Part shown: positions 1 to 60,272 of the stretch, in pieces
Layout of the letters: the number at the start of each line of letters is the position of its first letter
Position numbering within the stretch: the stretch's first letter is position 1
From: a virus
UHGV virus genome: UHGV-0197990
DNA length: 60,272 bases
Reading direction: 5' to 3' (one strand)
The notes under the pieces: model-generated
The model's database searches: none
Seen by the model: the letters and a program-made list of their open reading frames with translations, nothing else
What the model was told of the DNA's origin: nothing
Translations under genes and position numbers: made by a program

Positions 1-6
1 ATTCTG

Positions 7-819
7 ATGGCTGGATTATCAATTCCACAAAGCGAATATAGAGCGCATCCGGCAATCAGTAAATCAGACTTGTTCAAGATTACAAAGTCTCCACTTCATT
101 TTAAATGGTCAATGGAGAACAAGGAAGACAAAACAGCAGCACTCATATTTGGAAGTGCGTGCCACAAGTATATTCTTGAGCGTGATGATTTTGACAGTGA
201 ATTTGCTGTTTCTTTGAACGTGGACAGGAGAACTAAAGCCGGGAAAGAAGAATATGCGAAGTGGTTGGAAGAAAATGAGGGGAAAGACGTAGTTTCTTCC
301 GATGACATGGAGAAAATAAAAGCCATGGCAGAAGTGATCGATTCCAACAAGTTTGCAAATAGACTTCTTTCCGGTGAACATGAAAAGTCATTTTTCTGGA
401 CTGATGAACAGACAGGAGAAGAGTGCAAGTGTAGACCGGATGATATTACAATTATTGGAAATCAGCACATCCTTGTTGACTATAAAACCACGGACAACGC
501 AGAAACAGAAGCTTTCAGAGCAACGGCTATCAAATATGGATATGATCTGCAAGCCGGAATGTACTGCGAGGGGTACAAAGCGAACACTGGTGAAGATGCG
601 ATATTCATTTTCGTGGCACAGGAAAAGAAACCGCCGTATGCGATCAACATTCTTCAAGCTGATGAATACATGATGATTGAGGGAAAGAATCTATTTCACG
701 ATTTGATGGAAATATACCATAACTGCAAGGTTACTGACAATTGGTATGGATACATGGGCGAAACCGGGGACGTACAGAGTCTTGGATTGCCAAAATGGTT
801 ACAGAAAGAATTTGAATAG
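7..819 (+). CDS. PD-(D/E)XK exonuclease, DUF3799 / exodeoxyribonuclease VIII-like, partner of RecT
   Basis: ORF 270 aa. N-terminal AHPAISKSDLFKI...FGSACHKYILE pattern and a D..E.K-like VDYKTT motif are typical of DUF3799 PDDEXK nucleases. Lies immediately upstream of recT. Confidence 0.6.
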   Translation: MAGLSIPQSEYRAHPAISKSDLFKITKSPLHFKWSMENKEDKTAALIFGSACHKYILERDDFDSEFAVSLNVDRRTKAGKEEYAKWLEENEGKDVVSSDDMEKIKAMAEVIDSNKFANRLLSGEHEKSFFWTDEQTGEECKCRPDDITIIGNQHILVDYKTTDNAETEAFRATAIKYGYDLQAGMYCEGYKANTGEDAIFIFVAQEKKPPYAINILQADEYMMIEGKNLFHDLMEIYHNCKVTDNWYGYMGETGDVQSLGLPKWLQKEFE

Positions 820-833
820 GAGGATAAACAACT

Positions 834-1688
834 ATGTCAAACAATGAAGTAAAAGAGTATCAGGTAGGAACACCTACAATGCAATTTTCTGATACGTCAA
901 AAATAAATCAGGGAACCGTTGCTATTGAGTCAAGCAGAGCAATGGTAGAAGCACAGGGAAAGCTTCTGTTGGCGAAACAGTTTCCTAGAAACTACACACA
1001 GTCTTACACCAAGGCGATTGAAGCGTGTCAGCGGAAAGGATTTGCCGAAAGTGCATTCTATTCTTATCCGAGAGGGAAAGAAACTGTCACAGGAGTTACG
1101 ATCAGATTTGCTGAGGAGCTTGCTCGCTGCTACGGAAACATGGACTACGGAATCAAGGAACTTTCTCACGAAGATGGACGTTCTGAAATGCAGGCTTACG
1201 CATGGGATTTGGAAACAAACACTATTTCCAGTCAGAACTTTACTGTTGAGCATATCAGAGAGACACGGTATGGGAATAACAAGCTCACATCTCAGCGTGA
1301 TATCTATGAGAAGACCGCAAACGATGGAGCAAGAAGACTCAGAAGCCGTATCCTTGCGATTCTGCCACCTGATCTTATCGAAAACTGTATCAATGAGTGT
1401 AAGAAGACTCTCAGGGGAGAAGAGAGCTTACCACTGTCTGACAGAGTAAGAACACTGGTTGCGTACTTCTCTAAGAAAGGCGTGACACAGGAAATGATTG
1501 AGAAACGCCTTAACCACAAAGTTGAGACCATGACTTCTGACGAACTTGTTGAATATACCGGAATCTATAACGGTCTGATTCATAAAGAAACAACCGTCTC
1601 AGATTGGTTCGAGCAGCCGAAGACAGCAAGTCAGATTTCAGAGCTGATGAAAGAGGAAGAAGAGAACGAGAAAAAGGGTGATAAGTAA
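834..1688 (+). CDS. recT: RecT-family single-strand annealing protein
   Basis: 284 aa, RBS GGAGGA upstream. Conserved RecT core (AIESSRAMVEAQGKLLLAKQFP ... RYGNNKL) and synteny with an exonuclease. Confidence 0.8.
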   Translation: MSNNEVKEYQVGTPTMQFSDTSKINQGTVAIESSRAMVEAQGKLLLAKQFPRNYTQSYTKAIEACQRKGFAESAFYSYPRGKETVTGVTIRFAEELARCYGNMDYGIKELSHEDGRSEMQAYAWDLETNTISSQNFTVEHIRETRYGNNKLTSQRDIYEKTANDGARRLRSRILAILPPDLIENCINECKKTLRGEESLPLSDRVRTLVAYFSKKGVTQEMIEKRLNHKVETMTSDELVEYTGIYNGLIHKETTVSDWFEQPKTASQISELMKEEEENEKKGDK

Positions 1689-2080
1689 TGGAATATCATG
1701 TGACTGTTAAAGGGTTTAAAAGCGGATTAAATGAGCTTTTGGGTGGAAGAATGTACGATCACCGGACAAAGAAGTATCGAAATTCTGAAAAGAGCAAGAA
1801 TGATGCGATATGTGCTAAGTACATTAAATTGAGCAAGGATTTGCGCGGAGTAAAAATTGATAGGCCTGTAATTATTCACTACGAATTTTATTGTGAGAAT
1901 AAGATGCATGACAGAATGAACGTTGCGTCAGCTTTTATAAAATCATTTGAAGATGCTTTACAGAAGTGTAGAGTCCTCAAAAATGATGGCTGGGATGATG
2001 TACTTACTCCAACACTATCATTTGATATTGACAAGCAGAAACCTAGAGTAGAAGTGACAATTGAAGAGGTAGAAGAATGA
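1688..2080 (+). CDS. rusA: RusA-like Holliday junction resolvase
   Basis: 130 aa. C-terminal DALQKCRVLKNDGWDDV...VEVTIEEV resembles the RusA DAL..G...DD..V...EL.I motif. Start overlaps the recT stop. Confidence 0.6.
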   Translation: MEYHVTVKGFKSGLNELLGGRMYDHRTKKYRNSEKSKNDAICAKYIKLSKDLRGVKIDRPVIIHYEFYCENKMHDRMNVASAFIKSFEDALQKCRVLKNDGWDDVLTPTLSFDIDKQKPRVEVTIEEVEE

Positions 2081-2514
2081 ACAATGTAAGTTTAGTTGGC
2101 AGACTTGTCCGTGATCCGGAAGTGAGATATGGACAAAATGAAAGTGTTTCAGTAGCAAAGTTTTCACTGGCAGTGGAAAGGCGTTTTAAAAGAGACGGTG
2201 ATCCTACAGTTGATTTTATCAATTGTACAGTGTTTGGGAAATCAGCAGAATTCACAGAGAAATATTTCCGAAAAGGAATGAGAGTTGCGATTACTGGAAG
2301 AATTCAGACTGGCAGTTACAAGAACAAAGATGGACAGACTGTTTTTACGACAGAGATTATCGTAGAGTCACAGGAAATCGCTCAGAGTAAATCAGAGAGT
2401 AATGAAAGTTCCACTGCTAGCAATGCAGAAGCTGGAAAATCACCATACGGTTCTAGCGGAGACGATTTTATGTCTATTCCTGAAGGTGCTGAAGATGAAC
2501 TCCCGTTCTCATAA
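2077..2514 (+). CDS. ssb: single-stranded DNA-binding protein
   Basis: 145 aa. OB-fold N-terminus (MNNVSLVGRLVRDPEVRY) and acidic C-terminal tail DELPFS typical of SSB. Confidence 0.9.
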   Translation: MNNVSLVGRLVRDPEVRYGQNESVSVAKFSLAVERRFKRDGDPTVDFINCTVFGKSAEFTEKYFRKGMRVAITGRIQTGSYKNKDGQTVFTTEIIVESQEIAQSKSESNESSTASNAEAGKSPYGSSGDDFMSIPEGAEDELPFS

Positions 2515-2593
2515 GCCGAAAAAGTGTTGCCATCCAAATTGTTTTAATTGTCCGTATGCCGATTGTATATGGGACGAACTTACGTCAAGCGAT

Positions 2594-2923
2594 ATGTCAG
2601 AGACTAATAATCGAGACTATCAATTTTACGAAGAGTCAACAGGTGAAAAGTATCATAAAGGTACGGACAATGAATACAGAGCAGAAAGAGAAAAGCTGTA
2701 CAGGAAAGAGCATCCGGTCAAAAGAGATCGTTCTGAATACAATAAACAATATTATCTGAAGAATAAGGAAAGGATTAAAAAGAATCGTTCCAGTTCTTAT
2801 GACACTGATTGCAATACCAAAAAATGTAAAAAGTGGAGAAAATCTCACATGGAACACAAGAAAGAATATGACAGAAAGAGATATTTACAAAGAAAGGCAG
2901 AATTAAAGCCAGGGGGAGCTTGA
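2594..2923 (+). CDS. hypothetical basic (Lys/Arg-rich) protein
   Basis: Tracked ORF 2402-2923 overlaps ssb. First in-frame ATG after the ssb stop is at 2594. Start is uncertain. Confidence 0.35.
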   Translation: MSETNNRDYQFYEESTGEKYHKGTDNEYRAEREKLYRKEHPVKRDRSEYNKQYYLKNKERIKKNRSSSYDTDCNTKKCKKWRKSHMEHKKEYDRKRYLQRKAELKPGGA

Positions 2924-2939
2924 TTTGGGAGAGAGAAGA

Positions 2940-3656
2940 ATGTTTACGAAAAGAATCACAGAATCAGATGAATTTTTGGGAATGCCTAGCAGCTCTCAGA
3001 TGCTTTACTTCCATCTTTCGATGAATGCTGACGATGATGGATTTGTCAGCAATCCACGGAAGATTCAGAGAATGTGTGGTGCTTCAAATGATGATTATGA
3101 CTTGTTAATTATGAAGAGATTCATTCTGACGTTTGAAAGTGGTGTTATCGTAATCAAGCATTGGAGAATGCATAACTACATTCAATCTGACCGATACAAG
3201 CCAACTGATTGCATTGACGAAAAGAAAATGCTTGGGTTGAAAAAGAACAAGGCTTACACTCTTGATGAATCTCAGATGGATAAGAGATGCATCCCGGCAA
3301 CTGAAAAGATTACATCTGATAGAGAAATCGAACAAATTGAGGAAACAAGCAGTCAGATTGAGTCAATCAAAGAAATCATATCGTACTTGAATATGAGAAC
3401 CGGAGCAAGATACAGATATCAAACTCAAAGCACTCAGAAGCATATTAGAGCAAGACTGAATGAACATTTCACTGTTGATGATTTCAAGGCAGTGATTGAC
3501 AAGAAATACGCTGAGTGGAACGGTACGAACATGAGCAAGTTTTTGAGACCAGAGACATTGTTCGGTACTAAATTTGAGAGTTACTTAAATCAGAGTGTAT
3601 CTACTGCAAATTCTGCCAATGGAAAGATTTCTGAATGGAGTGAGTTACGGACATGA
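2940..3656 (+). CDS. phage replisome organizer (DnaD-like N-terminal domain plus conserved phage C-terminal domain)
   Basis: ATG 2940 is preceded by GGAGAG. N-terminus LGMPSSSQMLYFHLSMNADDDGFV and C-terminus YLNMRTGARYRYQTQSTQKHIRARL...KFLRPETLF match the phage replication-initiation (Lin1244-like) family. Confidence 0.7.
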   Translation: MFTKRITESDEFLGMPSSSQMLYFHLSMNADDDGFVSNPRKIQRMCGASNDDYDLLIMKRFILTFESGVIVIKHWRMHNYIQSDRYKPTDCIDEKKMLGLKKNKAYTLDESQMDKRCIPATEKITSDREIEQIEETSSQIESIKEIISYLNMRTGARYRYQTQSTQKHIRARLNEHFTVDDFKAVIDKKYAEWNGTNMSKFLRPETLFGTKFESYLNQSVSTANSANGKISEWSELRT

Positions 3657-4183
3657 CAAAAAATGAAACAATTCAAATCATAATGATGATTCAAGCCACG
3701 TATCCTCAATGGGATGTGCAAGACAAGCAATACACCGTCAATATGTGGCAGAAGATATTCGAAGAAGAAGAATACAGCGTTGTTGAACAAGCTTTAATGG
3801 CTTATATCAGATCAGACACAAAAGGTTTTGCACCAGTCCCAGGACAATTAATGGAGAAGATTCAGTTCATTACTCAACCAAAACAGATGAACGAAGTAGA
3901 AGCGTGGTCGCTTGTCAGCAAAGCACTCAAAAGATGCGGGTATTATGCTGATGAAGAATTTGAGAAACTTCCGAAGCTTGTTCAGAAAGCAGTTGGCAGC
4001 CCTAGTCAGTTAAGAACATGGGCAATTGACAAAAATTACAATGAACAGGTAGCTAGCTCAAACTTCATGCGATCTTACCGAGAAGAAGTGAGAAACGAAA
4101 CACTGTTCGGTAAGATGAGTTTAGTTATCAGAAATGCCATTACAGATAACAGAAATGTTGGAATGATTGAAGAGAAAGGATAG
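3653..4183 (+). CDS. G39P-like helicase loader/inhibitor domain protein
   Basis: 176 aa. N-terminus IQATYPQW...NMWQKIF..EEYSVVEQALMAYIRSDTKGFAPVPGQLMEKI follows the SPP1 G39P pattern. Confidence 0.45.
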   Translation: MTKNETIQIIMMIQATYPQWDVQDKQYTVNMWQKIFEEEEYSVVEQALMAYIRSDTKGFAPVPGQLMEKIQFITQPKQMNEVEAWSLVSKALKRCGYYADEEFEKLPKLVQKAVGSPSQLRTWAIDKNYNEQVASSNFMRSYREEVRNETLFGKMSLVIRNAITDNRNVGMIEEKG

Positions 4184-4188
4184 AGAAT

Positions 4189-4881
4189 ATGAGTGAAGCT
4201 ATTAAATCATACAAAGGATTCAACAAAGACATGACTTGCAGAGGTTTTCAGTATGAGGAAGGTAAAGAATATGAAGAAAGCAATGCATTAGTTTGTGAAA
4301 ATGGATTCCATGCTTGTGAATATCCGTTGGATTGCCTTAGTTATTACAGTCCTTCGGAAAGTGTATATCATGAAGTTGAACAGAGTGGAAAGCTTTCGAA
4401 AGAATCAGACGATACAAAAGTTGCATCAACAAAAATTAAAATTGGTGCAAAACTTAGTATTGCAGGATTAGTAGAAGCGGCTATTGAATATACGAAAGAA
4501 AGAGTCAAACAAGAAGAGGATTCCGATGGAGACTACGGAGCATCCTCAGCGACAGGAGACTACGGAGCATCCTCAGCGACAGGAGACTACGGAGCATCCT
4601 CAGCGACAGGATACAAAGGAGCATCCTCAGCAGAAATCCCTAACTCTGTCGCTGTGGCTTGGGGATATAAAGGAAAAGCAAAAGGCGTGAAAGGCTCGTT
4701 CCTTGTCCTTGCAGACTGGAAGTGTAAAGGAAAAGAATTAGATAACTATTATAAAGAAGATATGTGGGAACTCAAAGATGCTGTGATGGTTCGTGTTGAC
4801 GGAGAAACAATCAAAGAAGATACATGGTACACGATGGTTGACGGAAAAGTTGTTAATGAGGAGAAGTGTAATGAGATATAA
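4189..4881 (+). CDS. hypothetical phage protein with three tandem GDYGASSAT repeats
   Basis: 230 aa. Conserved N-terminal FNKDMTCRGFQYEEG...GFHACE motif. A perfect 27-nt tandem repeat x3 at 4544-4624. Confidence 0.6.
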   Translation: MSEAIKSYKGFNKDMTCRGFQYEEGKEYEESNALVCENGFHACEYPLDCLSYYSPSESVYHEVEQSGKLSKESDDTKVASTKIKIGAKLSIAGLVEAAIEYTKERVKQEEDSDGDYGASSATGDYGASSATGDYGASSATGYKGASSAEIPNSVAVAWGYKGKAKGVKGSFLVLADWKCKGKELDNYYKEDMWELKDAVMVRVDGETIKEDTWYTMVDGKVVNEEKCNEI

Positions 4882-5428
4882 AGTTGGAGACAAGGTAAGA
4901 GTTAGGAGAGACTTGGAAACTGCGGTGATGTATGGTGTTTTATGTGCAACTTATGAAATGTTAAAGGAAAAAATTGTAACGATTAAATCCGTTCATGATG
5001 GTTACTACAAAGTTGTAGAAGATGACTATAAGTGGACAGACGAAATGTTTGAAGGCTTGGCAGAGGAAGAACTGACAGCGGAAGAAGCAATTAGGTTTAA
5101 GTGCGAAATGTGTGAAAGTATTTCATGTTCTGAATGTAAGTTCAGTAGAGCTAATAATGGTGAAGATATTTACTGCAATAAATTTTTAGAAAAATACCCT
5201 GAACAAGTTGTTGAAATCCTCAAACAGTGGAAGAAAGACCATGAGAAGAAAGAGGTTGAGGTTACACAGAAAATTTATTGCCTCGTAGTGGATGAGGAAA
5301 GAAAAGTCGTGCATGAAGAAGAAATTGGAAATAGTGATTCTTGCATGGATGTGCTGAAAAACTACTGTGAAAATCACGATGGGAAATTCTTCTCGCTTAT
5401 GGAATTTAGATACGAGGTGAAGCAATGA
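4871..5428 (+). CDS. hypothetical protein with Cys cluster (CEMCESISCSEC)
   Basis: ATG 4871 overlaps the upstream stop. Tracked ORF begins at 4793 inside the previous gene. Confidence 0.5.
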   Translation: MRYKVGDKVRVRRDLETAVMYGVLCATYEMLKEKIVTIKSVHDGYYKVVEDDYKWTDEMFEGLAEEELTAEEAIRFKCEMCESISCSECKFSRANNGEDIYCNKFLEKYPEQVVEILKQWKKDHEKKEVEVTQKIYCLVVDEERKVVHEEEIGNSDSCMDVLKNYCENHDGKFFSLMEFRYEVKQ

Positions 5429-5643
5429 TGAACACAGGAGAAAAGATAGATTACATGATTCAGTGCTTACAGGTGGCGAAAGCTGAGTGTGAGTATTTGG
5501 ACGAATGGAATGCCAAAGACTGGGAGGATGACCGAGACATACAATGGTTGTGTTCCAACAGACAGCCAAATAAGTCGCTGATTAAGGACAACCTTAGAAA
5601 TGCAGCGAGAATGGGATTTCAGCTTGCGAATGAGGTGAAGTGA
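5425..5643 (+). CDS. hypothetical protein
   Basis: 72-aa ORF translationally coupled to its neighbours. Confidence 0.45.
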   Translation: MMNTGEKIDYMIQCLQVAKAECEYLDEWNAKDWEDDRDIQWLCSNRQPNKSLIKDNLRNAARMGFQLANEVK

Positions 5644-5912
5644 TGATTAGAAAATTAATAGAAGAAATTATTGAAAAGTATTATCGAGAAAGTGACGAAT
5701 ACTATTCGAGATACCGTGAAGATGAAGATGGAAATGATTTTGAAATGGACGAAGAAATTAAATCTGCATTGGAAGAAAAAGGAATACAGTTCGAGATTGG
5801 ATTTGAAGATGGTTTTTCTTCGTGTGCCTACGACAATGATTTTCTGGCTATCGCATGGATAGAAGCGGATGGTACTTTGGAACTTGAAACCGTACTATTA
5901 GAAACTATGTAA
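5640..5912 (+). CDS. hypothetical acidic protein
   Basis: 90-aa ORF with overlapping start and stop. Confidence 0.45.
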   Translation: MMIRKLIEEIIEKYYRESDEYYSRYREDEDGNDFEMDEEIKSALEEKGIQFEIGFEDGFSSCAYDNDFLAIAWIEADGTLELETVLLETM

Positions 5913-5972
5913 ATTACAGAAAGGAGTACGGAGCTCCGGCCGGGGAAAGATATATCGGCTCCTTTCGAGAAG

Positions 5973-6317
5973 ATGAAAATTGTAAAAGGTAAAGAACAGG
6001 AATATAAAGACTGGTATGAAAAAAACAGTGATCCATACGGTAGAGCGTGTTTTACATATGCTGAAAGATGGGCTGGAATGATGGAAGAGAAGATAAAAGC
6101 ATCAGAAGACGATGAAATGAAAGTTATTGTTGATAATGCAGAGCAACTGAGCCATGAAGCGGATGAAGAGGGAATTACAGGATTTATGTACGGAGTAGCT
6201 GTCAGTATTCTTTCTCAATGCTGGGAATACGGAGAATGTCTAAGAAAATGGCACAACAAAGAGTATGGATATGACGGTGACGGTGTTGTAAATCCGGCGG
6301 TCATAACTATTGGTTAA
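5973..6317 (+). CDS. hypothetical protein
   Basis: 114-aa ORF. Confidence 0.45.
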   Translation: MKIVKGKEQEYKDWYEKNSDPYGRACFTYAERWAGMMEEKIKASEDDEMKVIVDNAEQLSHEADEEGITGFMYGVAVSILSQCWEYGECLRKWHNKEYGYDGDGVVNPAVITIG

Positions 6318-6331
6318 AAAAGAGGTTAAAG

Positions 6332-6514
6332 ATGAAGAAAGAATCACTGATTCATAAAATCCTGAGGAAACTCGGTTTTATCAAAGACATTGAGGATGAT
6401 AGGAAATTGAAAATGGAGATGTGCGAAAGAGCAATAAAGGCAAATGTATGCCCTGAGGATTTCGACATTTGCGCATGGGATACGAAAGGTGGAGTTAGTT
6501 ATGAGAATCATTAG
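6332..6514 (+). CDS. hypothetical protein
   Basis: 60-aa ORF with RBS AAGAGG. Confidence 0.4.
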   Translation: MKKESLIHKILRKLGFIKDIEDDRKLKMEMCERAIKANVCPEDFDICAWDTKGGVSYENH

Positions 6515-6749
6515 TCAGGATGGTCAAATAGACTTGCCGTATAATAGAATAATGCTCTGCGTGGAAGGAGTGCTTGTTACTGCAAGAAATGACGGAAAAC
6601 AATATCTGATCGGGAAATATCACACTGAAGAGAAAGCAATCAATGCTATGGAAATGTGCAGAGAAAAATATCAAGGCTTTTTTACAAAAGGTAATTTCAT
6701 GCTTGACCATCCGAAGGTATTCCGGTTTCCAGCAGATGATGAGATTTAG
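6501..6749 (+). CDS. hypothetical protein
   Basis: ATG 6501 with GGAG upstream. The tracked ORF start at 6444 lies inside the previous gene. Confidence 0.4.
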   Translation: MRIISQDGQIDLPYNRIMLCVEGVLVTARNDGKQYLIGKYHTEEKAINAMEMCREKYQGFFTKGNFMLDHPKVFRFPADDEI

Positions 6750-6763
6750 AGAGCGAGGAAGAA

Positions 6764-7090
6764 ATGAAAGAGCCAAGCGAAAAGAAAGCAATCATCAAAA
6801 AGATGATGAAAGAGGGAAAGACATATAAGCAGATTTCGGAAGAGACTGGAATCCATCCTGTAACTGTTGGAATATACGGTGGAAAGCTTAAGAAAGCTGA
6901 GAGGGAAAAGAAATGCTTCAATGGAGACAGGCATTTGTGCAGAACTTGTAAATACCGTGCTTCCGGTGCAAGAAGTGGTTGCGACTATATCATACATACC
7001 GGAAACGAGCGTGGTTGTAATCCAGAGGTGTGTAACAAGTATGAAAGAGGGAACAGAAATGAGACTAAAACCAGTAGTAAAGGCAAGTGA
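6764..7090 (+). CDS. HTH DNA-binding protein with Cys-rich C-terminus
   Basis: 108 aa. KTYKQISEETGIHPVTV is a helix-turn-helix. Followed by a C..C...C....C cluster. Confidence 0.45.
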   Translation: MKEPSEKKAIIKKMMKEGKTYKQISEETGIHPVTVGIYGGKLKKAEREKKCFNGDRHLCRTCKYRASGARSGCDYIIHTGNERGCNPEVCNKYERGNRNETKTSSKGK

Positions 7091-7337
7091 GTTTGTGAGA
7101 TTCGGATTCAAGCCTTGCCGAGGACTTCCGAAAAGCGCAGAGAGTTACTATCTCTGCGTGAAGAACGGACACAGAGTGATGTTTGTGGACAGTAAGCATT
7201 TTACGGAATCTGAATGGCCGATAAAGGATGCAAGGATACACAAGAATCCAAACTGTAAATTCAGTGACAAGCGGACAGCAACCGAGATTGAGTGTGAATT
7301 GGTTGTGAATGGCTTGCTGGAAGAGGTGAGGGAATGA
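7059..7337 (+). CDS. hypothetical protein
   Basis: ATG 7059 preceded by AGAGGGA. Upstream part of the tracked ORF overlaps the previous gene. Confidence 0.4.
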   Translation: MRLKPVVKASEFVRFGFKPCRGLPKSAESYYLCVKNGHRVMFVDSKHFTESEWPIKDARIHKNPNCKFSDKRTATEIECELVVNGLLEEVRE

Positions 7338-7708
7338 GATTAACAACATACCACTGTGGGAAAGCAGTGATTAAGGACAAGAATAAGCTGTCAGAAGCTA
7401 TTGAGAAGTTAGCGGAGTTTGAGGAAAAAGAAAAATGTGGAGAATGGCTTGATGCTATCGAACTTGCGAAAATTGCTATTGCACTGCAAAGTCAGAAGTG
7501 GATTCCAGTAAGTGAGAGACTTCCCGAAGATGAAAGCTACATACTGGTATCGTTTGAAAACTCCACAATGCCGGATATCGCGCGATATGAAGAAAATGAC
7601 GAGGGTGGTACGTTCTATCCGGGAGATGATGAAAAATCATATTCAAGCTATGGATTTTTTGTGAATGCCTGGATGCCGTTACCGAAACCGTATAAGGAGA
7701 GTAATTAA
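7334..7708 (+). CDS. DUF551 domain protein
   Basis: 124 aa. WIPVSERLPE...YILV...WMPLPKPY matches the DUF551 signature. Confidence 0.6.
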   Translation: MRLTTYHCGKAVIKDKNKLSEAIEKLAEFEEKEKCGEWLDAIELAKIAIALQSQKWIPVSERLPEDESYILVSFENSTMPDIARYEENDEGGTFYPGDDEKSYSSYGFFVNAWMPLPKPYKESN

Positions 7709-8004
7709 TGGAAGAATTAAAACCATGTCCTAGATGTGGAACGAAAGCATATCTTTCAAGAGATGTGGTAGACGGATTTTATTTCGGATGGTCGGCTGGC
7801 TGTCCGAGATACTGCCACTACGATGGAATACACGGAACAACAATAGATACGTCCGAGAAAGATTGCTATGCGGTACACGGAGCGAATTCCAAAGAGGAAG
7901 CTATTGAGATATGGAATAATCGTGTTGAGCATCTGAGAGAACTCGATCAACAGATAGGTTATGAGAAAATCTTCGAAGAAATGCAAATAAATTCATTGAG
8001 ATAA
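7708..8004 (+). CDS. Lar-family restriction alleviation-like protein (Cys4 zinc ribbon)
   Basis: 98 aa. N-terminal LKPCPRCG...C..C zinc-ribbon as in Lar family. Confidence 0.45.
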   Translation: MEELKPCPRCGTKAYLSRDVVDGFYFGWSAGCPRYCHYDGIHGTTIDTSEKDCYAVHGANSKEEAIEIWNNRVEHLRELDQQIGYEKIFEEMQINSLR

Positions 8005-8037
8005 AAGCGAAGAGATTCGAAGATGAAGGAGAAAAAA

Positions 8038-8595
8038 ATGGAAAATAAAGAGCAGACAAATGCTTGTTACGGCTGTTTCGGAGCTGCAAATGGAGACTGT
8101 GATGAGTGTACTAGGAATAGGAGAGATAAAGAAATGACGAACAGGGAAAAATATTCAAAAGAGATTTTAGATATTGCGTGTAGTGGTGATAAATTAGCAA
8201 TGAGAAAAGCTGACAAGCGTTTAACAGGATGCACTAAGTTAGAGTGTAATGGTTGTTGTTTCTCCGGTACTGGTAGATGCAGTGAAGTTATACAAAAATG
8301 GGCAGAATCTGAGTATATCGAGAGCCCAGTTATTAGCAAAGCGGATAGAGCGTTTTTGGAGTATCTTAACGGTAAAATTAAGTATATCACAAGAGATGGC
8401 GCCGGGGAGTTGTACGCATACAGTGCGAAGCCGTGCAAAGAACGCGGAGCTTGGATGCCACAAACGGGCGAATTTTTCAATCTAGATTTTTATTTTAGTG
8501 CAGATTTTCCAATGGTCAAATGGTCAGACTCCGAACCGTGGCTTATCGAGGATCTGAAAAAGTTGGAGGTGGTTGAGGAATATGGGATTGATTAA
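8038..8595 (+). CDS. hypothetical Cys-rich protein
   Basis: Second in-frame ATG at 8038 has the strong RBS AAGGAG. The tracked ORF starts at 8023. Confidence 0.5.
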   Translation: MENKEQTNACYGCFGAANGDCDECTRNRRDKEMTNREKYSKEILDIACSGDKLAMRKADKRLTGCTKLECNGCCFSGTGRCSEVIQKWAESEYIESPVISKADRAFLEYLNGKIKYITRDGAGELYAYSAKPCKERGAWMPQTGEFFNLDFYFSADFPMVKWSDSEPWLIEDLKKLEVVEEYGID

Positions 8596-8749
8596 AGAAT
8601 ATGCATTTTGTGGTCTTGTTCTTGCGTTGGCATATGGGTTAGAAGATATGTTTTGGGAACATGGGTTACACGGAACGAAAATTAATATACCCTTTGTGGT
8701 GGCAGTAATAATCTGCATCATAATTATAGGTTGTTCTTTCTTGGCATAG
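8582..8749 (+). CDS. small hydrophobic protein (55 aa)
   Basis: Below the ORF-track cutoff. RBS GAGGAA. Single TM-like segment. Confidence 0.25.
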   Translation: MGLIKEYAFCGLVLALAYGLEDMFWEHGLHGTKINIPFVVAVIICIIIIGCSFLA

Positions 8750-8795
8750 GAGACAGACTATGACAATCCTGAACTGCTAGAAGAGGAGGATGTGC

Positions 8796-8978
8796 ATGGA
8801 ACAGATTAAGCTAGGCTTGAGAATCGCAAGCATTGTGGTTGGGATAATCGGTTATAGTGCGATATGGATGTGGATGATTAATAATCGCCGGGACGAAAAA
8901 AGTGAACTTGCGTGGGTATTATGGAAATGCTTTCATGCAATTGTGATTGCACTTGCGTTTCTTTGGGCGTGGTTTTAG
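8796..8978 (+). CDS. small membrane protein
   Basis: ATG 8796 preceded by GAGGAGGA. Two hydrophobic helices. Confidence 0.45.
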   Translation: MEQIKLGLRIASIVVGIIGYSAIWMWMINNRRDEKSELAWVLWKCFHAIVIALAFLWAWF

Positions 8979-9012
8979 GAGAAGATTATATTAGAAGATA
9001 AGGAGAATAGCA

Positions 9013-9468
9013 ATGGCAAAGATATTTAAAGTAAGCGGATATATGATTGATACGGACAATTTTCATAGATTAGGCGAAATAGAAAGCGGTATTAATTATG
9101 CTCTTGATGGTATGATACATCAGCATGTCCACATAGAAGAAGCGGATATAGGAGAGTGGGATGATGAAAGCCCACTTAACTATGATAATTGCGACCTTGC
9201 GGATTGCGAGAAATACTTCAAGAGAAAAGTTCCAGTAGATAATGATAGAAATGTTATTGCAGGACAGATCTACAAGCATTTCAAAGGACATACAGTTAAA
9301 GTTCTACATATCAGCCAGGACACAGAATCACCAGGGCAGTTCTATGTAGTCTACGAATGTGAGGATGGAGCTATTTGGAGTAGACCTTATGGAATGTTCG
9401 TGAGCGAGGTTGACCACGTGAAATATCCAGATGTGAAGCAGAAATACAGATTTGAGTTAATGGAGTGA
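9013..9468 (+). CDS. DUF1653 domain protein
   Basis: 151 aa. C-terminal IYKHFKGHTVKV...FYVVYECEDGAIWSRPYGMF matches DUF1653. Confidence 0.6.
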   Translation: MAKIFKVSGYMIDTDNFHRLGEIESGINYALDGMIHQHVHIEEADIGEWDDESPLNYDNCDLADCEKYFKRKVPVDNDRNVIAGQIYKHFKGHTVKVLHISQDTESPGQFYVVYECEDGAIWSRPYGMFVSEVDHVKYPDVKQKYRFELME

Positions 9469-9560
9469 TGAACAGTGAAAAGAAGTACAGACAGAAGAAG
9501 ATGTCCAGCAGAGATTAAAGCAAATCCGAAAAAGCATTAATTGTGAGAGGAGCGATTATT

Positions 9561-9725
9561 ATGACAAACGGAGATAAAATCCGATCAATGTCCGACATGG
9601 AGCTGTCAAGAGAACTCTGCAAGGTTGCCGGAGTATGCTCTGAATGTCTTGTACAAGATATGTGCGACAAGGGACATACTGGATTTGAACAATGGTTGAA
9701 AGAAGAGGTAAACGAAGATGAATAA
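9561..9725 (+). CDS. small Cys-containing hypothetical protein
   Basis: ATG 9561 preceded by GAGAGGAG. Confidence 0.4.
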   Translation: MTNGDKIRSMSDMELSRELCKVAGVCSECLVQDMCDKGHTGFEQWLKEEVNEDE

Positions 9726-9888
9726 AGGATCAAAATCAATGAAGTTCCGTGGAGATATTAAACACGGAAAGCTTGCGAGTAGTGCACCTAGCGTAAAAGC
9801 TGTTAGACGTTCCAGGACCAAACCATATGAAGCAGCTAACCTTGTGAAGAAACAAGGGGAGTATTTAAGCGAGTTGCCACATGAGTGA
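9718..9888 (+). CDS. small basic hypothetical protein (56 aa)
   Basis: Below the track cutoff. Weak. Confidence 0.2.
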   Translation: MNKGSKSMKFRGDIKHGKLASSAPSVKAVRRSRTKPYEAANLVKKQGEYLSELPHE

Positions 9889-9960
9889 ATAGAACGTATG
9901 GGAGTGGACTTGAGCCGGAACATAGTGGTTTAGCCACTCCCTTGAAAGAGGGAAGGATAT

Positions 9961-10296
9961 ATGAGAACACGTTTTCACAAATTATATAGATGCGAGTTGG
10001 ATTTTTTGATTGAGAATTGCAATTTCACAGAGGATGAAAAAGTATTGATTTCTATGGCAAGTCAGCAGAAATCAGATCAGGAAATTGCAAGCAAACTAAA
10101 TATAAGCACTTCGTCTGTGACAAAGCGTAAGAAGAAAGTTAACAAAAAAGTTTTGGATTTTTTAGAAAAAGGTGATTACATGACAACTGTTTATGTTAAT
10201 GGAGAACGTGTAAAAAAAGAAGAGCTTGATAAAATTGAGATTCACATGGAAAATGTTAAGAAAATTCTATCCGAGAAATTGACTAAAAATGACTAA
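9961..10296 (+). CDS. sigma-70 region-4-like / ArpU-family transcriptional regulator
   Basis: 111 aa. ISMASQQKSDQEIASKLNISTSSVTKRKKKV is an r4-type HTH. RBS GAGGGAAGG. Confidence 0.5.
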   Translation: MRTRFHKLYRCELDFLIENCNFTEDEKVLISMASQQKSDQEIASKLNISTSSVTKRKKKVNKKVLDFLEKGDYMTTVYVNGERVKKEELDKIEIHMENVKKILSEKLTKND

Positions 10297-10356
10297 TGGT
10301 TTAGAATTGGCTTAGGGTGAAAACTTGGTCAATTCTTTTTTGAAGGAGAATTGATT

Positions 10357-11700
10357 ATGGGGAAAATGAATGTAGCTTACATGAGAGTTTCAACAGAAGC
10401 TCAGACAGAAAAGTACGGATTAGACGTGCAAAGGGACAAGATTCAGGACTTGGCTGACAAGAATAATGCAAAAATTGAAAGGTGGTATGTTGACGGAGGA
10501 TATTCTGGAAGTAATATTGACAGACCAGAAATGCAGAGACTTCTTGATGATGCAAGAGACGGGAAAATTTCTTCGGTGTATGTATACAAACTTGACCGAA
10601 TGAGCCGAGATGCGATTGACACACTTACTCTTCTTTACCGGACACTTCCAAAATACGGAGTAAAGATAGAATCTGTTACAGAAGAACTTAGATTTGAAAC
10701 ACCAATGGATAAAGTAATGGTCGGCGTAAATGCCATTATGGGGCAGTATGAAAGAGAAGTCATATATATGAGAACTCGTGCCGGGATGGTCGAAAGAGTC
10801 AAGAAAGGCTTGTGGATGGGAGGCGGGAATCAACCATACGGATATTACTATGACAGAAACGATGGAATACTTCATCCAAAAGAAGACGAAGCTGAAAACG
10901 TCAGAAGAATGTTTGAGATGTATAACAGCGGAATGTCTTGCAGAAGCATATCCGAAATTCTCGGAATAAAATGTGAAAAGGTTGTAAGAGATGTTTTGAG
11001 GAGAAAATCTAATATTGGATACATTGAGTATAACGGAGTGCTATACAAAGGACTGCACGAGCCAATTGTTGATGAAGATGTGTTTTGGAATACTCAAGAG
11101 CTTATAGAGCGGAGATCAAACAACTATTACCTTGCCAATAAACATATTCTTTCAGGACTATGCTTTTGCGGAAAGTGCGGCGCAAAGATGAGATACAAAA
11201 TGTGGGGCAGTTACTTTATCCTTGAGTGTTATTCCAGAGAGGGAACAAAAAAGAACATGGTGAAATCAAGTCACTGTGATAACAAAAGGAATAAAGCTTC
11301 ATATATTGAAAAAGAAGTCACTGACTGTTTCAAGAAGTTTATCATCAATGTCGAGCCAAACTCAGACAGATCAGAAAATAAAGAACTTGTTAAGAACGAG
11401 ATAAAAAAGTCGAATGAGAAGTTGAAAAGATTGTATCTTCTGTATTCTGATAGCGGAAATGATGTCCTTTTTGGAGTAATAAAAGATGAAGAAAAGCGAT
11501 TAAATTCCTTAAAAGTAAAATTAGAGGATGAAATCCGAAGAGAAAACTCAAATAAGGAATCGAAAATCAAAAGAATAAGAAAAATGTCTGACATATGGGA
11601 CGAACTTGACACTCAAGAGAAGAATAAAATTCTCAAGGAGTGTATTGAAAAGATTATTATTACGGATGATGATATAGAAATAAGATTTAATATCGAATAA
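10357..11700 (+). CDS. large serine recombinase (phage integrase type)
   Basis: N-terminal resolvase catalytic motif YMRVSTEAQ, recombinase domain and C-terminal Cys4 zinc ribbon (CFCGKCG...C). ATG 10357 preceded by GAAGGAGA. Confidence 0.9.
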   Translation: MGKMNVAYMRVSTEAQTEKYGLDVQRDKIQDLADKNNAKIERWYVDGGYSGSNIDRPEMQRLLDDARDGKISSVYVYKLDRMSRDAIDTLTLLYRTLPKYGVKIESVTEELRFETPMDKVMVGVNAIMGQYEREVIYMRTRAGMVERVKKGLWMGGGNQPYGYYYDRNDGILHPKEDEAENVRRMFEMYNSGMSCRSISEILGIKCEKVVRDVLRRKSNIGYIEYNGVLYKGLHEPIVDEDVFWNTQELIERRSNNYYLANKHILSGLCFCGKCGAKMRYKMWGSYFILECYSREGTKKNMVKSSHCDNKRNKASYIEKEVTDCFKKFIINVEPNSDRSENKELVKNEIKKSNEKLKRLYLLYSDSGNDVLFGVIKDEEKRLNSLKVKLEDEIRRENSNKESKIKRIRKMSDIWDELDTQEKNKILKECIEKIIITDDDIEIRFNIE

Positions 11701-11746
11701 TTTTCTCCTACGGAATATCATTCCGATGATTGTTTATAGGAGAAAA
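11701..11746. other. 46-bp imperfect inverted repeat immediately after the recombinase stop (candidate attP core, or terminator-like hairpin)
   Basis: TTTTCTCCTAcggaatatcattccgatgattgtttatAGGAGAAAA, with an inner 6-bp palindromic stem. Confidence 0.3.
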
Positions 11747-11820
11747 CACCGAATTGGCCACGTTTTTGCCCGATTTTACGGTTGATTTACGGTTTGATTA
11801 CTGAATAAATAATGTGCGAT

Positions 11821-11847
11821 GGCGGTTTAACCGTCTTTTTTTATGCG
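11821..11847 (+). terminator. rho-independent terminator
   Basis: GGCGGTTtaAACCGTC stem followed by T7. Confidence 0.6.
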
Positions 11848-11874
11848 AAAATTTAACCATAAGGAGGCGGTCAA

Positions 11875-12051
11875 ATGTTTTCAGATGCGATACTTGTTCA
11901 GATATTCAGTGATGATCGTCTCAATGGCATCCCACTTGAATATCAGTCAACGGTTGTTCATGTTGTAGAAGATGTGATTGACAGAAGATTCTACACTGAT
12001 AAACCGTTCGCTTCAAGAGAAGAGATACTTGAGGATGTGTGTGAAAGATAG
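11875..12051 (+). CDS. small hypothetical protein (58 aa)
   Basis: RBS AAGGAGG spaced 7 nt from ATG. Below the track cutoff. Confidence 0.4.
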   Translation: MFSDAILVQIFSDDRLNGIPLEYQSTVVHVVEDVIDRRFYTDKPFASREEILEDVCER

Positions 12052-12061
12052 GAGGTCTATC

Positions 12062-12565
12062 ATGTACGAGAATCCATATTTCGGAAATCCGTACTTGCAG
12101 CAGAATCAGCAGAGGTACGGAACTCCATATCAGCAACCAGTTCAACAGATGCAAGCTCAACAGCCTGCTTACAATCAGATACAACAGGTCCCGCAGCAGA
12201 TTCAGCAACCACAACTGATTGGTCACATTGTTGATGGTCAAGAGACGATACAGGCAAGTGACGTTCCAATGAACGCTCCTTATGCGCTGTTTCCAAAAAA
12301 TGATTTGTCAGAAATCTATTTAAAGTCATGGACTGCCAACGGAACTATTCAGACAATCGTCTTTAAGCCTGTTCAAAATCAGCAGACAGACAATTTACCG
12401 TCTACTCAATCAGAAATGAAAATAGGGCTATCTGACGATGCGACAGAAGCGTTTATGAAGAGATTTGACGAGCTTGGACGGAAGCTTGATGAACTGGAAA
12501 ACTCTATGAGCAACAGCAAACCGAAAACACGGTCTACAGTCAAAAAGGATGGTGACGGAGAATGA
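12062..12565 (+). CDS. Gln/Pro-rich hypothetical protein
   Basis: ATG 12062 preceded by AGGAGG. N-terminal Q-rich low-complexity segment. The tracked ORF starts upstream at 11978. Confidence 0.5.
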   Translation: MYENPYFGNPYLQQNQQRYGTPYQQPVQQMQAQQPAYNQIQQVPQQIQQPQLIGHIVDGQETIQASDVPMNAPYALFPKNDLSEIYLKSWTANGTIQTIVFKPVQNQQTDNLPSTQSEMKIGLSDDATEAFMKRFDELGRKLDELENSMSNSKPKTRSTVKKDGDGE

Positions 12566-12780
12566 ACCCAATTAACCTTTTCGGAAATCCTCAGCAGTTT
12601 TTAAAACAGATGATGGGGAATAATCAAGTAATGAACAACCCCATGGCCAAGAATGCTCTTGATATGGCTCAAAAAGGAGACATGAAAGGAATAGAGCAGT
12701 TGGCAAGGAACCTTGGAAAAGAACAAGGAACAAATGTTGATGAACTTATGAATCAAATAAGAAGTAAGTTTGGATTATAG
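12562..12780 (+). CDS. hypothetical small protein
   Basis: 72-aa ORF, translationally coupled. Confidence 0.4.
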   Translation: MNPINLFGNPQQFLKQMMGNNQVMNNPMAKNALDMAQKGDMKGIEQLARNLGKEQGTNVDELMNQIRSKFGL

Positions 12781-12847
12781 CATATTAGAGGTTTGTGCAC
12801 AGAAACTCGAGAAACCTCTTTATGAATAAAATTAAGGAGGAACTAAT

Positions 12848-13627
12848 ATGTTTAACTCAACTAACACACCTTTTACAATGCCAGTCATGCCAGCAACAGG
12901 CGGTTACGCTGATGGAGCTGGTTGGGGAGACGGGGGATGGTTATGGATCATCGTCGTATTCGCACTGCTTTTTGGCTGGGGAAACAATGGATTTGGTAAC
13001 GGATTCGGAAATGGTGGCGGTTATGCAGCAACAGTAGCTACACAGGCTGACATTCAGAGGGGATTCGATACTCAGAACATTGTTGGAAAACTGGACGGAA
13101 TCAACAATGGATTGTGTGATGGCTTTTACGCTCAGAACACAGCTCTGATGAATGGATTCCACGGAGTTGACAATGCAATCTGCAATCTGGGATACCAGAC
13201 ACAGCAGGGATTCAACACAACAAATGTTGCTTTGATGCAGGGTCAGAATGCATTACAGGCACAGCTTTCCGATTGTTGCTGCCAGAACAGAGAAGCTATT
13301 TCTCAGGTAAGATTTGACATGGCACAGGATACATGCGCTTTGCAGAACACAATGAATACGAACACTCGTGACATCATTGAGAGTCAGAACGCTGGAACAA
13401 GAGCAATCCTTGATTACCTCTGCCAGGATAAGATCGCTACATTACAGGCTGAGAACAACGATCTGAGACTTGCAGCTTCACAGGATAGACAGAATGCTCT
13501 TCTGACTACTGCAATGACAGCTCAGACAAATCAGATTATCAATGCTGTAAACCCTACACCAATTCCGGCATATCAGGTACCTAACCCGAATGTGTATTAC
13601 GGATGCGGTAATGGATGTGGTTGTTAA
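12848..13627 (+). CDS. Gly/Asn/Gln-rich membrane-anchored protein with C-terminal CGNGCGC
   Basis: 259 aa, RBS AAGGAGG. One TM (WLWIIVVFALLF), GNGFGNGFGNGGG repeats and a Cys cluster. Confidence 0.5.
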   Translation: MFNSTNTPFTMPVMPATGGYADGAGWGDGGWLWIIVVFALLFGWGNNGFGNGFGNGGGYAATVATQADIQRGFDTQNIVGKLDGINNGLCDGFYAQNTALMNGFHGVDNAICNLGYQTQQGFNTTNVALMQGQNALQAQLSDCCCQNREAISQVRFDMAQDTCALQNTMNTNTRDIIESQNAGTRAILDYLCQDKIATLQAENNDLRLAASQDRQNALLTTAMTAQTNQIINAVNPTPIPAYQVPNPNVYYGCGNGCGC

Positions 13628-13839
13628 TGACCAACAATCAAAACGGAAACTACTCTTTTCTTGATATGTTGAACGTCTTTTCCGTTATCTTGCAGATGAT
13701 TGGATACGACCAAGATCAGAAGCAAACGTCTAATGATGACTTGCTAAGAGCCTTGCAGAGACAGGACAGGGAGTATCTCGAGAAGATAATTTCCAATCAA
13801 AATCAAATCTTGGATATTCTTTCCAAGACGAATGAGTAA
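13627..13839 (+). CDS. hypothetical small protein
   Basis: ATG overlaps the upstream stop (TAATG). Confidence 0.35.
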   Translation: MTNNQNGNYSFLDMLNVFSVILQMIGYDQDQKQTSNDDLLRALQRQDREYLEKIISNQNQILDILSKTNE

Positions 13840-13934
13840 CTTAACTTAAATGTTATGTCTGCTATAAGCAGTATTACGAATACAAGGGGCAGACTACAAA
13901 TAGTTTGTCCCTTAAATTATGGAGGTAAAAGACT

Positions 13935-14357
13935 ATGGCTGAATATTTAGCTGTTTCTGCTCAAGAAGTAGCAGTGAACGGAAATGTTATCTTTACAAAC
14001 ACGGCAGTTCAAGGAAATAACTGCATTAAACATCGCGAGGGTTCTGGAATCGTTACTCTTAGAGGAATCACAAATCAGTGCAGAGCGCGCTATTTTGTTG
14101 ATTTTTCAGCAAATATCGCAGTACCGACCGGAGGTACAGCCGGAGCAATCTCACTGGCTATCGCAATCAGCGGAGAGCCTGTTCTTTCTTCTCAGATGAT
14201 TAGTACTCCGGCAGCAGTTGACCAGTACAATAATGTATCTGCTGGTATCTATATTGACGTACCGGCCGGATGCTGCGTGAATATCGCTGTCGAGAATACA
14301 AGTACGCAGGAAATCAACGTGGCAAATGCGAACCTTGTTGTTACAAGAGAAGCTTAG
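13935..14357 (+). CDS. BclA C-terminal domain-like (C1q/TNF-fold) exosporium-type protein
   Basis: 140 aa. AQEVAVNGNVIFTN...GIYIDVPAG...ANANLVV pattern as in BclA_C family proteins. RBS GGAGGT. Confidence 0.5.
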   Translation: MAEYLAVSAQEVAVNGNVIFTNTAVQGNNCIKHREGSGIVTLRGITNQCRARYFVDFSANIAVPTGGTAGAISLAIAISGEPVLSSQMISTPAAVDQYNNVSAGIYIDVPAGCCVNIAVENTSTQEINVANANLVVTREA

Positions 14358-14370
14358 GAGGTGAACGAGT

Positions 14371-15003
14371 ATGCATATCAAACATATACATGAATTGATT
14401 GAAAAGCTTTCTGAGTGCGCTTGTTCTGAACTTTCTAGCGGTATTGAAAACGTTAATACTTGCGAGATGGGACAGGTCATCGACATGATTAAAGACCTTG
14501 CAGATGCCGAATATCATGCAAGAATCTCAAAAGCTATGGAAGAAGCTGAGGAAGATGAAAAAGAGGAAGAGAAGTATCTTCTAAAAATGTTCAAAGACCA
14601 GTACGGTGAAGAGGATGCCAGGAGATATTATGACGAATACCGTTATAAGTCCGGCAGATTCGCTCCGAAAGGTCACGGAATGAGAAGAGGATACAATGAG
14701 CCGCCTTATTGGCACATGACTCCTGAGATGTATCGTGACTGGGACACTGATCGTGACATGGACAGAGACAAGCACGGAAGAATGTATTACACAGAGCCTA
14801 AATCATCCAGTCGCTATGATATGGCTCGCCGTGGCTATACAGAAGCAAGAGATACACACAAGGACAAGGACACTAAGATGCATGAACTTGAGTCCTACAT
14901 GACAGAACTCGGAAAAGATGTAAGCGATCTGATTTCCGGCATGTCACCAGAAGAGAGGACTCTTGCGAAGTCAAAGCTTGCTACTCTTATCAATAAGATG
15001 TAA
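14371..15003 (+). CDS. hypothetical charged protein
   Basis: 210 aa, RBS AGGAGGTG. Confidence 0.45.
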   Translation: MHIKHIHELIEKLSECACSELSSGIENVNTCEMGQVIDMIKDLADAEYHARISKAMEEAEEDEKEEEKYLLKMFKDQYGEEDARRYYDEYRYKSGRFAPKGHGMRRGYNEPPYWHMTPEMYRDWDTDRDMDRDKHGRMYYTEPKSSSRYDMARRGYTEARDTHKDKDTKMHELESYMTELGKDVSDLISGMSPEERTLAKSKLATLINKM

Positions 15004-15005
15004 TT

Positions 15006-15036
15006 CACGGGAGGGCGAAAGCCTTCCCTTTTTAAG
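15006..15036 (+). terminator. rho-independent terminator
   Basis: GGGAGGGCgaaaGCCTTCCC stem with GAAA loop followed by TTTTT. Confidence 0.75.
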
Positions 15037-15047
15037 TAGGTGATTTG

Positions 15048-15374
15048 ATGAATTTCTATATCAATGATGAATTATGGCATGTCCAATATGAAAATCCATC
15101 CAGTGAGCTACTGAGACGGTCAGACGGTGTTTACACGCTTGGTGTTACTGACAGAATGACCAATACAATCTATCTGTCTAATCGTCTCTCAGATACCATG
15201 TTTGACCGCGTTCTTTCCCATGAGCTGACTCACGCTGTTTGCATGACCTACGGAATTTCTCTTCCTATAGAAACAGAGGAACGCCTTTGCAATTTTATTT
15301 CTGACCATGCGAGAGAAATTATTTCATTGACTGATTTGATTGAAAATATTTTGCTTGCTCGTGTTGTTTATTAA
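15048..15374 (+). CDS. small HExxH zinc-metallopeptidase-like protein
   Basis: SHELTHAV motif. ATG 15048 after AGGTGA. Confidence 0.4.
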   Translation: MNFYINDELWHVQYENPSSELLRRSDGVYTLGVTDRMTNTIYLSNRLSDTMFDRVLSHELTHAVCMTYGISLPIETEERLCNFISDHAREIISLTDLIENILLARVVY

Positions 15375-15397
15375 TTCCATTTGTGCTATAATAATAT

Positions 15398-15530
15398 CAG
15401 CGACGAGAAATATGTGAAGAACGAATGGGATTCAGATCAACAAGGGTCAGGAATCGTCAGCCTGAGTATACTGAGAAAAATGATAGTACAAAATACTGTC
15501 TTTACTCTCAGCGTACTCAGGCTTTTTTAT
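15398..15530 (+). ncRNA. structured RNA copy 1 (about 130 nt) with its own promoter and intrinsic terminator. Paralog of 23752-23884
   Basis: TTGTTT-17-TATAAT promoter at 15364-15392. Conserved core ATCAGCGAC.AGAAAT..GTGAA...CGAATGGGA...GGAATCGTCAGCC. Hairpin TCAGG/CCTGA competes with terminator stem GCCTGAGTA...TACTCAGGC followed by T6. Confidence 0.55.
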
Positions 15531-15779
15531 TTCTCTCATATACTCCAGTGATGGTGCTGGATACGAAAAACGGAATACCGACCAGTGATGCGTCTGGTTA
15601 CGAATTGAACGGTGCAGAGTCTATTGAGTTAGGCTCTGCTATTTCTGACAAAAAAATAAGAGTTGCCTACCGACCAAAGTACCAGCTCTTAAAACAACCA
15701 ATCTAAAAGGATGCTTACTAAATTATAATAGCACATCCTTTTGGAAAAACCAACGTTTTTATGAAAAGGAGAAGAAAAA

Positions 15780-16484
15780 ATGAATGAATTAAGCGTATTT
15801 AAAAATGAGGAATTCGGAGAAATCAGAACTGTAATTATTGAAAATGAACCAATGTTCTGTTTATCAGATGTATGTAAAGCATTGGGTCTTACTCAGCCAT
15901 CAAAGGTAAAAGAAAGACTAAATGAAAAGGGTGTGAGTAGTATTCCTACCCTTACAGCTGGTGGAGAACAGAAACTTCTCTATATTAATGAGTCCAATCT
16001 CTATAAGACGATTTTCCAAAGCAGAAAAGAATCAGCCGAGAGATTTACAGGCTGGGTAACATCCGAAGTCCTCCCATGCATCCGAAAGAACGGAATCTAC
16101 GCAACAGATAACGTTATTGATAATATCTTGAATAACCCGGACTTCGGTATTGAGCTTCTGACCAAACTGAAAGAAGAAAGAGCAGCAAGAATTGAAGCTG
16201 AAAAGACAAATGCTATCCTTATGCATGTCAACAAAACATATACCATGACAGAAATTGCGAAAGAGATCGGTCTGAAAAGTGCAAATGAACTGAATAAGAT
16301 TCTGGCTGAAAAGAAGATTCAGTATAAGTCAAATGGAACATGGGTTATGTACTCTGACTATAGCGATCTTGGATACGAGTCTATAAAGCAAGAAACACTT
16401 GATAGCGGTCGTGTGATTTATCACAGAAGAATTACACAGCTTGGAAGAAAGTTTATTTTAGGTTTGTTTGACTTAGCTGCATAA
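15780..16484 (+). CDS. phage antirepressor, Bro-N domain plus KilA-C-like C-terminal domain
   Basis: 234 aa. N-terminus FKNEEFGEIRTV...CLSDVCKALG (Bro-N). Confidence 0.8.
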   Translation: MNELSVFKNEEFGEIRTVIIENEPMFCLSDVCKALGLTQPSKVKERLNEKGVSSIPTLTAGGEQKLLYINESNLYKTIFQSRKESAERFTGWVTSEVLPCIRKNGIYATDNVIDNILNNPDFGIELLTKLKEERAARIEAEKTNAILMHVNKTYTMTEIAKEIGLKSANELNKILAEKKIQYKSNGTWVMYSDYSDLGYESIKQETLDSGRVIYHRRITQLGRKFILGLFDLAA

Positions 16485-16520
16485 TCACACTATAAGACTA
16501 ATATTTTTGTAACGGAAATT

Positions 16521-16546
16521 GCACGGTTGATCCGTGCTTTTTTTGT
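16521..16546 (+). terminator. rho-independent terminator
   Basis: GCACGGttgaTCCGTGC followed by T7. Confidence 0.7.
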
Positions 16547-16615
16547 GCAATCTATTGAGTTTTTCAAAAGAATGTAATACAATTACAGTATATCGAAAGA
16601 AAGGAAAAAAGGATT

Positions 16616-17185
16616 ATGGGAAAATCAAAAAACACAGGAACAAAAATTTGCAAACATTGTCAGTCAGAAATACCAAAGAAAGCAAAGGTTTGTCCGAATT
16701 GTAGAAAGAAACAGGGTGGCAAGCTGAAATGGATTATCATTGCAATTGTAGTTATTGGAATTATCGGAGCTGCTATGGGCGGTGGTGGATCAGACGATTC
16801 CACAGCAAAGAGTGATTCAAACAGTAAAGCTGACACAGATGCTAAACAGGAAGAAACAATTGAGTATACACAGGTTTCTATCAGTGACATGGTGGATGCT
16901 CTTGACAAGAATGCAGCAGCAGCTTCTGATGAGTACAAAGACAAGTATCTTGAAATTACAGGAAAACTTTCAAATATAGATAGCGACTCATCATACATTA
17001 GCATTCTTCCTGAAGATGATGACTTTGCACTTACTGGAGTTCAGTGCTACACAAATGGAGATGAAGATATCATCAACGCTGTGAAGACTCTTTCAACTGG
17101 TGATACTATTACAGTAAGAGGAAAGTGTACAGATGTAGGAGAGGTTATGGGATACAGCCTTGACCTTGAAGAAATCGTACAGTAA
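16616..17185 (+). CDS. zinc-ribbon membrane protein with extracellular OB-fold-like domain
   Basis: CKHCQ...CPNC ribbon, one TM, then a DUF4352-like domain. Confidence 0.5.
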   Translation: MGKSKNTGTKICKHCQSEIPKKAKVCPNCRKKQGGKLKWIIIAIVVIGIIGAAMGGGGSDDSTAKSDSNSKADTDAKQEETIEYTQVSISDMVDALDKNAAAASDEYKDKYLEITGKLSNIDSDSSYISILPEDDDFALTGVQCYTNGDEDIINAVKTLSTGDTITVRGKCTDVGEVMGYSLDLEEIVQ

Positions 17186-17203
17186 CAATTGAATATGGAT
17201 TAT

Positions 17204-17241
17204 TTTGGAGAGGGATTTTTATTCCTCTCTATTTTTTTGAA
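17204..17241 (+). terminator. rho-independent terminator
   Basis: GAGAGGgatttttattCCTCTC followed by T-run. Confidence 0.6.
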
Positions 17242-17310
17242 TTTAGGTATTGACTTATCGGGCTACATATATTATCATAATTATAGGGCTACAGAAAGTG
17301 GGGTGAAAAT

Positions 17311-17487
17311 ATGAGTCCAAGAACAGGAAGACCAAAAAGTGAAAATCCAAAATCAAACCCTATTCACGTAAGGCTAGACAATGAAACAAAGGAAATTCTT
17401 GATGAATATTGTCAGCAAGAAGAAATTCCGAAGACAGAGGGGATAAGAAGAGGGATTCACAAATTAAAGTCTGAAATCAAAAAATAG
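17311..17487 (+). CDS. ribbon-helix-helix (CopG/Arc-like) DNA-binding protein, 58 aa
   Basis: MSPRTGRPK...PIHVRLDNETKEILDEY is an RHH signature. Upstream promoter TTGACT with direct repeats GGGCTACA x2. Below the track cutoff. Confidence 0.5.
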   Translation: MSPRTGRPKSENPKSNPIHVRLDNETKEILDEYCQQEEIPKTEGIRRGIHKLKSEIKK

Positions 17488-17615
17488 AGATTCACACCTA
17501 CCGACCAAAGTAATAGTGAATCTCCACCAAGTTAGAAGTTTCCTTCTGCAAATATTATAATGCAGACGGGGACTTCTTTCAAGAACATTTTTTTAAATTG
17601 AAAGGAGTTTTTATT

Positions 17616-17789
17616 ATGCAGGAAATTAACTTAGAAGTAAATATTATGAAGCCAGAGGACAACAGAGCAATTCTCCATTACATTGCGGACAATCTTGTCT
17701 GCTATACCAGTCTTGCCAACCTTGCAGAATATTGTAAAATGTACGCAGCAAAGTATGATTTTATAATGATGTCTAAGGGGGACAAATAA
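17616..17789 (+). CDS. hypothetical small protein
   Basis: ATG 17616 after AAAGGAG. Confidence 0.4.
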   Translation: MQEINLEVNIMKPEDNRAILHYIADNLVCYTSLANLAEYCKMYAAKYDFIMMSKGDK

Positions 17790-17975
17790 ATGAAAGACGT
17801 TGATTTTTACGAAGACAAAGATGGATTTTACAGAGAGCTGTATAGAGCTGACATCAAGAAACTGGTAGACGATCTGGAAGACGTTGACGCAATCAAGGTA
17901 CTTCTTGACTATGCTTTTGGTTATATGGAACTGCAAAAAGCGAAAGCAAAATCAAAGGCAAGAGCAACAGTGTAA
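17790..17975 (+). CDS. hypothetical small protein
   Basis: 61-aa ORF, coupled start. Confidence 0.4.
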   Translation: MKDVDFYEDKDGFYRELYRADIKKLVDDLEDVDAIKVLLDYAFGYMELQKAKAKSKARATV

Positions 17976-17996
17976 TTTGATATGGAGGACAAGAAG

Positions 17997-18770
17997 ATGG
18001 CAAAAGAGACAATTAAAGTAGAAACTATTTCATCTATGGAAGTAGCAAAGATGATTGAGAAAGACCATAAGAACTTGATGAGAGATATTGCAAAGTACAC
18101 TAAATATCTCGAAGAATCCAACAAAGATTTAGGACAGCTCAATTTTGAGCCGTCCTCATTGGATGGGAAATCTAACGAGCTCAAAATTGAGCCGGTTGAA
18201 AATTGCATTATTAATTTGAATGAATTCTGGATGAATTCTACATATTTAGACGGAAAAGGCGAACGCCGACCTTGCTTTAGCATCACAAAGAAAGGCTGTG
18301 AGTTCATTGCCCATAAGTGTACCGGGCAGAAAGGTGTAGTCTTCACAGCAAGATATATCAATAAATTCCATGAGCTTGAGGAAAAGGCAAACAAGAACAG
18401 ATTAATCCATGTGTCAGACAAGCCAGCTCCACGAGCAATTACATTTTACAAGAGAAATCTGTCTAGAATTGAATTGTTTGCTAAGATTGGCGAATTTACA
18501 AAGAGAGAAGCTATTGATGAACTGATTTCTTATGCATCGACTCGCTTTGATATGGAAGAAGCTACTATCCAATATATTGTTGATGTTGGTGAAAAGCCAC
18601 GATACAGACTGGATATATTTGATTACTTCCCAGAAATCGGGGAATTTGGCGAGGAATACCTCAAGTTCATGATTGATTTTAATCTTTCTTCATATGCGGA
18701 AAGGAGAAAAAAGAAAAATGGTAGTAAAGAAGCTAAAAGTAAAAGTCAGCGATATGAAAAGCACGATTAA
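17997..18770 (+). CDS. Rha-family phage regulatory protein (antirepressor-like)
   Basis: ISSMEVAKMIEKDHKNLMRDI matches the Rha N-terminus. ATG 17997 after GGAGGA. Confidence 0.7.
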   Translation: MAKETIKVETISSMEVAKMIEKDHKNLMRDIAKYTKYLEESNKDLGQLNFEPSSLDGKSNELKIEPVENCIINLNEFWMNSTYLDGKGERRPCFSITKKGCEFIAHKCTGQKGVVFTARYINKFHELEEKANKNRLIHVSDKPAPRAITFYKRNLSRIELFAKIGEFTKREAIDELISYASTRFDMEEATIQYIVDVGEKPRYRLDIFDYFPEIGEFGEEYLKFMIDFNLSSYAERRKKKNGSKEAKSKSQRYEKHD

Positions 18771-18969
18771 CAATATTGAAGAGAAAACACGCCCAATCAG
18801 CGACAGTGTGGTTACAGATTACTTTGCGGAAGACCTGTTCCCATTGATTGCGATTGCTGACAAAGTGGAGATGGGGAAGACAAAAGCACTGATTTACGCT
18901 TTTAAGCTCGGTTTTAGAGCCGGGAAGATGGAGTTAAAAGAAGAATTGCTGAACAATTTCTGCAAATAA
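18718..18969 (+). CDS. hypothetical protein
   Basis: ATG 18718 after AAAGGAGAAAAAAG. Overlaps the rha 3' end in another frame. Confidence 0.4.
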   Translation: MVVKKLKVKVSDMKSTINNIEEKTRPISDSVVTDYFAEDLFPLIAIADKVEMGKTKALIYAFKLGFRAGKMELKEELLNNFCK

Positions 18970-18975
18970 TCAAAG

Positions 18976-19008
18976 AGGGGAGATCATTTCTCCCCTTGTT
19001 TTTTCTTT
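18976..19008 (+). terminator. bidirectional rho-independent terminator
   Basis: GAGGGGAGAtcattTCTCCCC followed by TTGTTTTTT. Confidence 0.7.
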
Positions 19009-19154
19009 ATAAACCGCTTGATTTCAAGAATCATCTGCTCTCTGCCCTCATATCTGTGGATATCATCAACATCCCTGGAAGTGATCGCGGAGCCGATATC
19101 GCGAGTATTTTCCTTGAGACGTTTGTCCAGGTACTCTAAAATGTCCTCGTACAT
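18984..19154 (-). CDS. small hypothetical protein (56 aa) on minus strand
   Basis: Excellent RBS AAAAGGAG 8 nt before ATG (revcomp at 19154). Below the track cutoff. Reads into the terminator stem. Confidence 0.35.
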   Translation of the reverse strand: MYEDILEYLDKRLKENTRDIGSAITSRDVDDIHRYEGREQMILEIKRFIKKKQGEK

Positions 19155-19308
19155 GCCAATACTCCTTTTCTTTTTATCATAACATTTTTTGAAAACGGAG
19201 TAAAGTTCGCGGTTTTAGGGAAGAAATTTTGAGATTTTCAGAAAAAATTGGTGACAATTATCTAAATACCATTATATAAATACAATTAGATGCAAACTAT
19301 ATATGCAA

Positions 19309-19468
19309 GATATATATAAAAGATATATAGTAATGATATATAGTAAAGATATATATGATAGATATATAGTATGCATATATAGTGTTTATATATACCTTTT
19401 ATATATAGCTTGATATATAGCTTTTATATATGGTATTATATATAGCATTGATATATATAAAAGATATC
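19309..19468. repeat. iteron array, about 12 tandem copies of a 13-bp unit (GATATATAGnnnn)
   Basis: GATATATAG recurs at 19322, 19335, 19348, 19361, 19374, 19412 and later, with a strict 13-bp period. Directly upstream of an RHH gene. Confidence 0.75.
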
Positions 19469-19489
19469 GTTTAAAAAGGAGTGATTCCA

Positions 19490-20229
19490 TTGAAAAAATA
19501 CCAGAAAGACGCGCAAAACCGTTATAACTCAAAGTTTGATATTGTGCAAGCTAGATTACCGAAAGGAACGAAAGAGCGGATACAGAGCCTAGACTACACT
19601 ATAAACGCTTTTATCGTTGAAGCAGTAGAAACTATGCTTAAATCATTTGAAACGCCAACAGCCCCGATTTTAGAGCCTACAGAGAGCGTTTTGCAGATCG
19701 AAGAAGAGACGAAAGAGGTCGACCAGATGGCAGCAGTTGAAGTGATGCCATGGGAAGAGGGTTTTGTTGATCCTTTGTCTGAGTCAGAAGAGGAAAAGAA
19801 GAAAGAGAAATCTGCTAAATTCTTAGCTCGCAAATATGGGGAGCAAATCACTGACATTGTTATACAGAAAGACTTGATAAATACTTACAGCGTGGATATT
19901 TTGCAAAAGCGAAAGAATACGTTAAGCACCCGGAACTACTGGAAGAACCGGAACAGGAAAGCAAGCCAGAAGAAAAGGGCATTCAATCACTTGAGGAATT
20001 AAACGAAGAGCTTTCAAAGAAGAGAGCAGAAGACGCTGCTAAAATTTCCGAAGAAGAAGAACGCCGTCAAAATTACTGGAAGAATATACAAGAGTCAAAC
20101 AAAGCAGACATCGTGAACCATTTCAAAAGAATGCGAAACGGCTCTGAAATGACCGAAGAAGAGCGAAAGAAAGAAGCAGAACGGGAAGAATGGAAGAAAA
20201 AGAACAACAAGGAATTCGGCGTTTGATTC
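19490..20229 (+). pseudogene. RHH DNA-binding protein gene with an apparent -1 frame change (C-terminal half continues in another frame to 20229)
   Basis: N-terminus DIVQARLPKGTKERIQSL..INAFIVEAVETML is RHH. The frame starting at 19490 turns into a basic nonsense tail after about 19860. An overlapping frame, open 19855-20229, encodes a plausible acidic coiled-coil with no start codon. Confidence 0.4.
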
Positions 20230-20337
20230 TGTGGCTTCGCAGAATGCGCCTAGAATCGATTTGAATTGGTTTAGCCTATACTTTATTGATTGATAGTATA
20301 AAATGGATTTAAAAGGAAAATAGGAGGTGCATTGTAA

Positions 20338-20559
20338 ATGAATTTAAAAACACAAGCAGATGAAAACAAATACGTTGACGCTCTTAAAAAGTTAGTTGCC
20401 AAACAAAACAACAGGCCTTGTATGGAATGGCAATGTGGAGAATCATTAGTCAAAAGGTGCGACAAAGAGCCTTGCAAATGGTGCTGCTACTATGGTTGTT
20501 ATTGCTGTATTAATTTAGACAGATGCATTTCAAAAATATTAGGAGATGGAATAGAATAA
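20338..20559 (+). CDS. cysteine-rich small protein (11 Cys in the C-terminal 40 aa) with 27-aa N-terminal leader-like region
   Basis: RBS AGGAGGTG. CMEWQCGESLVKRCDKEPCKWCCYYGCYCCINLDRC. Confidence 0.5.
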   Translation: MNLKTQADENKYVDALKKLVAKQNNRPCMEWQCGESLVKRCDKEPCKWCCYYGCYCCINLDRCISKILGDGIE

Positions 20560-20588
20560 TTCTGATTAAATCACTGTTTATTGGAAAG

Positions 20589-20615
20589 AAAAAAGATCCG
20601 GGAATTTCTCCCGGT
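20589..20615 (-). terminator. terminator for the minus-strand operon (bidirectional hairpin)
   Basis: CCGGGAatttCTCCCGG with A6 on plus strand, i.e. T6 on minus. Confidence 0.6.
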
Positions 20616-20620
20616 TCTCC

Positions 20621-21382
20621 TTATATTCCGAATAATCTATCAAAGAATCCTTTCTTTTTCGGTGGGCGCTGCTGCATCCAGTGATTAATCAAACGCCATG
20701 TTTCGCCCTTGTCATACATCGGAACAACTATTTTTTTTACTCCGCTATCTGGATTCATGTAATATGCCTGCCCATAGCGCGGTAAATCCTCGCAACCGTT
20801 AAAGCCTAGTATATTTCTGCTGTCCTGCGCTGACCTTGTACGCAGTCCCACACGGGCATCAAAGTTGACCTTGATTTCTGTTGGAATTACCTTTGCAATC
20901 GGACACTGAGTTGCACAAATTAGATGAACACCGGCGGCGCGTCCTACTTGTGCGATACGTTGGATCAGTGGCATGACTTGTTTTTTGTTCGTGGTCATTA
21001 AGTCCGCTAACTCGTCAATAATTACATATAGCTGCGCTCCATGGTATTTCTTCTCGTGTGCTCTCTGCATCTGTGTATATCTCATTTCAATGATATTCAT
21101 AGCCATCTGCAATCCTCTGACCATCTCAGCCGGTTCGGATGCGTAGAACGCCGTATGAGGAAGATATCTATAGTCTACGAGTTCCACCCTCTTCGGGTCG
21201 ATAAGAATGAACTGTACTTGTGACGGTGCCTCAAACAGTGCAGTTGTGATAATCCCATTAATTACAACCGATTTTCCTGATCCAGTAGCTCCAGCCACTA
21301 ACAAGTGTGGCTGCTCCATCATGTTCTCATATTTGACAAAACTCTTTCCCTCTGGTGTGATCCAATTTCTCTGTGCTTTCAT
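20621..21382 (-). CDS. short FtsK/SpoIIIE-family ATPase
   Basis: 253 aa. Walker A LLVAGATGSGKS, Walker B IIDELADL. RBS AAGGAG. Confidence 0.8.
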   Translation of the reverse strand: MKAQRNWITPEGKSFVKYENMMEQPHLLVAGATGSGKSVVINGIITTALFEAPSQVQFILIDPKRVELVDYRYLPHTAFYASEPAEMVRGLQMAMNIIEMRYTQMQRAHEKKYHGAQLYVIIDELADLMTTNKKQVMPLIQRIAQVGRAAGVHLICATQCPIAKVIPTEIKVNFDARVGLRTRSAQDSRNILGFNGCEDLPRYGQAYYMNPDSGVKKIVVPMYDKGETWRLINHWMQQRPPKKKGFFDRLFGI

Positions 21383-21470
21383 TGTTTTTTTCTCCTTTTC
21401 TATTTCCTGTTATTTGTATTCGTGAAACTCTCCACTCTATGCAATAGATTAATATCTTCCGGCTCAGTTC

Positions 21471-21653
21471 CTAGCTCTGCAATTCTTCGACACGTTCACA
21501 GAGTGCAATAAGTGCATCTTTGAGTGTTGCGCCTTCTTCCATCTGTTCAAGTTCTGCGGCAAGCTCTGCGACTGTCTCCTGGCGTTCTTCTTCGTTGTCG
21601 TATCCGTCAGACAATAAGTTAAAAATTAATTCCGCGATATCTCTATTTTTCAT
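21471..21653 (-). CDS. acidic hypothetical protein
   Basis: 60 aa. RBS GGAGGAC. Confidence 0.45.
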   Translation of the reverse strand: MKNRDIAELIFNLLSDGYDNEEERQETVAELAAELEQMEEGATLKDALIALCERVEELQS

Positions 21654-21674
21654 TTTCTCAAGTCCTCCGTTTTT

Positions 21675-21878
21675 CTAGTCCAATGCCTTGTCGATCGCTT
21701 CTGCTAAATGTGGGAACGCTTCTTGTACTTCCTGCATTGTGTCCGCTGTAAAGTCTCCGATTGTTTTCCCGTCCTTGTAAACATTGCCATGATAAACGCA
21801 ATCTAAATCGCTAAAGCTCCAATCTATTCCGGTTATTTCTTTTGGGTTGTTCTTGTACCACATATCAATACTAATCAT
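21675..21878 (-). CDS. hypothetical protein
   Basis: 67 aa. RBS AGGAGG. Confidence 0.45.
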   Translation of the reverse strand: MISIDMWYKNNPKEITGIDWSFSDLDCVYHGNVYKDGKTIGDFTADTMQEVQEAFPHLAEAIDKALD

Positions 21879-21935
21879 GCTATTTTCCTCCTAATCTGCT
21901 CAAGACTTCCGGGGATTGCTCCCCGGTTGTTCTAT

Positions 21936-22343
21936 CTATTTGCGTGCGCCTTTCTCAAGTTCTCTGTAAAGAAGGCTGCAAGCTAATTTCTCGGCTTTGT
22001 CCTCTGTGTATCTTGCCTTTTCTTCCTCTGTCTCTTCGAGGATGTTTCCAAGAAAGTCAATCGCTGATCTAAGAAAAATATCATCAGCAACAGGAAATGC
22101 TGTTGGAAGTCCCTGCATCCAGTCCATGAACATTTCACTTTTACTTGCTCTGCCTGCGATGTAATAACGGTTATTTTCTAACTTTTCAATTCTGAATTCC
22201 TCCAAGATGTCTGCGCAGATCTCGTTAAAATCTGTCTTTGCTTCTCTGCCTTCGAATGTGTAATATTCGTTTGCAGCCTCGTAGCTGTCCATTATCTCTT
22301 TTCTGATGTTCTCCATTGCTTTTCTGCTGTTTGTTCTTAACAT
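21936..22343 (-). CDS. hypothetical protein
   Basis: 135 aa. First gene of the minus-strand operon. Confidence 0.45.
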   Translation of the reverse strand: MLRTNSRKAMENIRKEIMDSYEAANEYYTFEGREAKTDFNEICADILEEFRIEKLENNRYYIAGRASKSEMFMDWMQGLPTAFPVADDIFLRSAIDFLGNILEETEEEKARYTEDKAEKLACSLLYRELEKGARK

Positions 22344-22576
22344 TGCTTTTTTCCTTTGCTCCTGTTATAATAGAGCTACCTTTCTTTTTTGATTGGTGCC
22401 GGTTCGCTTGTGGTTGGGTGCGCCGGCTTTTTTTATTTTTTGCGACTGCCTCAGGTTTTGCAATTAATCAGATCGCTTGCTTATGTCCTCATTGTATTGA
22501 GTGGTTCAGGGCGTCCGGTTGTTTGTCCTGTGTGGCTGTTGCTGTATCTCGTTTACAGTTATTATAATACACAATA

Positions 22577-22976
22577 TTAGGCACAAATGCAATAGGCATA
22601 TTATACAAATATTAAGCACAAATACAACAGCGTTTTTGTCTATTATTTATTAAGCACAAATAAGCATTGAAAATAAGGCGTTAATATACTATAATGAAAG
22701 AAAACAGGAAGGGAGATAGAAAGATGCCAGAATATACAGAGAAGCAGAAAGAACAACGTAGAAAAGCAGTTGCGGAATATATGAAAACAGTTGATCGTGT
22801 TAATTGTCAGTTTCCACTAGGAACGAAAGAAAGAATAAAAGAGCTTACCGGGAAAAGCTGCAACGCCTTTATAAAAGAAACAATATTAAAAGAACTGGAT
22901 AAAATAGAAAGAAAGAAAGTTAAAACAAATTAAGCACAAATATTTACATTATTATATATTGACATTAGGCACAAAT
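22577..22976. promoter_or_regulatory. operator set: five 12-mers TTARGCACAAAT at 22577, 22613, 22650, 22930 and 22965, flanking RHH gene 22724-22933. Consensus promoter TTGACA-17-TATAAT at 22959-22987 with an operator in the spacer
   Basis: Exact or near-exact 12-mers, direct orientation, paired at 35-37 bp spacing. Confidence 0.6.
22724..22933 (+). CDS. ribbon-helix-helix DNA-binding protein (paralog of the 19490 RHH)
   Basis: VNCQFPLGTKERIKELTGKSCNAFIKETILKEL parallels IVQARLPKGTKERIQSLDYTINAFIVEAVETML. ATG 22724 after GGAAGGGAG. Tracked ATG 22694 sits in the -10 box. Confidence 0.55.
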   Translation: MPEYTEKQKEQRRKAVAEYMKTVDRVNCQFPLGTKERIKELTGKSCNAFIKETILKELDKIERKKVKTN

Positions 22977-23042
22977 AAATATATAATAATACTTGTGAGA
23001 GATACTTACGAGTTGCCGTGGCAAGCGGAGAAAGGAGAAAAC

Positions 23043-23198
23043 ATGGACGTTATGAACGAGAAAGAGAGAAAAGACGCAAGAACAGCGATGATCTATGAAA
23101 TTCGACTGCTGATTGATGCAGACACAAAGGAAACGTACACAAAAGAGGAGATTCTCAAGCTTCTGGATACAGTAGCAAGGACAAAGGAAAACGACTAA
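23043..23198 (+). CDS. small hypothetical protein (51 aa)
   Basis: ATG 23043 after AAAGGAGAAAAC. Downstream of a consensus promoter. Confidence 0.4.
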   Translation: MDVMNEKERKDARTAMIYEIRLLIDADTKETYTKEEILKLLDTVARTKEND

Positions 23199-23291
23199 AA
23201 AAGAGCCGCACAAAGCGACTCAGACACACAAGAGAGGGCGGAACTTGCCACCGCTCTCCAGTAAAGAAAATCATAACACATCACAGCAAAA

Positions 23292-23330
23292 AGAGCAAGA
23301 AATGGTCATTCATGCTCTATTTTTTTTAAA
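23292..23330 (+). terminator. rho-independent terminator
   Basis: AGAGCA...TGCTCT stem followed by T8. Confidence 0.55.
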
Positions 23331-23751
23331 ATACTTGTTAGTTCAAACTAACAGAGCAAGTAGGGTTACAAAACTGTTAACAAATTGTTACGATAAATAT
23401 TTAACAAATGCCAACTAAGCCAGTAAACACAAGGGCAAACAGGGATTTTATAAATGTTACGCTGTGCAAATTATTATGCTATTTGTATACAGATTGGATA
23501 CAGAATGGATACAGGAGAAAAAAGATAGAAAACGAGAAAGAAAAAAAGAAAGAAGCAAAGAAATAAAAGAAAGAGTTAAAAGACAGAAATAAAGAGAGAT
23601 ATATACCCGACTTTCGCCGTCGAAAACAAACGCCCAGGAACGAACGCAGACCAAAAACCGATTGAAAACACGGACGCACACACCTTGATAAAAATTTAAA
23701 ATTAATTTATTCGACACTATTGCAAACAGATTTTCGTTGTGTTATAATGGC

Positions 23752-23884
23752 ATCAGCGACAAGAAATCCGTGAAAGCCGAATGGGAGCTGGATCGAAAAG
23801 AGCTAGGAATCGTCAGCCTAGGCATATCGAGAAAATAACAGACAATGAGCTGTTCAATATCTCGGTGTGTCTAGGCTTTTTTGT
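23752..23884 (+). ncRNA. structured RNA copy 2 (paralog of 15398-15530), directly upstream of gene 23920
   Basis: Promoter TTGCAA-17-TATAAT (23720-23748). Same conserved core as copy 1. Compensatory changes in hairpin CTAGG/CCTAG and in terminator GCCTAGGCA...TGTCTAGGC followed by T6. Confidence 0.55.
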
Positions 23885-23919
23885 TTATAGATTATTTGAC
23901 AGTGCGGAGGTGAGAAACA

Positions 23920-24606
23920 ATGGCTAAGAGAAGAACACAGAAAACAGAGAGAGTAGGAGCTGAGACAGTGAACAGTGTTGAAAGTGTTGAAGTTGATCCA
24001 GTCAACCTCAGAGCCTTAGTCGATGACGTGATCACTGATTACTGCATTAGAGATGATCTTGACGAATCAGACATTCCACCACAGATCTGGAATGACATCA
24101 TCGAAGAGATCAGAATAACACTGTTCGAGAAGAACGGCAATCTGCTCTGGATCAATGGCAGCATTGGCGGAACCTATGACGATGAGAAAGTCATGAATGC
24201 CTATAAGATTTACAAGAGAATCTGCAATAGACACTGCCAAGTCGTAAATATCAAAGGGTTCTCGGATATGTCTGGGATAGACAAACAAACACTATATAAC
24301 TGGGATAAAGACAGTAGATATAACAGTAAATATAATCCTAGTAATAGTGGTGGTAATAGTAATAGACTAAGTAAAAAATATTTCGATTTGCGCAAGAAAA
24401 TCATGGACGATAACGAGCAATCACTGGAGTCAATGTTACAGGATAAGCGTATAAATCCTATGAAGGTGTTACCGTCACTTAACAGGCACCACATGTGGAA
24501 CCTTCCAGGCGTTAGCCGTGAGAAAGTGGAGGCAAGACCACTGACCGCAGACCAATTGCCACAGCTGGGACAGGATCTGACGCCACAGATCGAGGAAAAC
24601 GATTGA
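23920..24606 (+). CDS. hypothetical protein
   Basis: 228 aa. RBS GGAGGTGAG. Confidence 0.55.
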   Translation: MAKRRTQKTERVGAETVNSVESVEVDPVNLRALVDDVITDYCIRDDLDESDIPPQIWNDIIEEIRITLFEKNGNLLWINGSIGGTYDDEKVMNAYKIYKRICNRHCQVVNIKGFSDMSGIDKQTLYNWDKDSRYNSKYNPSNSGGNSNRLSKKYFDLRKKIMDDNEQSLESMLQDKRINPMKVLPSLNRHHMWNLPGVSREKVEARPLTADQLPQLGQDLTPQIEEND

Positions 24607-24864
24607 TATTTTTTAAGATTTGAGAACGGAAAAACTAATGGTTAAAATAAATCATTGACTTTGCAGTGATTTTAAACATGAATCCATGGAAAACAGTGAT
24701 CTTTATCGAACAAATATAGATTTATCCAATAGATTCATATGTTCGGAACAAATGTTCGACACGCTGACCGTATGGGGAGGGGGTTAAAACAGCTTTGAAA
24801 AATCGGCTTACTAAGTCCCAAATTTTAACTCAAAAACAAAAAGACCCTATGGAGGAGACGAAAC

Positions 24865-25092
24865 ATGAACAAAGACAAACCTGAAAATCTGAAAGATATA
24901 TTCGGTTTTAGTGACCTGAAAAAAGTTAATCCAATCTACAGCGTTGAATTAATAGATTGCGGATTCGTGATTATTGAAGCATCGAGCAGCAAGGTGGATA
25001 CAGAAAATGGGATAGTCACTTTTCAATCCGGAGATTCGGTCAATGCTATGTTCAGACTTAAAGATGTAAAAGAGTTCTGTAGGATTTACTAA
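24865..25092 (+). CDS. hypothetical protein
   Basis: 75 aa. RBS GGAGGAG. Confidence 0.45.
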   Translation: MNKDKPENLKDIFGFSDLKKVNPIYSVELIDCGFVIIEASSSKVDTENGIVTFQSGDSVNAMFRLKDVKEFCRIY

Positions 25093-25110
25093 GAAAAAGG
25101 AGCAAGGATT

Positions 25111-25338
25111 ATGTTGATTAAAATTACATTGGTTGCAATTGTTATATGCATAGCGTTGTTGATAATCTCAAGAATGTATTTCAGAACACTCAGCACTAGC
25201 GGAAAATTAAGATTTGTAGCCGGAATTAATTACAGAAAAGGCGAAAAGCTATTTTTGATTGTTACGGGAATAACATACATCGTTACTTTTGCTTTAGTTA
25301 TTGCATCTGTTATTTATTTGATTTTCAGATACGTGTAA
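25111..25338 (+). CDS. small membrane protein (2 TM)
   Basis: 75 aa. RBS AAAGGAG. Confidence 0.45.
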   Translation: MLIKITLVAIVICIALLIISRMYFRTLSTSGKLRFVAGINYRKGEKLFLIVTGITYIVTFALVIASVIYLIFRYV

Positions 25339-25413
25339 AGGAGTCTAACATGAGCAAAGAAGGAAAAAGAACATGATTTACAGAGATGTGAAAGCACTTT
25401 GGAGGGTTGTCTG

Positions 25414-25599
25414 ATGATTGATAAAGAAACGCAAAAAGCTGTTGATATGTTTTATAGCATTTATTTTGAGTTTTACAAGAAATGCCGAGATCGGAATACT
25501 GCAATTCAGCTGACATGTGCATTATGCGGTGTGAAAGTGCCTGAATTAGAAACATTTTCGTTTTTGTTTGGGAATAGTGGACGCAAGAGGAATGAATGA
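25414..25599 (+). CDS. hypothetical small protein
   Basis: ATG 25414 after GGAGGG. Confidence 0.35.
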   Translation: MIDKETQKAVDMFYSIYFEFYKKCRDRNTAIQLTCALCGVKVPELETFSFLFGNSGRKRNE

Positions 25600-25860
25600 T
25601 GGGCGAGAAAGATAAGAGAAGATAGCTTGATTGTCTTTGAACATGGAAAAGAAATCAGAGCGATTGTCAATAGCAAAGATATCAAGTACATCCTGAGAAT
25701 TGAGTAGGAGAGAATATATGCTGAAAATAATTCAACGCCTGTTCTGCCGACACGATCACGTGGTGCATGACCATTCAGATCTTGTTCGACAGGAAGACGG
25801 AAGTTTCAAGACAAAACATTATTGACGGTGTAAGAGCTGCGGAAAGGTGATATCAGGAAA

Positions 25861-26232
25861 ATGATTGCAAAGAAAGATTTAAAAGGATTGAGTAAACGGG
25901 AACTGAAAGAGATGCTGTGTTTGGCAAGTCAGTGGTGCGAAGAGTGCGGACTTGTTCTTGAGTTCAGAGACTGTTCGATGGAATTTGCCGGACAGGAAAT
26001 CGATGCAGATGCATTCGGAGAAGATATCGAATCTCTTGAGGATGAAACACTTCCATTCTCGTTTGACCCATATGAGGATTGCGACAGATCAGACCTAATT
26101 CGTGAAATCGATATTGCAGAAGAGAAGAACAGATATCTCGAAATAGACAATGAAGACTTGAAGACAGCAATTAGAGTTCTGGTTGATTTGTACGCTGGAG
26201 AAAGAAGATTCCTGGGCGATTCGTATGAATGA
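25861..26232 (+). CDS. hypothetical acidic protein
   Basis: 123-aa ORF. Confidence 0.45.
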   Translation: MIAKKDLKGLSKRELKEMLCLASQWCEECGLVLEFRDCSMEFAGQEIDADAFGEDIESLEDETLPFSFDPYEDCDRSDLIREIDIAEEKNRYLEIDNEDLKTAIRVLVDLYAGERRFLGDSYE

Positions 26233-26422
26233 TATCGGGTTCAAGGAACAGATTCTTCAGACATCATGTGAAGTTGTCAAAAGTGAGCTGATGAAACACG
26301 AAGAATTCTATGATGCGTTTGTCTCATCTGTTGAATCGGCACTGCATGAGATACCTGAGGTTTGCGAAAAGGCATCTGATATCGCTGAAAGAATCACGAA
26401 ACGTATTTCCGGGGAGGAATGA
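26225..26422 (+). CDS. hypothetical small protein
   Basis: ATG 26225 overlaps the upstream stop. Confidence 0.35.
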   Translation: MNDIGFKEQILQTSCEVVKSELMKHEEFYDAFVSSVESALHEIPEVCEKASDIAERITKRISGEE

Positions 26423-26423
26423 C

Positions 26424-26588
26424 ATGAGAATTGCCGGGAAAGAAATCAACGATGAATGTGTTCACTGCGGAGAGATTCTTGAATGCGAACTTTTCAAACA
26501 GGGACACGGAATCAGACAAGAAAGAATGAATGTGGTGCAAATGATTTCTTGTCAGATGAAGCACAGGGAGAAGAGAAATGCTGAGTAG
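26424..26588 (+). CDS. hypothetical small Cys/His protein
   Basis: ATG 26424 after GGGGAGGAA. Confidence 0.35.
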   Translation: MRIAGKEINDECVHCGEILECELFKQGHGIRQERMNVVQMISCQMKHREKRNAE

Positions 26589-27229
26589 AATGCTTTTGAT
26601 TTTTGCGAATATTACGATAGCGGTTGCATGGTTTGCGATGGCATGTGAGAATTACGAAGAAAAGAAATGGGGCAGGATGATGATTTCTCTGTATCTCTGC
26701 TTTATAAGTACCGCATCGATGTATTACATTTGTAAGTACTGAGAAAGGATTGAGAGAAGATGAAGAAATTAAGATGGGTTTTGGCAATTGCGTTTCTAAT
26801 TGCCGGAGTTGCCGGAGGACTTTATTTCGGAGGTTATGATCTCCTGTTTAAACCGATTTTTACAGCTTGCATCGCTCTTGGGATGCAGGACAACTTACAG
26901 CAGCGATTATTTGGACAACAATCGTAAAAGTATTTCTCTCAGTGATTGTCATATCGGTAATCATTTTTGCAGGATTTCTGGGATTTGCAATTTCCACGCC
27001 AGAAAAATAATTAAGATATTTACTAATACTTGGTTTTTATATTCGTCCATGTGACGATTCTCCACCTACTAGCGGAAAGCTGAACAAAGGGACGTCACAA
27101 GTCCCGGCAGGTTTGACCGATTCTGAAATCGGTGCCGTCAGAATATCGTTGTTGATTGTAATCTTACGTAATTAAGACTGGTTTTGCCGATGATCGGCAA
27201 GTAATTGAATGACGATTCACCCAGTCGTA

Positions 27230-27278
27230 AGCCACAATACCATAAAGGAATTGGAGGTTCGAATCCTCCTTGTGGCGT
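27230..27278 (+). other. tRNA-like minihelix: 7-bp acceptor-like stem GCCACAA/TTGTGGC enclosing a canonical T-arm (GGAGGttcgaatCCTCC), with no D or anticodon arms
   Basis: Perfect 7-bp complementarity. Canonical GGTTCGAATCC T-loop. Only 15 nt lie between the 5' acceptor strand and the T-stem. Confidence 0.3.
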
Positions 27279-27279
27279 T

Positions 27280-27353
27280 TGCAGATGAGTGGAACGGAAT
27301 ACCACGCAAGAGTCATGATCTTGAAATAGTCGGTTCGACTCCGGCATCTGCTA
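27280..27353 (+). tRNA. tRNA-Met (anticodon CAT, elongator or Ile2-type)
   Basis: D-arm GTGGaacggaataCCAC. Anticodon arm CAAGA-gtCATga-TCTTG. T-arm GTCGGttcgactCCGGC. Acceptor 6 of 7 paired, U1-U72 mismatch. Confidence 0.55.
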
Positions 27354-27486
27354 TTTCTGAGTTTCACGGTTCTCAGAAACACCCCTCATGTACGCGCCCT
27401 ATGTGCAGTAAATATGCCATTTCCTTTAGATTAGTTTTGATTCCCATAAGTTTAAAGTGATTAAAATAATTCAAAAACCGTGAAAT

Positions 27487-27560
27487 GCTATCATAGCTCA
27501 AATGGATAGAGCAGTTGATTACGAATCAACAGGTTTTCGGTTCGAATCCGAACGGTAGCT
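27487..27560 (+). tRNA. tRNA-Arg (anticodon ACG)
   Basis: GCTATCA acceptor. D-arm TAGCTCAAATGGATAGAGC. Anticodon arm GTTGA-ttACGaa-TCAAC. T-arm TTCGGttcgaatCCGAA. Confidence 0.7.
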
Positions 27561-27623
27561 CTCTCCGAGTTTCGGAGAAAAAACTTTTTCATAACTTACT
27601 TTCCTTGCTACAGTGTAGCTGGA

Positions 27624-27703
27624 AGCCGTATAGCTTAATTGGTAAAGCGTTCGTTCTTACCCTACCCGGACGAAAGATTGAGGTTCGACTCCTTATACGG
27701 AAA
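27624..27703 (+). tRNA. aberrant tRNA-like gene (possible pseudo-tRNA): normal D- and T-arms but anticodon region with 7 extra nt (7-bp stem TTCGTTC/GGACGAA and 11-nt loop TTACCCTACCC)
   Basis: TAGCTTAATTGGTAAAGC D-arm and TGAGGttcgactCCTTA T-arm. Acceptor pairs only 5-6 of 7. Confidence 0.3.
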
Positions 27704-28435
27704 TTCAAACATGATTATCTCGGTGAAGAGTGATTTTTCAGTCATGCCGAGATGCAATGGTAACGAGATAGGCTTGTTCGAGATATTGGATAAGCTGATT
27801 CTTTCCACTAGGAGTGATCCTGGTGGTGGAGATGGGAACCATCAACAATGCCTTGTAGTGTATCATCATAGAGAAGTCAAATGCAGACTCCTTGTGGTCG
27901 GCGATCAATAGACGCTTGCAGTGCAAGAACAATCCATTTAGTTCGTGGTGTGAGAGACTACCAACAGCGATGGAAATTCTCAATAAGCTGATTTGCCTTG
28001 AAGCTGAGAAATCAGTGTATAACACAAGAAAGTCGTTAAAGTAGCGGTATGGCAAGTTCTTAATTTTACCAAAATGTTTTAAGTGGATAAAAAAACATTA
28101 AATAAAATATTCTGAAAGAACCGTGAAATTTGTAGGTATCAATCCTATGTGTGCTTATACAGTGGTAGGAAGCCAAGAGTCGCTCTCAGAAGCTCAGACC
28201 TATCATCACAGTGGCAGAATATGACTTTTACCATGATTGAATAAGGGGAAACCCTAATCATGTTTGAACAAAATTCAATCAGTGTTTTAGCTGCGGAGTT
28301 CGCTGAAGCTCGGAAACTAACGTTTTGTTAATAAAATACGTGGTTTATCGATTATATAATAAACTCCAATATTATAAAGAACCGTAGCAGTGCAAGGATT
28401 CCTTACGGCTTTCGAGGTAAATTTCTTGCAGCTAA

Positions 28436-28506
28436 GGGCGTATAGCTTAAAGGTAGAGCACAGGACTTTGACTCCTGGTGTACTGGTTCGATTCCAGTTA
28501 CGCTCG
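28436..28506 (+). tRNA. tRNA-Gln (anticodon TTG)
   Basis: GGGCGTA acceptor with one G-U pair. D-arm GCTTaaaggtaGAGC. Anticodon arm CAGGA-ctTTGac-TCCTG. T-arm ACTGGttcgattCCAGT. Confidence 0.7.
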
Positions 28507-28549
28507 TTTGAAATAATTGGAAATGTGAAGAGAAGAAAGGAGAGCCCCG

Positions 28550-28741
28550 ATGGGAAGAAAAATTAAGGTGCTTGACAGAGACAATTTTGTCGATGCTATC
28601 AATGATTATTGCAGCCATAAAATTACAATGGATGAAGCGGCAAAGAAAATGGGTGTCTGTACTCCGACATTCCGCAAATATCTCAGAATGGTTTGGATGG
28701 GAGAACCGCTGCCGGAAGAACTGTTCGAAAGGAAGAAATAG
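28550..28741 (+). CDS. HTH DNA-binding protein (possible small terminase-like)
   Basis: 63 aa. ITMDEAAKKMGVCTPTFRKYL is a helix-turn-helix. Sits at the head of the packaging module. RBS AAAGGAGAG. Confidence 0.4.
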   Translation: MGRKIKVLDRDNFVDAINDYCSHKITMDEAAKKMGVCTPTFRKYLRMVWMGEPLPEELFERKK

Positions 28742-28743
28742 TT

Positions 28744-28935
28744 ATGAATATTGAAAAGTGGAAAGAAAAATCAGAAAAATCCTTGAGCGAAGTTGAAAAA
28801 GAAGCAAAAATTCTTTTAGATCGCATTGAAAAAGCGAAGAAATGTCTTGAAAAGGTCAATGACAGACAGGATGCAAATAGATTCTTTGAAGAAAACGACA
28901 TTGAGCATGGATTTAAGCATATATGTCTGTTTTAG
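28744..28935 (+). CDS. hypothetical coiled-coil protein
   Basis: ATG 28744 after AAGGAAG. Confidence 0.4.
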   Translation: MNIEKWKEKSEKSLSEVEKEAKILLDRIEKAKKCLEKVNDRQDANRFFEENDIEHGFKHICLF

Positions 28936-28944
28936 GTGATGAAA

Positions 28945-29103
28945 ATGAACGATGAAATGAGAAAAAATGAAGTAAAACGCGTGATTACTTGCAAAATGGA
29001 AGATATTGCCAGTTTGGTGGCTAATTCCGGTTATACAGTGACAATCAGACCGACAAAAGACGGGGCGAAGATTACAAGTCACAAAGAAAAGGTTGTGAAA
29101 TAA
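28945..29103 (+). CDS. small hypothetical protein (52 aa)
   Basis: RBS AGGTGA. Below the track cutoff. Confidence 0.35.
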   Translation: MNDEMRKNEVKRVITCKMEDIASLVANSGYTVTIRPTKDGAKITSHKEKVVK

Positions 29104-29366
29104 TGGATATCAGAATCGAAAGTGATGGAACAATTACAAAGGTTTTTGTTGATGGAAAACAGATTCAAAAAGCGACAATGGCTGATTTTATATTCCATGC
29201 GGAACCGGGAGAAGTTTATTGTTCTGTTGAAAGAGTAAAGACGGATGACAAGGGAGTTCCGATAATCAGCAAGAAAGATTGGAGCATCGTGAAAGAGACA
29301 GAAGTTCTGATTAATACATTGAAAGATGACTTGGTGATTGGAAAAGATCAGATTAATGAAAATTAA
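29103..29366 (+). CDS. hypothetical protein
   Basis: 87 aa, coupled start. Confidence 0.45.
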   Translation: MDIRIESDGTITKVFVDGKQIQKATMADFIFHAEPGEVYCSVERVKTDDKGVPIISKKDWSIVKETEVLINTLKDDLVIGKDQINEN

Positions 29367-29457
29367 ATATTAACAGCTCATGCCCGGATGCGGACAGGGA
29401 ACAGGGGAGTGCTCCTTAACTTTTTTATTTTAAGAGTTAGGGGGCACTTTTTGTGTT

Positions 29458-31194
29458 ATGGCGAGCGATTATTTGATTAAAACCGTAAAAGGGTATGAAA
29501 ATTACATAGAGCGTAAAGGGATTGACGAACAGGTTCTAGATGCGTACAGAGAAGCCAGCAAAGTTGCCCTGTTTAATAACAAAGATAACGATGGATTGAA
29601 AATTTCCGGAAGAGCAAGACAGCTGTATGAGCAGTTTATAATGAACAGCACTGGCGGTACTTCATGGGATTTGGAAAAATATGCATTTGAGAACGGGACA
29701 TATTACCAAATACTTGATGATTTCTACGATCTTATTTTAGCAGAAGCAAAAAACAAGTGCGTTGATAGCTACTTCCGGTACATCGAGAAGAAAAGAGAAC
29801 CAAAAGAGCGATTTTACATGCCTAGAAGAAAGCAATTTCTGAAAATCGGTCTTGTAGATGGCTTACAAGGAATGCTTGATGACAAGTACGATATGCTCTT
29901 GATTTCCCTCATACCCGGCGCTGGGAAAACTTCAATAGAGAAATTTTTCCTCAGCGGAGTCATTGGATGGTACCCAAAAGACTTCAATTTGTTCTATTCG
30001 CATAGCAGCGACATCACAAGAATGTTCTATGATGGCGAACTGGATATTGTAAAGAATCTAGGGGAGTATTGCTGGCATGATATATTTCCGAATTTGGCTG
30101 TTTCTGGAGAAAATGCGAAGATGGAGCAGTTCAATGTTGGAAAATACAAACCGTTCCCATCTGTTCAGTGCACATCTGTTGGTAGTAAGAATGCCGGAAA
30201 AGTACGTGCTTCTAAGTTTCTACTTGTTGATGATATGATCGGTGGAATCGAAGAGGCGTTAAACAGGAATATTCTTGATAAATTGTGGGACAAATACGCC
30301 GTAGATGCCCGTCAGAGAAAGATTCAGGACACAGACGGGAATAACTGCAAGGAAATTCATATAGCGACTAGATGGAGCGTACACGATGTAATAGGACGTA
30401 TTCAAAAGATGTATGAGGGTAATAACCGTGTAAAAACAATTGCGGTGCCAGACATTGATCCGAAAACAGGAAAAAGCAACTTTGATTATGAGTATAGCGG
30501 TTTTACTGTGGAATTCTTTGAAGACCAGCAATTACTCATGGACGATGTGTCATACAGATGTCTTTACAAACAGGAGCCAATTGAAAGAGAAGGACTTCTG
30601 TTCCCAGAAGAAAAGACAAGGCGGTATCTGAATTTGCCACATGGAGCACCGGAAATCATCACTGCTCAATGTGATACAAAAGGAAAAGGAACGGACTATT
30701 TTGTGCTTCCAGTCTTGCAGAAGTACGGAGAAGACTATTATTGTGTTGATTGCGTTTGCGATAATACAGCAGATTACGAATTACAGTATGAGAATGCATC
30801 AAACATCATTGTTGATAATCAGGTTCAAGAGTGTGAATTTGAGCGAAATGCCGGAGGAGACAGAGTAGCACTGGAAGTTAATAAGCGAGTAGAGCAAAAA
30901 GGATGGATATGCAATATTACGGATACTCCTACGGAAACGAACAAAGAAGCAAGAATCTATCAGTGCTCAAGCTGGATTTTACAGCACGTAATATTTAAGG
31001 ATTCTTCACTTTATACGCCAAAAGAGCCGTATGGAGTAATGATGAGTCTTTTGACAAGATATTCTGTTTCAGATAAAAAGCAGCTTGACGATGTACCGGA
31101 CGTTTTTTCAAACTTCGCTATAAGAATGACGGCAGGGACAAGAGAAGCAAAAGTCGAAGCGGTACACAATCCGTTTAGAGGAGGTTATAGATAA
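29458..31194 (+). CDS. terL: terminase large subunit
   Basis: 578 aa. Walker A-like ISLIPGAGKTS, ATPase and nuclease domains. Classical position before the portal. Confidence 0.9.
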   Translation: MASDYLIKTVKGYENYIERKGIDEQVLDAYREASKVALFNNKDNDGLKISGRARQLYEQFIMNSTGGTSWDLEKYAFENGTYYQILDDFYDLILAEAKNKCVDSYFRYIEKKREPKERFYMPRRKQFLKIGLVDGLQGMLDDKYDMLLISLIPGAGKTSIEKFFLSGVIGWYPKDFNLFYSHSSDITRMFYDGELDIVKNLGEYCWHDIFPNLAVSGENAKMEQFNVGKYKPFPSVQCTSVGSKNAGKVRASKFLLVDDMIGGIEEALNRNILDKLWDKYAVDARQRKIQDTDGNNCKEIHIATRWSVHDVIGRIQKMYEGNNRVKTIAVPDIDPKTGKSNFDYEYSGFTVEFFEDQQLLMDDVSYRCLYKQEPIEREGLLFPEEKTRRYLNLPHGAPEIITAQCDTKGKGTDYFVLPVLQKYGEDYYCVDCVCDNTADYELQYENASNIIVDNQVQECEFERNAGGDRVALEVNKRVEQKGWICNITDTPTETNKEARIYQCSSWILQHVIFKDSSLYTPKEPYGVMMSLLTRYSVSDKKQLDDVPDVFSNFAIRMTAGTREAKVEAVHNPFRGGYR

Positions 31195-31616
31195 TGGATA
31201 CAAAAACATATTTAGGACAGATTTCAAAGTTAAATTTCAGAATCAAGAACAAAATGGAAGAAATTAATCAGTTGAGAGATATGGCTTGTTCTATTTCTGT
31301 GTCTCCAAAAGAGGTTAATGTTCAGAGCAGCGGAGAACCTGACAAAATGGGAAGTCTTGTTTCTAAAATTGCGGATGCAGAAGTAGAGCTTGCGGATTCT
31401 GTTGAACGGTCACTGCAAAAGAAGAAAGAAATTGCTCAACAGATTGAAATGATTCCAAATGCAAATCAGTACAGAATCTTATACAACAGATATGTATTAT
31501 GCAAAGATTGGAATGTTATTAGTGTGGAAATGGGATGCACTTTCAGAAATGCCATGTCAATTCACGGTAGAGCATTACAAGAGTTTGAGAAGCTTTTCGG
31601 CTCTTATTATCTGTAA
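31194..31616 (+). CDS. DUF1492-like sigma-r4-type putative transcriptional regulator
   Basis: 140 aa. C-terminal YRILYNRYVLCKDWNVISVEMGCTFRNAMSIHGRALQEF is a sigma-70 r4-like HTH. Confidence 0.45.
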   Translation: MDTKTYLGQISKLNFRIKNKMEEINQLRDMACSISVSPKEVNVQSSGEPDKMGSLVSKIADAEVELADSVERSLQKKKEIAQQIEMIPNANQYRILYNRYVLCKDWNVISVEMGCTFRNAMSIHGRALQEFEKLFGSYYL

Positions 31617-31621
31617 TCACT

Positions 31622-31665
31622 TCACATAATTTCATATAATTTCACATCTTTTCACTATTTTTCCA
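31622..31665. repeat. phased direct repeats TTTCA(C/T)A, 4-5 copies at about 10-11 bp spacing
   Basis: acTTCACAtaaTTTCATAtaaTTTCACAtctTTTCACtaTTTTTCC. Confidence 0.4.
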
Positions 31666-31744
31666 AATACTTGACATGATATAATAATAATCGAAGAAAT
31701 ACAACTTGAGGATACATAATAATTCTCATAATCCTTTCTTAAAG

Positions 31745-31786
31745 ATGCACTTGGAATGACGAACCAGGTGCATTTTTTATTGGTGA
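31745..31786 (+). terminator. hairpin plus T-run (terminator/attenuator) just upstream of gene 31792
   Basis: GCACTTGGaatgacgaaCCAGGTGC followed by ATTTTTTATT. Confidence 0.5.
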
Positions 31787-31791
31787 AAAAC

Positions 31792-31989
31792 ATGGTAAAA
31801 GAACAAACAATCTATTGTCCGAAGTGTAACAGGAAAGTTGGCACTTATGACGGAAAAGGAAAAATCGACAAAGTCTGTCGATGCAAGAAGTGTAACAAAA
31901 AGATTATTTTCAAAGTAGCAACGGGAGAAACAGTCAGGAAGTCGCTGCCAATTAGAAATTGCAGTAGCGGAATGACTTTTTTGATTTAA
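31792..31989 (+). CDS. zinc-ribbon protein
   Basis: CPKCNRK...CRCKKCNKK. ATG 31792. Tracked ATG 31756 lies inside the hairpin. Confidence 0.45.
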   Translation: MVKEQTIYCPKCNRKVGTYDGKGKIDKVCRCKKCNKKIIFKVATGETVRKSLPIRNCSSGMTFLI

Positions 31990-31998
31990 GGTGAAGAA

Positions 31999-33468
31999 AT
32001 GAACAAGAATACTCTACAAGACCTTGTAAAAGGCAAATACGGAAGAAAAATTGCATATGCGAATGTCGAAGAGGTTGATCAAAGCAATATTTTGGAAGTT
32101 GTAGGGGAAACACTTGGAATCTTTTACTTTAACAAACAAGTTACTAAATATTTGTGGGACTACTACAAAGGAGATCAACCGATTCTGTACCGTACAAAGA
32201 CGATCAGAGATGATGTGGTAAACAAAGTAGTAGAAAATCACGCTTATGAAGCAGTTCAGTTTAAAGTTGGACAGTCCTATGGAGAACCGTTGCAGTGCGT
32301 GAGTATTGTAAAGGAAAATATCAGTGAATATGTTGACGTGTTCAATAATTATTTGAGACGCGCTCATAAACATGCTAGAAATATCAGAGCTGGTGAGTGG
32401 CAGTCGGCAACTGGAACAGCTTTTTTAGCTGCTCAGTTTGAAAAACCTGGAGAAAAAATGCCGTTCAGAATTACAGTTCCAACTCCCATGAATACTTACA
32501 TCATTTATTCATCTATTACGGAAGAACCGCTTGTTTCCGTTCAAGAATTAAAGGACTTGAACGGTGAATGGTATAAGTCATGCCACACGAAAACGAACCA
32601 ATGCATTATCAAAGACGGAAAAGTTGAACAATGGGGTATACATGCGTTTGGTGGAATCCCTATTGTTGAATACCCAAACAATTTTGAGAGGATTTCTGAT
32701 ATTGAGCTTGTAGCATCCATGTTTGATGCAATTAACAATATGCAGTCAAACAGAATGGACAGCATTGAACAGTTTGTTAGTGCTTGGGTGAAATTTGTAA
32801 ACTGTACAGTTGATCATGAAACATTCCAACAGATGAAAATGGAAGGTGCTCTTGTTGTTAAATCAAACAATGGTACTGACAATAAGGCTGATGTAGATAT
32901 TATGACACAGGAGCTAAATCAAACTCAGTCACAGGTTGCAAAGCAAGACCTGTTGGATAATATCCTACAGATTCTTGCCATTCCTAAACTTGAGGGAAAC
33001 ACAGGTGGTGACACTCAAGGGGCGGTACAACTCCGTAACGGATGGGATATGGCTAAGACGAGAGGAAAACTGAAAGACCCGATTATTCAAGAGTCAGAAC
33101 AAAGACTGAATGAAGTTATCTTGAATATTATTCGTGTAAGAAAAGGAAAAAATGAATGTCCTATTGATACGAGCCAGTTTGAAGTGATTATTAATCACAG
33201 CCCTATGGATAATATGCTAGTAAAGGCACAGTTTTTGGACTACTTGTTGAAAGATGGCACTCATCCGAAACTTGCATATGAGCTTAGCACATTATTCCCG
33301 GATAGTGAAAAAGCTTACATTCTTTCAAAGCCTTATCTGGATGTACTTTACAAGACTTCTGATGATGAAAATAAGCAAAATCAGATTGACGATAACGTTA
33401 ATCAGAATAAAGAACAGGGGAACAATCAGAATTCAAATGGCAACAAAACGCCGGAGGTAGAAGAATGA
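31999..33468 (+). CDS. portal protein (SPP1 gp6-like)
   Basis: 489 aa. Size, position after terL and conserved portal core. Confidence 0.85.
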   Translation: MNKNTLQDLVKGKYGRKIAYANVEEVDQSNILEVVGETLGIFYFNKQVTKYLWDYYKGDQPILYRTKTIRDDVVNKVVENHAYEAVQFKVGQSYGEPLQCVSIVKENISEYVDVFNNYLRRAHKHARNIRAGEWQSATGTAFLAAQFEKPGEKMPFRITVPTPMNTYIIYSSITEEPLVSVQELKDLNGEWYKSCHTKTNQCIIKDGKVEQWGIHAFGGIPIVEYPNNFERISDIELVASMFDAINNMQSNRMDSIEQFVSAWVKFVNCTVDHETFQQMKMEGALVVKSNNGTDNKADVDIMTQELNQTQSQVAKQDLLDNILQILAIPKLEGNTGGDTQGAVQLRNGWDMAKTRGKLKDPIIQESEQRLNEVILNIIRVRKGKNECPIDTSQFEVIINHSPMDNMLVKAQFLDYLLKDGTHPKLAYELSTLFPDSEKAYILSKPYLDVLYKTSDDENKQNQIDDNVNQNKEQGNNQNSNGNKTPEVEE

Positions 33469-33707
33469 CATATGATTACACAGTAAAACAAGACGGACAG
33501 ACGTATCCTCCGGGAACAGATGTGCCGGATATGGGGAGCATTGTTTGTACCGAAGCATCTGGAAATGTTAGAAGCTATGAAGCTCAGTCAAAAGATGTTG
33601 ATAAGCTCCCGACTTATGTAGATGCAGGAAGTTCCTGTTTGATGTTAGACACATCGGAATTATACAAATTCAACTCTGAGACAAAGAGTTGGCAGAAATT
33701 AGGATAG
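33465..33707 (+). CDS. hypothetical head-module protein
   Basis: 80 aa, coupled. Confidence 0.4.
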   Translation: MTYDYTVKQDGQTYPPGTDVPDMGSIVCTEASGNVRSYEAQSKDVDKLPTYVDAGSSCLMLDTSELYKFNSETKSWQKLG

Positions 33708-33843
33708 TAGAAATAAGCCAGTCATTGAGAAATCAGTGGTTGGCTTTTTCTATATAAATTTGCATCCATGCGTCAAATGGAAAAAGAAAAAATCCATGCT
33801 GATAGAACAGCGAAATCAAATGTAGATCACGGAGGTAATAACT

Positions 33844-34419
33844 ATGACAAGAGAAGAAGCAAAACAGAATTTGGTTGCATTAGGAATTGAAGAGCCGACA
33901 GATGCACAGGTCACTAATTATTTGAATCAGTTTCATAATAACAGACCAGCTCCGGAACCGAACCCAAATCCAGCACCAAAGCCGGAACCTCAGCCACAGC
34001 CTACACCGGCACCAGTTCCAAATCCACAGCAGAACCAAAATCCGGCACCACAGAACGATGACGAGATTGAGAAGCTGAGAAAACAGATTGATGCATTGCA
34101 GAAAGAGAATATCAAGAAAGATATTCGTGCTTATGCTGCTGAAAAAGGACTGACGGGTGAACAGGCAGAGAATGTTCTTGCTGGTTTTCAAGACAATTAC
34201 GATCTTGCAAAGACAGCCATTGATTCCATGTCACAGATTATCGCCGATAAAGAAACAGCCGCCGCGCAGGCGAAAGAACAAGAAATCGCTAACGGTTCAA
34301 TTAATCCGGGCGGTGGAAAACAAGATGATAAGCCGGAAGATGTGAAAAATGCAGAATCTATTGTTTTCGGCAACAAACAGAGTGAGCAGTCTGTAAAAGA
34401 CTACTACGTTTTGAAATAA
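33844..34419 (+). CDS. scaffolding protein
   Basis: 191 aa. Pro-rich linker (PAPEPNPNPAPKPEPQPQP) then coiled-coil. Positioned between portal and capsid. Confidence 0.55.
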   Translation: MTREEAKQNLVALGIEEPTDAQVTNYLNQFHNNRPAPEPNPNPAPKPEPQPQPTPAPVPNPQQNQNPAPQNDDEIEKLRKQIDALQKENIKKDIRAYAAEKGLTGEQAENVLAGFQDNYDLAKTAIDSMSQIIADKETAAAQAKEQEIANGSINPGGGKQDDKPEDVKNAESIVFGNKQSEQSVKDYYVLK

Positions 34420-34433
34420 GGAGGAATTAAGCA

Positions 34434-34778
34434 ATGGGTAAACCAATTGTAAGAGATTTTACACAAGGTAAGGGAATTCTGAAGTTCTTCCCGTATGAGG
34501 GAGCTGCTTGCGTAGTACAGCAGTCAATGGTATCTTCGGCAGATGACAACGGAATGAAAATTGTAAAAGCTGGAACACCGTATCCGTCCAATGATGCTGA
34601 ATGCCTTGGATATCTTCTTGAGGACGTTGATGTTACACAGGGAGATGCACCGGGAACATATGTATATCAGGGAACGATTGATTGGGAAAAAGTAACAGGC
34701 CTTTCAATTGCAGATGCAGCAAGAAAAGCGACTCCGAGAGTTACTTTTTACGGAGCACCAAAGATTGCAGAAGGTTAA
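34434..34778 (+). CDS. head decoration protein (lambda gpD-like)
   Basis: 114 aa immediately before a gpE-like capsid gene. Confidence 0.45.
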   Translation: MGKPIVRDFTQGKGILKFFPYEGAACVVQQSMVSSADDNGMKIVKAGTPYPSNDAECLGYLLEDVDVTQGDAPGTYVYQGTIDWEKVTGLSIADAARKATPRVTFYGAPKIAEG

Positions 34779-34797
34779 TTAAGGAGGAATAACAGAC

Positions 34798-35886
34798 ATG
34801 GCATTACCATTAAGTCAAGCATTTACAGCGAGAAGCCTTGGGGTTATGTGGGATAACTACAAAGCGTCTCTTGCACTTCCACCGTATCTTGGAAGACAGA
34901 AATTTGGAACAACAAAACAGGATTCACTGGAAATGAGATATATCCTTGGTGAAAATTCTCAGCCAATCTCTCTGAAAGCATCCAGCTTTGATGCACAGGC
35001 AGAATTAAGAGATGTTGGTGGATTCCAGGATATCCAAAACGAAATGCCGTTCTACAGAGAGTCCTACATGGTAACAGAAAAAGAGGAGCAGCAGTATGCG
35101 AACTATCAGTCTGCTGAAAACTCAAATCTTGCAAATCAAGTACTCAGACAGATCAGCAAGAAACCTATGAATCTGATTCAAGGAGCGATGGTAGTTCCTG
35201 AGAGACAGATTTGGCAGTTGCTTGCTCCGTCAGATGGTGTTCCGAAAGTTACTGTTAAAATCAAAGACAAGACATACACAATTGATTACACAACAGACAA
35301 TGGAGCAAAGCACAAGGCAGATCACTTCGTTGAAATTCAAGGCACATCTGATAAATGGAATGTTCCGGCAACAGCAACACCACTTCAAGACTTGATCGAC
35401 ACAAGACGTGATTTCGCAAAGAAGACAGGATATTCTCTGACAAGATTCTCTATGAATACAGAGACATTTGAGATGATTCTGAAAGCAGAAGACACAAAGA
35501 AACAGGTACTCGGAATTACTGCTTACAACGGCGGTATCAGGGTAAGACAGGCGGATGTTCTTTCTTATCTGAGAGAGTACGGAATCGAAATCGAGGTATA
35601 TGACAAGATGTATGTTGATGAATCTGGAACAACACAGTACTTCATCCCAACAAACATTATCTCTTGTCAGTCAGCAGGTGTATACCTTGGAGACTATGTA
35701 TTCGGAAGAACACCGGAAGAGAGAAGCGGAGACCTCGCTGGAGGAAATCTGCAACTTGTTGAAACTGGTATTTCTGTCTACACATATGCAACAGAGCATC
35801 CAATCAATACTCATTGCGTAGTATCCATGATTGGTCTTCCATCATTTGAAGGAATGAACAGCGTTGTTGTTATGAAAGTAGCGTAA
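34798..35886 (+). CDS. major capsid protein (lambda gpE-like family)
   Basis: 362 aa. RBS AAGGAGG. Size and synteny. Confidence 0.8.
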   Translation: MALPLSQAFTARSLGVMWDNYKASLALPPYLGRQKFGTTKQDSLEMRYILGENSQPISLKASSFDAQAELRDVGGFQDIQNEMPFYRESYMVTEKEEQQYANYQSAENSNLANQVLRQISKKPMNLIQGAMVVPERQIWQLLAPSDGVPKVTVKIKDKTYTIDYTTDNGAKHKADHFVEIQGTSDKWNVPATATPLQDLIDTRRDFAKKTGYSLTRFSMNTETFEMILKAEDTKKQVLGITAYNGGIRVRQADVLSYLREYGIEIEVYDKMYVDESGTTQYFIPTNIISCQSAGVYLGDYVFGRTPEERSGDLAGGNLQLVETGISVYTYATEHPINTHCVVSMIGLPSFEGMNSVVVMKVA

Positions 35887-35897
35887 GAGGTGATTGG

Positions 35898-36155
35898 ATG
35901 CTTGCGAAGAACATTATCAAAATGAACGGCAAGTGGTACAAAGCAGGAGAAGAAGTCCCGGAAGAAACTTCGGGGCAGGAATCCTCTGATGAGGAAATAC
36001 AGATGCCGGAAGTGTTTAAGTATAAGAAAACAGACATCAACAGAATGAGCACTGCTGATTTGAAAGAATTGGCAAGAGAACATGAAGTATTAAATGTTGA
36101 CGATATGACTGGGCAAGATTTGAAAGAATACTTTATTACAAGGTTTAATCTGTAG
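35898..36155 (+). CDS. SAP/Rho-N-like domain protein
   Basis: C-terminus LKELAREHEVLNVDDMTGQDLKEYF. Confidence 0.4.
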   Translation: MLAKNIIKMNGKWYKAGEEVPEETSGQESSDEEIQMPEVFKYKKTDINRMSTADLKELAREHEVLNVDDMTGQDLKEYFITRFNL

Positions 36156-36171
36156 ATCGTGAGGTGCAGCT

Positions 36172-36510
36172 ATGGCAATTGAAGACAGAATCTATGAGAA
36201 ATCAGTAGAATACTTGTCTGATATTCCAGAGCTTGCCGATGAAAAACCATCAAAACTGTTAATCGGATTCGTAACTGAGAAATTTAAGCAGTGCAGAAAC
36301 TATCCTCCGTCTTTTACGGATGCGAAGATAGAATCTGACATGGAAAAACATTTGAACACAATCGCCATGGCTGTGGTTGACCTAAAAGCGAAAGAAGGAG
36401 CTGAGGGAGAGACAAGCCATAGTGAAAATTCAATCAGCCGTTCTTATGAAAATGCTTATGTTTCAAGTTCGATATTTAATGACGTGCTTCCGTATGTTCA
36501 TTTTTTATAG
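36172..36510 (+). CDS. head-tail connector (gp6/gp15-like)
   Basis: 112 aa. Position after the capsid gene. Confidence 0.4.
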   Translation: MAIEDRIYEKSVEYLSDIPELADEKPSKLLIGFVTEKFKQCRNYPPSFTDAKIESDMEKHLNTIAMAVVDLKAKEGAEGETSHSENSISRSYENAYVSSSIFNDVLPYVHFL

Positions 36511-36618
36511 AAGATTGTGCGTGACCATTTTGCTAATGTAGGCAATATGGTTGCAGGGTATTAGCTAATTTGGTGGTGGGCAGCTAATGGAAATAAGAAA
36601 AAGGCAGGTAAATGATTG

Positions 36619-36759
36619 ATGACTATTGAAATATCGACAGCAATCATTATAAGTGTGGTGTCAGTTGCTTTTTCCATTTTCTTCGGTTTGAAGAACAATA
36701 ACGTTCGGACACAAAAGATATCGAAGAAAGAGTTAAGCAGAACACAAAAATCAATATGA
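36619..36759 (+). CDS. small single-TM protein (46 aa)
   Basis: Below the track cutoff. Hydrophobic IIISVVSVAFSIFFGL. Confidence 0.25.
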   Translation: MTIEISTAIIISVVSVAFSIFFGLKNNNVRTQKISKKELSRTQKSI

Positions 36760-36929
36760 AACTTGATAACATCTCTTCTTTGAGTGAGGACATCAAAAGT
36801 GAGATTTCTCAGATGAAAGATAAGCTTGATTCTCACAATGGAAGAATAATCAAACTGGAAGACAGTGTAAAGAGTGCACATCACAGAATTGATACACTGG
36901 AAAACAGAATGAATGGTGGTGAAGAATAA
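36756..36929 (+). CDS. small coiled-coil protein (57 aa)
   Basis: ATGA start/stop overlap with the upstream ORF. Confidence 0.3.
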   Translation: MKLDNISSLSEDIKSEISQMKDKLDSHNGRIIKLEDSVKSAHHRIDTLENRMNGGEE

Positions 36930-37222
36930 TGGATATTTTTTCAATGGAAACCGTATTGGCGATCGTGGTTATTACTTATCTTGTTGGACTCGGAGCAAAG
37001 CTGTGTCCGAAAGTAAAAGATAATTATATCCCTGTAATTGTTGGCGTAGCTGGAGGAATCCTTGGAGTTGTTGGAATGTATGTAATTCCTAACTTTCCAG
37101 CAACAGACGTTCTTGATGCAATTGCAGTAGGAATTGTATCCGGACTTGCAAGTACTGGTGTAAATCAGATTCAGAAGCAAGTAAAGAAGGTGACCGTAAG
37201 TGAGGACACTGAACAGAAATAA
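36929..37222 (+). CDS. holin-like two-TM membrane protein
   Basis: 97 aa. Two hydrophobic helices with Gly-rich packing (IVGVAGGILGVVG), charged C-terminus. Confidence 0.45.
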   Translation: MDIFSMETVLAIVVITYLVGLGAKLCPKVKDNYIPVIVGVAGGILGVVGMYVIPNFPATDVLDAIAVGIVSGLASTGVNQIQKQVKKVTVSEDTEQK

Positions 37223-37646
37223 GCAGAAAATGTACTACTCCTTGCAAGATGGTACGTCTCCGGTATATATGACTGATGATGATGGAAATGTGAAGTACAT
37301 CGAAGCAGATGGAGAACAGATTCCTGTTGAGTCAGGAGAGACTGAACCACACTACACGGAACCTAAGTTATTCAGAGCGAATATCAATTCTACATTGACC
37401 GATACATTTATTCGGGCTTTTGGCATTGATGATTCCTCTGACAAGGCAACGATTGTCTGTGCAAAAGGAACTCTTCCATTGGTAAAAGGAGCGCGTATTT
37501 GGCGCAATTCAGCCATTAAATACAAAGACCCAATAAATATGTCAAACGTGGATGAAAACTCCGCAGATTACGTTGTTAAGGACGTCAACGACGAAGCTAT
37601 GCACGAAGATACATTCTTGCTTCAACGATTGATTAAAGAGGGATAA
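37200..37646 (+). CDS. hypothetical head-tail joining protein
   Basis: 148 aa. GTG start at 37200, or ATG at 37230. Confidence 0.4.
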   Translation: MRTLNRNKQKMYYSLQDGTSPVYMTDDDGNVKYIEADGEQIPVESGETEPHYTEPKLFRANINSTLTDTFIRAFGIDDSSDKATIVCAKGTLPLVKGARIWRNSAIKYKDPINMSNVDENSADYVVKDVNDEAMHEDTFLLQRLIKEG

Positions 37647-37648
37647 GA

Positions 37649-38188
37649 ATGAGCACAAAAATCAGTTTCGGATTATCGCAAAAGAGCATTGATGAAGCAA
37701 TCAAACAGATTGAAGCTTACCAGAAATCGCTTGATTCAAAGTTAAGCTTGTTCTGTGAAAAATTGATTGAGAGAGGACAGACTGTCGCAGTTGAAAAGCT
37801 GACAGAATCTCCGCTCGGGAAAACAGTGACTCTGAAAAGTGATAAGACAGAAGAAGAGATGGGATGCAAAGCGGTACTGATTGCCACTGGTGAAGTAAAG
37901 TATCCAGAGGGAAGAGAACCGTTCAATCTTCTGTTCGCTATAGAATTCGGAGCCGGTGTTCGTTACAACAGCATCCCAAACCCAAAAGCCGGAGAGCTTG
38001 GATTCGGTGTTGGCAGTTATCCGGGACAGACTCATGCTGCTGATCCGAACGGTTGGTACTACTTTGGTGATGATGGAAAATGGCATCATTCTTACGGTAT
38101 CAAAGCAACTATGCCGATGTACAATGCAAGCCTTGAAATGATTAAATCCGTTTCAGAAGTAGCGAGGGAGGTGTTTGGAAGTGGATAA
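37649..38188 (+). CDS. tail component (HK97 gp10-like)
   Basis: 179 aa, synteny. Confidence 0.35.
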   Translation: MSTKISFGLSQKSIDEAIKQIEAYQKSLDSKLSLFCEKLIERGQTVAVEKLTESPLGKTVTLKSDKTEEEMGCKAVLIATGEVKYPEGREPFNLLFAIEFGAGVRYNSIPNPKAGELGFGVGSYPGQTHAADPNGWYYFGDDGKWHHSYGIKATMPMYNASLEMIKSVSEVAREVFGSG

Positions 38189-38594
38189 TTCATGGGTTTT
38201 CGACTTAGAGACACACATCTTCTCTATTGTTCAGAAGAAAGTAGGAGATAAGCTGAAAAGTAAGTATCCGAACATTCGTTTCACGACTACTTCAAAACCT
38301 AAAGGCGTGACCGTAAAATATCCAACAGTTTACATTCGTGAATTGCCTGGTGCAGAAAAAGCACGCACTTTGGACGGTGAAGATATCAGCGGAATCTTGT
38401 ATTCCATGCAAGTGGAAGTAAGTACAGATAAAAGTATTAAAGAAGCTAAGGCGGTTTTGAAAGAGGTTGCCTTGGTATACAAAAATATGGGGTTTGAAAT
38501 TAATTCATTTCCCGAAGAGAGTGACGGAGACGAATATTACCGATGTGTAATGCGAGTCAGACGAACTCTCGGAAACATAGATGCGTTGCACTGA
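38175..38594 (+). CDS. tail completion/terminator-like protein
   Basis: TTG start with strong RBS GGGAGG 6 nt upstream. Confidence 0.4.
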   Translation: MEVDNSWVFDLETHIFSIVQKKVGDKLKSKYPNIRFTTTSKPKGVTVKYPTVYIRELPGAEKARTLDGEDISGILYSMQVEVSTDKSIKEAKAVLKEVALVYKNMGFEINSFPEESDGDEYYRCVMRVRRTLGNIDALH

Positions 38595-38643
38595 GCCGAA
38601 AGGCTCTTTTTTATTGCCTAGATGGCAGAAATGGAGGTAAAAA

Positions 38644-39138
38644 ATGGCTTCAACCAGTTATAAAGTAAGAGCTATTTACAAAGAACTTGATGATGGTGCG
38701 GATTTGTCAACTGTTGATTTTGCCGGAAGTTACAAACTGCTTCTGAAAGCAAAGTCAATGCCAGCTCCGGTGTCTGCACCAAACACAGTTGAATCAACAA
38801 CTATGGAAGATGATGCACAGACATTTGAAATGGGTATTAAGCAGTCCGATGCAAAAGAGGTAACAGGGAACCTTGAAAAAGAGTACCTGGACAATATTGA
38901 CAAACTTGAGAAGAAAAGAGTTGCTATCTTCCAGTTATATGGAACAGACGGTATCGGTGGAGTTGCGAAATATGCATACGTTGCACAGGTATCCGCTACT
39001 CCGTCAGACGTTGGTGGTGTCGATGAAATCTGTGAGATGACAGCAACCATCATTCAGAACACTGTCGCAAAGAAAGTGACAGACGAGTATACAATCGTTG
39101 ACGCTGGAAACGGCACATTTACAGTAACAAAGGGGTAA
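38644..39138 (+). CDS. major tail protein
   Basis: 164 aa. Position before chaperones and tape measure. Followed by a 10-bp-stem hairpin 39140-39185. Confidence 0.65.
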   Translation: MASTSYKVRAIYKELDDGADLSTVDFAGSYKLLLKAKSMPAPVSAPNTVESTTMEDDAQTFEMGIKQSDAKEVTGNLEKEYLDNIDKLEKKRVAIFQLYGTDGIGGVAKYAYVAQVSATPSDVGGVDEICEMTATIIQNTVAKKVTDEYTIVDAGNGTFTVTKG

Positions 39139-39274
39139 CACGTTCCGAGCAAGACAGGTCAGCGAATACTCGGAACGTAAAATTTGATTACGCTGACATT
39201 ACAGAATAACAACAGGAACGGGCGCTCTTAGGGGCGCCCTTCCCATATAAAATTACGGGAAGGAATACAAAGAC

Positions 39275-39628
39275 ATGAAAACATTTGAAATTAATGGAAA
39301 AGAATATTCAGGGAAACCTTTTGACTTTAACCTTGTTTGCGACCTTGAGGACATGGGCGTATCAGTTGAATCCATGGAAGAGAAACCGATGAGCATGGTT
39401 AGAGGATATATTGCGCTGTGCATGGGAAAAAGACGTGCAGATGCCGGACTTGAGATTCAAGAGCATATTCTGAATGGTGGCACAATGGATGATGCAACCA
39501 AAGTAATGCAAGAAGAAATGGAACAGTCTGATTTTTTTCGCAACCTCAACAAGAGAGCGGAAGCGGAAGCTACAAAGAATCAGGAGAAGAAGAACACTGG
39601 CGGCAGAAAAACAGCAGCAGCGAAGTAA
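39275..39628 (+). CDS. tail assembly chaperone (gpG-like)
   Basis: 117 aa preceding the tape measure gene. Confidence 0.7.
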   Translation: MKTFEINGKEYSGKPFDFNLVCDLEDMGVSVESMEEKPMSMVRGYIALCMGKRRADAGLEIQEHILNGGTMDDATKVMQEEMEQSDFFRNLNKRAEAEATKNQEKKNTGGRKTAAAK

Positions 39629-40005
39629 GATCGTATCGTTCTCAGCGTGAGTTTTTCACCTGTGAATGGTATCCGCAAGCAAAAAAAATGGGAGTTGGCT
39701 GGACAGAATTTTGGAGCATGAATCCTAGAATTCTGAAAGCGATATCTGCCGGATACGAAGAGCAACTCCTTGATATTGATTATATGAATTGGATGTCAGG
39801 GCAATATCTTATCAGTGCAATCAATACGTGCTTTGTCAAAGAAGAAAAGTATCTGAAGAAACCGATTCTGAAAACTCTGATTGAAGAATCACGGATGACT
39901 GATGAAGAACGTGAACTTCGTGAGATGGAAGAGGAAATCAGAAAAATGGATGCTTGGATTGCAGCAGACAGGGCAAGAGGATTGCCGGAGACATCGATAA
40001 ATTAG
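39275..40005 (+). CDS. tail assembly chaperone GT fusion via programmed -1 frameshift at T_TTT_TTT (39532-39538)
   Basis: The -1 frame is open from 39490 to 40005 and overlaps the G gene. The canonical U7 slippery heptamer lies in the overlap. Confidence 0.6.
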
Positions 40006-40050
40006 GATGGGTTCACCATCCTTTATTTTTTGTAAAAAGGTGGTGAAAAC

Positions 40051-43000
40051 ATGGGAACAGAGGTGGACTCTCTTGAGGTAAAAGTTGAAGCTTCAGCTAA
40101 GTCAGCAAATGCTAGTTTGACTAATTTGGCAAAAAGATTAGGTGATGTATCGAAACAGCTTCAATCTGTTTGCTCTTATCAACCAACAATAGATGCACTT
40201 ACTGGAAATCTCGATGGTATTTCTAAACTTGATTTTAAAAATGTAAAAGATTTAAAGAATGCTATTAAGACAATGTCCAAAGATATGGCAAGAATCAATG
40301 GACGGCAAATTAAAATCAGCGTAAACAAGCTTGGAGATGTAGAAAAAGCCGCAGAGAAAGTGACAGCCCTTTCAGAAAAAGTTGCAGAAGCATCAAAAAG
40401 CATAAAAATTTCCGTTGATTCTTCTGAGGTTAATTCAGCAAAAAAAGCTTGCGATGAACTGAAAAAGAAAACTTCCGGTTTAAAAGCAAGTGCTCAGACC
40501 ATCAAAAAGGCAAGCGGACAACTTGGTGCATCTGATGGTAAATCCGTATTGAGCGGAGCAGAAACGAGACAAAGATTTTCGAGCATCGGCCCAGATAAAG
40601 ACAAAGGAATTGCTGAAGAAGAGACAAAAGAAGCGTCTAAGCTTTCAAAGATTCTTTCAGGCACTCAGAAAGTTTCAAAATCTCTTTCTAATACGTTCGG
40701 GAAGATGGGGAAAACAGTTAGTGGCGTAGTTTCTAAAGCAAAAGATCTCAAGAATTTGATTACCAGAACAAACAAATCTGGTGGTCAAATGTCAATGGGA
40801 AGAATGCTTGGAATGTCACTTGTATTTTCCACTGTATTTTCAGCATTAAGCGCAATAAATAATGCTATTAAAGAGGGTTCCAACAATCTTGTTCAATACA
40901 GTTCTGATTACAACAAGAGCATTTCGGGCATTGCCACATCTCTTCTGTATTTGAAGAATGCATGGGCGGCGGCTTTTGCTCCGATTATCAATGTAGTCGG
41001 ACCGTATATTTCAGCATTTATTGATATGCTCGCCAATGCAATGAATAAGGTCGCGCAGTTCATGGCTGTATTGACTGGAAAAACAGCAGTTGTTCAAGCA
41101 AAAAAAGCATGGAAAGACTACGGAAAAACACTAACATCAACTGGAAGTAGTGCTAAAAAAGCTGGAAGTGATGCGGCAAAAGCAGCAAAAGACCTTGAGA
41201 ACTATACTCTTGGAATTGATGAACTAAATGTGATCCAGCCGACAACATCAAGCTCAAGTTCAAGTGGTGGATCTGACGGAAGTTCCGGTGCTTATACGGG
41301 ACCAGATGTTTCGGAGATGTTTGAGACAATAGAACCAACTAAAGCGATCTCTGATTATGCTAAACGACTCAGAGAAGCATTCAAATCTCAAGACTGGACT
41401 TCTCTAGGATCAATCATGGCAGAGGGCGTAAATGCCGGAATGCAGAAATTATATGACATATTTGACTGGAATAAGCATGGGAAAAAGATAACTTATTTCT
41501 GCAATGCTTTTACCACAACAATGAATAGCCTTGTTGACAATATTGAATGGCCGTTAATGGGGGCTACTGTTGCTGCCGGAGTGAATACGGTCTTTAATAC
41601 TGCGCAGCTTTTGATTACCGGGTTTAACTGGACGAATCTTGGAACAGGAATCGGAACAGCTATTTCAACAGGAATTCAAAACATTGACTGGGGGACGATA
41701 GGATACACTCTCGGAGCGTATTTTATGATTTCTTGGAACACCCTTGTTGGGACTCTGAGAGAGCTTAAAGGTGAAGACACTGGAATGGCGTTGGCTGATG
41801 CTTTTAACGGTGCGTTAGATTCTATCAATATTGGAACAATCGGAGAATCCATCGGAAGAATGGTTGCTCTTGTAATAGAGTCAATTAGAACATTTATTCA
41901 GAATGCCAATTGGAAAGAGCTTGGATCACAGATTATTGAGGGAATAAAGAATGCTTTCAAGTTTGCTTCTGATGGTGGCGAAAATACAGGAATACTTGCA
42001 TCGGTTATTGGAATCGGAGCAACAGGTGAAATCACAAAGAAAATAGCTGAAATTCTTCCCAAATTAGATGGAATGGCAGAAAAATTCAATAAAATAAAGG
42101 AAGTAGCAGGAAAGTTAAACTTTAAATCTCTTATTACATTATCTCCAACAACTTTATTGATTGTTGCCGGAATTACAATTTTAGCTGCTGAACTCATGGA
42201 CTTGTGGAAAACTTCTGATGGATTCAGAGATGCTGTAAAAAATGCTGTTGGGGAAATTGGAAGTGCTTTTTCTTATGCGAAAAAAGAAATTTGGGATAAC
42301 GGATTTAAACCGCTTTGGGAGAACCTAAAAGAACTGTTTAATTCTATTTACGATTTATATGAATCAAGTGGAGCGAAAGAGCTGTTCGAATCAACAATGA
42401 TTGCCGCAGTGAAAGCAATTGGGGCATTACTTTCCATAATAATCAAAAGAATAGCACAAGTTGTTTCTACTATTACCGGAATGGTGAGTGGAGCGATAAA
42501 GATAATTCAAGGTTTAATTACATTTGTGACAGGTGCATTTACTGGAGATTGGGGAAAGGCTTGGAAAGGAGTAGAAGATATTGCGCTTGGATTTAAGCAA
42601 TATATTTCATCTTTATTCCAATTGCTTTTCGGAACAATTACAGCGATTTTCTCACCAATTGCTCAGTGGTTCTCGAAAAAATTTCAAGCTGCTAGAGACG
42701 GTGTAACGAATGCATTTTCTGATGTTGGGAAATGGTTCTCAGCTAAGAATACAGACATCCAAAATGGAATGAAGAGCATAAGTTCTTGGTTTGGAACGAA
42801 ATTTAAAAGCGCACGTTCATTGACAAATGCAGCATTTTCAAACATCGGTTCTTGGTTTGGTCAAAAACGTGAGGATATCAAGTCAAATATGAAGCCAATT
42901 GCTCAGTGGTTCAAGGATATTTTTAATTCTGCCTACAACGGAATTACTTCAATTTTTGACAAGATTGGTGGGTACTTCAACACGGTAGCTGGATGGATTA

Positions 43001-44253
43001 AATCACCTGTTTTAGGCGCAGTAAAAGCAATTGCTAATGCTGTGAACTGGGTTTACGACAAATTAGGTGGAAACGGCGATTTGATTGACGTATCGAATCT
43101 TGATAAATACGCAAGCGGTACAAACGGAGTCGCAAGAGATTCCTTTGGTGTTGTCAATGACCAGTCAGGAAATACCTACAGAGAACTTGTCCAGTATCCG
43201 AACGGACAGACTGTAATTCCAACAGGAAGAAATGTAGTTCTCCCGATGCCAAAAGGTACAAAGGTAATGCCAGCTGGTCAAACAGCAGCATTAATGGGAA
43301 TTACTGGCGTAAAGAAGTATAAATCTGGAATCGGTAATTTCTTTGGAAGTACAGCAGACAAAATCAGCGATATTGCAAGTAACATTTTCAGTTACATCAA
43401 AGAACCGAAGAAGCTTCTTAAAGCGGCAATTGATAAATTCACAGATTTGACAGGAGCACTTGAGCCTGGAATCACAATTGCGAAGACGGCAGTTAATTCA
43501 CTGTTTGAAACAGCAGTTTCCAAAATCAAAGGGTTCTTTGACAGTTTCGGTGCTGTTGATTACAAACCATCTGCCGGAGTGGAGCAGTGGAGAGGACTTG
43601 CGAAACAAGCTCTTTTACTGACAAATCAGTTCAGCGAATCCAATCTGAATGCCTTGTTAACTCAGATGATGCATGAGTCGGGTGGAAATCCGAACGCTAT
43701 CAACAACTGGGATATCAACGCAATCAGAGGTATTCCGTCAAAAGGACTGATGCAGGTAATTGACCCGACATTCCGTGCAAATGCGATGGCTGGATTCAAC
43801 ACAAACATATACGATCCACTGTCAAACATGATCGCCGCCATCAATTACACAGTCAAAAGATACGGAAGTCTGTATGCTGGATGGACTGCACGTGGATACA
43901 AAGGATACGCAAACGGTATCGGTACATTCAAGCTGTCTGATATGGTCGGGAAATATTCTGTAGGTGGATTCCCTCAGAATGGCGAGCTGTTTGTGGCGAA
44001 TGAGAAAGCACCGGAATACGTTGGAAGAATGGGAAATAGAAATGTGGTTGCCAATAACAATCAGATTGTGACCGGAGTATCCAACGGAGTTGCAGAAGCG
44101 AATAAAAATACAGAAAGACTTTTACAGAAGCTTATCGAGCAGAATGAGAGACTTCTTAGAAAGAATACATCACTGATGATGAACAGTAAGAAAGTAAATA
44201 AGGAACTGTCAAGGGGAAGTAGAAACTCTGGATACAGTTTCAGTACAACATAG
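40051..44253 (+). CDS. tape measure protein with C-terminal lytic transglycosylase (SLT) domain
   Basis: 1400 aa. SLT motif MMHESGGNPNAI...GLMQV. Confidence 0.9.
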   Translation: MGTEVDSLEVKVEASAKSANASLTNLAKRLGDVSKQLQSVCSYQPTIDALTGNLDGISKLDFKNVKDLKNAIKTMSKDMARINGRQIKISVNKLGDVEKAAEKVTALSEKVAEASKSIKISVDSSEVNSAKKACDELKKKTSGLKASAQTIKKASGQLGASDGKSVLSGAETRQRFSSIGPDKDKGIAEEETKEASKLSKILSGTQKVSKSLSNTFGKMGKTVSGVVSKAKDLKNLITRTNKSGGQMSMGRMLGMSLVFSTVFSALSAINNAIKEGSNNLVQYSSDYNKSISGIATSLLYLKNAWAAAFAPIINVVGPYISAFIDMLANAMNKVAQFMAVLTGKTAVVQAKKAWKDYGKTLTSTGSSAKKAGSDAAKAAKDLENYTLGIDELNVIQPTTSSSSSSGGSDGSSGAYTGPDVSEMFETIEPTKAISDYAKRLREAFKSQDWTSLGSIMAEGVNAGMQKLYDIFDWNKHGKKITYFCNAFTTTMNSLVDNIEWPLMGATVAAGVNTVFNTAQLLITGFNWTNLGTGIGTAISTGIQNIDWGTIGYTLGAYFMISWNTLVGTLRELKGEDTGMALADAFNGALDSINIGTIGESIGRMVALVIESIRTFIQNANWKELGSQIIEGIKNAFKFASDGGENTGILASVIGIGATGEITKKIAEILPKLDGMAEKFNKIKEVAGKLNFKSLITLSPTTLLIVAGITILAAELMDLWKTSDGFRDAVKNAVGEIGSAFSYAKKEIWDNGFKPLWENLKELFNSIYDLYESSGAKELFESTMIAAVKAIGALLSIIIKRIAQVVSTITGMVSGAIKIIQGLITFVTGAFTGDWGKAWKGVEDIALGFKQYISSLFQLLFGTITAIFSPIAQWFSKKFQAARDGVTNAFSDVGKWFSAKNTDIQNGMKSISSWFGTKFKSARSLTNAAFSNIGSWFGQKREDIKSNMKPIAQWFKDIFNSAYNGITSIFDKIGGYFNTVAGWIKSPVLGAVKAIANAVNWVYDKLGGNGDLIDVSNLDKYASGTNGVARDSFGVVNDQSGNTYRELVQYPNGQTVIPTGRNVVLPMPKGTKVMPAGQTAALMGITGVKKYKSGIGNFFGSTADKISDIASNIFSYIKEPKKLLKAAIDKFTDLTGALEPGITIAKTAVNSLFETAVSKIKGFFDSFGAVDYKPSAGVEQWRGLAKQALLLTNQFSESNLNALLTQMMHESGGNPNAINNWDINAIRGIPSKGLMQVIDPTFRANAMAGFNTNIYDPLSNMIAAINYTVKRYGSLYAGWTARGYKGYANGIGTFKLSDMVGKYSVGGFPQNGELFVANEKAPEYVGRMGNRNVVANNNQIVTGVSNGVAEANKNTERLLQKLIEQNERLLRKNTSLMMNSKKVNKELSRGSRNSGYSFSTT

Positions 44254-44266
44254 GAGGTGCTAGGAT

Positions 44267-44656
44267 ATGTCAATTAAATTGAGTGATTTCATCATTGTAA
44301 ATGGTCATCAATATCCGGCACCGAAATATTATCCGAATTTTCAAGTTACGACTGCTACAAATGCTGCGAGAAATGCAGCGAATAAAGTGGTTGGGCAGAA
44401 AATCGGTCGTGATAACTATAAGATAGATTCATTGGAGTGGCCGTACTTAGATGCGGCAACTTGGTCAACAATGCTACAAGAGTTTGATAAGAATTTCTTT
44501 AGCAGCGTTCGATTTTGGGATATGGTAAATAATAAGTGGCGTACATTAACAATGTATTGCGGAGACAGGACGGCAGATGTTTTCAAGATTGATTCATCCG
44601 GCCGTCCTATTGCGTATATCAACTGTAAAATGAATCTGATTGATGCGGGGTGGTAG
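44267..44656 (+). CDS. tail protein (small, distal-tail region)
   Basis: 129 aa, synteny. Confidence 0.4.
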   Translation: MSIKLSDFIIVNGHQYPAPKYYPNFQVTTATNAARNAANKVVGQKIGRDNYKIDSLEWPYLDAATWSTMLQEFDKNFFSSVRFWDMVNNKWRTLTMYCGDRTADVFKIDSSGRPIAYINCKMNLIDAGW

Positions 44657-44657
44657 C

Positions 44658-46895
44658 ATGTACGAAGTATCAGATGCATATAGAGAATCAATGAAAAATC
44701 CGCTGAGAAATGCTTCTTACATGAAAGTAACACTCGGCGTTATAAATGATACAGCACAGAGTCAGGCATTGCTGAGTAATCAAAGCCAGTATGCCGGATT
44801 TTCTGATTTTGATGGAGTGTTTGAACAGAAAGAAGTTCAAAACCAGTATGCAACATACGAGAATAATTTTTGGCTGTTAGATGGATCTATGAGATTTTTG
44901 CCAGATGCAGCATCTCAGTATGAACCTGTTGGAATCGTATCGAAGAATCTGTTTTCAAGCAGTTTCTCAGTGAAAATGACATTTCAAGAGAATGTTGACA
45001 TTGCCGGATTGACCATCAAGTTTTCCGGGAATTATCCTAGCGAATTCAGCATAATCACATCTGACGGAACATCAAAGAGTTATTCGAACATCAGTTTGAA
45101 CTTTACGACAGATGATAGATTTGATAATACAACTTCTCTTGAGATAAAAGTCACTGCAATGTCAGCTACAAACAATCGTGTGCGTATTGAGAGCATTTTA
45201 TTTGGCAATGCGGTAGTTTTTACAGATAATGACATAATCAACGCAGAATCGGCTTCTACGATGTCACAGATCAATGAGGACTTGCCGGAGATTAACTTCA
45301 CGCTTACTCTTGATAATAACGATAAGAAATTCGATTACGACAATAAGGAATCAATTATCAATTATCTAAGGACAGGACAGGATGTAGTTGTTCAGATGGG
45401 ATATGACCTTGATGATGGAACAACAGAGTGGATTTTGTTGCATACATTAAAGCTGAGTGAGTGGTCAGCAAGTGACGATGAAGCGAGCATTAAAGCCGTA
45501 GACGTTCTTCAACAGTTCGGTGATGGTGACTATTACCGTGGAGACTGGCACGCAAAAGGAATTACACTGTATGCTTTGGCAAATTATGTAATTGCTGATG
45601 CAATCGGTACTTATTCGATTCCTCAAGACAAGTTTTTTATTGACAAATACTTAAAGTCCGTAGAGGTCAGAAACCCTATTCCATTAGTGTCACACAAAGA
45701 AGCATTGCAAATTATTGCTAATGCCGGAAGATGCGTTTTGACTGTTGATAGATATGGAAAAATCTGTATCAAGTCAGCATTCGACCCGGATGCAGAGACG
45801 ACTTCTACTGAGACTGCATATTTCTCTGATGTTTCCAATGTGAATATTGACAATGAAAAGACGCGTTATGCTACATATGAAGATTCAATGTGGCAATTAG
45901 GTAAAAGACCGCCGTTTCTTCCTAGGACTGGTGTTAAAGATGATGTCGGATTTGTTACAAAAGATATTGCTCCTAAAGGAGGAACGTTTTCGACACCTCC
46001 GCAGATTGTAAAGACGTTTGAGGTTCCTAGAAAAAGCAATGGAATGAAAGTGAAAGTGTATTATTTGTTCCCTAATACGATGAGCATTAACACTTATCTG
46101 AAAGACCAAATTGTTGAATCTATCGGAATTTCTGATGGAAAAATCAACTATGCTGATGTAAAAACATGGACTACAGATCACCAGTTTAAAGAATTCGACA
46201 AGATTGTTATTGAGTTTGGAAGAATCAATGCAAATACAAGGCTTGTGGTTGATTATATTGAGCTTGGTGAAAACATCGATTACACAATCGAAAGAGATGA
46301 TATGTATTCCAGTCCGACTATGAGTAAGCCGGAGAATATCAAGCGGTTAAAGAATATCAGAACTGTCTATTCAAAATCCGATACGCTTGAAGAAGTAGTA
46401 AGCGAAGAGGTTGAGTGGACAAATGAAACTTTTCTATATACGTTTGACGAACCACATCATTCTTATACAGCTTCTCTTGAGAATCAGGCAAATGGTCAAA
46501 GTGTTGAGATTTCGGACAGTGGAGCATACTTTGTTGAACTTAAACTTAGCGGAAATGACATGGGCAAGAAGGTTCAAGTCATCGTTAACGGTAAAAAATT
46601 CAATCAGTCAAACGCTTATTCCGTTGCGGAAATCAGCAATTACGGCGTTGAAAAAGATTGGAGCAATCCGCTGATATCAGACAAACAGTTGTGCGATAAA
46701 GTTTGCAAATGGGTTGCTGACTATTACAATCCAGGCATAGACTACTCTATTGATTACCGTGGAGAACCGGCACTTGATGCAGGAGACACAATCTATCAAG
46801 AAAATCGTGACGGAGAAATGGTCAAGACAGTAGCGGAAAGCGTGTCGCTGACCTATGACGGAACTGTAAGTGGAACGCTTGAGACAAGGAGGTAA
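44658..46895 (+). CDS. tail structural protein (Dit/Tal-type)
   Basis: About 745 aa directly after the tape measure gene. Confidence 0.55.
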   Translation: MYEVSDAYRESMKNPLRNASYMKVTLGVINDTAQSQALLSNQSQYAGFSDFDGVFEQKEVQNQYATYENNFWLLDGSMRFLPDAASQYEPVGIVSKNLFSSSFSVKMTFQENVDIAGLTIKFSGNYPSEFSIITSDGTSKSYSNISLNFTTDDRFDNTTSLEIKVTAMSATNNRVRIESILFGNAVVFTDNDIINAESASTMSQINEDLPEINFTLTLDNNDKKFDYDNKESIINYLRTGQDVVVQMGYDLDDGTTEWILLHTLKLSEWSASDDEASIKAVDVLQQFGDGDYYRGDWHAKGITLYALANYVIADAIGTYSIPQDKFFIDKYLKSVEVRNPIPLVSHKEALQIIANAGRCVLTVDRYGKICIKSAFDPDAETTSTETAYFSDVSNVNIDNEKTRYATYEDSMWQLGKRPPFLPRTGVKDDVGFVTKDIAPKGGTFSTPPQIVKTFEVPRKSNGMKVKVYYLFPNTMSINTYLKDQIVESIGISDGKINYADVKTWTTDHQFKEFDKIVIEFGRINANTRLVVDYIELGENIDYTIERDDMYSSPTMSKPENIKRLKNIRTVYSKSDTLEEVVSEEVEWTNETFLYTFDEPHHSYTASLENQANGQSVEISDSGAYFVELKLSGNDMGKKVQVIVNGKKFNQSNAYSVAEISNYGVEKDWSNPLISDKQLCDKVCKWVADYYNPGIDYSIDYRGEPALDAGDTIYQENRDGEMVKTVAESVSLTYDGTVSGTLETRR

Positions 46896-46899
46896 TAGC

Positions 46900-47310
46900 A
46901 TGGCATCATTTTCCGCACCTAGAACTGATTGGAATGTGAATTCCTTTTTCAGTTATGGAGCATATAACAGAATCAAGAATAACATTCAATATCTGATCGA
47001 CTTGTCTTTTGAGTTGTTTCCTGAATACGAATATGAGGATATGGGTAACGACAAGACATATTCCGATTTCCCGTATGCAGATGAATTCAATCTGATTGAA
47101 TTGAATTTGAAGCTTTTACATGACAAGTCGTTCGGTTTTGTAAAATACACATTCTCAGATATGAAGAACTGGTATCCAAATCAGCAGACACCGTCTTATG
47201 AGGATATGAACAGATATGAACAGATGGCTGTTGATTACTACAATGGTTTGAACAGCATCAAGAAAAACAAGAACAAGCTCGGTGATATCAAGCTTGGAAT
47301 GAAGTTATAG
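46900..47310 (+). CDS. hypothetical tail protein
   Basis: ATG 46900 after AGGAGG. Confidence 0.45.
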   Translation: MASFSAPRTDWNVNSFFSYGAYNRIKNNIQYLIDLSFELFPEYEYEDMGNDKTYSDFPYADEFNLIELNLKLLHDKSFGFVKYTFSDMKNWYPNQQTPSYEDMNRYEQMAVDYYNGLNSIKKNKNKLGDIKLGMKL

Positions 47311-47321
47311 GAGGCATCGTT

Positions 47322-47816
47322 ATGGCATTAAGAACTGATTTTAAGGACAGCGTATTGAAAGACACAACTGGAAATAAGAAATACAAAATGACGAACAACA
47401 GCGACAACACGGTTTCGTTCACTGATGTTACTGAGTATTCTCAAGAAGGAAGTTCCTACGGGGCGAAGGAAATCAATGAGGAAAGAGAAGCAATTAACTC
47501 TATCATCTCCCCTAAAACAAGGACTGTTGAAGGAAGCTATTTGACATGTGATGTTGCAGAATCAGGAGCTATTACATGGTTTAGAATTTCTAGCAATACG
47601 ACATCAAAACTTACAAACGGAACTGAATATAAACCGTTTACTGTGACGCCAGCGCCTCTGTTCGGAATATTCCGCAGAATCTACATCACGGATTCTCTCG
47701 GCTTTATTTTCAAAATCACAACTAGCGGACAAGTTAGTATCACTCCGTTCGGCGGAGATATTCCAGTTGGAACAGGAATTAATGTGTCTGAATTCTTTAT
47801 GAAATCGCAGGAGTGA
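47322..47816 (+). CDS. hypothetical tail protein
   Basis: 164 aa. Confidence 0.45.
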   Translation: MALRTDFKDSVLKDTTGNKKYKMTNNSDNTVSFTDVTEYSQEGSSYGAKEINEEREAINSIISPKTRTVEGSYLTCDVAESGAITWFRISSNTTSKLTNGTEYKPFTVTPAPLFGIFRRIYITDSLGFIFKITTSGQVSITPFGGDIPVGTGINVSEFFMKSQE

Positions 47817-47820
47817 TGTT

Positions 47821-48132
47821 ATGAGAACATTAAAATTCAACGTAAAAGAGCAGAGGATAGAGAAAGCAAAGAACTGTGATTTTAGTGATATCGCAAGAGG
47901 GACAACGGGATATTTGAAAGCACAGTTTTCTTTTTCCTCTGACTGGAACGGATACGCAAAGATAGCTGTTTTCAATGATGCATGGGACAAAGTAGAAGAG
48001 TACAGACCAATTATTGGTAATGAGTGCGAAATCCCGTCAAAAGTTCTTGACAGCATCTCATTCAAAGTAAGGGTTATCGGCGTATCAGAGGGAAGAAGAC
48101 TCACCACGAACAGAACGGAGGTGGAGCAGTGA
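47821..48132 (+). CDS. hypothetical tail protein
   Basis: 103 aa. Confidence 0.4.
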   Translation: MRTLKFNVKEQRIEKAKNCDFSDIARGTTGYLKAQFSFSSDWNGYAKIAVFNDAWDKVEEYRPIIGNECEIPSKVLDSISFKVRVIGVSEGRRLTTNRTEVEQ

Positions 48133-48704
48133 CAGAGCAAGAAGCATTAGCTGTAGCATTGGCAGAACAGGAGCTTGTAAAGCCGGTCAATGACATTCTG
48201 ATGATTGACCCGGAGACAAGGACGATTAATGTTCCTGATTCAGAAAGACTTTTCGGTGTGCAGTCAGATGAAAAGGCTGAAAGAAAGTATTTCAAGTGTC
48301 CGAAAATCGTTGGAAACAACATCAATCTTGCGACCATGAATCTGTACATCAACTACAAAAGTCCGAATCAAGCAGATGAAGAGGGAGACTCCTACATTGT
48401 ACAAGATGTTGTGACAAGCGGAGACTACATCACATTTTCTTGGGTTCTTGGTCGAAATGTAACAAAATATACAGACGGAATTCACTTCTCTGTCTGCGCC
48501 AAAAAGTCAAACTCAGATGGCACTCTTACGACAGAGTGGAACACAACATGGGCTGAGGGAGAAGTCCTTGAGGGATTGGAAACTACTCAGCAGATCGCGG
48601 AAAAGAACAAGGATTTAATTGAGCAGCTATTGAACACCTACGATTCCAAAGTAGCTGTGAAGCTGGAATTCGACCCGTCAACCCGTGGCATATCTATTGT
48701 TTAA
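48129..48704 (+). CDS. hypothetical tail protein with DP(E/S)TR.I motifs near both termini
   Basis: GTG start overlaps the upstream stop. MIDPETRTINV ... FDPSTRGISIV. Confidence 0.4.
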   Translation: MTEQEALAVALAEQELVKPVNDILMIDPETRTINVPDSERLFGVQSDEKAERKYFKCPKIVGNNINLATMNLYINYKSPNQADEEGDSYIVQDVVTSGDYITFSWVLGRNVTKYTDGIHFSVCAKKSNSDGTLTTEWNTTWAEGEVLEGLETTQQIAEKNKDLIEQLLNTYDSKVAVKLEFDPSTRGISIV

Positions 48705-48716
48705 GGAGGGAGAATT

Positions 48717-48884
48717 ATGGCACTGAAAGCAGAAGACGTATTGGCGATTGTCAATGAAAAAATAAAGAATCCTGTCACTCAAGAACAAGTGACAACAGCT
48801 GTCAACGAGTATCTCAAAGAAAATCCAGTTACCGCAGGAACAGCAACATACAACCCAGAGACAAGAGGAATCACGATTGAGTAA
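48717..48884 (+). CDS. small protein (55 aa) ending in the same NPETRGITIE motif
   Basis: RBS AAGGAGGGAG. Below the track cutoff. Confidence 0.35.
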   Translation: MALKAEDVLAIVNEKIKNPVTQEQVTTAVNEYLKENPVTAGTATYNPETRGITIE

Positions 48885-48895
48885 GGAGGTACGAC

Positions 48896-50830
48896 ATGGC
48901 AACGAGTGATATTGGAAAAGGTGCATTTTTAAATGTAAAGAACAAAGACACGGGTGAAATCGAAAAGAAAACCCTGATTCCTCCGGCTCCTTCTGATGGT
49001 GATTTGGGTGGAATTTCGGAAGAAGAGTTGGCGCAGATCACAACAAACAAAGAAAAAATCAGTTCACTAAATGTGGAACTTATAGACGGAAGAACGGATG
49101 TAGATGGAGAAGTTCATAAAAACATTGGAGATGCCATGAGAGGTCAGACAAGAAAACTAAGAGAAAATCTCGTTGTCCGTCAGAAAGAACAGCCAACAGA
49201 CCCGAACAATAATGTATGGATCTCAGATGAAGATGATGAGGTGGAAGTGCCGGATATGGGGGAATTTAATTCTCTCAAGGAAGATATGGACTACCAAGTT
49301 GATAAGTTTAGTATTATCAAATTTTTAGATAAAGTAATCTTATCAGGTAAATTAATAAAAACAGATGGAACGATTGACACAGTAGGTGGAGCATATAACC
49401 TAGTTAAAGTAAATGTGTTAAATGAACCAAGAATACACGTTAAAGGCAATATTCTTCAAAAAGTTGGGGCATCCTATGAATATGTTTCATATGCTTTTGT
49501 TGACAATTCTGGCACTGTGATTGATTACACTGAATTTGATACTGAAAAAAGTGTTGACGAATGGTTGGAGTGTCCTAATAATTCAGCGTATGTTCTATTT
49601 AGTGTTGAAACAAATTCGCTTAATGACTTTGAATTATACTTATACAGTTCAACCAGTGAAGAACTTGATAAAAAAGAAAATAAATCATCTGTGCAAAATA
49701 TTAAGGATGATATTTCTTTGATTGATTCTGTCAAAAAATATCTCATAAGTGGAAACACGAAAGTTGATTATAATTTCGTTGTTGGTGAGACGTTTAAAGA
49801 TTTCAGAACAAAAGTTCATAACATTATCAAAAATTTCAAATGCCAATTATATGACGACATTGTTTATCAGTGGCAAATGAAAACAACAAATAATTTCGCA
49901 CATGAGTATGGTACAAATATTCAATTATCTATTGGACACATTGATGAAAAAGGAAATATTGAATATTATGCACAAAATATTTTAGCATTGACTAATTTTT
50001 CCCATCCGAATATGTCAAATGCAAACTATATAAGGATTGATTATACAGACACTTGGAGTAATGTTGCTGATAACCAATCAATAGATTATATCAATATTTT
50101 TCAATTAAGCGATGGAGACAATTATAGTGGATTCTTTCTTACAGATTGTAAACCATTGACTAACTACTGGCATAATAAAATAGGCGATAGCATTGGCGAT
50201 AGTATAACAGGTCAAGGATTTTTTCAGAAATATGTGAAAAACTACTTTGGATTACAGTATTTTTATAATCATGGTATCGGCGGAACGAAAATGAGCGGTG
50301 GAACTACTGAACATGGTGATGCTATGTGGATGGATAGCAGAGTAAATGCTTTATCACCATATGCAGATTTTATTACAGTAATGGGCGGTCAGAATGATAC
50401 TAATGTGGAAATCGGAAATGTCGATATTTCTAACAGTGATACTGATACATATTGTGGTGCTTTTAATGTATTGATTAGCAAACTTTTGTATAAGTATTGT
50501 AAATGTACTGGTTATTATTCAGGAATTGATTACAGTGGTATAACACAGATTGATATTGCAAAGTACGTAACTGTTATTCCTATGACACCATTCTATGTTC
50601 CTAATACAACATCGAAACTTGAAGAAAAGGCAGATGCTATCAGAAAGCTATCACAGATGTGGTCTTTGAAGATTGCAGATTTAAAATCAGAATGTGGTTC
50701 CAACTTTGGTGTTGCTGATATATATTGGGAAACTGATAGAACACATCCGTTAGAGTCATTCCATAGAGATAGGATTGCACCAATTATTATCAGTGTTATG
50801 GAAAATAATAAACCTGTTGTATTTAACTAA
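48896..50830 (+). CDS. tail fiber/receptor-binding protein with C-terminal SGNH (GDSL) esterase domain
   Basis: 644 aa. SGNH blocks GDSITGQG, GGQND, DRTHP. The gene is conspicuously AT-rich. Confidence 0.7.
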   Translation: MATSDIGKGAFLNVKNKDTGEIEKKTLIPPAPSDGDLGGISEEELAQITTNKEKISSLNVELIDGRTDVDGEVHKNIGDAMRGQTRKLRENLVVRQKEQPTDPNNNVWISDEDDEVEVPDMGEFNSLKEDMDYQVDKFSIIKFLDKVILSGKLIKTDGTIDTVGGAYNLVKVNVLNEPRIHVKGNILQKVGASYEYVSYAFVDNSGTVIDYTEFDTEKSVDEWLECPNNSAYVLFSVETNSLNDFELYLYSSTSEELDKKENKSSVQNIKDDISLIDSVKKYLISGNTKVDYNFVVGETFKDFRTKVHNIIKNFKCQLYDDIVYQWQMKTTNNFAHEYGTNIQLSIGHIDEKGNIEYYAQNILALTNFSHPNMSNANYIRIDYTDTWSNVADNQSIDYINIFQLSDGDNYSGFFLTDCKPLTNYWHNKIGDSIGDSITGQGFFQKYVKNYFGLQYFYNHGIGGTKMSGGTTEHGDAMWMDSRVNALSPYADFITVMGGQNDTNVEIGNVDISNSDTDTYCGAFNVLISKLLYKYCKCTGYYSGIDYSGITQIDIAKYVTVIPMTPFYVPNTTSKLEEKADAIRKLSQMWSLKIADLKSECGSNFGVADIYWETDRTHPLESFHRDRIAPIIISVMENNKPVVFN

Positions 50831-50922
50831 AGAGGGCATAGAGCAAAAATTAGGAGAGGCTAATATCTCTCTTTTTCTATGCAAAAATTTAGTAAACAAA
50901 CCGCAGAAAGGAGAAACCACAC

Positions 50923-52650
50923 ATGAGTGTATTCATAAAGAAATCAAAACTAAGAGTAAAAAATGAAGACGGAACAAGCTATACAGGAGTAATGAATGCC
51001 ATAGCAGAAGAGAGTACAGAAGAATTAATCAAGCAGATCGAAGCCAAGGGAAAGAAGACACTTGAGAGCATCCCAGAGGATTATACAGTGCTGGAAGAGA
51101 AGGTGGATAAACTAAAGGAAGAGATGGCGAATGTAAAGTCTGTAACAGATACCATTGATGAGAGAATCCTTGAGGCATTCTTCGGGTCAATGAGAAATGG
51201 AAAAGTATATCAGACAGAAGTGTATCTGACAGAAACAAACCCAACCTCTGACGGTGTCAAAACTCTTGCTAATGCGAACATGGTATGCGAACCATCAACG
51301 GATACCGTAGAGGGCAGAGATGACTACGAGGGCATTGGAATTTTCAACTGGTATAAATGCAACTACATTACAGATGATTACGGTCGCAAGATTCCGACAG
51401 CAATCGAGGGATGGGGAAATGGTTATAAGAATGATGAATCTGTTGACGTTGGTGTTATTGCAATGACTCCGTACTGGTCGGCTATTGAGAAAGATGGTAA
51501 ACAGATCTGGACATTATCCGATACTCCGAATGATGATTACGGGTTGATTCCGTGGGAGACAGCTAGAAAAGAAGATGGCACTTACGCTTCTTATGTGATT
51601 CACAGCGAGTACGTCAGTGGACTTGGAACGGATGGACTTCTTAGGTCATTTAGCGGTTCTAAACCAGCTAGAAATCAGTGTTACGACAACATGATTGACA
51701 GCTATCAGAGAAAAGGTAAAGGCTGTTATGGTGCCGGAAAAGAAAGAGATATGTATGTCATTCTGTACGAAGTGATTAAGTATGCTACGAAGAATGAGCA
51801 GAAGATCTTTAAAGGAACAACAAGCTACAACTTGCAGTTTTCAGCTTCAATTCAGAGAGAAACGAAAGAAACCTACTTCCCACTCACAAATTCACAGGCT
51901 TCGCAGATTGTTGTTGGAAGCTATGTGTCTGTTGGGTATGGTTCAAAGAACACTGACAATACGGTAAATAACGACCGTGGAGTTGGCACGATTCACCAGT
52001 ACGCTGACGATGTAAAAGTCCTTAGAATTGAGGATATTGACGAAAATAACAAGGCTGTATATTTAGATATTGAAGAGGGATTCACGACAACACCAGTAGC
52101 GTTAAGTGATACTCTGAATGCACAGATTATGTTGTCCACTATGCATTGGCGGAGTGGAACAACAGATAAGGTAATCGGGAAGCATGACGGTTCAATGGGC
52201 TCCAATACAGATGGAAAACATCCATTCCGTGTCATGGGAATTGAATGTTCTGTAGGTGGATACATCGTATATTCGGATTCGGTCATGGTATTTAAGGAAG
52301 ATTACAGCAAGGACGTATATATTGCTCCTAGAGGTGTCAAACATGTAAAAGATGAAGCGACCATCAAGAGCACATACAAGCTGATTGGAAATATGCCTGG
52401 AAATGGCGGAACTGACTGGTGGATTGGCGATATCGGAGTGGACATGGAAACTTGTTCATGGTTCGCCAAAGCTGTCGGAAAGAGCGATTCTCAAGGTTGG
52501 GGTGATAGATGTTACGCTGGCGGTAAGAGTACATCTGGAACTCGCGAAGACCTCGGGCGCGGTGCTCTCTGGTCTGGGTCGGGTGGCGGCTCGGTGTGCG
52601 TGTTTTGCTGGCTCGGGCTTGGCGGGGCGCTCTGGGCTTCCCTCGGCTGA
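50923..52650 (+). CDS. tail fiber-like protein, candidate DGR target. The C-terminal 97 nt are adenine-free
   Basis: 575 aa. Immediately upstream of a DGR-type RT. 52551-52647 contain no A. Followed by GNRA-loop hairpins. Confidence 0.6.
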   Translation: MSVFIKKSKLRVKNEDGTSYTGVMNAIAEESTEELIKQIEAKGKKTLESIPEDYTVLEEKVDKLKEEMANVKSVTDTIDERILEAFFGSMRNGKVYQTEVYLTETNPTSDGVKTLANANMVCEPSTDTVEGRDDYEGIGIFNWYKCNYITDDYGRKIPTAIEGWGNGYKNDESVDVGVIAMTPYWSAIEKDGKQIWTLSDTPNDDYGLIPWETARKEDGTYASYVIHSEYVSGLGTDGLLRSFSGSKPARNQCYDNMIDSYQRKGKGCYGAGKERDMYVILYEVIKYATKNEQKIFKGTTSYNLQFSASIQRETKETYFPLTNSQASQIVVGSYVSVGYGSKNTDNTVNNDRGVGTIHQYADDVKVLRIEDIDENNKAVYLDIEEGFTTTPVALSDTLNAQIMLSTMHWRSGTTDKVIGKHDGSMGSNTDGKHPFRVMGIECSVGGYIVYSDSVMVFKEDYSKDVYIAPRGVKHVKDEATIKSTYKLIGNMPGNGGTDWWIGDIGVDMETCSWFAKAVGKSDSQGWGDRCYAGGKSTSGTREDLGRGALWSGSGGGSVCVFCWLGLGGALWASLG

Positions 52651-52689
52651 AATTGTTAATTTCTAAATATAAAATCCTTGCGTCGTATT

Positions 52690-52725
52690 TCGCACTCGCA
52701 AAGAGTGTAGTCTGTAAAGACTCTT
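52690..52725 (+). promoter_or_regulatory. two adjacent GNRA-type hairpins (CACTC-gcaaa-GAGTG and AGTCT-gtaa-AGACT) about 45 nt downstream of the target gene stop
   Basis: Perfect 5-bp stems. Location analogous to the DGR target-recognition hairpin. Confidence 0.4.
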
Positions 52726-52857
52726 GGACAGATGCCCGAAATACTTTTTATAGACCTACTGAAACTTTTATTTTTGACGAAAGGAGTAAGGACGGATAGG
52801 GTTAGCCTATCTGTCGGGGTTAGTAGCACAAACCGAAAGCCCTTAAAAAGACAATCG

Positions 52858-54054
52858 ATGAAGACGTATTGCAAAACGGTCGATATAACAGATAGAAAAC
52901 TGATTCAAAAGGCAGTATACAAATGCCTTAAAAAGAAATACAAAAGAAGAGATTCATTGACAATGTTTTCTGAATACACTGGACTTTCGACAGACACTAT
53001 TAAAGGAATGTTCAATGAGTTCGGATTAAACGGAATGAAACCGATGGTTGAAACAGTGGTTGACGGAGTACGTGAAGAAATCATTCAAGGCAATATTCAC
53101 TTTCAACCAATATGGTACAAAGAAAAGATTGACGCTTCCAGTCAGAAAGTGCGAAGAATCGGAATTCAGAACATTAAACAGCAAATCTACGATTATATCG
53201 CAGTAGAAGCTATGAAAGACTTCTTAAAGCGAATTGGAGAATACCAATGTGCAGCACTGAAAGGCAGAGGTCAATCCTACGGTATCAAAGCAATAAAACG
53301 ATGGATGAGAAACAAAAATATCAGATACGCTGGTCAATGCGATATCAGCAAATGTTATCCATCAATAGACAGAAACAAATTAATGGAATTTCTTCGGAAA
53401 TACATTAAGAATGAATCACTACTTGAACTGATAGAAATGTTAATCATGACATTCGACACAGGATTGAGCATTGGTTCATATTTGAGTCAGTATCTTTGCA
53501 ACCTATTCCTATCTCAAATCTACCATGAAATAGCGGAGAATATGTATCGCATCAGAAAGAAAAGAAGCGGAACAACAGAAAGAATTAATCTTGTGAAACA
53601 CCAGCTTTTCTTCATGGATGATATTTTGATTCTCGGCACGAATGCAAAAGACATTCACAAGGCTATGAGGCTGATTATTAAGAAAGCGGATGAAATGGGA
53701 TTGGAAATTAAAGACAGTTGGACGGTATATACAACGGTCGCAAAACGTAAAGATGATGGTCATTTCATTGATATTATGGGTGTCCGCATATACAGACAGC
53801 ATATCACAATTAGAAGAAGAGTTTTCTTAAGAGTGAGGCGGTCGTACAAGAAAGCACAATCCCTTGTGAAGCAGAGGAAGAAGATTCCAGTATGGCTTGC
53901 AAGGAAGTGCATGTCATACAAAGGCATCTTAGACCGCACGGATAGCTACAATATAAAAAGAAGATACAACGCAAACAAAACGATTCAAATATGTAAGGGA
54001 GTGATATCACATGAAAGCAAGATTCGACACTACGCAAGAGAGTGTTACTGTTAG
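52858..54054 (+). CDS. reverse transcriptase, DGR-type
   Basis: About 398 aa. Motif A QCDISKCYPSI, motif B SIGSYLSQYLCNLFL (the DGR hallmark IGxxxSQ), motif C FFMDDILILG. Confidence 0.85.
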   Translation: MKTYCKTVDITDRKLIQKAVYKCLKKKYKRRDSLTMFSEYTGLSTDTIKGMFNEFGLNGMKPMVETVVDGVREEIIQGNIHFQPIWYKEKIDASSQKVRRIGIQNIKQQIYDYIAVEAMKDFLKRIGEYQCAALKGRGQSYGIKAIKRWMRNKNIRYAGQCDISKCYPSIDRNKLMEFLRKYIKNESLLELIEMLIMTFDTGLSIGSYLSQYLCNLFLSQIYHEIAENMYRIRKKRSGTTERINLVKHQLFFMDDILILGTNAKDIHKAMRLIIKKADEMGLEIKDSWTVYTTVAKRKDDGHFIDIMGVRIYRQHITIRRRVFLRVRRSYKKAQSLVKQRKKIPVWLARKCMSYKGILDRTDSYNIKRRYNANKTIQICKGVISHESKIRHYARECYC

Positions 54055-54337
54055 ACAGATTGACGGAATAGATTATATCTATATCTGTCTGAATGAGAAC
54101 ATCGTGAAAGAGATTCCTGAAGGACAGGAAGAGGGGCAGACTTATCATGAATATGATTATAGGGAAATCTCAGAGCCTACCGGCATTCTCGATTTGGACG
54201 ATGTAAAAGCTAACCCAGGTAAGTACCTTAACTATGAGAATGAGGTCAGGACGGATACAGAACGTATCGACACATTAGAAGCAACTACAGACGATATCAT
54301 CTTAATGATGGCTGATTTGATTGGAGGAAAAGCATAA
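54011..54337 (+). CDS. acidic hypothetical protein
   Basis: 108 aa. Overlaps the RT 3' end. RBS AAGGGAG. Confidence 0.45.
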   Translation: MKARFDTTQESVTVRQIDGIDYIYICLNENIVKEIPEGQEEGQTYHEYDYREISEPTGILDLDDVKANPGKYLNYENEVRTDTERIDTLEATTDDIILMMADLIGGKA

Positions 54338-54489
54338 TGAAAACATTGAACACACTGAAACTTAAAATCATGGTAAGAGCATTTAGAATCAGACTTAAAA
54401 ACGGAGAAGAGTTTGATGATATTGCAGCGGATTATCCAGCACTCACAGTAGACGACCTTGAGGCAATTCGTGAGGCACTGGAAAAGTAA
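54337..54489 (+). CDS. small hypothetical protein (50 aa)
   Basis: TAATG overlap. RBS GGAGGA. Confidence 0.3.
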   Translation: MKTLNTLKLKIMVRAFRIRLKNGEEFDDIAADYPALTVDDLEAIREALEK

Positions 54490-54669
54490 TGGAATTAGGA
54501 AACATGACAATCTCGGAATTGATTGAATTACTGCATGAAATCACTAATGAAATCGAGTCGAGAACGATGGAATTAAGCGGCTAAGAGGTAAATACATGGA
54601 AATCAGAGCAAGACCGAAAGGTCTTATTTTTATACTTAAAACAATAATGAAACAGAAGGGAGAATAATC

Positions 54670-54846
54670 ATGACAGAACAGACAGTAAAAGAAATCATTA
54701 AGAGTTTCGCTTACGGACTTTCAGCGAAAAAAATCTCGGACAACGAAGGTACATCACTGGAAACTATGGAGAAATTTGCAGAGGAACACGCAGCGGAGAT
54801 TGAACAGAAGAAAGCAGAACTGAAAGAAGGTGGCTGGTATGAGTAA
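54670..54846 (+). CDS. small hypothetical protein (58 aa)
   Basis: RBS AAGGGAGAA. Confidence 0.35.
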   Translation: MTEQTVKEIIKSFAYGLSAKKISDNEGTSLETMEKFAEEHAAEIEQKKAELKEGGWYE

Positions 54847-55909
54847 ACTTATCATTGATGTTAGCTATCATAACGGAGTTATCAACTGGGAAAGAGTCAA
54901 AGCGTCTGGTTGTGCCGGAGCTATCCTTAGATGCGGATATGGAGACAATATCGCATCACAGGATGACAAACAGTGGATTCGTAACCTTGCTGAATGTGAA
55001 AGACTTGGAATTCCGGTAGGAGTCTATCTGTATAGTTATGCGACTTGTGACAGACAGGCTAAATCAGAGCTTGAGCATATTCTCAGATTGATTAAAGGTC
55101 ATACCTTCCAGTTGCCTATCTTCATTGATGTGGAAGAGCCGGGAACGCAGAACTATGCTCCTAGATGCTGTGAGATCGTCTGCGAAGGACTTAAAGCAGC
55201 TGGATATACCCCGGGAATCTACGCGTCCTTAAGCTGGTTTAACAACTATCTTGGCAGTGTCCGTGGCAAATACATCGAATGGATGGCAAGATACAAGAAT
55301 CTTCCGGAAGATACATACAAAGGTCAGTATGCTATCTGGCAGTATTCTTCTGATGGACAGGTAGATGGAGTCAGTGGAAGAGTAGATGTCAACCATTGTT
55401 ATATGGAATTTGGTGGAAGTGCTACACCAGTAACACCGTCAGCACCATCTAAGCCGGTAGAAAAGAAAGACTTAGGACGGGTCGATATTACATATCAGGC
55501 TTATACAACTAAGTGGTGGCCGGCAGTAACGAACAAAGCGGATTGGGCTGGAAAAGGTGACGATGTGCCAATCAAGTGGCTTGCCATTAAAGTAAGCAAA
55601 GGAAGTATTCGCTGTCGAGTATACACAAGAAAGAATGGTTGGTTGCCATATCTCACATTCGGCAACAGCTATAACCTGAATGACAAGGTAAATGGAATCC
55701 TCGGAGACGGTTCGGAGATTCTTGCGGTAGAGCTGTACTACATTACACCGGATGGATATAAGTACAAGATGGTTCACTACAGAGTTTCTGTACAGAATAA
55801 CAAGAACTTCTACGCAGATCAGGTCGATACACTGAAAGCAAGTGGCATGGACGGATACGCCGGAGACAAATACAGATTCATTGACAAGTTCCAGGCTTGG
55901 ATTGAGTAA
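54839..55909 (+). CDS. endolysin: GH25 muramidase plus C-terminal cell-wall-binding region
   Basis: N-terminus IIDVSYHNGVINWERVKASGCAGAILRCGYG is GH25. ATG 54839 after AAGGTGG. Confidence 0.85.
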   Translation: MSKLIIDVSYHNGVINWERVKASGCAGAILRCGYGDNIASQDDKQWIRNLAECERLGIPVGVYLYSYATCDRQAKSELEHILRLIKGHTFQLPIFIDVEEPGTQNYAPRCCEIVCEGLKAAGYTPGIYASLSWFNNYLGSVRGKYIEWMARYKNLPEDTYKGQYAIWQYSSDGQVDGVSGRVDVNHCYMEFGGSATPVTPSAPSKPVEKKDLGRVDITYQAYTTKWWPAVTNKADWAGKGDDVPIKWLAIKVSKGSIRCRVYTRKNGWLPYLTFGNSYNLNDKVNGILGDGSEILAVELYYITPDGYKYKMVHYRVSVQNNKNFYADQVDTLKASGMDGYAGDKYRFIDKFQAWIE

Positions 55910-55930
55910 GACTGCAACTGTTCTAAAAAG

Positions 55931-55966
55931 CAAAAATCCCGGGTGAAATTCCCGGGTTCTTTTTAT
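55931..55966. terminator. bidirectional terminator
   Basis: CCCGGGtgaaattCCCGGG flanked by A-run and T-run. Confidence 0.7.
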
Positions 55967-56583
55967 TTCTTTTTATTGTTATTCTTTCTTGTTTGACCAG
56001 TCATTGTGTAACCGTTCTTACTTTCGCATGCGGCTTCACGACCTCTTTGCAAAGCAATATTCAAAGAAGCAAGGTCAGGCATTATATTATCTTCATTGGC
56101 AAGCTCACCTCTTGCTTTTTCCATAAGGAAGTTGTCGTAAACAGCTTGACAGATATTAACTCTCGACCGCATAGAGCAGTGATTGTTAGCTGTCAGCATA
56201 TTCAACTGCTCGTGCCATGAAGAGCCAGTATCTCCGAACATACAGTAAGCCATTTGACGAATATCTCGCTCAGTGTAGTTTGCGTTTATGTAAGCATGAA
56301 TACAGTCAACCATCTTTTCGATTTCTGTATCTTTTTCAATAGTTAAGAATTTGTCCGGGTATCGGTAGCTGAGAATGTACTTTTCCATGTTTAATCCTAG
56401 CACCGAAAACCATTTCTCAAGTGTTCTGTAACCTGGCTCACCTATTCCAGACTCCCAGTTCTGAATTGTAGTGACTGACTTTCCGAGAGCTTGAGCCATT
56501 TGCTTTCTTGTTTTTCCGGCATCTGTTCTTGATTTTGCAAGCATGTTGCCAAAATTCTGTGCTCTTTCAATCTCAGATGACAT
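55963..56583 (-). CDS. XRE-family HTH regulator with C-terminal domain
   Basis: ATG (revcomp at 56583) after AAGGAGG. HTH KTRKQMAQALGKSVTTIQNWESG. Confidence 0.7.
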   Translation of the reverse strand: MSSEIERAQNFGNMLAKSRTDAGKTRKQMAQALGKSVTTIQNWESGIGEPGYRTLEKWFSVLGLNMEKYILSYRYPDKFLTIEKDTEIEKMVDCIHAYINANYTERDIRQMAYCMFGDTGSSWHEQLNMLTANNHCSMRSRVNICQAVYDNFLMEKARGELANEDNIMPDLASLNIALQRGREAACESKNGYTMTGQTRKNNNKKK

Positions 56584-56784
56584 AAAAAATTTTACCTCCT
56601 TTTTGCCATTTCGCAACCAAAAAATTGTGTGTCCAATCCCAAAAAATAAAGACATAATATTTTACGTCTATTTTTCACGGATGCGAATAAAAAATTTAAT
56701 GCATAATTATAAAAATTTTAGTAAGTACTTTTTCCCCCGTTTCCGCTATAATAAAAACAAATTTTAAAAACGGAGGGCAAACAC

Positions 56785-56988
56785 ATGAAAGAATTTTTAA
56801 ACACTATTGCATACTTATTATCTGTGAGACCGATTATTGGTGAAACTGAGTACATGAGACAGTTGTCCTCATATGTTGGAACGATTGTCCCGGAGTCAAA
56901 GTCAGACCAATTTGACCGATTTCCTCTTGCATCTTACACCAGTGCTGACAATCTTGCAAGTGATATCTTCAAATTTATTGATGATTAA
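56785..56988 (+). CDS. hypothetical protein
   Basis: 67 aa. RBS ACGGAGGG. Confidence 0.4.
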   Translation: MKEFLNTIAYLLSVRPIIGETEYMRQLSSYVGTIVPESKSDQFDRFPLASYTSADNLASDIFKFIDD

Positions 56989-57156
56989 TTCTTAATAATC
57001 GTTATTCGTTTCTCTTATAGATGGGTCAGGGGTGATTTGTATGGATGAGAAAGAGAGACTGAGATTGCAACTAATAGAAATGATCGTTAAAATAGAAAGC
57101 GCAGGCACAATAGAGTACCTGCACACATTCGTTAAACTTTTTTTAGAAGAGTGGGG

Positions 57157-57543
57157 TTAGTCCTCGCTCTTTTTATGCGATAGCATATAATTTATTAAAT
57201 TCATAATTATTTCTTGTTCCTCTTTATTCAATAAAGAGAATTTGTTATAAAATCCAAAATCTTCTTCAGCGATTTCTTTTGAAACCTTAGCTTTACCTTC
57301 TGTTTCATCACCATCAAATCCCATTAGCCATGATTCGGTTACTCCAAGAGCCATTGATAATACCATAATTTTATCTTGACTCGGCTCAACTTTTCCGGAA
57401 ACATATTGGCTTATATTAGACTTGTTCATTTTTACGTTATATTTTTCGCAAAATGGCAATGTTTTATTCAGTATATCAATTTGCTTTAAATTTTGTTTTT
57501 CCATTATTTCTTTTAATCTAATAGAAGAACTGCTTATTTTCAT
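57157..57543 (-). CDS. CI-like XRE-family repressor
   Basis: 128 aa from ATG at 57543 (RBS GGAGGTG). HTH plus dimerisation region. Divergent from the cro-like gene. Confidence 0.7.
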   Translation of the reverse strand: MKISSSSIRLKEIMEKQNLKQIDILNKTLPFCEKYNVKMNKSNISQYVSGKVEPSQDKIMVLSMALGVTESWLMGFDGDETEGKAKVSKEIAEEDFGFYNKFSLLNKEEQEIIMNLINYMLSHKKSED

Positions 57544-57706
57544 TTGTAACACCTCCTTTCCGATAAATAATATAACACTATTTGAATAAAAGTTCAATAC
57601 GTAAAACTAAAAAGTTAAAAAAGTTGAACAAAAGTATTGACATACTGGAATTGCAATGATATGATTTAAGAAGTTCAAGATATTGAACTAGAAAGGAGAT
57701 AAAAAG
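57544..57706. promoter_or_regulatory. lysogeny switch intergenic region with operators AGTTCAA...TTGAACT (perfect inverted repeat at 57673-57690 plus half-sites) and TTGACA-17-TATGAT promoter
   Basis: Repeated GTTCAA/TTGAAC motifs between divergent XRE genes. Confidence 0.55.
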
Positions 57707-57937
57707 ATGTCATTTGATTACAGCAAACTAAGAGGAAAAATCGTAGAAAAATACGGAAGTCAGACTGAGTTCGCAAAGGCTATGCAGTGCTCAGAGCGCA
57801 CATTATCGCTGAAACTAAACGGAAATGTCATGTGGAGACAGGATGAGATTTGCAGAGCGATTGAAGCTTTGAATTTATCAGAAAGCGATATTCATGACTA
57901 TTTTTTTACGATGAAAGTTCAAGATTCTGAACTTTAA
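57707..57937 (+). CDS. Cro-like HTH regulator
   Basis: 76 aa. GSQTEFAKAMQCSERTLSLKLNG is an HTH. RBS AAAGGAG. Confidence 0.65.
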   Translation: MSFDYSKLRGKIVEKYGSQTEFAKAMQCSERTLSLKLNGNVMWRQDEICRAIEALNLSESDIHDYFFTMKVQDSEL

Positions 57938-57951
57938 AGAAAGGAGAAAAA

Positions 57952-58134
57952 ATGGTTAAGTCAAAGGGTTACCAAGACAAAGATGGAGAAACAAAGACAT
58001 TGAGAGACTGTGTTGAGATGTACGCACTTATGATTTGTGAAGACATCGAAAATGGAGAAGGAATCGAAAGGACTCTACAGAAGTGCAAAGCCCTTGATTC
58101 CATCGTTGGAGCACTGACTGCTATCAGTAACTAG
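57952..58134 (+). CDS. hypothetical small protein
   Basis: 60 aa. RBS AAAGGAG. Confidence 0.4.
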   Translation: MVKSKGYQDKDGETKTLRDCVEMYALMICEDIENGEGIERTLQKCKALDSIVGALTAISN

Positions 58135-58303
58135 GATGCTTAAATGGGTTCTTAATTACATCGACAGAGTTTTCTCCGGTAGGAAGTTCTTTGATGATTT
58201 CAGAGTAGTATTGGTCGTACATTTCCTTGAACTCATCGAAAGAACCAGTAAATCCGCAACACTTAGCTGTTGCATAGGAAGAAGCAAGTTGATTATTATC
58301 CAT
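58124..58303 (-). CDS. small hypothetical protein (59 aa)
   Basis: ATG at 58303 after AAGGAGG. The tracked ORF extends upstream to 58492. Confidence 0.4.
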   Translation of the reverse strand: MDNNQLASSYATAKCCGFTGSFDEFKEMYDQYYSEIIKELPTGENSVDVIKNPFKHPSY

Positions 58304-58376
58304 TTCAAATTCACCTCCTTGTGTCAATTTAAGTAGATTATAACACAGAAAAATATATTTAGAAAGGCGATACAAG

Positions 58377-59084
58377 ATGAACGAAATTAAATTATTTACA
58401 AATAAAGAATTTGGTGAAATCAGAACAATGAATATTGATGAAGAACCGTGGTTCGTTGGAAAAGATGTGGCAGAAGCACTTGGATATTCCAACGCAAGTA
58501 AAGCTGTTTCGACTCATGTTGGAGAAGAAGATAGGATCTTAAAAGTCATTGAAGCAGATTCCCAAAATGGGAATGTGGTAAAAACGCAGACAGCACTTAT
58601 CAATGAATCCGGCTTATACGCATTAATCTTTGGGAGTAAGTTGGAATCCGCTAAGAGATTCAAGCACTGGGTTACATCAGAAGTACTTCCGGCAATCAGA
58701 AAGACTGGTTCTTATCAGAAACCAATGAGTCCAGTAGAAATGATGCGTATTCAGTTAGGTATGATTGACGACCATGAGGGACGTATCACAGAACTCGAAC
58801 AGAATATGACGATTGATTACGGACAGCAGATGTCACTTGGAGATATCGTCAACAGGGTTGTGGTTGATTCTCTTGGCGGTAAAGATAGCAACGCATATCA
58901 CGAAATTGGAAGAAAAGTATTTGCGGAATGCAACAGGGATTTGAAGCATTACTTCAATATAAATGCCCGTAATAATGTTCCGAAGAAGAAATTCGATGAA
59001 GCTGTTGACTATGTGAAGAACTGGCAACCATGCACAAACACAAGGATTATGATTCAGGACTGCAATGCACAGTTGAGTATGTAG
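58377..59084 (+). CDS. Bro-N domain antirepressor (second copy)
   Basis: N-terminus FTNKEFGEIRTMNIDEEPWFVGKDVAEALGY parallels the 15780 protein. Confidence 0.75.
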   Translation: MNEIKLFTNKEFGEIRTMNIDEEPWFVGKDVAEALGYSNASKAVSTHVGEEDRILKVIEADSQNGNVVKTQTALINESGLYALIFGSKLESAKRFKHWVTSEVLPAIRKTGSYQKPMSPVEMMRIQLGMIDDHEGRITELEQNMTIDYGQQMSLGDIVNRVVVDSLGGKDSNAYHEIGRKVFAECNRDLKHYFNINARNNVPKKKFDEAVDYVKNWQPCTNTRIMIQDCNAQLSM

Positions 59085-59097
59085 GAGGTGCAACACA

Positions 59098-59340
59098 ATG
59101 ATAAACAAACTTAATCATGAGAAAGTAAATGGAGATTTCGAAGAACTTCACGCACTGAAAGGGTTCAAGGTCTTAGCTGTTGGCAACGGAACAATCGGAG
59201 AAGAGTGTGCGTTGAGAATCATGCTGATGAACGAAAACAACGTTGCTGTTGATTTAAGTATCACAGAAGACGGAGCGTACCTCAGCGATTTCTACGCACT
59301 GACAGAGGACATGATTCCTCGTAACTATGAGGATAAATAA
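59098..59340 (+). CDS. hypothetical protein
   Basis: 80 aa. RBS AGGAGGTG. Confidence 0.45.
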   Translation: MINKLNHEKVNGDFEELHALKGFKVLAVGNGTIGEECALRIMLMNENNVAVDLSITEDGAYLSDFYALTEDMIPRNYEDK

Positions 59341-59517
59341 ATGTTAGATGTAATTGATATCAAAAGGAAGAAGCTTGAAGTAATTGATATCCGAAGAGAC
59401 CCCCCAGTGATGGAAGAAGATGAATCTGACGATGACCTGAAACCATTTCTTGTAGGAGTGATATCAGTAGCAATCCCACTGCTTATGACAGCGGTATGGG
59501 CGATATGCGGATATTAA
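59341..59517 (+). CDS. small C-terminally membrane-anchored protein (58 aa)
   Basis: Coupled ATG. Below the track cutoff. Confidence 0.3.
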   Translation: MLDVIDIKRKKLEVIDIRRDPPVMEEDESDDDLKPFLVGVISVAIPLLMTAVWAICGY

Positions 59518-59595
59518 AAAGAGTGCCATAAAAAAAGGCGGCAACCTTCTGGCACTCGGCTATAAAACCAACTTAATAATAGCATAGGAGGAGAA

Positions 59596-59757
59596 ATGAA
59601 ACAACCAAAGAAACTTTCGTTGTGGCAAAAGAAGTGTGTAGCAGCACATTATCTGAACGCCAAAGACTGGATGCTTCTTGAGGAAACAGAATTCTACTTG
59701 AAGATTATCAATAAGTACACGAACAAGACAAAGAGCATCGATAAATTTAGGAGATGA
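59596..59757 (+). CDS. small conserved phage protein (53 aa)
   Basis: Strong RBS AGGAGGAG. Pattern K..LS.WQKK....LN...W.L.EET resembles a common small Firmicute phage protein family. Confidence 0.35.
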   Translation: MKQPKKLSLWQKKCVAAHYLNAKDWMLLEETEFYLKIINKYTNKTKSIDKFRR

Positions 59758-59760
59758 ACC

Positions 59761-59937
59761 ATGAAAACAAGAGGACTTACCGAAGAAGAATCAGAGATCG
59801 TGTCTGCTGCTGGATTAAAACCGGAAGAATGGGAGTGTGCATTAGAAGATTTTGCATACTTACATATAATAAGGAAGAATTTCAAAAACAGAGCAATCAT
59901 TGACAAAGAGAAAGGAGTGCTTATCCGATTTGTATAA
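59761..59937 (+). CDS. small hypothetical protein (58 aa)
   Basis: RBS AGGAGATG. Confidence 0.3.
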   Translation: MKTRGLTEEESEIVSAAGLKPEEWECALEDFAYLHIIRKNFKNRAIIDKEKGVLIRFV

Positions 59938-60085
59938 ATGTGATGATAACTTTGAACCAGAAGAACCTGATGTAGAATGCACTTGTTGCGGATGTAAACT
60001 CGATGATGGAGATTACTTCTATTGCATATCGGGAGAAATATTATGTGAGGATTGTTTAAATGATCAGTATAGGAGGATTGTATGA
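59900..60085 (+). CDS. zinc-ribbon small protein
   Basis: CTCCGC...C..C pairs. Start codon is uncertain, TTG only. Confidence 0.25.
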   Translation: MTKRKECLSDLYKCDDNFEPEEPDVECTCCGCKLDDGDYFYCISGEILCEDCLNDQYRRIV

Positions 60086-60272
60086 TTGATATTGTAAAAG
60101 TAGCTATTCCAATGGAAACGCTCATGGAATTGCTGAGAAAGGAAGCGGAACTCAAGGTATTGAAAGAACATATCAGTGCTGAAATCGAATCAGAATCAAG
60201 TAATTATATTGATAAAAAGAAAATCGCAATTATTTGCTCTATTCCATTCGATAAGGAAAACGAGGGAGGGGT
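60082..60272 (+). CDS. hypothetical protein, 3' partial at window end
   Basis: RBS AGGAGG. ORF runs off the window. Confidence 0.35.
   Translation, partial: MIDIVKVAIPMETLMELLRKEAELKVLKEHISAEIESESSNYIDKKKIAIICSIPFDKENEGG

Follow-up and report, generated by a model that had tools for sequence, protein, structure and literature searches.

Late-gene control in the phages of Gram-positive bacteria is mostly explained by promoter activators such as RinA, ArpU and LtrC and, to our knowledge, antitermination via RNA sites is textbook knowledge only for the lambdoid coliphages. The locus described here suggests that uncultured gut phages use another design, in which a pair of RNA switches would connect two regions to one signal. 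It comprises two paralogous leaders, called copy 1 and copy 2 (their relatives in other phages being of type 1 and type 2, respectively), which would work like the known antitermination and attenuation leaders and belong to none of these groups.

The HK022 putL and putR RNAs are two related, promoter-proximal RNAs of about 70 nt that form two stem-loops and act in cis on termination (PMC9378689), and the present leaders, which probably act in cis as well, are similar in these respects. However, put RNAs have no alternative fold, act on distant terminators, bind the zinc-binding domain of the RNA polymerase beta' subunit and function in E. coli, whereas the second hairpin of the leaders described here overlaps the adjacent terminator and the host is an uncultured gut bacterium of Gram-positive type. 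The comparison with put is one of descriptions only.

The lambda nutL and nutR sites, together with N, are also paired paralogous RNA sites through which one phage factor acts on two transcription units. In contrast to nut, the alignment of the present leaders contains neither a CUCUU-type boxA nor a boxB-type 5-bp stem with a GNRA-like pentaloop; both supported hairpins carry 9-nt loops, and GUGAAGAAC could form a pentaloop hairpin in type 1 only. Moreover, both sites are on the same strand, and the mechanism is probably a local competition between hairpins rather than a modification of the polymerase. No family match to an N-like arginine-rich antiterminator was found nearby, such proteins being small and poorly modelled.

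With respect to late genes, the lambda PR'-qut-tR' unit (6S RNA), which is controlled by Q, and StxS combine a constitutive late promoter with a leader that is short and terminated by default, so that late and packaging genes are expressed via read-through only; in addition, the leader may moonlight as an sRNA (PMC7547250). Copy 2 shows the same arrangement of an apparently constitutive late promoter, a short terminated leader and late genes downstream. However, Q recognises DNA and a sigma-dependent pause, while the conserved, covarying features described here are in the RNA, and inspection of columns 4-30 of the alignment by eye revealed no conserved NANNAT-type hexamer of a pause element.

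In the ANTAR, BglG/LicT RAT and PyrR systems a weak antiterminator shares bases with the 5' arm of the terminator and needs a bound protein. ANTAR substrates consist of two tandem hairpins, the second of which overlaps the terminator, as is the case here, but their loops are hexanucleotides with conserved A1 and G4 instead of 9-nt loops, and no ANTAR domain is present in the scanned ORFs. The present leaders do not resemble RAT or PyrR sites in sequence, nor was a cognate protein domain detected in the phage. In the preQ1, SAM-II and fluoride pseudoknot riboswitches a 5' strand pairs with the loop of the hairpin that competes with the terminator. The present leaders, which differ in having no Rfam match and in occurring in one phage lineage, have a pseudoknot by prediction only. 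Finally, a long operon of pLS20, a Gram-positive mobile element, begins with conAn, an RNA of hundreds of nucleotides by which terminators are overcome (PMC8191782). The conAn2 RNA, however, lies in a 383-bp intergenic region of a conjugation operon and needs ConAn1 for processivity (PMC8191782). While conAn is blocked by long-stem terminators, the domain of about 65 nt described here directly precedes such a terminator, in a phage context; no match to a ConAn1-like protein was found in the phage.

Two paralogous leaders in a temperate gut phage

The stretch of DNA analysed (the window, 60,272 nt in length) is a nearly complete genome, of about 60 kb, of a temperate siphophage. Its main landmarks are the following:

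55963-57597, minus strand: repressor-like genes
57707 across the window end to about 9500: Cro-like gene, followed by recombination and replication genes
10351-11700: serine integrase
15396-15532, plus strand: copy 1
23752-23886, plus strand: copy 2
29458 (start): large terminase, with the structural genes after it

The original prediction of two paralogous structured RNAs is borne out, since the copies share their folds and align with 80% identity over 220 nt, promoters included. The start of copy 1, placed earlier at 15398, has been corrected to 15396, in register with the ATCAGC at 23752 of copy 2. The conserved 5' core is as described, with an invariant GATC and an invariant AAG in addition. 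When a covariance model built from the 5' 73 nt was run on the window, copies 1 and 2 scored 103 bits each and there was no third copy, the next match scoring 15.9 bits. The copy number of two is far beyond chance.

Each copy is preceded by a promoter:

15364-15392, plus strand: promoter of copy 1 (TTGTTT, 17-bp spacer, extended -10 TGCTATAAT)
23720-23748, plus strand: promoter of copy 2 (TTGCAA, 17-bp spacer, TATAAT with a TG extension; found by promoter scan)

Both copies had been credited with sigma-A promoters of their own with 17-bp spacing. This stands for copy 2, while the -35 hexamer of copy 1 (TTGTTT, 15364-15369) is so weak that the scan did not list it, and both this hexamer and the extended -10 (15384-15392) were recognised by reading. 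The copy 1 promoter nevertheless aligns with that of copy 2 and is kept in all type-1 relatives. The predicted transcription starts are at about A15399 and A23755, and therefore the RNAs begin at about AGCGAC. Both promoters look constitutive, with no evident operator.

Neither copy matches any Rfam 15 family at the gathering score, and at E<=10 both yield only microRNA and snoRNA noise matches on the terminator hairpin. Three pattern scans of IMG/VR recovered about 20 human-gut phage contigs with near-identical versions of the two types, and a scan of JGI/ENA metagenomes added more contigs, with the same two types only among the matches listed. No member was found in a scan of one genome per species (185,579 species), blastn against INPHARED revealed no further member, and covariance model R1 detected none in the relatives recognised by their TerS-like protein or in Dulem virus 39. 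All matches listed in the searches for distant members were to these two types or, by chance, to GC-rich coding DNA. Within the searches made, and to judge from these matches, the family is limited to human-gut phage contigs of a single lineage. In the eight contigs that extend far enough upstream, both types are always present, at fixed positions and with 7-9 kb between them. Since the homologues are all near-identical members of two types, they represent very few independent events. The leaders are a real structured RNA family without counterpart among the families searched, with two paralogues per genome.

Alternative folds of the leaders

The structural alignment contains 20 distinct sequences and its column 1 is the A of AUCAGC. 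The elements of each copy are:

15396-15412, plus strand: 5' single strand of copy 1, (AUC)AGCGACGAGAAAUA, invariant between the paralogues
15413-15439, plus strand: hairpin P2 of copy 1, with four compensatory pairs and the loop CGAAUGGGA
15447-15465, plus strand: hairpin P3 of copy 1, putative antiterminator (UCAGG, loop AAUCGUCAG, CCUGA)
15459-15532, plus strand: intrinsic terminator of copy 1, an interrupted stem of about 26 bp (15459-15523) followed by T6 A T3; -34.7 kcal/mol
23752-23768, plus strand: 5' single strand of copy 2, (AUC)AGCGACAAGAAAUC, conserved
23769-23795, plus strand: hairpin P2 of copy 2, loop CGAAUGGGA
23803-23821, plus strand: hairpin P3 of copy 2, putative antiterminator (CUAGG, AAUCGUCAG, CCUAG)
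23815-23886, plus strand: intrinsic terminator of copy 2, 18 contiguous bp plus 5 bp followed by T6 G T3; -33.8 kcal/mol

Hairpin P2, which had been missed in the original prediction, consists of five pairs (18-19:43-44 and 24-26:36-38) that enclose the invariant loop CGAAUGGGA; four of them are changed on both sides. The internal loop UGAA/RGAU (UGAA/AGAU in copy 1) might contain tandem G.A pairs. At 18:44, type 1 has U-A and most type-2 sequences have C-G, while U-A recurs in a type-2 sub-lineage (L002, L014 and L106), a second and independent event. An alternative register at the base of P2 (20-22:42-44) is thermodynamically better, but it leaves the repeated co-change of positions 18 and 44 unexplained and was rejected.

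Hairpin P3 is formed by pairs 52-56:66-70. The earlier description of a small hairpin, TCAGG/CCTGA in one copy and CTAGG/CCTAG in the other, with two compensatory pairs around the invariant loop AATCGTCAG, proved correct; among the homologues there is also one G-U variant. P3 has only 5 bp, its two covarying pairs represent essentially one divergence between types 1 and 2, and a natural variant (L004) carries a C.A mismatch at 52:70. CsrA-type GGA motifs are present in the P2 loop and in P3.

When the 3' partners were moved by 1-3 columns as a control, 7-42% of the cells were paired, versus 96-100% in register. RNAalifold predicts P2 and P3 independently when given the 5' domain, while for the full-length RNA it predicts the terminator together with helix 5-8:59-62, in which the 5' GCGA (15400-15403 in copy 1) pairs with UCGU of the P3 loop. 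This helix, a candidate P1 or pseudoknot, is invariant save for one G-U variant, hence without covariation signal. Formed together with P3, it would give an H-type pseudoknot, as suggested by these predictions.

Copies 1 and 2 differ at 12 of the 20 paired positions but at only 6 of the 53 unpaired ones (Fisher p=6e-5), although the sequences used for this test had also served, in part, to infer the helices and represent only about two independent events. Fixed unpaired nucleotides within drifting stems look like the signature of single strands that are read by something. As to the covariation expected of a real structure, it is found among the homologues in P2, in P3, in the terminator helices and in the second switch of pair 18:44. 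The 5' 63 nt alone are not stably folded when compared with shuffled sequences (z = -0.5 and +1.2), which fits the need for a stabilising partner.

The P2 loop contains the only shared ATG (CGAATGGGA), at the same position in both copies, from which ORFs of 93 and 48 codons extend (15425-15706 and 23781-23927). It could be the start of a leader peptide whose translation melts the terminator, the similarity between copies being that of a duplicated coding fragment. We regard this as very improbable, and it is the least likely rival: there is no Shine-Dalgarno sequence upstream of the ATG, most codon differences are non-synonymous, and conservation is highest upstream of the ATG, into the promoter. 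A 2-nt indel breaks the common frame, leaving ORFs of different lengths. The substitutions cluster in the stems, where they compensate as RNA pairs, and this speaks against the duplicated coding fragment that had been named as a refuting finding.

Intrinsic terminators usually have stems of 7-11 bp. Those ending both copies are long, as had been noted, with stems of 17-26 bp; columns 64-81:111-128 are paired in 100% of the cells, and the reported covariation of the terminator stems amounts to five compensatory pairs, changed on both sides. The full-length RNAs are far more stable than shuffled sequences (z = -6.1 and -3.9). Columns 66-70 (15461-15465 in copy 1) are at the same time the 3' arm of P3 and the base of the 5' arm of the terminator. 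Since both helices use these five bases, the two folds exclude each other, in agreement with the original prediction. Between the types there is a three-way co-change: UCAGG or CUAGG upstream, CCUGA or CCUAG in the shared segment, and UCAGG or CUAGG once more in the 3' arm of the terminator.

The energy of P3 is -5.1 kcal/mol whereas that of the terminators is about -34 kcal/mol; therefore, termination is the default and only a stabilised P3 can prevail. The minimum-energy fold of nascent transcripts includes P3 at lengths of 72-118 nt in copy 2, while in copy 1 it does not include P3, a local alternative competing with this hairpin. Terminator stems of at least 15 bp resist processive antitermination mediated by conAn (PMC10325885), which favours a bypass in which formation of the hairpin is blocked over a modification of the polymerase.

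These results bear on whether the folded 5' domain, like put, could bind the host RNA polymerase itself, without a protein or ligand, and render it resistant to terminators in a processive manner, regulation being left to the promoters. In being two paralogous RNAs of a temperate phage, about 65-70 nt long, close to their promoters and equipped with two stem-loops, the leaders are strikingly similar to the description of putL and putR (PMC9378689). Further intrinsic terminators, located within the regions that the two copies head (16521, 17206, 18975, 29405, 33715, 38593 and 40004), would need read-through, although internal terminators are common in ordinary phage operons and morons too. However, a very strong terminator right after a constitutive antiterminator has no obvious purpose, its long stem is of the kind that resists processive antitermination by conAn, and the selected overlap between P3 and the terminator points to a local alternative fold. 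Furthermore, the promoters, on which regulation would fall, look constitutive and show no evident operator. We therefore consider a put-like action unlikely.

Genes behind the two copies

The genes that follow the leaders are:

15780-16484, plus strand: Bro-N/KilAC antirepressor, first gene after copy 1 (Pfam Bro-N 1.4e-22, ANT 3e-16)
23920-24606, plus strand: gene 23920, probable small terminase/DNA-packaging protein (228 aa; ribosome-binding site GGAGGTG at 23906-23912)

Type 1 is always situated after an ImmA-like ORF of 109 aa (Peptidase_M78) and before a mosaic accessory region. The boundary of the mosaic lies directly after the T-run of the terminator and, as deduced from synteny in the relatives, the region usually opens with a Bro-N/KilAC antirepressor. 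In the window this gene is followed by genes for an OB-fold/zinc-ribbon protein, Rha and RHH proteins. The distance of about 250 nt between copy 1 and the Bro-N gene given previously is right if counted from the terminator to gene 15780, and this gap has space for another signal.

Other features of this part of the window can be mentioned. Between the serine integrase and the ImmA-like gene (11978-15003) there are low-complexity ORFs, rich in Q, in G/N/C or in R/Y/D. Three of the four ORFs scanned (11978-12565, 12848-13627 and 13935-14357) match PHROGs of unknown function, while the 210-aa ORF at 14371-15003 has no PHROG match. In relatives with type 1, conservation of the two ORFs that lie closest to it (13935-14357 and 14371-15003) is 94-99%. 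ORFs 19481-20002 and 22694-22933 share a ribbon-helix-helix-like motif, LP(K/L)GTKERI...NAFI, which is also found at the end of the ORF that immediately precedes the late leader of contig L130, and perfect or near-perfect consensus promoters flank ORF 22694-22933 (22667-22695 and 22959-22987). In the early region, ORF 5973-6317 matches Pfam Tad4, a type I Thoeris inhibitor (E 9e-35), and ORF 7708-8004 is a Lar-like restriction alleviation gene; therefore, this region carries anti-defence genes.

Type 2 is always found 33-35 nt before a homologue of gene 23920, and the leader is identical even in a contig whose downstream protein is only 71% identical. The original prediction placed copy 2 close upstream of gene 23920, which holds, although the interval of 36 nt becomes 33-35 nt when measured from the T-run to the ATG. 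This gap contains just the ribosome-binding site. A promoter would not fit between the terminator and gene 23920, which therefore depends on read-through.

The product of gene 23920 has no Pfam or PHROG match. Its AlphaFold model (pLDDT 68) finds entries annotated as DNA-packaging protein in BFVD (E 2e-5) and, weakly, several TerS proteins, whereas Foldseek against the PDB was uninformative. To judge from the model, the protein is probably a small terminase or DNA-packaging protein. Its basic N-terminus, MAKRRTQKTER, is variable among homologues. The gene lies upstream of tRNA genes, a ROOL RNA and the large terminase, and the packaging/late region probably begins with this gene.

The ROOL RNA is full-length (27695-28275, 369 bits) and is embedded in a cluster of four phage tRNAs (27281-28506), namely Met-CAU, Arg-ACG, Lys-CUU and Gln-UUG. 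An odd extended anticodon region is seen in the tRNA-Lys call (27624-27703), which abuts or overlaps the 5' end of ROOL. The codons of these four tRNAs, AUG, CGU, CAG and AAG, occur in unpaired conserved parts of the leaders, but we dismissed T-box-like sensing of tRNA as numerology: for a T-box the domain is much too small, and none was matched. At 29405-29451, within the late region and 7 nt before the start of the large terminase, about 20 pairs form a second very long terminator-like stem with a T-run behind it, and transcription from copy 2 would have to pass this hairpin.

Leaders of related phages and a proposed model of conditional termination

Homologues of gene 23920 with 26-57% identity, from other gut phages including Dulem virus 39, mostly have the same architecture in front of them: a consensus promoter is followed by a structured leader and a terminator, and the start codon lies about 35 nt further on. 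The sequences of these leaders are unrelated to the present family and to one another, and none of them matches Rfam. Conditional termination before the TerS-like gene thus appears, from these comparisons, as a recurring, fast-diversifying feature of this phage group. No second copy of the leaders of other clades was found: exact-pattern scans give one match per contig, and self-blast of up to 11-14 kb upstream of those leaders revealed none, while the same procedure recovers copy 1 in the window. Nor does Dulem virus 39 have a leader after its ImmA-like gene. As far as tested, the pairing of leaders seems to be specific to the present lineage.

The explanation we favour, though with moderate confidence, is that both copies are conditional-termination leaders that co-regulate two operons through one shared effector, probably a phage protein. 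In each unit a sigma-A promoter that is strong and apparently constitutive would drive transcription of the conserved domain (about 65 nt), which is followed by the very long terminator. By default the terminator would win, giving an RNA of about 125-130 nt and leaving the downstream genes silent. Read-through would need P3 to be held, since P3 sequesters five bases at the bottom of the 5' arm of the terminator, and P3 could be locked by the pairing of the 5' GCGA with UCGU in its loop, in the form of an H-type pseudoknot. The stabiliser of this state would recognise the invariant unpaired nucleotides. Because the same unpaired nucleotides have been kept in both copies while the stems drifted, the same effector is expected for both, and it would switch on together the antirepressor/accessory region behind copy 1 and the packaging/late region behind copy 2. 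The logic would be that of nutL and nutR, carried out by an alternative fold like that of protein-dependent attenuators. Sequence, structure, covariation, the overlap of the folds, the fixed positions and the missing downstream promoter are shown and well supported; the relief of termination, the nature of the effector and the pseudoknot we infer.

The effector would most likely be a phage-encoded RNA-binding antiterminator made after induction. A phage protein is favoured because the unrelated leaders at the same locus in other phages look like co-evolving specificity pairs. A search of about 70 ORFs, in which most early and accessory ORFs were covered, against Pfam and PHROG revealed no ANTAR, CAT/PRD, N-like, Q-like or NusG-like protein.

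The effector might instead be a metabolite or second messenger, the pseudoknotted 5' domain being an aptamer that reports the state of the host and whose ligand stabilises P3. The invariant loops and junctions within drifting, covarying stems (few as the independent events are), the expression platform of classical type, with P3 and the terminator mutually exclusive, and the small, predicted pseudoknot architecture are all in keeping with a riboswitch. However, the family occurs in a single phage lineage, with no member in the 185,579 species-representative genomes and nothing new in IMG/VR or, among the matches listed, in JGI metagenomes. The unrelated leaders of related phages at the same site suit the specificity of a co-evolving partner and not a universal ligand, and no ligand is suggested by the regulated genes, which encode an antirepressor and a TerS-like protein. 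Such a ligand-binding leader has, in our opinion, a low probability. From the riboswitch or attenuator logic of the original prediction the exclusive folds are retained, while the very narrow distribution does not support the word riboswitch.

Taking put-like action and ligand binding together, it is doubtful that the 5' domain is the first put-like polymerase-binding RNA outside lambdoid phages or a phage-private small-molecule aptamer. If one of these were true, the phage would read the state of its host in RNA, for instance a stress or immune nucleotide signal, and the antirepressor and late genes would be fired together by that state.

The leaders had also been proposed to be either cis-regulatory or a family of phage sRNAs. 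Prematurely terminated late leaders of phages can act as sRNAs, as reported for StxS (PMC7547250) and IsrK (PMC4825925). Accordingly, the transcripts of 125-130 nt could be stand-alone, trans-acting sRNAs that do not regulate the genes downstream; each copy has its own promoter and Rho-independent terminator, and the conserved single-stranded 5' end resembles a seed. Nevertheless, we think that there is only a slim chance of this, since gene 23920 has no other promoter, the position relative to the downstream gene is conserved, and no convincing complement to the 5' strand or to either loop exists in the phage genome. The lack of promoter room at gene 23920 and the analogous cassettes in relatives favour the cis-regulatory leader. 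Both roles are compatible, and the terminated short RNA of a conditional-termination leader may also act as an sRNA by-product, by analogy with StxS and IsrK.

The element is compact and testable. Should an effector be found, it would form with its leader a new pair of RNA and effector for lytic commitment, which might also be of use as an orthogonal regulatory part.

Several RNA features were observed in the relatives. A different leader family precedes the TerS-like gene in at least 20 IMG/VR contigs (for instance L133, at 2300-2470, and also L165-L192). It has a covarying hairpin with the loop AGAUGCGCCCGGA and no Rfam match; GCGCCC of this loop can pair with a downstream GGGCGC, which can alternatively pair with the 5' arm of the terminator. 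The leaders of L127, L316 and L317 (e.g. L317, 11026-11198) are of a third type, with a conserved 5' module, AAGCUCAUACGAGAGCUNUACACGAUUAAGAUUUA, that is joined to two quite different downstream parts and terminators in different contigs. Hammerhead type II and pistol ribozymes, RAGATH-27 and int-alpA RNAs are located a few kb from the TerS-like gene in relatives (L133, 529-598; L135, 479-548; L137, 320-385; L127, 4059-4140; L138, 5269-5337). The closest deposited genome is that of Dulem virus 39 (L314, PP511791.1), whose large terminase is 79% identical; the region before its TerS-like gene (25434-25640) contains, besides a terminator, a promoter of its own (TTGACA-17-TATAAT) and a leader of about 150 nt.

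Follow-up and report, generated by a model that had tools for sequence, protein, structure and literature searches.

The cysteine-rich open reading frame (ORF) of virus genome UHGV-0197990, whose full 60,272-nt sequence is referred to here as the window, is a real gene under purifying selection, and it belongs to a tiny, unannotated, phage-restricted orphan family made up of two subfamilies. The original prediction offered three options for the product: a secreted toxin or bacteriocin, a RiPP-like peptide, or a metal-binding regulator. The last of these is the best fit, metal binding and any regulatory role being predicted properties. As a general model, we consider the odds somewhat in favor of a small cytoplasmic metal-binding phage protein that would act inside the infected cell.

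Coding evidence for the cysteine-rich gene

The 73-aa ORF reported in the original prediction was recovered at the same position (Table 1), with a translation exactly as quoted, MNLKTQADENKYVDALKKLVAKQNNRPCMEWQCGESLVKRCDKEPCKWCCYYGCYCCINLDRCISKILGDGIE. Its cysteines, previously given as 11 within 36 residues, number 10 on recounting and lie at positions 28, 33, 41, 46, 49, 50, 54, 56, 57, and 63. Cysteine richness alone does not stand out from chance in this window (39% G+C), where spurious antisense ORFs attain Cys contents of 12 to 21%. Fifteen homologues sharing 63 to 95% identity were identified, all of them metagenomic, and when the spacing of Cys residues was compared among them, as had been proposed, all 10 cysteines were invariant across the 13 full-length sequences. 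At nine of the 10 Cys codons, TGT and TGC replaced one another while the residue was kept (14 gene copies). Pairwise dN/dS ranged from 0.15 to 0.33, and pooled pN/pS was 0.36 overall, with values of 0.24 for the Cys core, 0.40 for the N-terminal 27 residues, and ∼1.4 for the last 10 residues. Conservation of this kind, seen in the invariant cysteines, dN/dS, pN/pS, and TGT/TGC switching, identifies the ORF as a genuine gene.

Table 1. Features of the cysteine-rich gene and its surroundings, in coordinates of the window
Feature	Coordinates	Strand	Details and basis
CDS, 73-aa cysteine-rich protein	20338..20559 (including stop)	+	ATG start; ORF list and translation
N-terminal helix, residues 1-27, hydrophilic and Lys-rich, ending NNRP	20338..20418	+	Hydropathy/motif check, AlphaFold, joint alignment
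Cysteine core, residues 28-63	20419..20526	+	C-x4-C-x7-C-x4-C-x2-CC-x3-C-x-CC-x5-C; joint alignment, TGT/TGC switching
Residues 47-66, KWC-CYYGCYCCINLDRCISK	20476..20535	+	Weak alignment to N-terminal Cys4 module of lambda Ral, QWCGQFKRCNGCKLQSECMVK
Shine-Dalgarno sequence, AGGAGG	20322..20327	+	10 nt before ATG; invariant in five related loci
Conserved 111-nt intergenic leader 5′ of the gene	20227..20337	+	Mean column identity of 94%, five loci
G+C-rich hairpin, CCGGGAATTTCTCCCGG	20598..20614	.	Terminator-like on both strands; better T-tract on minus strand
Neighbor, 253-aa FtsK/SpoIIIE-like ATPase	20621..21382	-	Convergent; PF01580 (E value, 4.8e-33); phrog_1358

The strong ribosome binding site noted in the original prediction is present as a full AGGAGG, conserved among relatives. 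Upstream of the gene, the intergenic leader is ∼94% identical among loci, set against a difference of 43% between relatives at synonymous sites of the ORF, which indicates a conserved noncoding element. A 14-nt direct repeat (positions 20301 to 20314 and 20336 to 20349) was also identified, the leader copy of which duplicates the gene start. No σ70 consensus was found in a scan upstream of the gene, and an Rfam scan gave no match in the 111-nt leader, its sub-threshold matches all falling within the 3′ end of the ORF or beyond it. Two candidate regulatory elements were considered and rejected: a helix in the leader that would sequester the Shine-Dalgarno sequence (z = -2.6), in which natural variants break pairs and do not compensate and no covariation was seen, and an upstream mini-ORF of six codons, a product of the 14-nt repeat, the ATG of which is lost in locus L010.

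The hairpin downstream of the stop codon is invariant in seven related loci except for a one-base loop deletion in two of the seven. It had been taken as the gene's own terminator; the hairpin is real, but since it is the minus strand that carries the proper T-tract, it primarily serves to terminate the convergent FtsK-like gene. Transcripts of the Cys gene on the plus strand may be stopped by it too, i.e., it may act in both directions.

Genomic context and probable host

Judging from its gene content, the window represents the genome of a temperate phage of the siphovirus type, carrying a terminase, an SPP1-type portal, a capsid protein, a GH25 lysin, repressors, and a serine recombinase. 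The gene order 5′ of the Cys gene comprises a PDDEXK nuclease, a single-stranded DNA-binding protein (SSB), replication-initiation proteins, the serine recombinase (10351..11700), and Bro/Ant, Sie-like, and Rha genes, and the Cys gene appears to be the last gene of a rightward early/regulatory block. On its 3′ side lies a minus-strand cluster headed by the FtsK/SpoIIIE-like ATPase, followed by small early/late genes. Farther to the right are the large terminase (29458..31194), the SPP1-type portal, the major capsid protein, tail proteins, and a reverse transcriptase; an ORF of 1400 aa (40051..44253) is, from its position, the presumed tape-measure protein. The right end of the listed genes holds the GH25 lysin and two helix-turn-helix (HTH) repressors. 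The Cys gene is thus placed in the early/replication modules, away from the lysis genes.

The nearest terminases (73 to 83% identity) came from a Lachnospira intestinalis isolate, from Lachnospiraceae/Agathobacter metagenome-assembled genomes, and from short contigs binned as Bacteroidaceae. On the strength of the isolate and the Lachnospiraceae matches, the phage probably infects a gut member of the Lachnospiraceae, a strict anaerobe. In prophages with a 74 to 83% identical terminase, including that of Lachnospira intestinalis, the Cys gene was absent from the flanks examined.

A phage-restricted orphan family with two subfamilies

Neither the protein nor its paralogue (see below) gave a significant match in Pfam, NCBIfam (0 families at E values up to 10), PHROGs, or PADLOC, and sub-threshold family matches across the members were limited to Docking, Ral, Fer2, and BBS7_hp. 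Sequence-based profile searches of the PDB returned chance matches only (E values above 1), cultured phages gave no match by DNA or tblastn, and no homologue was present in 185,579 GTDB species genomes. A profile HMM searched against 1.84 billion representatives added four further true clusters, namely, the full-length, divergent P0016 and three fragments, along with two repeat-driven false positives of 2479 and 1218 aa. In IMG/VR, 12 viral loci carry the gene, and all homologue-bearing loci examined were phage contigs. Literature searches found no paper with the motifs of the family, and keyword searches likewise returned nothing relevant.

Clustering of 21 neighborhoods (the window and 20 related loci) revealed two unrelated backbones. 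In the first (the window, L001, L006, L009, L010, L015, L019, and L020), a protein of roughly 250 aa is followed by the Cys gene and the convergent FtsK-like gene. The second (L002 to L005, L007, L008, L011, L013, L014, L016, and L017) encodes a DnaE-type polymerase, RecA, and an N6 methyltransferase, the last of which lies two genes upstream of the Cys gene in L002 to L005, and a RuvC-like protein of 204 aa is encoded directly upstream of the Cys gene. Downstream of it in this backbone is either a Lar-type gene or a 199-aa ORFan; in L007 and L008 the Lar-type restriction-alleviation gene follows immediately. As it was found in two unrelated backbones, the Cys gene is considered a mobile accessory gene. 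Synteny between the Cys gene and the FtsK-like gene holds in every locus of the window's backbone, and the FtsK-like gene is missing from the second. For this reason, and because the G of the 'WQCG' motif is not conserved, the idea that the protein is a T7SS/WXG-type substrate of the FtsK-like ATPase was dropped.

Most loci of the second backbone carry a paralogue of 76 aa with 8 or 9 Cys ∼2 kb downstream (for example, MINKHPSQKDIEQERIKGAINILLKRHNNLPCLKWECRNGNCLARKHKDCGRECQFFSCLGCKYVSECVGEITKVQ), for which a small group of separate relatives was found. Comparison with hhalign showed the two subfamilies to be homologous (probability, 93%; E value, 2.5e-7; 62 columns). In their joint alignment (A3), L19, P27, C28, C33, C49, C54, C57, and C63 show no variation, with W31, C41, and C46 close to invariant. 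Eight cysteines are common to both subfamilies (28, 33, 41, 46, 49, 54, 57, and 63), while C50 and C56 are specific to that of the window. From these invariant positions, the signature of the family can be given as an N-terminal helix, [NS]-x-P-C-x2-[WF]-x-C, and an eight-Cys core ending in C-x4-C-x2-C-x5-C. By the tests run, described here and below, the protein is placed outside the Ral, Lar/zinc-ribbon, WhiB, SCIFF, metallothionein, and leader-type bacteriocin families. It represents an undescribed family within a well-known kind, that of small, Cys-rich, probably metal-binding accessory proteins of phages.

The N-terminal region and the cysteine core

The first 27 residues had been described as a Lys-rich leader. 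They are indeed rich in Lys (5 Lys, 1 Arg, and 3 acidic residues), but they do not have the properties of a leader or signal peptide. The longest hydrophobic run is of 3 residues, where a signal core of about 7 to 15 would be expected, the best 15-residue Kyte-Doolittle mean within the first 30 residues is -0.37, and a search of the N-terminus for a double-glycine-type cleavage site (GG/GA/GS) found none. Residues 6 to 22 form a helix in the AlphaFold model (pLDDT of about 73 to 76), and L19 and P27 of this region are invariant in both subfamilies. In the variant P0029, the helix is swapped for a longer, highly basic extension, unlike a RiPP leader. Being hydrophilic, without GG/GA/GS, and modeled as a helix, the N-terminus is neither a signal peptide nor a double-glycine leader, and the protein has no secretion signal.

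Members of the family carry 8, 9, 10, or 11 Cys, so that odd numbers are tolerated; these were found in L009, P0013, P0016, P0022, P0027, and L018. In the paralogue subfamily, at least two of three middle positions are Cys, in any combination, in P0016 a Cys has shifted from position 50 to 48, and in L018 the noncore C56 is replaced by Tyr. Such variation, as read from the alignments, is easier to reconcile with Cys residues that ligate metal (Zn or Fe-S) than with disulfides in a fixed framework. There are also counterpoints to a metal-binding model, in that the five aromatic residues and the adjacent CC pairs would suit a disulfide-rich fold as well.

AlphaFold2 models built on 13-row and 18-row alignments had a pLDDT of 61 and 59, respectively, with the Cys core falling below 50 in the deeper alignment, and Foldseek searches of these low-confidence models against the PDB and BFVD identified nothing below an E value of 5. 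The structural check suggested in the original prediction recovered the N-terminal helix, and the fold searches were uninformative.

Taking together the variation in Cys residues, the lack of an export signal, and the probable strict-anaerobe host, we predict that the protein is cytoplasmic and binds metal at two sites of four Cys each. Under this model, the gene would be expressed from the rightward early/regulatory block, using the ribosome binding site at its start and the shared hairpin after its stop codon. The product would begin with an amphipathic helix, and behind it metal ions on the eight core Cys would stabilize a compact domain, the cysteines being arranged as two tetra-cysteine sites with Zn(II) or an Fe-S cluster; the two or three extra Cys would be specific to each subfamily. 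Its target inside the infected cell would be DNA or a protein of the host or the phage. Among specific functions, a part in DNA transactions is considered the most likely, either the alleviation of restriction or some other form of host takeover. Such a part is favored because of the DNA-metabolism and restriction-evasion neighbors in the second lineage and because of the weak resemblance of the last Cys4 module to Ral.

Resemblance to Ral and comparison with Lar

Lambda Ral (PF11058) is a 66-aa restriction-alleviation protein of lambdoid phages; it and the protein studied here are both small accessory proteins encoded by early genes of temperate phages. The Cys4 module of Ral reads W-C-x5-C-x-G-C-x5-C. 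The Ral pattern W-C-x5-C-x2-C-x5-C-[MV]-x-K aligns with the pattern W/F-C-x4-C-x2-C-x5-C-[VI]-x-K of the family, such that C11, C17, C20, and C26 of Ral are matched to the family-invariant C49, C54, C57, and C63, and CLGCKYVSEC in the paralogue matches CNGCKLQSEC in Ral. Using hhalign, the alignment of both subfamilies (A3) gave a probability of 22% against Ral (P, 1e-3), and the paralogue subfamily gave 71% (P, 3.7e-5), with 53% identity over 17 columns; the aligned stretches were QFFSCLGCKYVSECVGE in the paralogue and QFKRCNGCKLQSECMVK in Ral. Column-shuffled Ral profiles reached the observed score in 0/300 and 1/300 cases, the former for the paralogue subfamily. Ral was also the sole Pfam family matched by several members (3/18), with residues 54 to 69/71 of the paralogue always aligned to profile positions 12 to 27/29.

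If this similarity is homology, the protein would attach to the methyltransferase core of a type I restriction-modification (R-M) system of the host. The core would then be switched to efficient de novo methylation, protecting incoming phage DNA. Ral has been reported to speed first-strand methylation by type IA R-M enzymes (PMC12707154). The Lar-like gene and the orphan N6 methyltransferase gene that adjoin homologues in the second backbone would suit such a function. The association with Lar and the methyltransferase is limited to one of the two backbones and amounts to guilt by association.

Several observations count against a Ral-type function, which we regard as unlikely overall. The Pfam scores of 7.5 to 10 bits (E values, 0.67 to 4.1) are far below the gathering threshold of 25 bits, and the window protein itself had no match to Pfam Ral. 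The window's own subfamily showed no direct similarity when compared alone (hhalign probability, 0.1). The conserved C-terminal two-thirds of Ral (PEEM...DGKxVDKWAIRTTAMIAREL), including its conserved C-terminal 40 residues, has no counterpart in the family, as the window protein ends 10 residues past its last Cys. The module is found at the opposite end of the protein, C-terminal here and N-terminal in Ral, and in the family it is preceded by a helix and four more conserved Cys. All of the organism-named relatives of Ral that were found come from Enterobacterales, in contrast to the probable Firmicute host here. Furthermore, the match covers only 15 to 20 residues, and since the comparison was picked post hoc from a scan of 24,736 Pfam families in which the best E value for Ral was 0.67, it may be due to chance or composition. 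The resemblance to Ral is therefore weak and is treated as a lead, neither as membership of that family nor as a result. It is, in our estimation, quite unlikely that the family shares the Cys4 module of Ral by descent and serves phages of gut Lachnospiraceae as a metal-stabilized factor for anti-restriction or host takeover.

Lar (PF14354), a restriction-alleviation protein of the Rac prophage, is a small zinc-ribbon early protein of phage origin. The protein described here resembles it in length (60 to 75 aa), in its dependence on Cys, and in being phage-borne, and, as described above, the homologue is immediately followed by a Lar-like gene in two loci. However, no Pfam match to Lar, Ogr, or any zinc-ribbon family was obtained. 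The family has eight to eleven Cys and one or two CxxC knuckles, whereas Lar has two knuckle pairs; those of the window protein are only C46-x2-C49 and C54-x2-C57. The prediction here is helical, at low confidence, as opposed to the β-ribbon of Lar.

Iron-sulfur and metallothionein comparisons

Spacing of the last four invariant cysteines raises the question of a more specific metal site. The pattern C-Xn-C-X2-C-X5-C is known from Wbl proteins, from endonuclease III (Endo III)/MutY, and from AddB/Cas4 nucleases. Wbl proteins are actinobacterial, with WhiB of actinophage TM4 as a phage example. The spacing C49-x4-C54-x2-C57-x5-C63, invariant in both subfamilies, fits this pattern, and the protein could accordingly be compared with WhiB as a redox-sensitive regulator in which C-x4-C-x2-C-x5-C would hold a [4Fe-4S] cluster, with a component of host transcription or DNA repair as the binding partner. 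A strict anaerobe such as the probable Lachnospiraceae host would be a suitable setting, and one member had a weak match to Fer2 (E value, 0.033). That match is sub-threshold, however, involves another part of the protein, and is confined to the one member. No Pfam match to WhiB or 4Fe-4S families was obtained for the 18 members at E values up to 10, and the G[VI]WGG turn and basic tail are absent from the sequence. The likeness to Wbl proteins (PF02467) thus consists of small size, the capacity to be phage encoded, and Cys spacing, with no sequence similarity and no GVWGG turn, and we give a WhiB-like function a slim chance. Metallothioneins are Cys-rich, with next to no aromatic residues and without regular secondary structure; a metallothionein was rejected, given five aromatic residues within residues 28 to 63, a conserved 27-residue helix, and no Pfam match.

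Toxin, bacteriocin, and RiPP readings

The homologues proved to be conserved phage proteins without secretion or leader features, an outcome that goes largely against the peptide products put forward in the original prediction. For the neighborhoods, Pfam was used to scan window ORFs of at least 250 aa, except for the 1400-aa ORF, together with selected smaller ORFs, and was used to annotate L001 to L008, with which L009 to L020 are syntenic. No maturase family was found by Pfam in the scanned window ORFs or in L001 to L008, and the radical-SAM signature CxxxCxxC was absent from ORFs of at least 200 aa in all 21 neighborhoods (up to 16 kb). The original observation that no maturase is adjacent therefore holds for the whole window and the 20 related loci. 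Exporter or transporter, immunity, and thiol-disulfide oxidoreductase genes were likewise not recognized by Pfam in the scanned window ORFs or in L001 to L008, and NCBIfam precursor models, including SCIFF, gave no match.

The principal suggestion of the original prediction was a disulfide-rich toxin or bacteriocin, which, having no signal peptide, would need to be freed by phage lysis. Ten Cys within 36 residues, CC pairs, and aromatic residues are in keeping with this, as is the status of the gene as accessory and mobile between phage backbones. Nevertheless, with no Sec, Tat, or double-glycine leader and with no transporter, immunity gene, or oxidoreductase recognized in the window or L001 to L008, a secreted product is unsupported. 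Odd Cys counts and shifting Cys positions are unfit for a fixed disulfide framework, the gene is in the early/replication modules and not beside the lysis genes, and the inferred host and habitat are anaerobic. We consider a toxin released by lysis very unlikely.

A RiPP precursor of the ranthipeptide or sactipeptide type would use the helix as a leader for a maturase whose gene lies elsewhere, such as in the host genome. SCIFF, ranthipeptide, and sactipeptide precursors are defined by an adjacent radical-SAM/SPASM maturase. SCIFF and other such precursors of Clostridia are short, occur in Firmicutes, and combine a conserved N-terminal part with a Cys-rich C-terminal part; the protein described here shares this layout but is longer and aromatic-rich, with no adjacent maturase and no NCBIfam match. 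Its conserved N-terminal helix and Cys-rich core are formally compatible with a leader-core peptide. The N-terminal helix and the NNxPC junction are common to the two subfamilies, which diverge more in the Cys-rich part, and two precursor-like genes were found in one phage. Against this, neither a radical-SAM signature (21 neighborhoods) nor a maturase Pfam family (window or L001 to L008) was found, no precursor model such as SCIFF was matched, and no protease or exporter was recognized. The Cys core is more constrained than the supposed leader (pN/pS of 0.24 versus 0.40), and P0029 carries its long basic extension in place of the usual N-terminus. A RiPP-like product with a leader, unsupported by leader, maturase, or precursor match, is thus highly improbable. 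As the locus is not a toxin or natural-product locus, the gene should be removed from bacteriocin and RiPP mining lists.

Implications

If the metal-binding inference holds, the proteins described here would make up a new family built on a compact Cys8 domain that binds metal, found only in phages whose hosts are abundant Firmicutes of the human gut. The family moves between unrelated backbones, and accessory genes that do so often have counter-defense or host-takeover functions. Its small size (about 70 residues) makes the protein suitable for biochemistry and NMR, and the weak link to Ral is the only lead to a specific, testable function. Were that link true, Ral-type alleviation would extend from the enterobacterial relatives of Ral to phages of Firmicutes, the minimal functional module of Ral would be defined, and the two paralogues carried by one phage might target different host systems.

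Sequence context of the Cys ORF

The 111-nt intergenic leader preceding the Cys ORF, the small cysteine-rich reading frame under study, shared ∼94% identity across five loci, despite 43% difference at synonymous sites of the adjacent Cys ORF. No σ70 consensus, Rfam match, or covariation was identified in this leader. The first codons of the Cys ORF are duplicated by a direct repeat of 14 nt (20301-20314 and 20336-20349).

The gene immediately upstream was frameshifted in the window, with the change of frame at ∼19900-19915, and was whole (244 to 253 aa) in orthologues from nine related loci, including L001, L006, L009, L010, L015, and L018 to L020. Possible explanations for the frameshift are an error in sequencing, decay into a pseudogene, or programmed frameshifting. 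The N terminus of the encoded protein was similar to a 79-aa protein encoded elsewhere in the window, and both matched phrog_31631 and phrog_13890.

A minus-strand cluster, comprising a single-domain FtsK/SpoIIIE-like ATPase of 253 aa and ORFans of 60, 67, and 135 aa, breaks into the plus-strand genome. The ATPase was similar to the FtsK-like regions of both SspH and mad8 (PADLOC; E values, 1e−24 to 1e−28), and the cluster may represent a prophage-borne defence or exclusion module.

Features identified in the window and in related locus L002
Feature	Position	Strand	Remarks
Upstream gene	19481..20226		frameshifted
First piece	19481..20002		173-aa ORF
Second piece	20113..20226		37-aa ORF
Leader	20227..20337		111 nt
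Four-gene cluster	20621..22343	-	FtsK-like ATPase, ORFans
79-aa protein	22694..22933
189-aa protein	16616..17185	+	match to superinfection-exclusion family phrog_8545
Tail gene	50923..52650		575-aa ORF
Reverse-transcriptase gene	52732..54054	+	RVT_1 (E value, 4.9e−15)
Candidate second small Cys-rich ORF	59900..60085	+	61 aa, 9 Cys, CTCCGC...CEDC
Overlapping ORF	59694..60155	-	153 aa
Paralogue	L002:10213-10443		76 aa, 8-9 Cys

Other features of the window

The 61-aa Cys-rich ORF matched phrog_10625 weakly (E value, 0.003) and is overlapped by the 153-aa ORF on the opposite strand, either being a candidate gene. In the 189-aa protein, a zinc ribbon (CxxC...CxxC) lies at the N terminus, and a probable membrane segment and a tRNA_anti-like OB domain are also present.

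The position of the reverse-transcriptase gene, flanked by tail genes and a GH25 lysin, suggests that it is part of a diversity-generating retroelement; no direct repeat of the template/variable type of at least 40 nt was found in 48000-55500 of the window.

Loci of the second phage backbone

A whole DnaE-type polymerase III alpha gene (906 aa) was identified in L004 and L005, both of the second backbone carrying Cys ORF homologues. When L002:209-2781 and L007:5-3870 were compared with L004:479-3199, the gene in L002 and L007 was found divided around a LAGLIDADG_3 ORF, an arrangement that points to a putative homing-endonuclease insertion.

The cysteine-rich paralogue of L002 was also present in L007, L008, L012, L013, L014, and L016. 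In most second-backbone loci it lay ∼2 kb downstream of the Cys ORF homologue, and thus a single phage can harbour two members of the family.

Follow-up and report, generated by a model that had tools for sequence, protein, structure and literature searches.

The put sites of phage HK022 (putL and putR) are about 70 nt long, form two stem-loops, occur as two related copies after promoters and act in cis on the terminators of the phage operons (PMC9378689). In conAn2 of pLS20, canT of Tn916 and EAR, a nascent RNA near the start of the operon permits read-through of intrinsic terminators (PMC8191782, PMC11658703). We describe here a leader RNA that is present twice in virus genome UHGV-0197990 (the window, meaning the entire 60,272-nt stretch analysed) and compare it with these and other systems.

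The 5′ domain of the leader is like HK022 put in its length of about 70 nt, in its two stem-loops and in having two copies per phage downstream of promoters. HK022, however, is a Gram-negative lambdoid phage, and put has no alternative pairing and is not fused to a terminator of its own. The conAn2, canT and EAR RNAs are likewise from Firmicutes, and conAn2 and canT reside in mobile elements, as does the leader, but they are about 300–450 nt long, belong to conjugative elements or a host operon and have no overlapping terminator. The lambdoid PR'-qut-tR' unit (6S RNA) and its Q protein resemble the locus in that a strong promoter, apparently constitutive, gives a short terminated transcript ahead of the late region, where further terminators lie. 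Q, however, recognises DNA and a sigma-dependent pause, whereas the constraint on the phage leader is one of RNA pairing, and a second copy stands before an antirepressor. In the RAT (BglG, SacY, LicT) and ANTAR (EutV, AmiR, NasR) systems, as in the leader, the 3′ side of a weak hairpin is the 5′ base of the terminator. These hairpins are thought to need a bound protein to win, and ANTAR targets likewise comprise two hairpins with conserved loops; the leader loops differ in being 9 nt long and unrelated in sequence, matching neither the ANTAR hexaloops nor the RAT consensus. The nutL and nutR sites of the lambda N system are also two related RNA sites after promoters, with sequences that differ between related phages, but the leader, as read from its sequence, has no boxA-like sequence and no boxB-type pentaloop hairpin.

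Searches of most phage ORFs against Pfam, PHROGs and NCBIfam returned no Q, N, NusG/LoaP, CAT (CAT_RBD), ANTAR or other RNA-binding antiterminator, and no arginine-rich N-like protein was identified in the phage. Several of the scanned ORFs match no family. For a qut-like pause, no −10-like hexamer with both A2 and T6 was found in 23752–23776.

Anatomy of the leader and its paralog

The leader RNA upstream of gene 23920 is about 130 nt long and consists of two small hairpins joined to a long terminator. The features of the locus are as follows.

23720–23748, plus strand: predicted sigma-A-type promoter, TTGCAA (23720–23725), 17-nt spacer, TATAAT (23743–23748), with TG before the −10
23752–23768, plus strand: 5′ tail, AUCAGCGAC-R-AGAAAU, about 16 nt long and starting at the predicted transcription start, invariant, apparently unpaired
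23769–23795, plus strand: hairpin P1, with P1a pairing 23769–23770 with 23794–23795 and P1b pairing 23775–23777 with 23787–23789
23771–23774 and 23790–23793, plus strand: symmetric internal loop of P1, UGAA/GGAU, invariant as UGAA/RGAU
23778–23786, plus strand: loop L1 of P1, CGAAUGGGA, 9 nt, invariant
23803–23821, plus strand: hairpin P2, candidate antiterminator, 5 bp, CUAGG (23803–23807) with CCUAG (23817–23821)
23808–23816, plus strand: loop L2 of P2, AAUCGUCAG as RNA and AATCGTCAG as DNA, 9 nt, invariant
23815–23882, plus strand: predicted long-stem intrinsic terminator, a hairpin of about 62 nt and U6
23815–23832 with 23860–23877, plus strand: lower stem of the terminator, 18 bp, from an inverted-repeat search
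23837–23841 with 23850–23854, plus strand: upper stem of the terminator, AACAG/CUGUU
23877–23882, plus strand: U6 (T6) tract
23906–23912, plus strand: ribosome-binding site GGAGGTG of gene 23920, 23 nt past the U-tract
23920, plus strand: ATG start codon, 37 nt past the U-tract
23920–24606, plus strand: gene 23920, encoding a 228-aa protein of an unannotated phage family; putative regulated gene

A preliminary description of the locus had placed a promoter at 23720–23748, and both its sequence and its coordinates are borne out. In a promoter scan the site has 10 of 12 consensus matches and, additionally, a TG-extended −10. Promoter-like sites are not enriched in the region (29 observed against 31.8 expected); the assignment is made because the site is conserved, and not because of the consensus match. 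It is 81–100% conserved in relatives, as against about 62% identity in the intergenic DNA directly upstream. Scanning 23749–23920 revealed no further promoter-like site ahead of gene 23920. We infer that transcription would start at about 23752.

The tail, P1 and P2 together make a 5′ domain of about 70 nt. The tail is the same in both paralog types except at the one R position of the alignment; a covarying pairing partner was sought for it and none was found. The internal loop of P1 possibly forms a U.U pair plus tandem G.A pairs. A K-turn there was considered and rejected: the tandem G.A and U.U fit, but there is no 3-nt bulge and no C-stem. P1, the second hairpin of the domain, did not appear in the preliminary description. 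P2 did, with the correct sequence but one base too low, at 23802–23820. The terminator, with its T6 ending at 23882, stands as described earlier, but the gap of 36 nt given between it and the ribosome-binding site does not: the distance is 23 nt to that site and 37 nt to the start codon. The arms of the lower stem are 83% complementary by strict Watson–Crick pairing, and 18 of 18 positions are paired when G-U is allowed. A simple terminator scan, limited to loops of 3–8 nt, did not list this terminator, in which 27 nt separate the lower-stem arms; it is backed by the fold, the inverted-repeat search and covariation.

The element had also been called the second of two copies, correctly so. Copy 1 (15393–15529 without its promoter) is 76% identical to it over the 5′ core. 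BLAST of the copy-2 region against the window gave a single paralog, at about 15381–15479 and 76% identical, and a covariance model built on the 5′ domain scores just two sites in the window highly, with 105 and 103 bits. A supposed third copy at 55935–55983 (18 bits) was rejected, as P1 is missing and the match is no more than a GC hairpin where the repressor gene ends. In the alignment copy 1 has the layout of copy 2, with extended −10, 5′ domain and terminator plus T6.

15364–15529, plus strand: leader copy 1 including its promoter, a paralogous leader upstream of the Bro-N/KilAC antirepressor gene
15364–15392, plus strand: predicted promoter of copy 1, TTGTTT, 17-nt spacer, TATAAT
15413–15439, plus strand: P1 of copy 1
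15447–15465, plus strand: P2 of copy 1
15459–15523, plus strand: terminator of copy 1, from the inverted-repeat search, followed by U6 at 15524–15529

Both promoters have the extended −10 TGTGYTATAAT, the version of copy 1 being TGTGCTATAAT, which ends at 15392.

Covariation, folding energy and conservation

Covariation was assessed on 17 distinct leaders of the two paralog types, with controls in which the pairing partner was slid by one to three columns. In P1, four of the five pairs changed on both sides between or within types and every cell stays paired; in P2 two pairs changed on both sides (CUAGG/CCUAG against UCAGG/CCUGA) and one A-U became G-U; and in the lower stem of the terminator four of 18 pairs changed on both sides between types, all of these being very few independent events, as the diversity amounts to two paralog types and a few point variants. 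P1b changed at all three pairs (AGC/GCU in type 2, GAA/UUC in type 1), and the P1a pair 23769–23795 changed from C-G to U-A between types and also within type 2 (leaders L002, L014 and L026). P1 and P2 are jointly 99.4% paired, with six pairs changed on both sides against none in the slid controls, and the terminator lower stem has 97.7% of cells paired against 22–53%; over all three helices the figures are 97.7–99.4% against 10–53%. The two types differ at about 18 positions of the 5′ domain, 12 of which belong to compensated pairs. The compensatory changes thus support the fold and, with it, the earlier proposal of a structured leader RNA. The upper stem and loop of the terminator vary freely between the two types.

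The 3′ arm of P2 is at the same time the bottom five nucleotides of the 5′ arm of the terminator, and because these five nucleotides are shared, P2 and the terminator exclude each other. The three arms concerned (P2 5′ arm, shared middle arm, terminator 3′ arm) change in concert, reading CUAGG/CCUAG/CUAGG in one type and UCAGG/CCUGA/UCAGG in the other.

The whole element (23752–23890) has a folding energy of −45.1 kcal/mol (z = −4.5), lower than that of any of 200 shuffles. The terminator contributes −33.3 kcal/mol in copy 2 and −34.2 kcal/mol in copy 1, P2 −5.1 kcal/mol, and P1, by nearest-neighbour calculation, −2.6 kcal/mol in copy 2 and +2.3 kcal/mol in copy 1. The 5′ domain alone is not stabler than shuffles (z = +1.35 and +0.14). 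P1 is marginal in energy yet fully compensated, which implies non-canonical pairs or a stabilising partner. The lower stem of the terminator, at 17–18 bp, is about twice the usual length in Firmicutes (9 ± 2 bp). When the P2 region is blocked in the fold, the remaining hairpin stops 6–7 nt short of the U-tract; under the established model of intrinsic termination, a hairpin that ends away from the U-tract should abolish termination. In Bacillus subtilis, terminator stems of more than 14 bp withstood conAn-mediated processive antitermination (PMC10325885), and the unusually long stem seen here fits a terminator that can be defeated only at its base.

Other roles and pairings for the same sequence were tried and rejected. 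Loop–loop and tail–loop pseudoknots (CGA with UCG; GAC(G)A with U(C)GUC) have partners that are all invariant and complementarity at chance level. A leader peptide starting from the conserved AUG in CGAAUGGGA (ORFs 23781–23927 and 15425–15706) has no Shine–Dalgarno sequence, its reading frame would run across the terminator and, owing to a 2-nt indel in the terminator loop, is not the same in the two types, whose differences are mostly non-synonymous. For a type III toxin–antitoxin RNA (ToxI/CptI), no tandem or direct repeat occurs in 23650–23950.

The absence of homologous leaders from related phages had been named beforehand as an outcome that would refute the element. Pattern scans of IMG/VR and of JGI/ENA metagenomes recovered such leaders, near-invariant, in more than 35 related contigs, of which those with a named source are human-gut metagenomes. 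Every recovered leader is either type 1 (like copy 1) or type 2 (like copy 2), and both types occur together on one contig in at least 15 cases. More diverged leaders of this class were not returned by the pattern scans, an nhmmer profile or the covariance model, and scans fixing only part of the element added only chance matches within coding regions. Across contigs the leader is about 97–100% identical, while its flanks drop to 60–80%. Compared with the window, type-2 leaders are 95–100% identical in the 5′ domain and 93–100% in the terminator, as against identities mostly of 67–95%, and down to 46%, for the downstream coding sequence; one phage with a gene-23920 homolog only 71% identical in protein sequence has a 100% identical leader.

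The leader was never found in a bacterial chromosome context outside a prophage in the IMG/VR and JGI metagenome scans, and megablast and blastn found no close relatives in deposited phages at the DNA level. Neither copy matches Rfam at the gathering score, and at E-values up to 10 the only matches were spurious snoRNA and miRNA hairpins (12.8–25.4 bits against thresholds of 35–85). The leader is a real, strongly conserved RNA and, as we read it, a new family of a known regulatory kind.

Genome setting and the gene 23920 family

The window is the genome, of about 60 kb, of a temperate siphovirus-like phage of gut Lachnospiraceae, and the gene 23920 unit heads its late and packaging side. Its main features are listed here.

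1–9500: replication and recombination genes
10351–11700: serine integrase
11978–15374: conserved block ending in an ImmA/IrrE-like ORF
15780–16484, plus strand: Bro-N/KilAC antirepressor, by profile annotation
after 16484: Sie-like and Rha-like genes, and an FtsK-like gene on the minus strand
24865–27054: small ORFs
27281–28506: four tRNAs and a ROOL RNA
29458: large terminase
31999: portal
34798: major head protein
40051 onward: tail genes
54830: endolysin
55963, minus strand: repressor

Further terminator-like hairpins lie on the coding strand at 29405–29451 (seven bases before the large terminase gene), 33715–33746 and 38593–38606, with no strong promoter after them. Transcription of the late genes from the copy-2 promoter, if it occurs, must involve read-through that is processive or aided by other factors; a purely local switch would not suffice, and put-like and N/Q-like variants stay viable.

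The product of gene 23920 has no profile match in Pfam, PHROGs, NCBIfam or the PDB, and a Foldseek search with its AlphaFold model (pLDDT 66) gave no fold match. The family comprises about 111 clusters, and its relatives in genome collections come from metagenome-assembled genomes of gut Lachnospiraceae and other Clostridia. Homologs 35–57% identical nearly all have a strong promoter, a leader of 100–250 nt and an intrinsic terminator 20–40 nt before the ribosome-binding site. Their leaders fall into unrelated sequence classes, at least five besides that of the window (class A), none of them in Rfam. The class C leader has a covarying hairpin, a variable linker of 15–20 nt and then the terminator, with a probable loop-to-3′ pseudoknot (GCGCCC/GGGCGC); class C phages gave one exact leader match per contig, in a search that would miss a diverged copy. 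Class D keeps only a promoter-proximal hairpin and UACACGAUUAAG, followed by variable spacers and differing terminators. Class A, unlike C and D, has a conserved RNA fused to its terminator, and the variable linker between RNA and terminator in classes C and D shows that an overlap switch is not the rule in the family. What the family conserves is the arrangement at the head of the operon, an RNA specific to the lineage and then a terminator. The nut/N and qut/Q pairs of lambdoid phages, in which site and protein co-evolve, show the same kind of pattern. Unrelated leaders at the same position favour a phage-specific effector over a universal metabolite, and the family context suggests phage-type antitermination, possibly processive, rather than metabolite-sensing attenuation.

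The effector is more likely to be a phage or host protein, or RNA polymerase itself, than a small molecule. A small ribbon-helix-helix protein (22694–22933) has homologs upstream of most leader classes but is unlikely to be a leader-specific factor, as it is replaced in most class-A phages with identical leaders. Among the uncharacterised ORFs, those at 2402–2923, 8023–8595 and 9961–10296 are basic or cysteine-rich; the last has a weak sigma region-4-like helix-turn-helix.

Mechanism and alternative readings

On balance, the element is probably an effector-dependent antitermination leader, in which a bound P1–P2 domain would withhold the base of the long-stem terminator. The course of events that we infer, from termination through effector-dependent read-through to co-regulation of both copies, would be as follows. 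A strong housekeeping-type promoter would start the RNA at about 23752, and its first 70 nt would form a domain of invariant tail, P1 and P2, each hairpin with its invariant 9-nt loop. By default the terminator would outcompete P2 (−33 against −5 kcal/mol), and the RNA of about 130 nt would end at 23882. A candidate effector recognising the tail and loops would hold P1–P2, the stem beside the U-tract would be blocked, and transcription would read through into gene 23920. Copy 1, in front of the antirepressor module, would respond to the same effector. Attenuation of gene 23920 was already part of the preliminary description, and it is supported computationally by the five nucleotides that P2 and the terminator share, by the covariation of the three arms and by the lack of another promoter. 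Counting against effector-dependent antitermination, P2 has only 5 bp, and no RNA-binding or antiterminator protein was recognised among the scanned phage ORFs. The linkers of classes C and D and the additional terminators of the late region weigh against it too.

It is possible, and we propose it tentatively, that the leader is one of several interchangeable lineage-specific RNAs of an undescribed antitermination system that gates the late region in siphoviruses of gut Lachnospiraceae, and that in this phage it has been duplicated for the antirepressor, the RNA either reprogramming polymerase or sensing a host signal. In either version a single RNA switch would set off both the release from repression and the expression of the late genes. 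To our knowledge, almost nothing is known of the timing of late genes and antirepressors in temperate phages of the dominant gut Firmicutes. Should the leader act directly on polymerase, it would be the first element of the put type from a Gram-positive phage. With polymerase or a host signal as effector, control of the put or riboswitch type would extend to Gram-positive gut phages and prophage induction would be tied to an RNA switch; with an ordinary phage protein, the leader would be another variant of the well-known antitermination theme. The leader is compact and tractable, with a clear structural model, natural compensatory variants and termination at 23882 as a read-out, and the other leader classes at the same position (at least five) offer a comparative set for finding the cognate factor or factors.

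We think it unlikely that the leader is a factor-independent antiterminator like put, with a nascent two-hairpin RNA that binds RNA polymerase and resists its own and later terminators. Regulation would then lie at the promoter, and the overlap between P2 and the terminator would be incidental, but the covariation of the three arms indicates selection for just this alternative. An antiterminator that is always active and stands in front of its own terminator would give control only if the promoters were repressed, and outside the transcribed region no operator-like sequence is common to the two promoters. The late-region terminators on the coding strand, without strong promoters, do call for processivity, although long-stem terminators withstood one RNA-based processive system. 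The separation of the RNA element from variable terminators in classes C and D also fits a put-like RNA, as does the failure to find a phage antiterminator protein among the scanned ORFs. The likeness itself (about 70 nt, two stem-loops, two related copies after promoters, one of them from the transcript 5′ end; PMC9378689) is architectural only, and Rfam, which holds no usable put model, gave no match.

Less likely still, the two elements would be stand-alone small RNA genes, insulating terminators or both, with constitutive leakage as the only source of expression of the downstream genes. A small RNA gene has just this anatomy of promoter, 130-nt RNA and strong terminator, and StxS, a functional by-product of termination from a lambdoid PR'-tR' unit, is a precedent (PMC7547250). 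However, no other promoter serves gene 23920 or its homologs, which always lie 20–40 nt after the terminator. The whole RNA, terminator loops included, is 99–100% conserved within each type, but the free variation of the upper stem and loop between types fits a purely structural role, and no site in the phage was complementary to the tail, L1 or L2 beyond the level of shuffled probes. Under effector-dependent antitermination, too, the terminated RNA could serve a second role besides that of leader.

We give lower credence to a riboswitch, in which tail, P1 and P2 would bind a small host metabolite or signal, stabilise P2 and switch on the antirepressor module and the late region. The layout is the classic one: directly after a promoter come an invariant tail and loops, stems that covary and an expression platform that overlaps the terminator. 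As in platforms that oppose an aptamer helix to a terminator, the 3′ arm of P2 is the terminator base, and two copies on different operons resemble a small regulon. The regulated genes are non-metabolic, however, there is no Rfam match even at E = 10, and the 5′ domain is no stabler than shuffles (z = +1.35 and +0.14). Instead of diverse taxa, the leader is confined to one narrow clade of gut phages and to two near-identical types, and the unrelated leaders at the same position in close relatives fit phage-specific protein/RNA pairs and not a shared metabolite.

It is very improbable that the element works as DNA, whether as an operator or as a conserved joint for recombination between phage modules, and that its RNA fold is incidental. 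The two copies do flank an 8.4-kb module absent from related phages, the sharply bounded 100% identity could reflect module exchange and the invariant tail has no RNA partner, but ten pairs changed on both sides preserve RNA pairing on one strand, an outcome that selection on DNA alone would not give.

The duplication can be placed by comparison with the other classes. In classes C, G and H a block homologous to 11978–15374 lies only 2–3 kb upstream of the gene-23920 homolog, and AT-rich non-coding DNA, rather than a leader, comes after it. As the 8.4-kb module is absent between block and homolog in these related phages, it is an inserted accessory module that here carries its own copy of the leader. 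The cargo 3′ of type-1 leaders varies, comprising antirepressor alleles, another Bro-N protein, an unrelated ORF or, directly, a Sie-like gene. In prophage L164 the type-2 leader stands alone within the 20 kb examined.

Sequences flanking the two leaders

The interval between the copy-1 leader (15393-15529) and the Bro-N/KilAC antirepressor gene that follows it (15780-16484) contains the following features.

15545-15604, two tandem hairpin repeats directly 3' of the copy-1 terminator, CCAGUGAUGGUGCUGG-AUACGAA and CCAGUGAUGCGUCUGG-UUACGAA
~15549-15706, 52-codon ORF overlapped by both repeats
15702-15745, hairpin holding the copy-1 extended -10 sequence, TGTGCTATAATAAT, in inverted form (15722-15735)

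The ORF is 84-98% conserved among relatives, and no Shine-Dalgarno sequence precedes it. The region 15545-15706 may represent either a small gene or an additional RNA element. Read on the minus strand, 15722-15735 is a promoter-like site directed back at the copy-1 leader, an arrangement that recalls the antisense control of antirepressor genes.

The promoter of the copy-2 leader, which precedes gene 23920 (encoding a 228-aa protein of an unannotated phage family), has 5' of it a low-complexity A/G-rich stretch at 23520-23600, the flanks of which differ among relatives; the ORFs that span the stretch are all doubtful. Two paralogous ribbon-helix-helix-like proteins of the Arc/Mnt type are encoded at 19481-20002 (N-terminus) and 22694-22933, and in most of the leader classes their homologs directly precede the unit formed by the leader and gene 23920. 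The smaller gene (22694-22933) is replaced by other genes in most phages with class A leaders, the class found in the window.

Leaders and other RNAs in related phages

At least five more leader classes (B-F), unrelated in sequence, occupy the same site 5' of gene-23920 homologs in the loci of other phages (L037-L087, each in its own coordinates). A promoter and a terminator are present in every one of these classes, and Rfam has no family for any of them; the class C leader includes a covarying hairpin and, probably, a pseudoknot. RAGATH-18, type II hammerhead and pistol ribozymes, together with int-alpA RNAs, also occur in related phages, at most a few kb from the homologous locus. In class C and H phages, the DNA directly 3' of the ImmA-like gene is non-coding and AT-rich and holds CCCCCTATGTT as a repeated motif; this stretch is possibly a site of packaging or attachment, or else a genome end.

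Sites in the loci of related phages
Example class B-F leaders: L063 3700-4000; L041 3700-4000; L037 3750-4000; L065 3800-4000
Example ribozymes and int-alpA RNAs: L044 6253-6326; L063 2029-2098; L065 1820-1885; L083 3076-3435; L066 6769-6837
AT-rich regions with CCCCCTATGTT motifs: L066 2000-2150; L084 2510-2660; L087 3320-3440

Structured RNAs and possible regulatory genes elsewhere in the window

Downstream of copy 2, a ROOL RNA (27695-28275; 369 bits) is enclosed by a cluster of four tRNA genes at 27281-28506 (Met-CAT, Arg-ACG, Lys-CTT and Gln-TTG). Its 5' end is adjoined by the tRNA-Lys (27624-27703), which is 80 nt in length and, in the Rfam alignment, unusually long in the anticodon-loop region. 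Terminator-like sites on the coding strand follow.

29405-29451, very long hairpin, in which 20 pairs were counted, plus a T-run; ends 7 bases 5' of the large terminase start codon
33715-33746, coding strand
38593-38606, coding strand

Two small ORFs have features of a sigma-70 region-4-like or LuxR-like helix-turn-helix and may encode phage transcription regulators: 9961-10296, for which the NCBIfam and Pfam matches are weak, and 31194-31616, judged from sequence only and oddly placed, with the terminase gene on one side and the portal gene on the other. In the early region, the ORF at 5973-6317 matches Tad4, an inhibitor of Type I Thoeris (PF25186, E = 1.8e-36), and is a predicted anti-defence gene.
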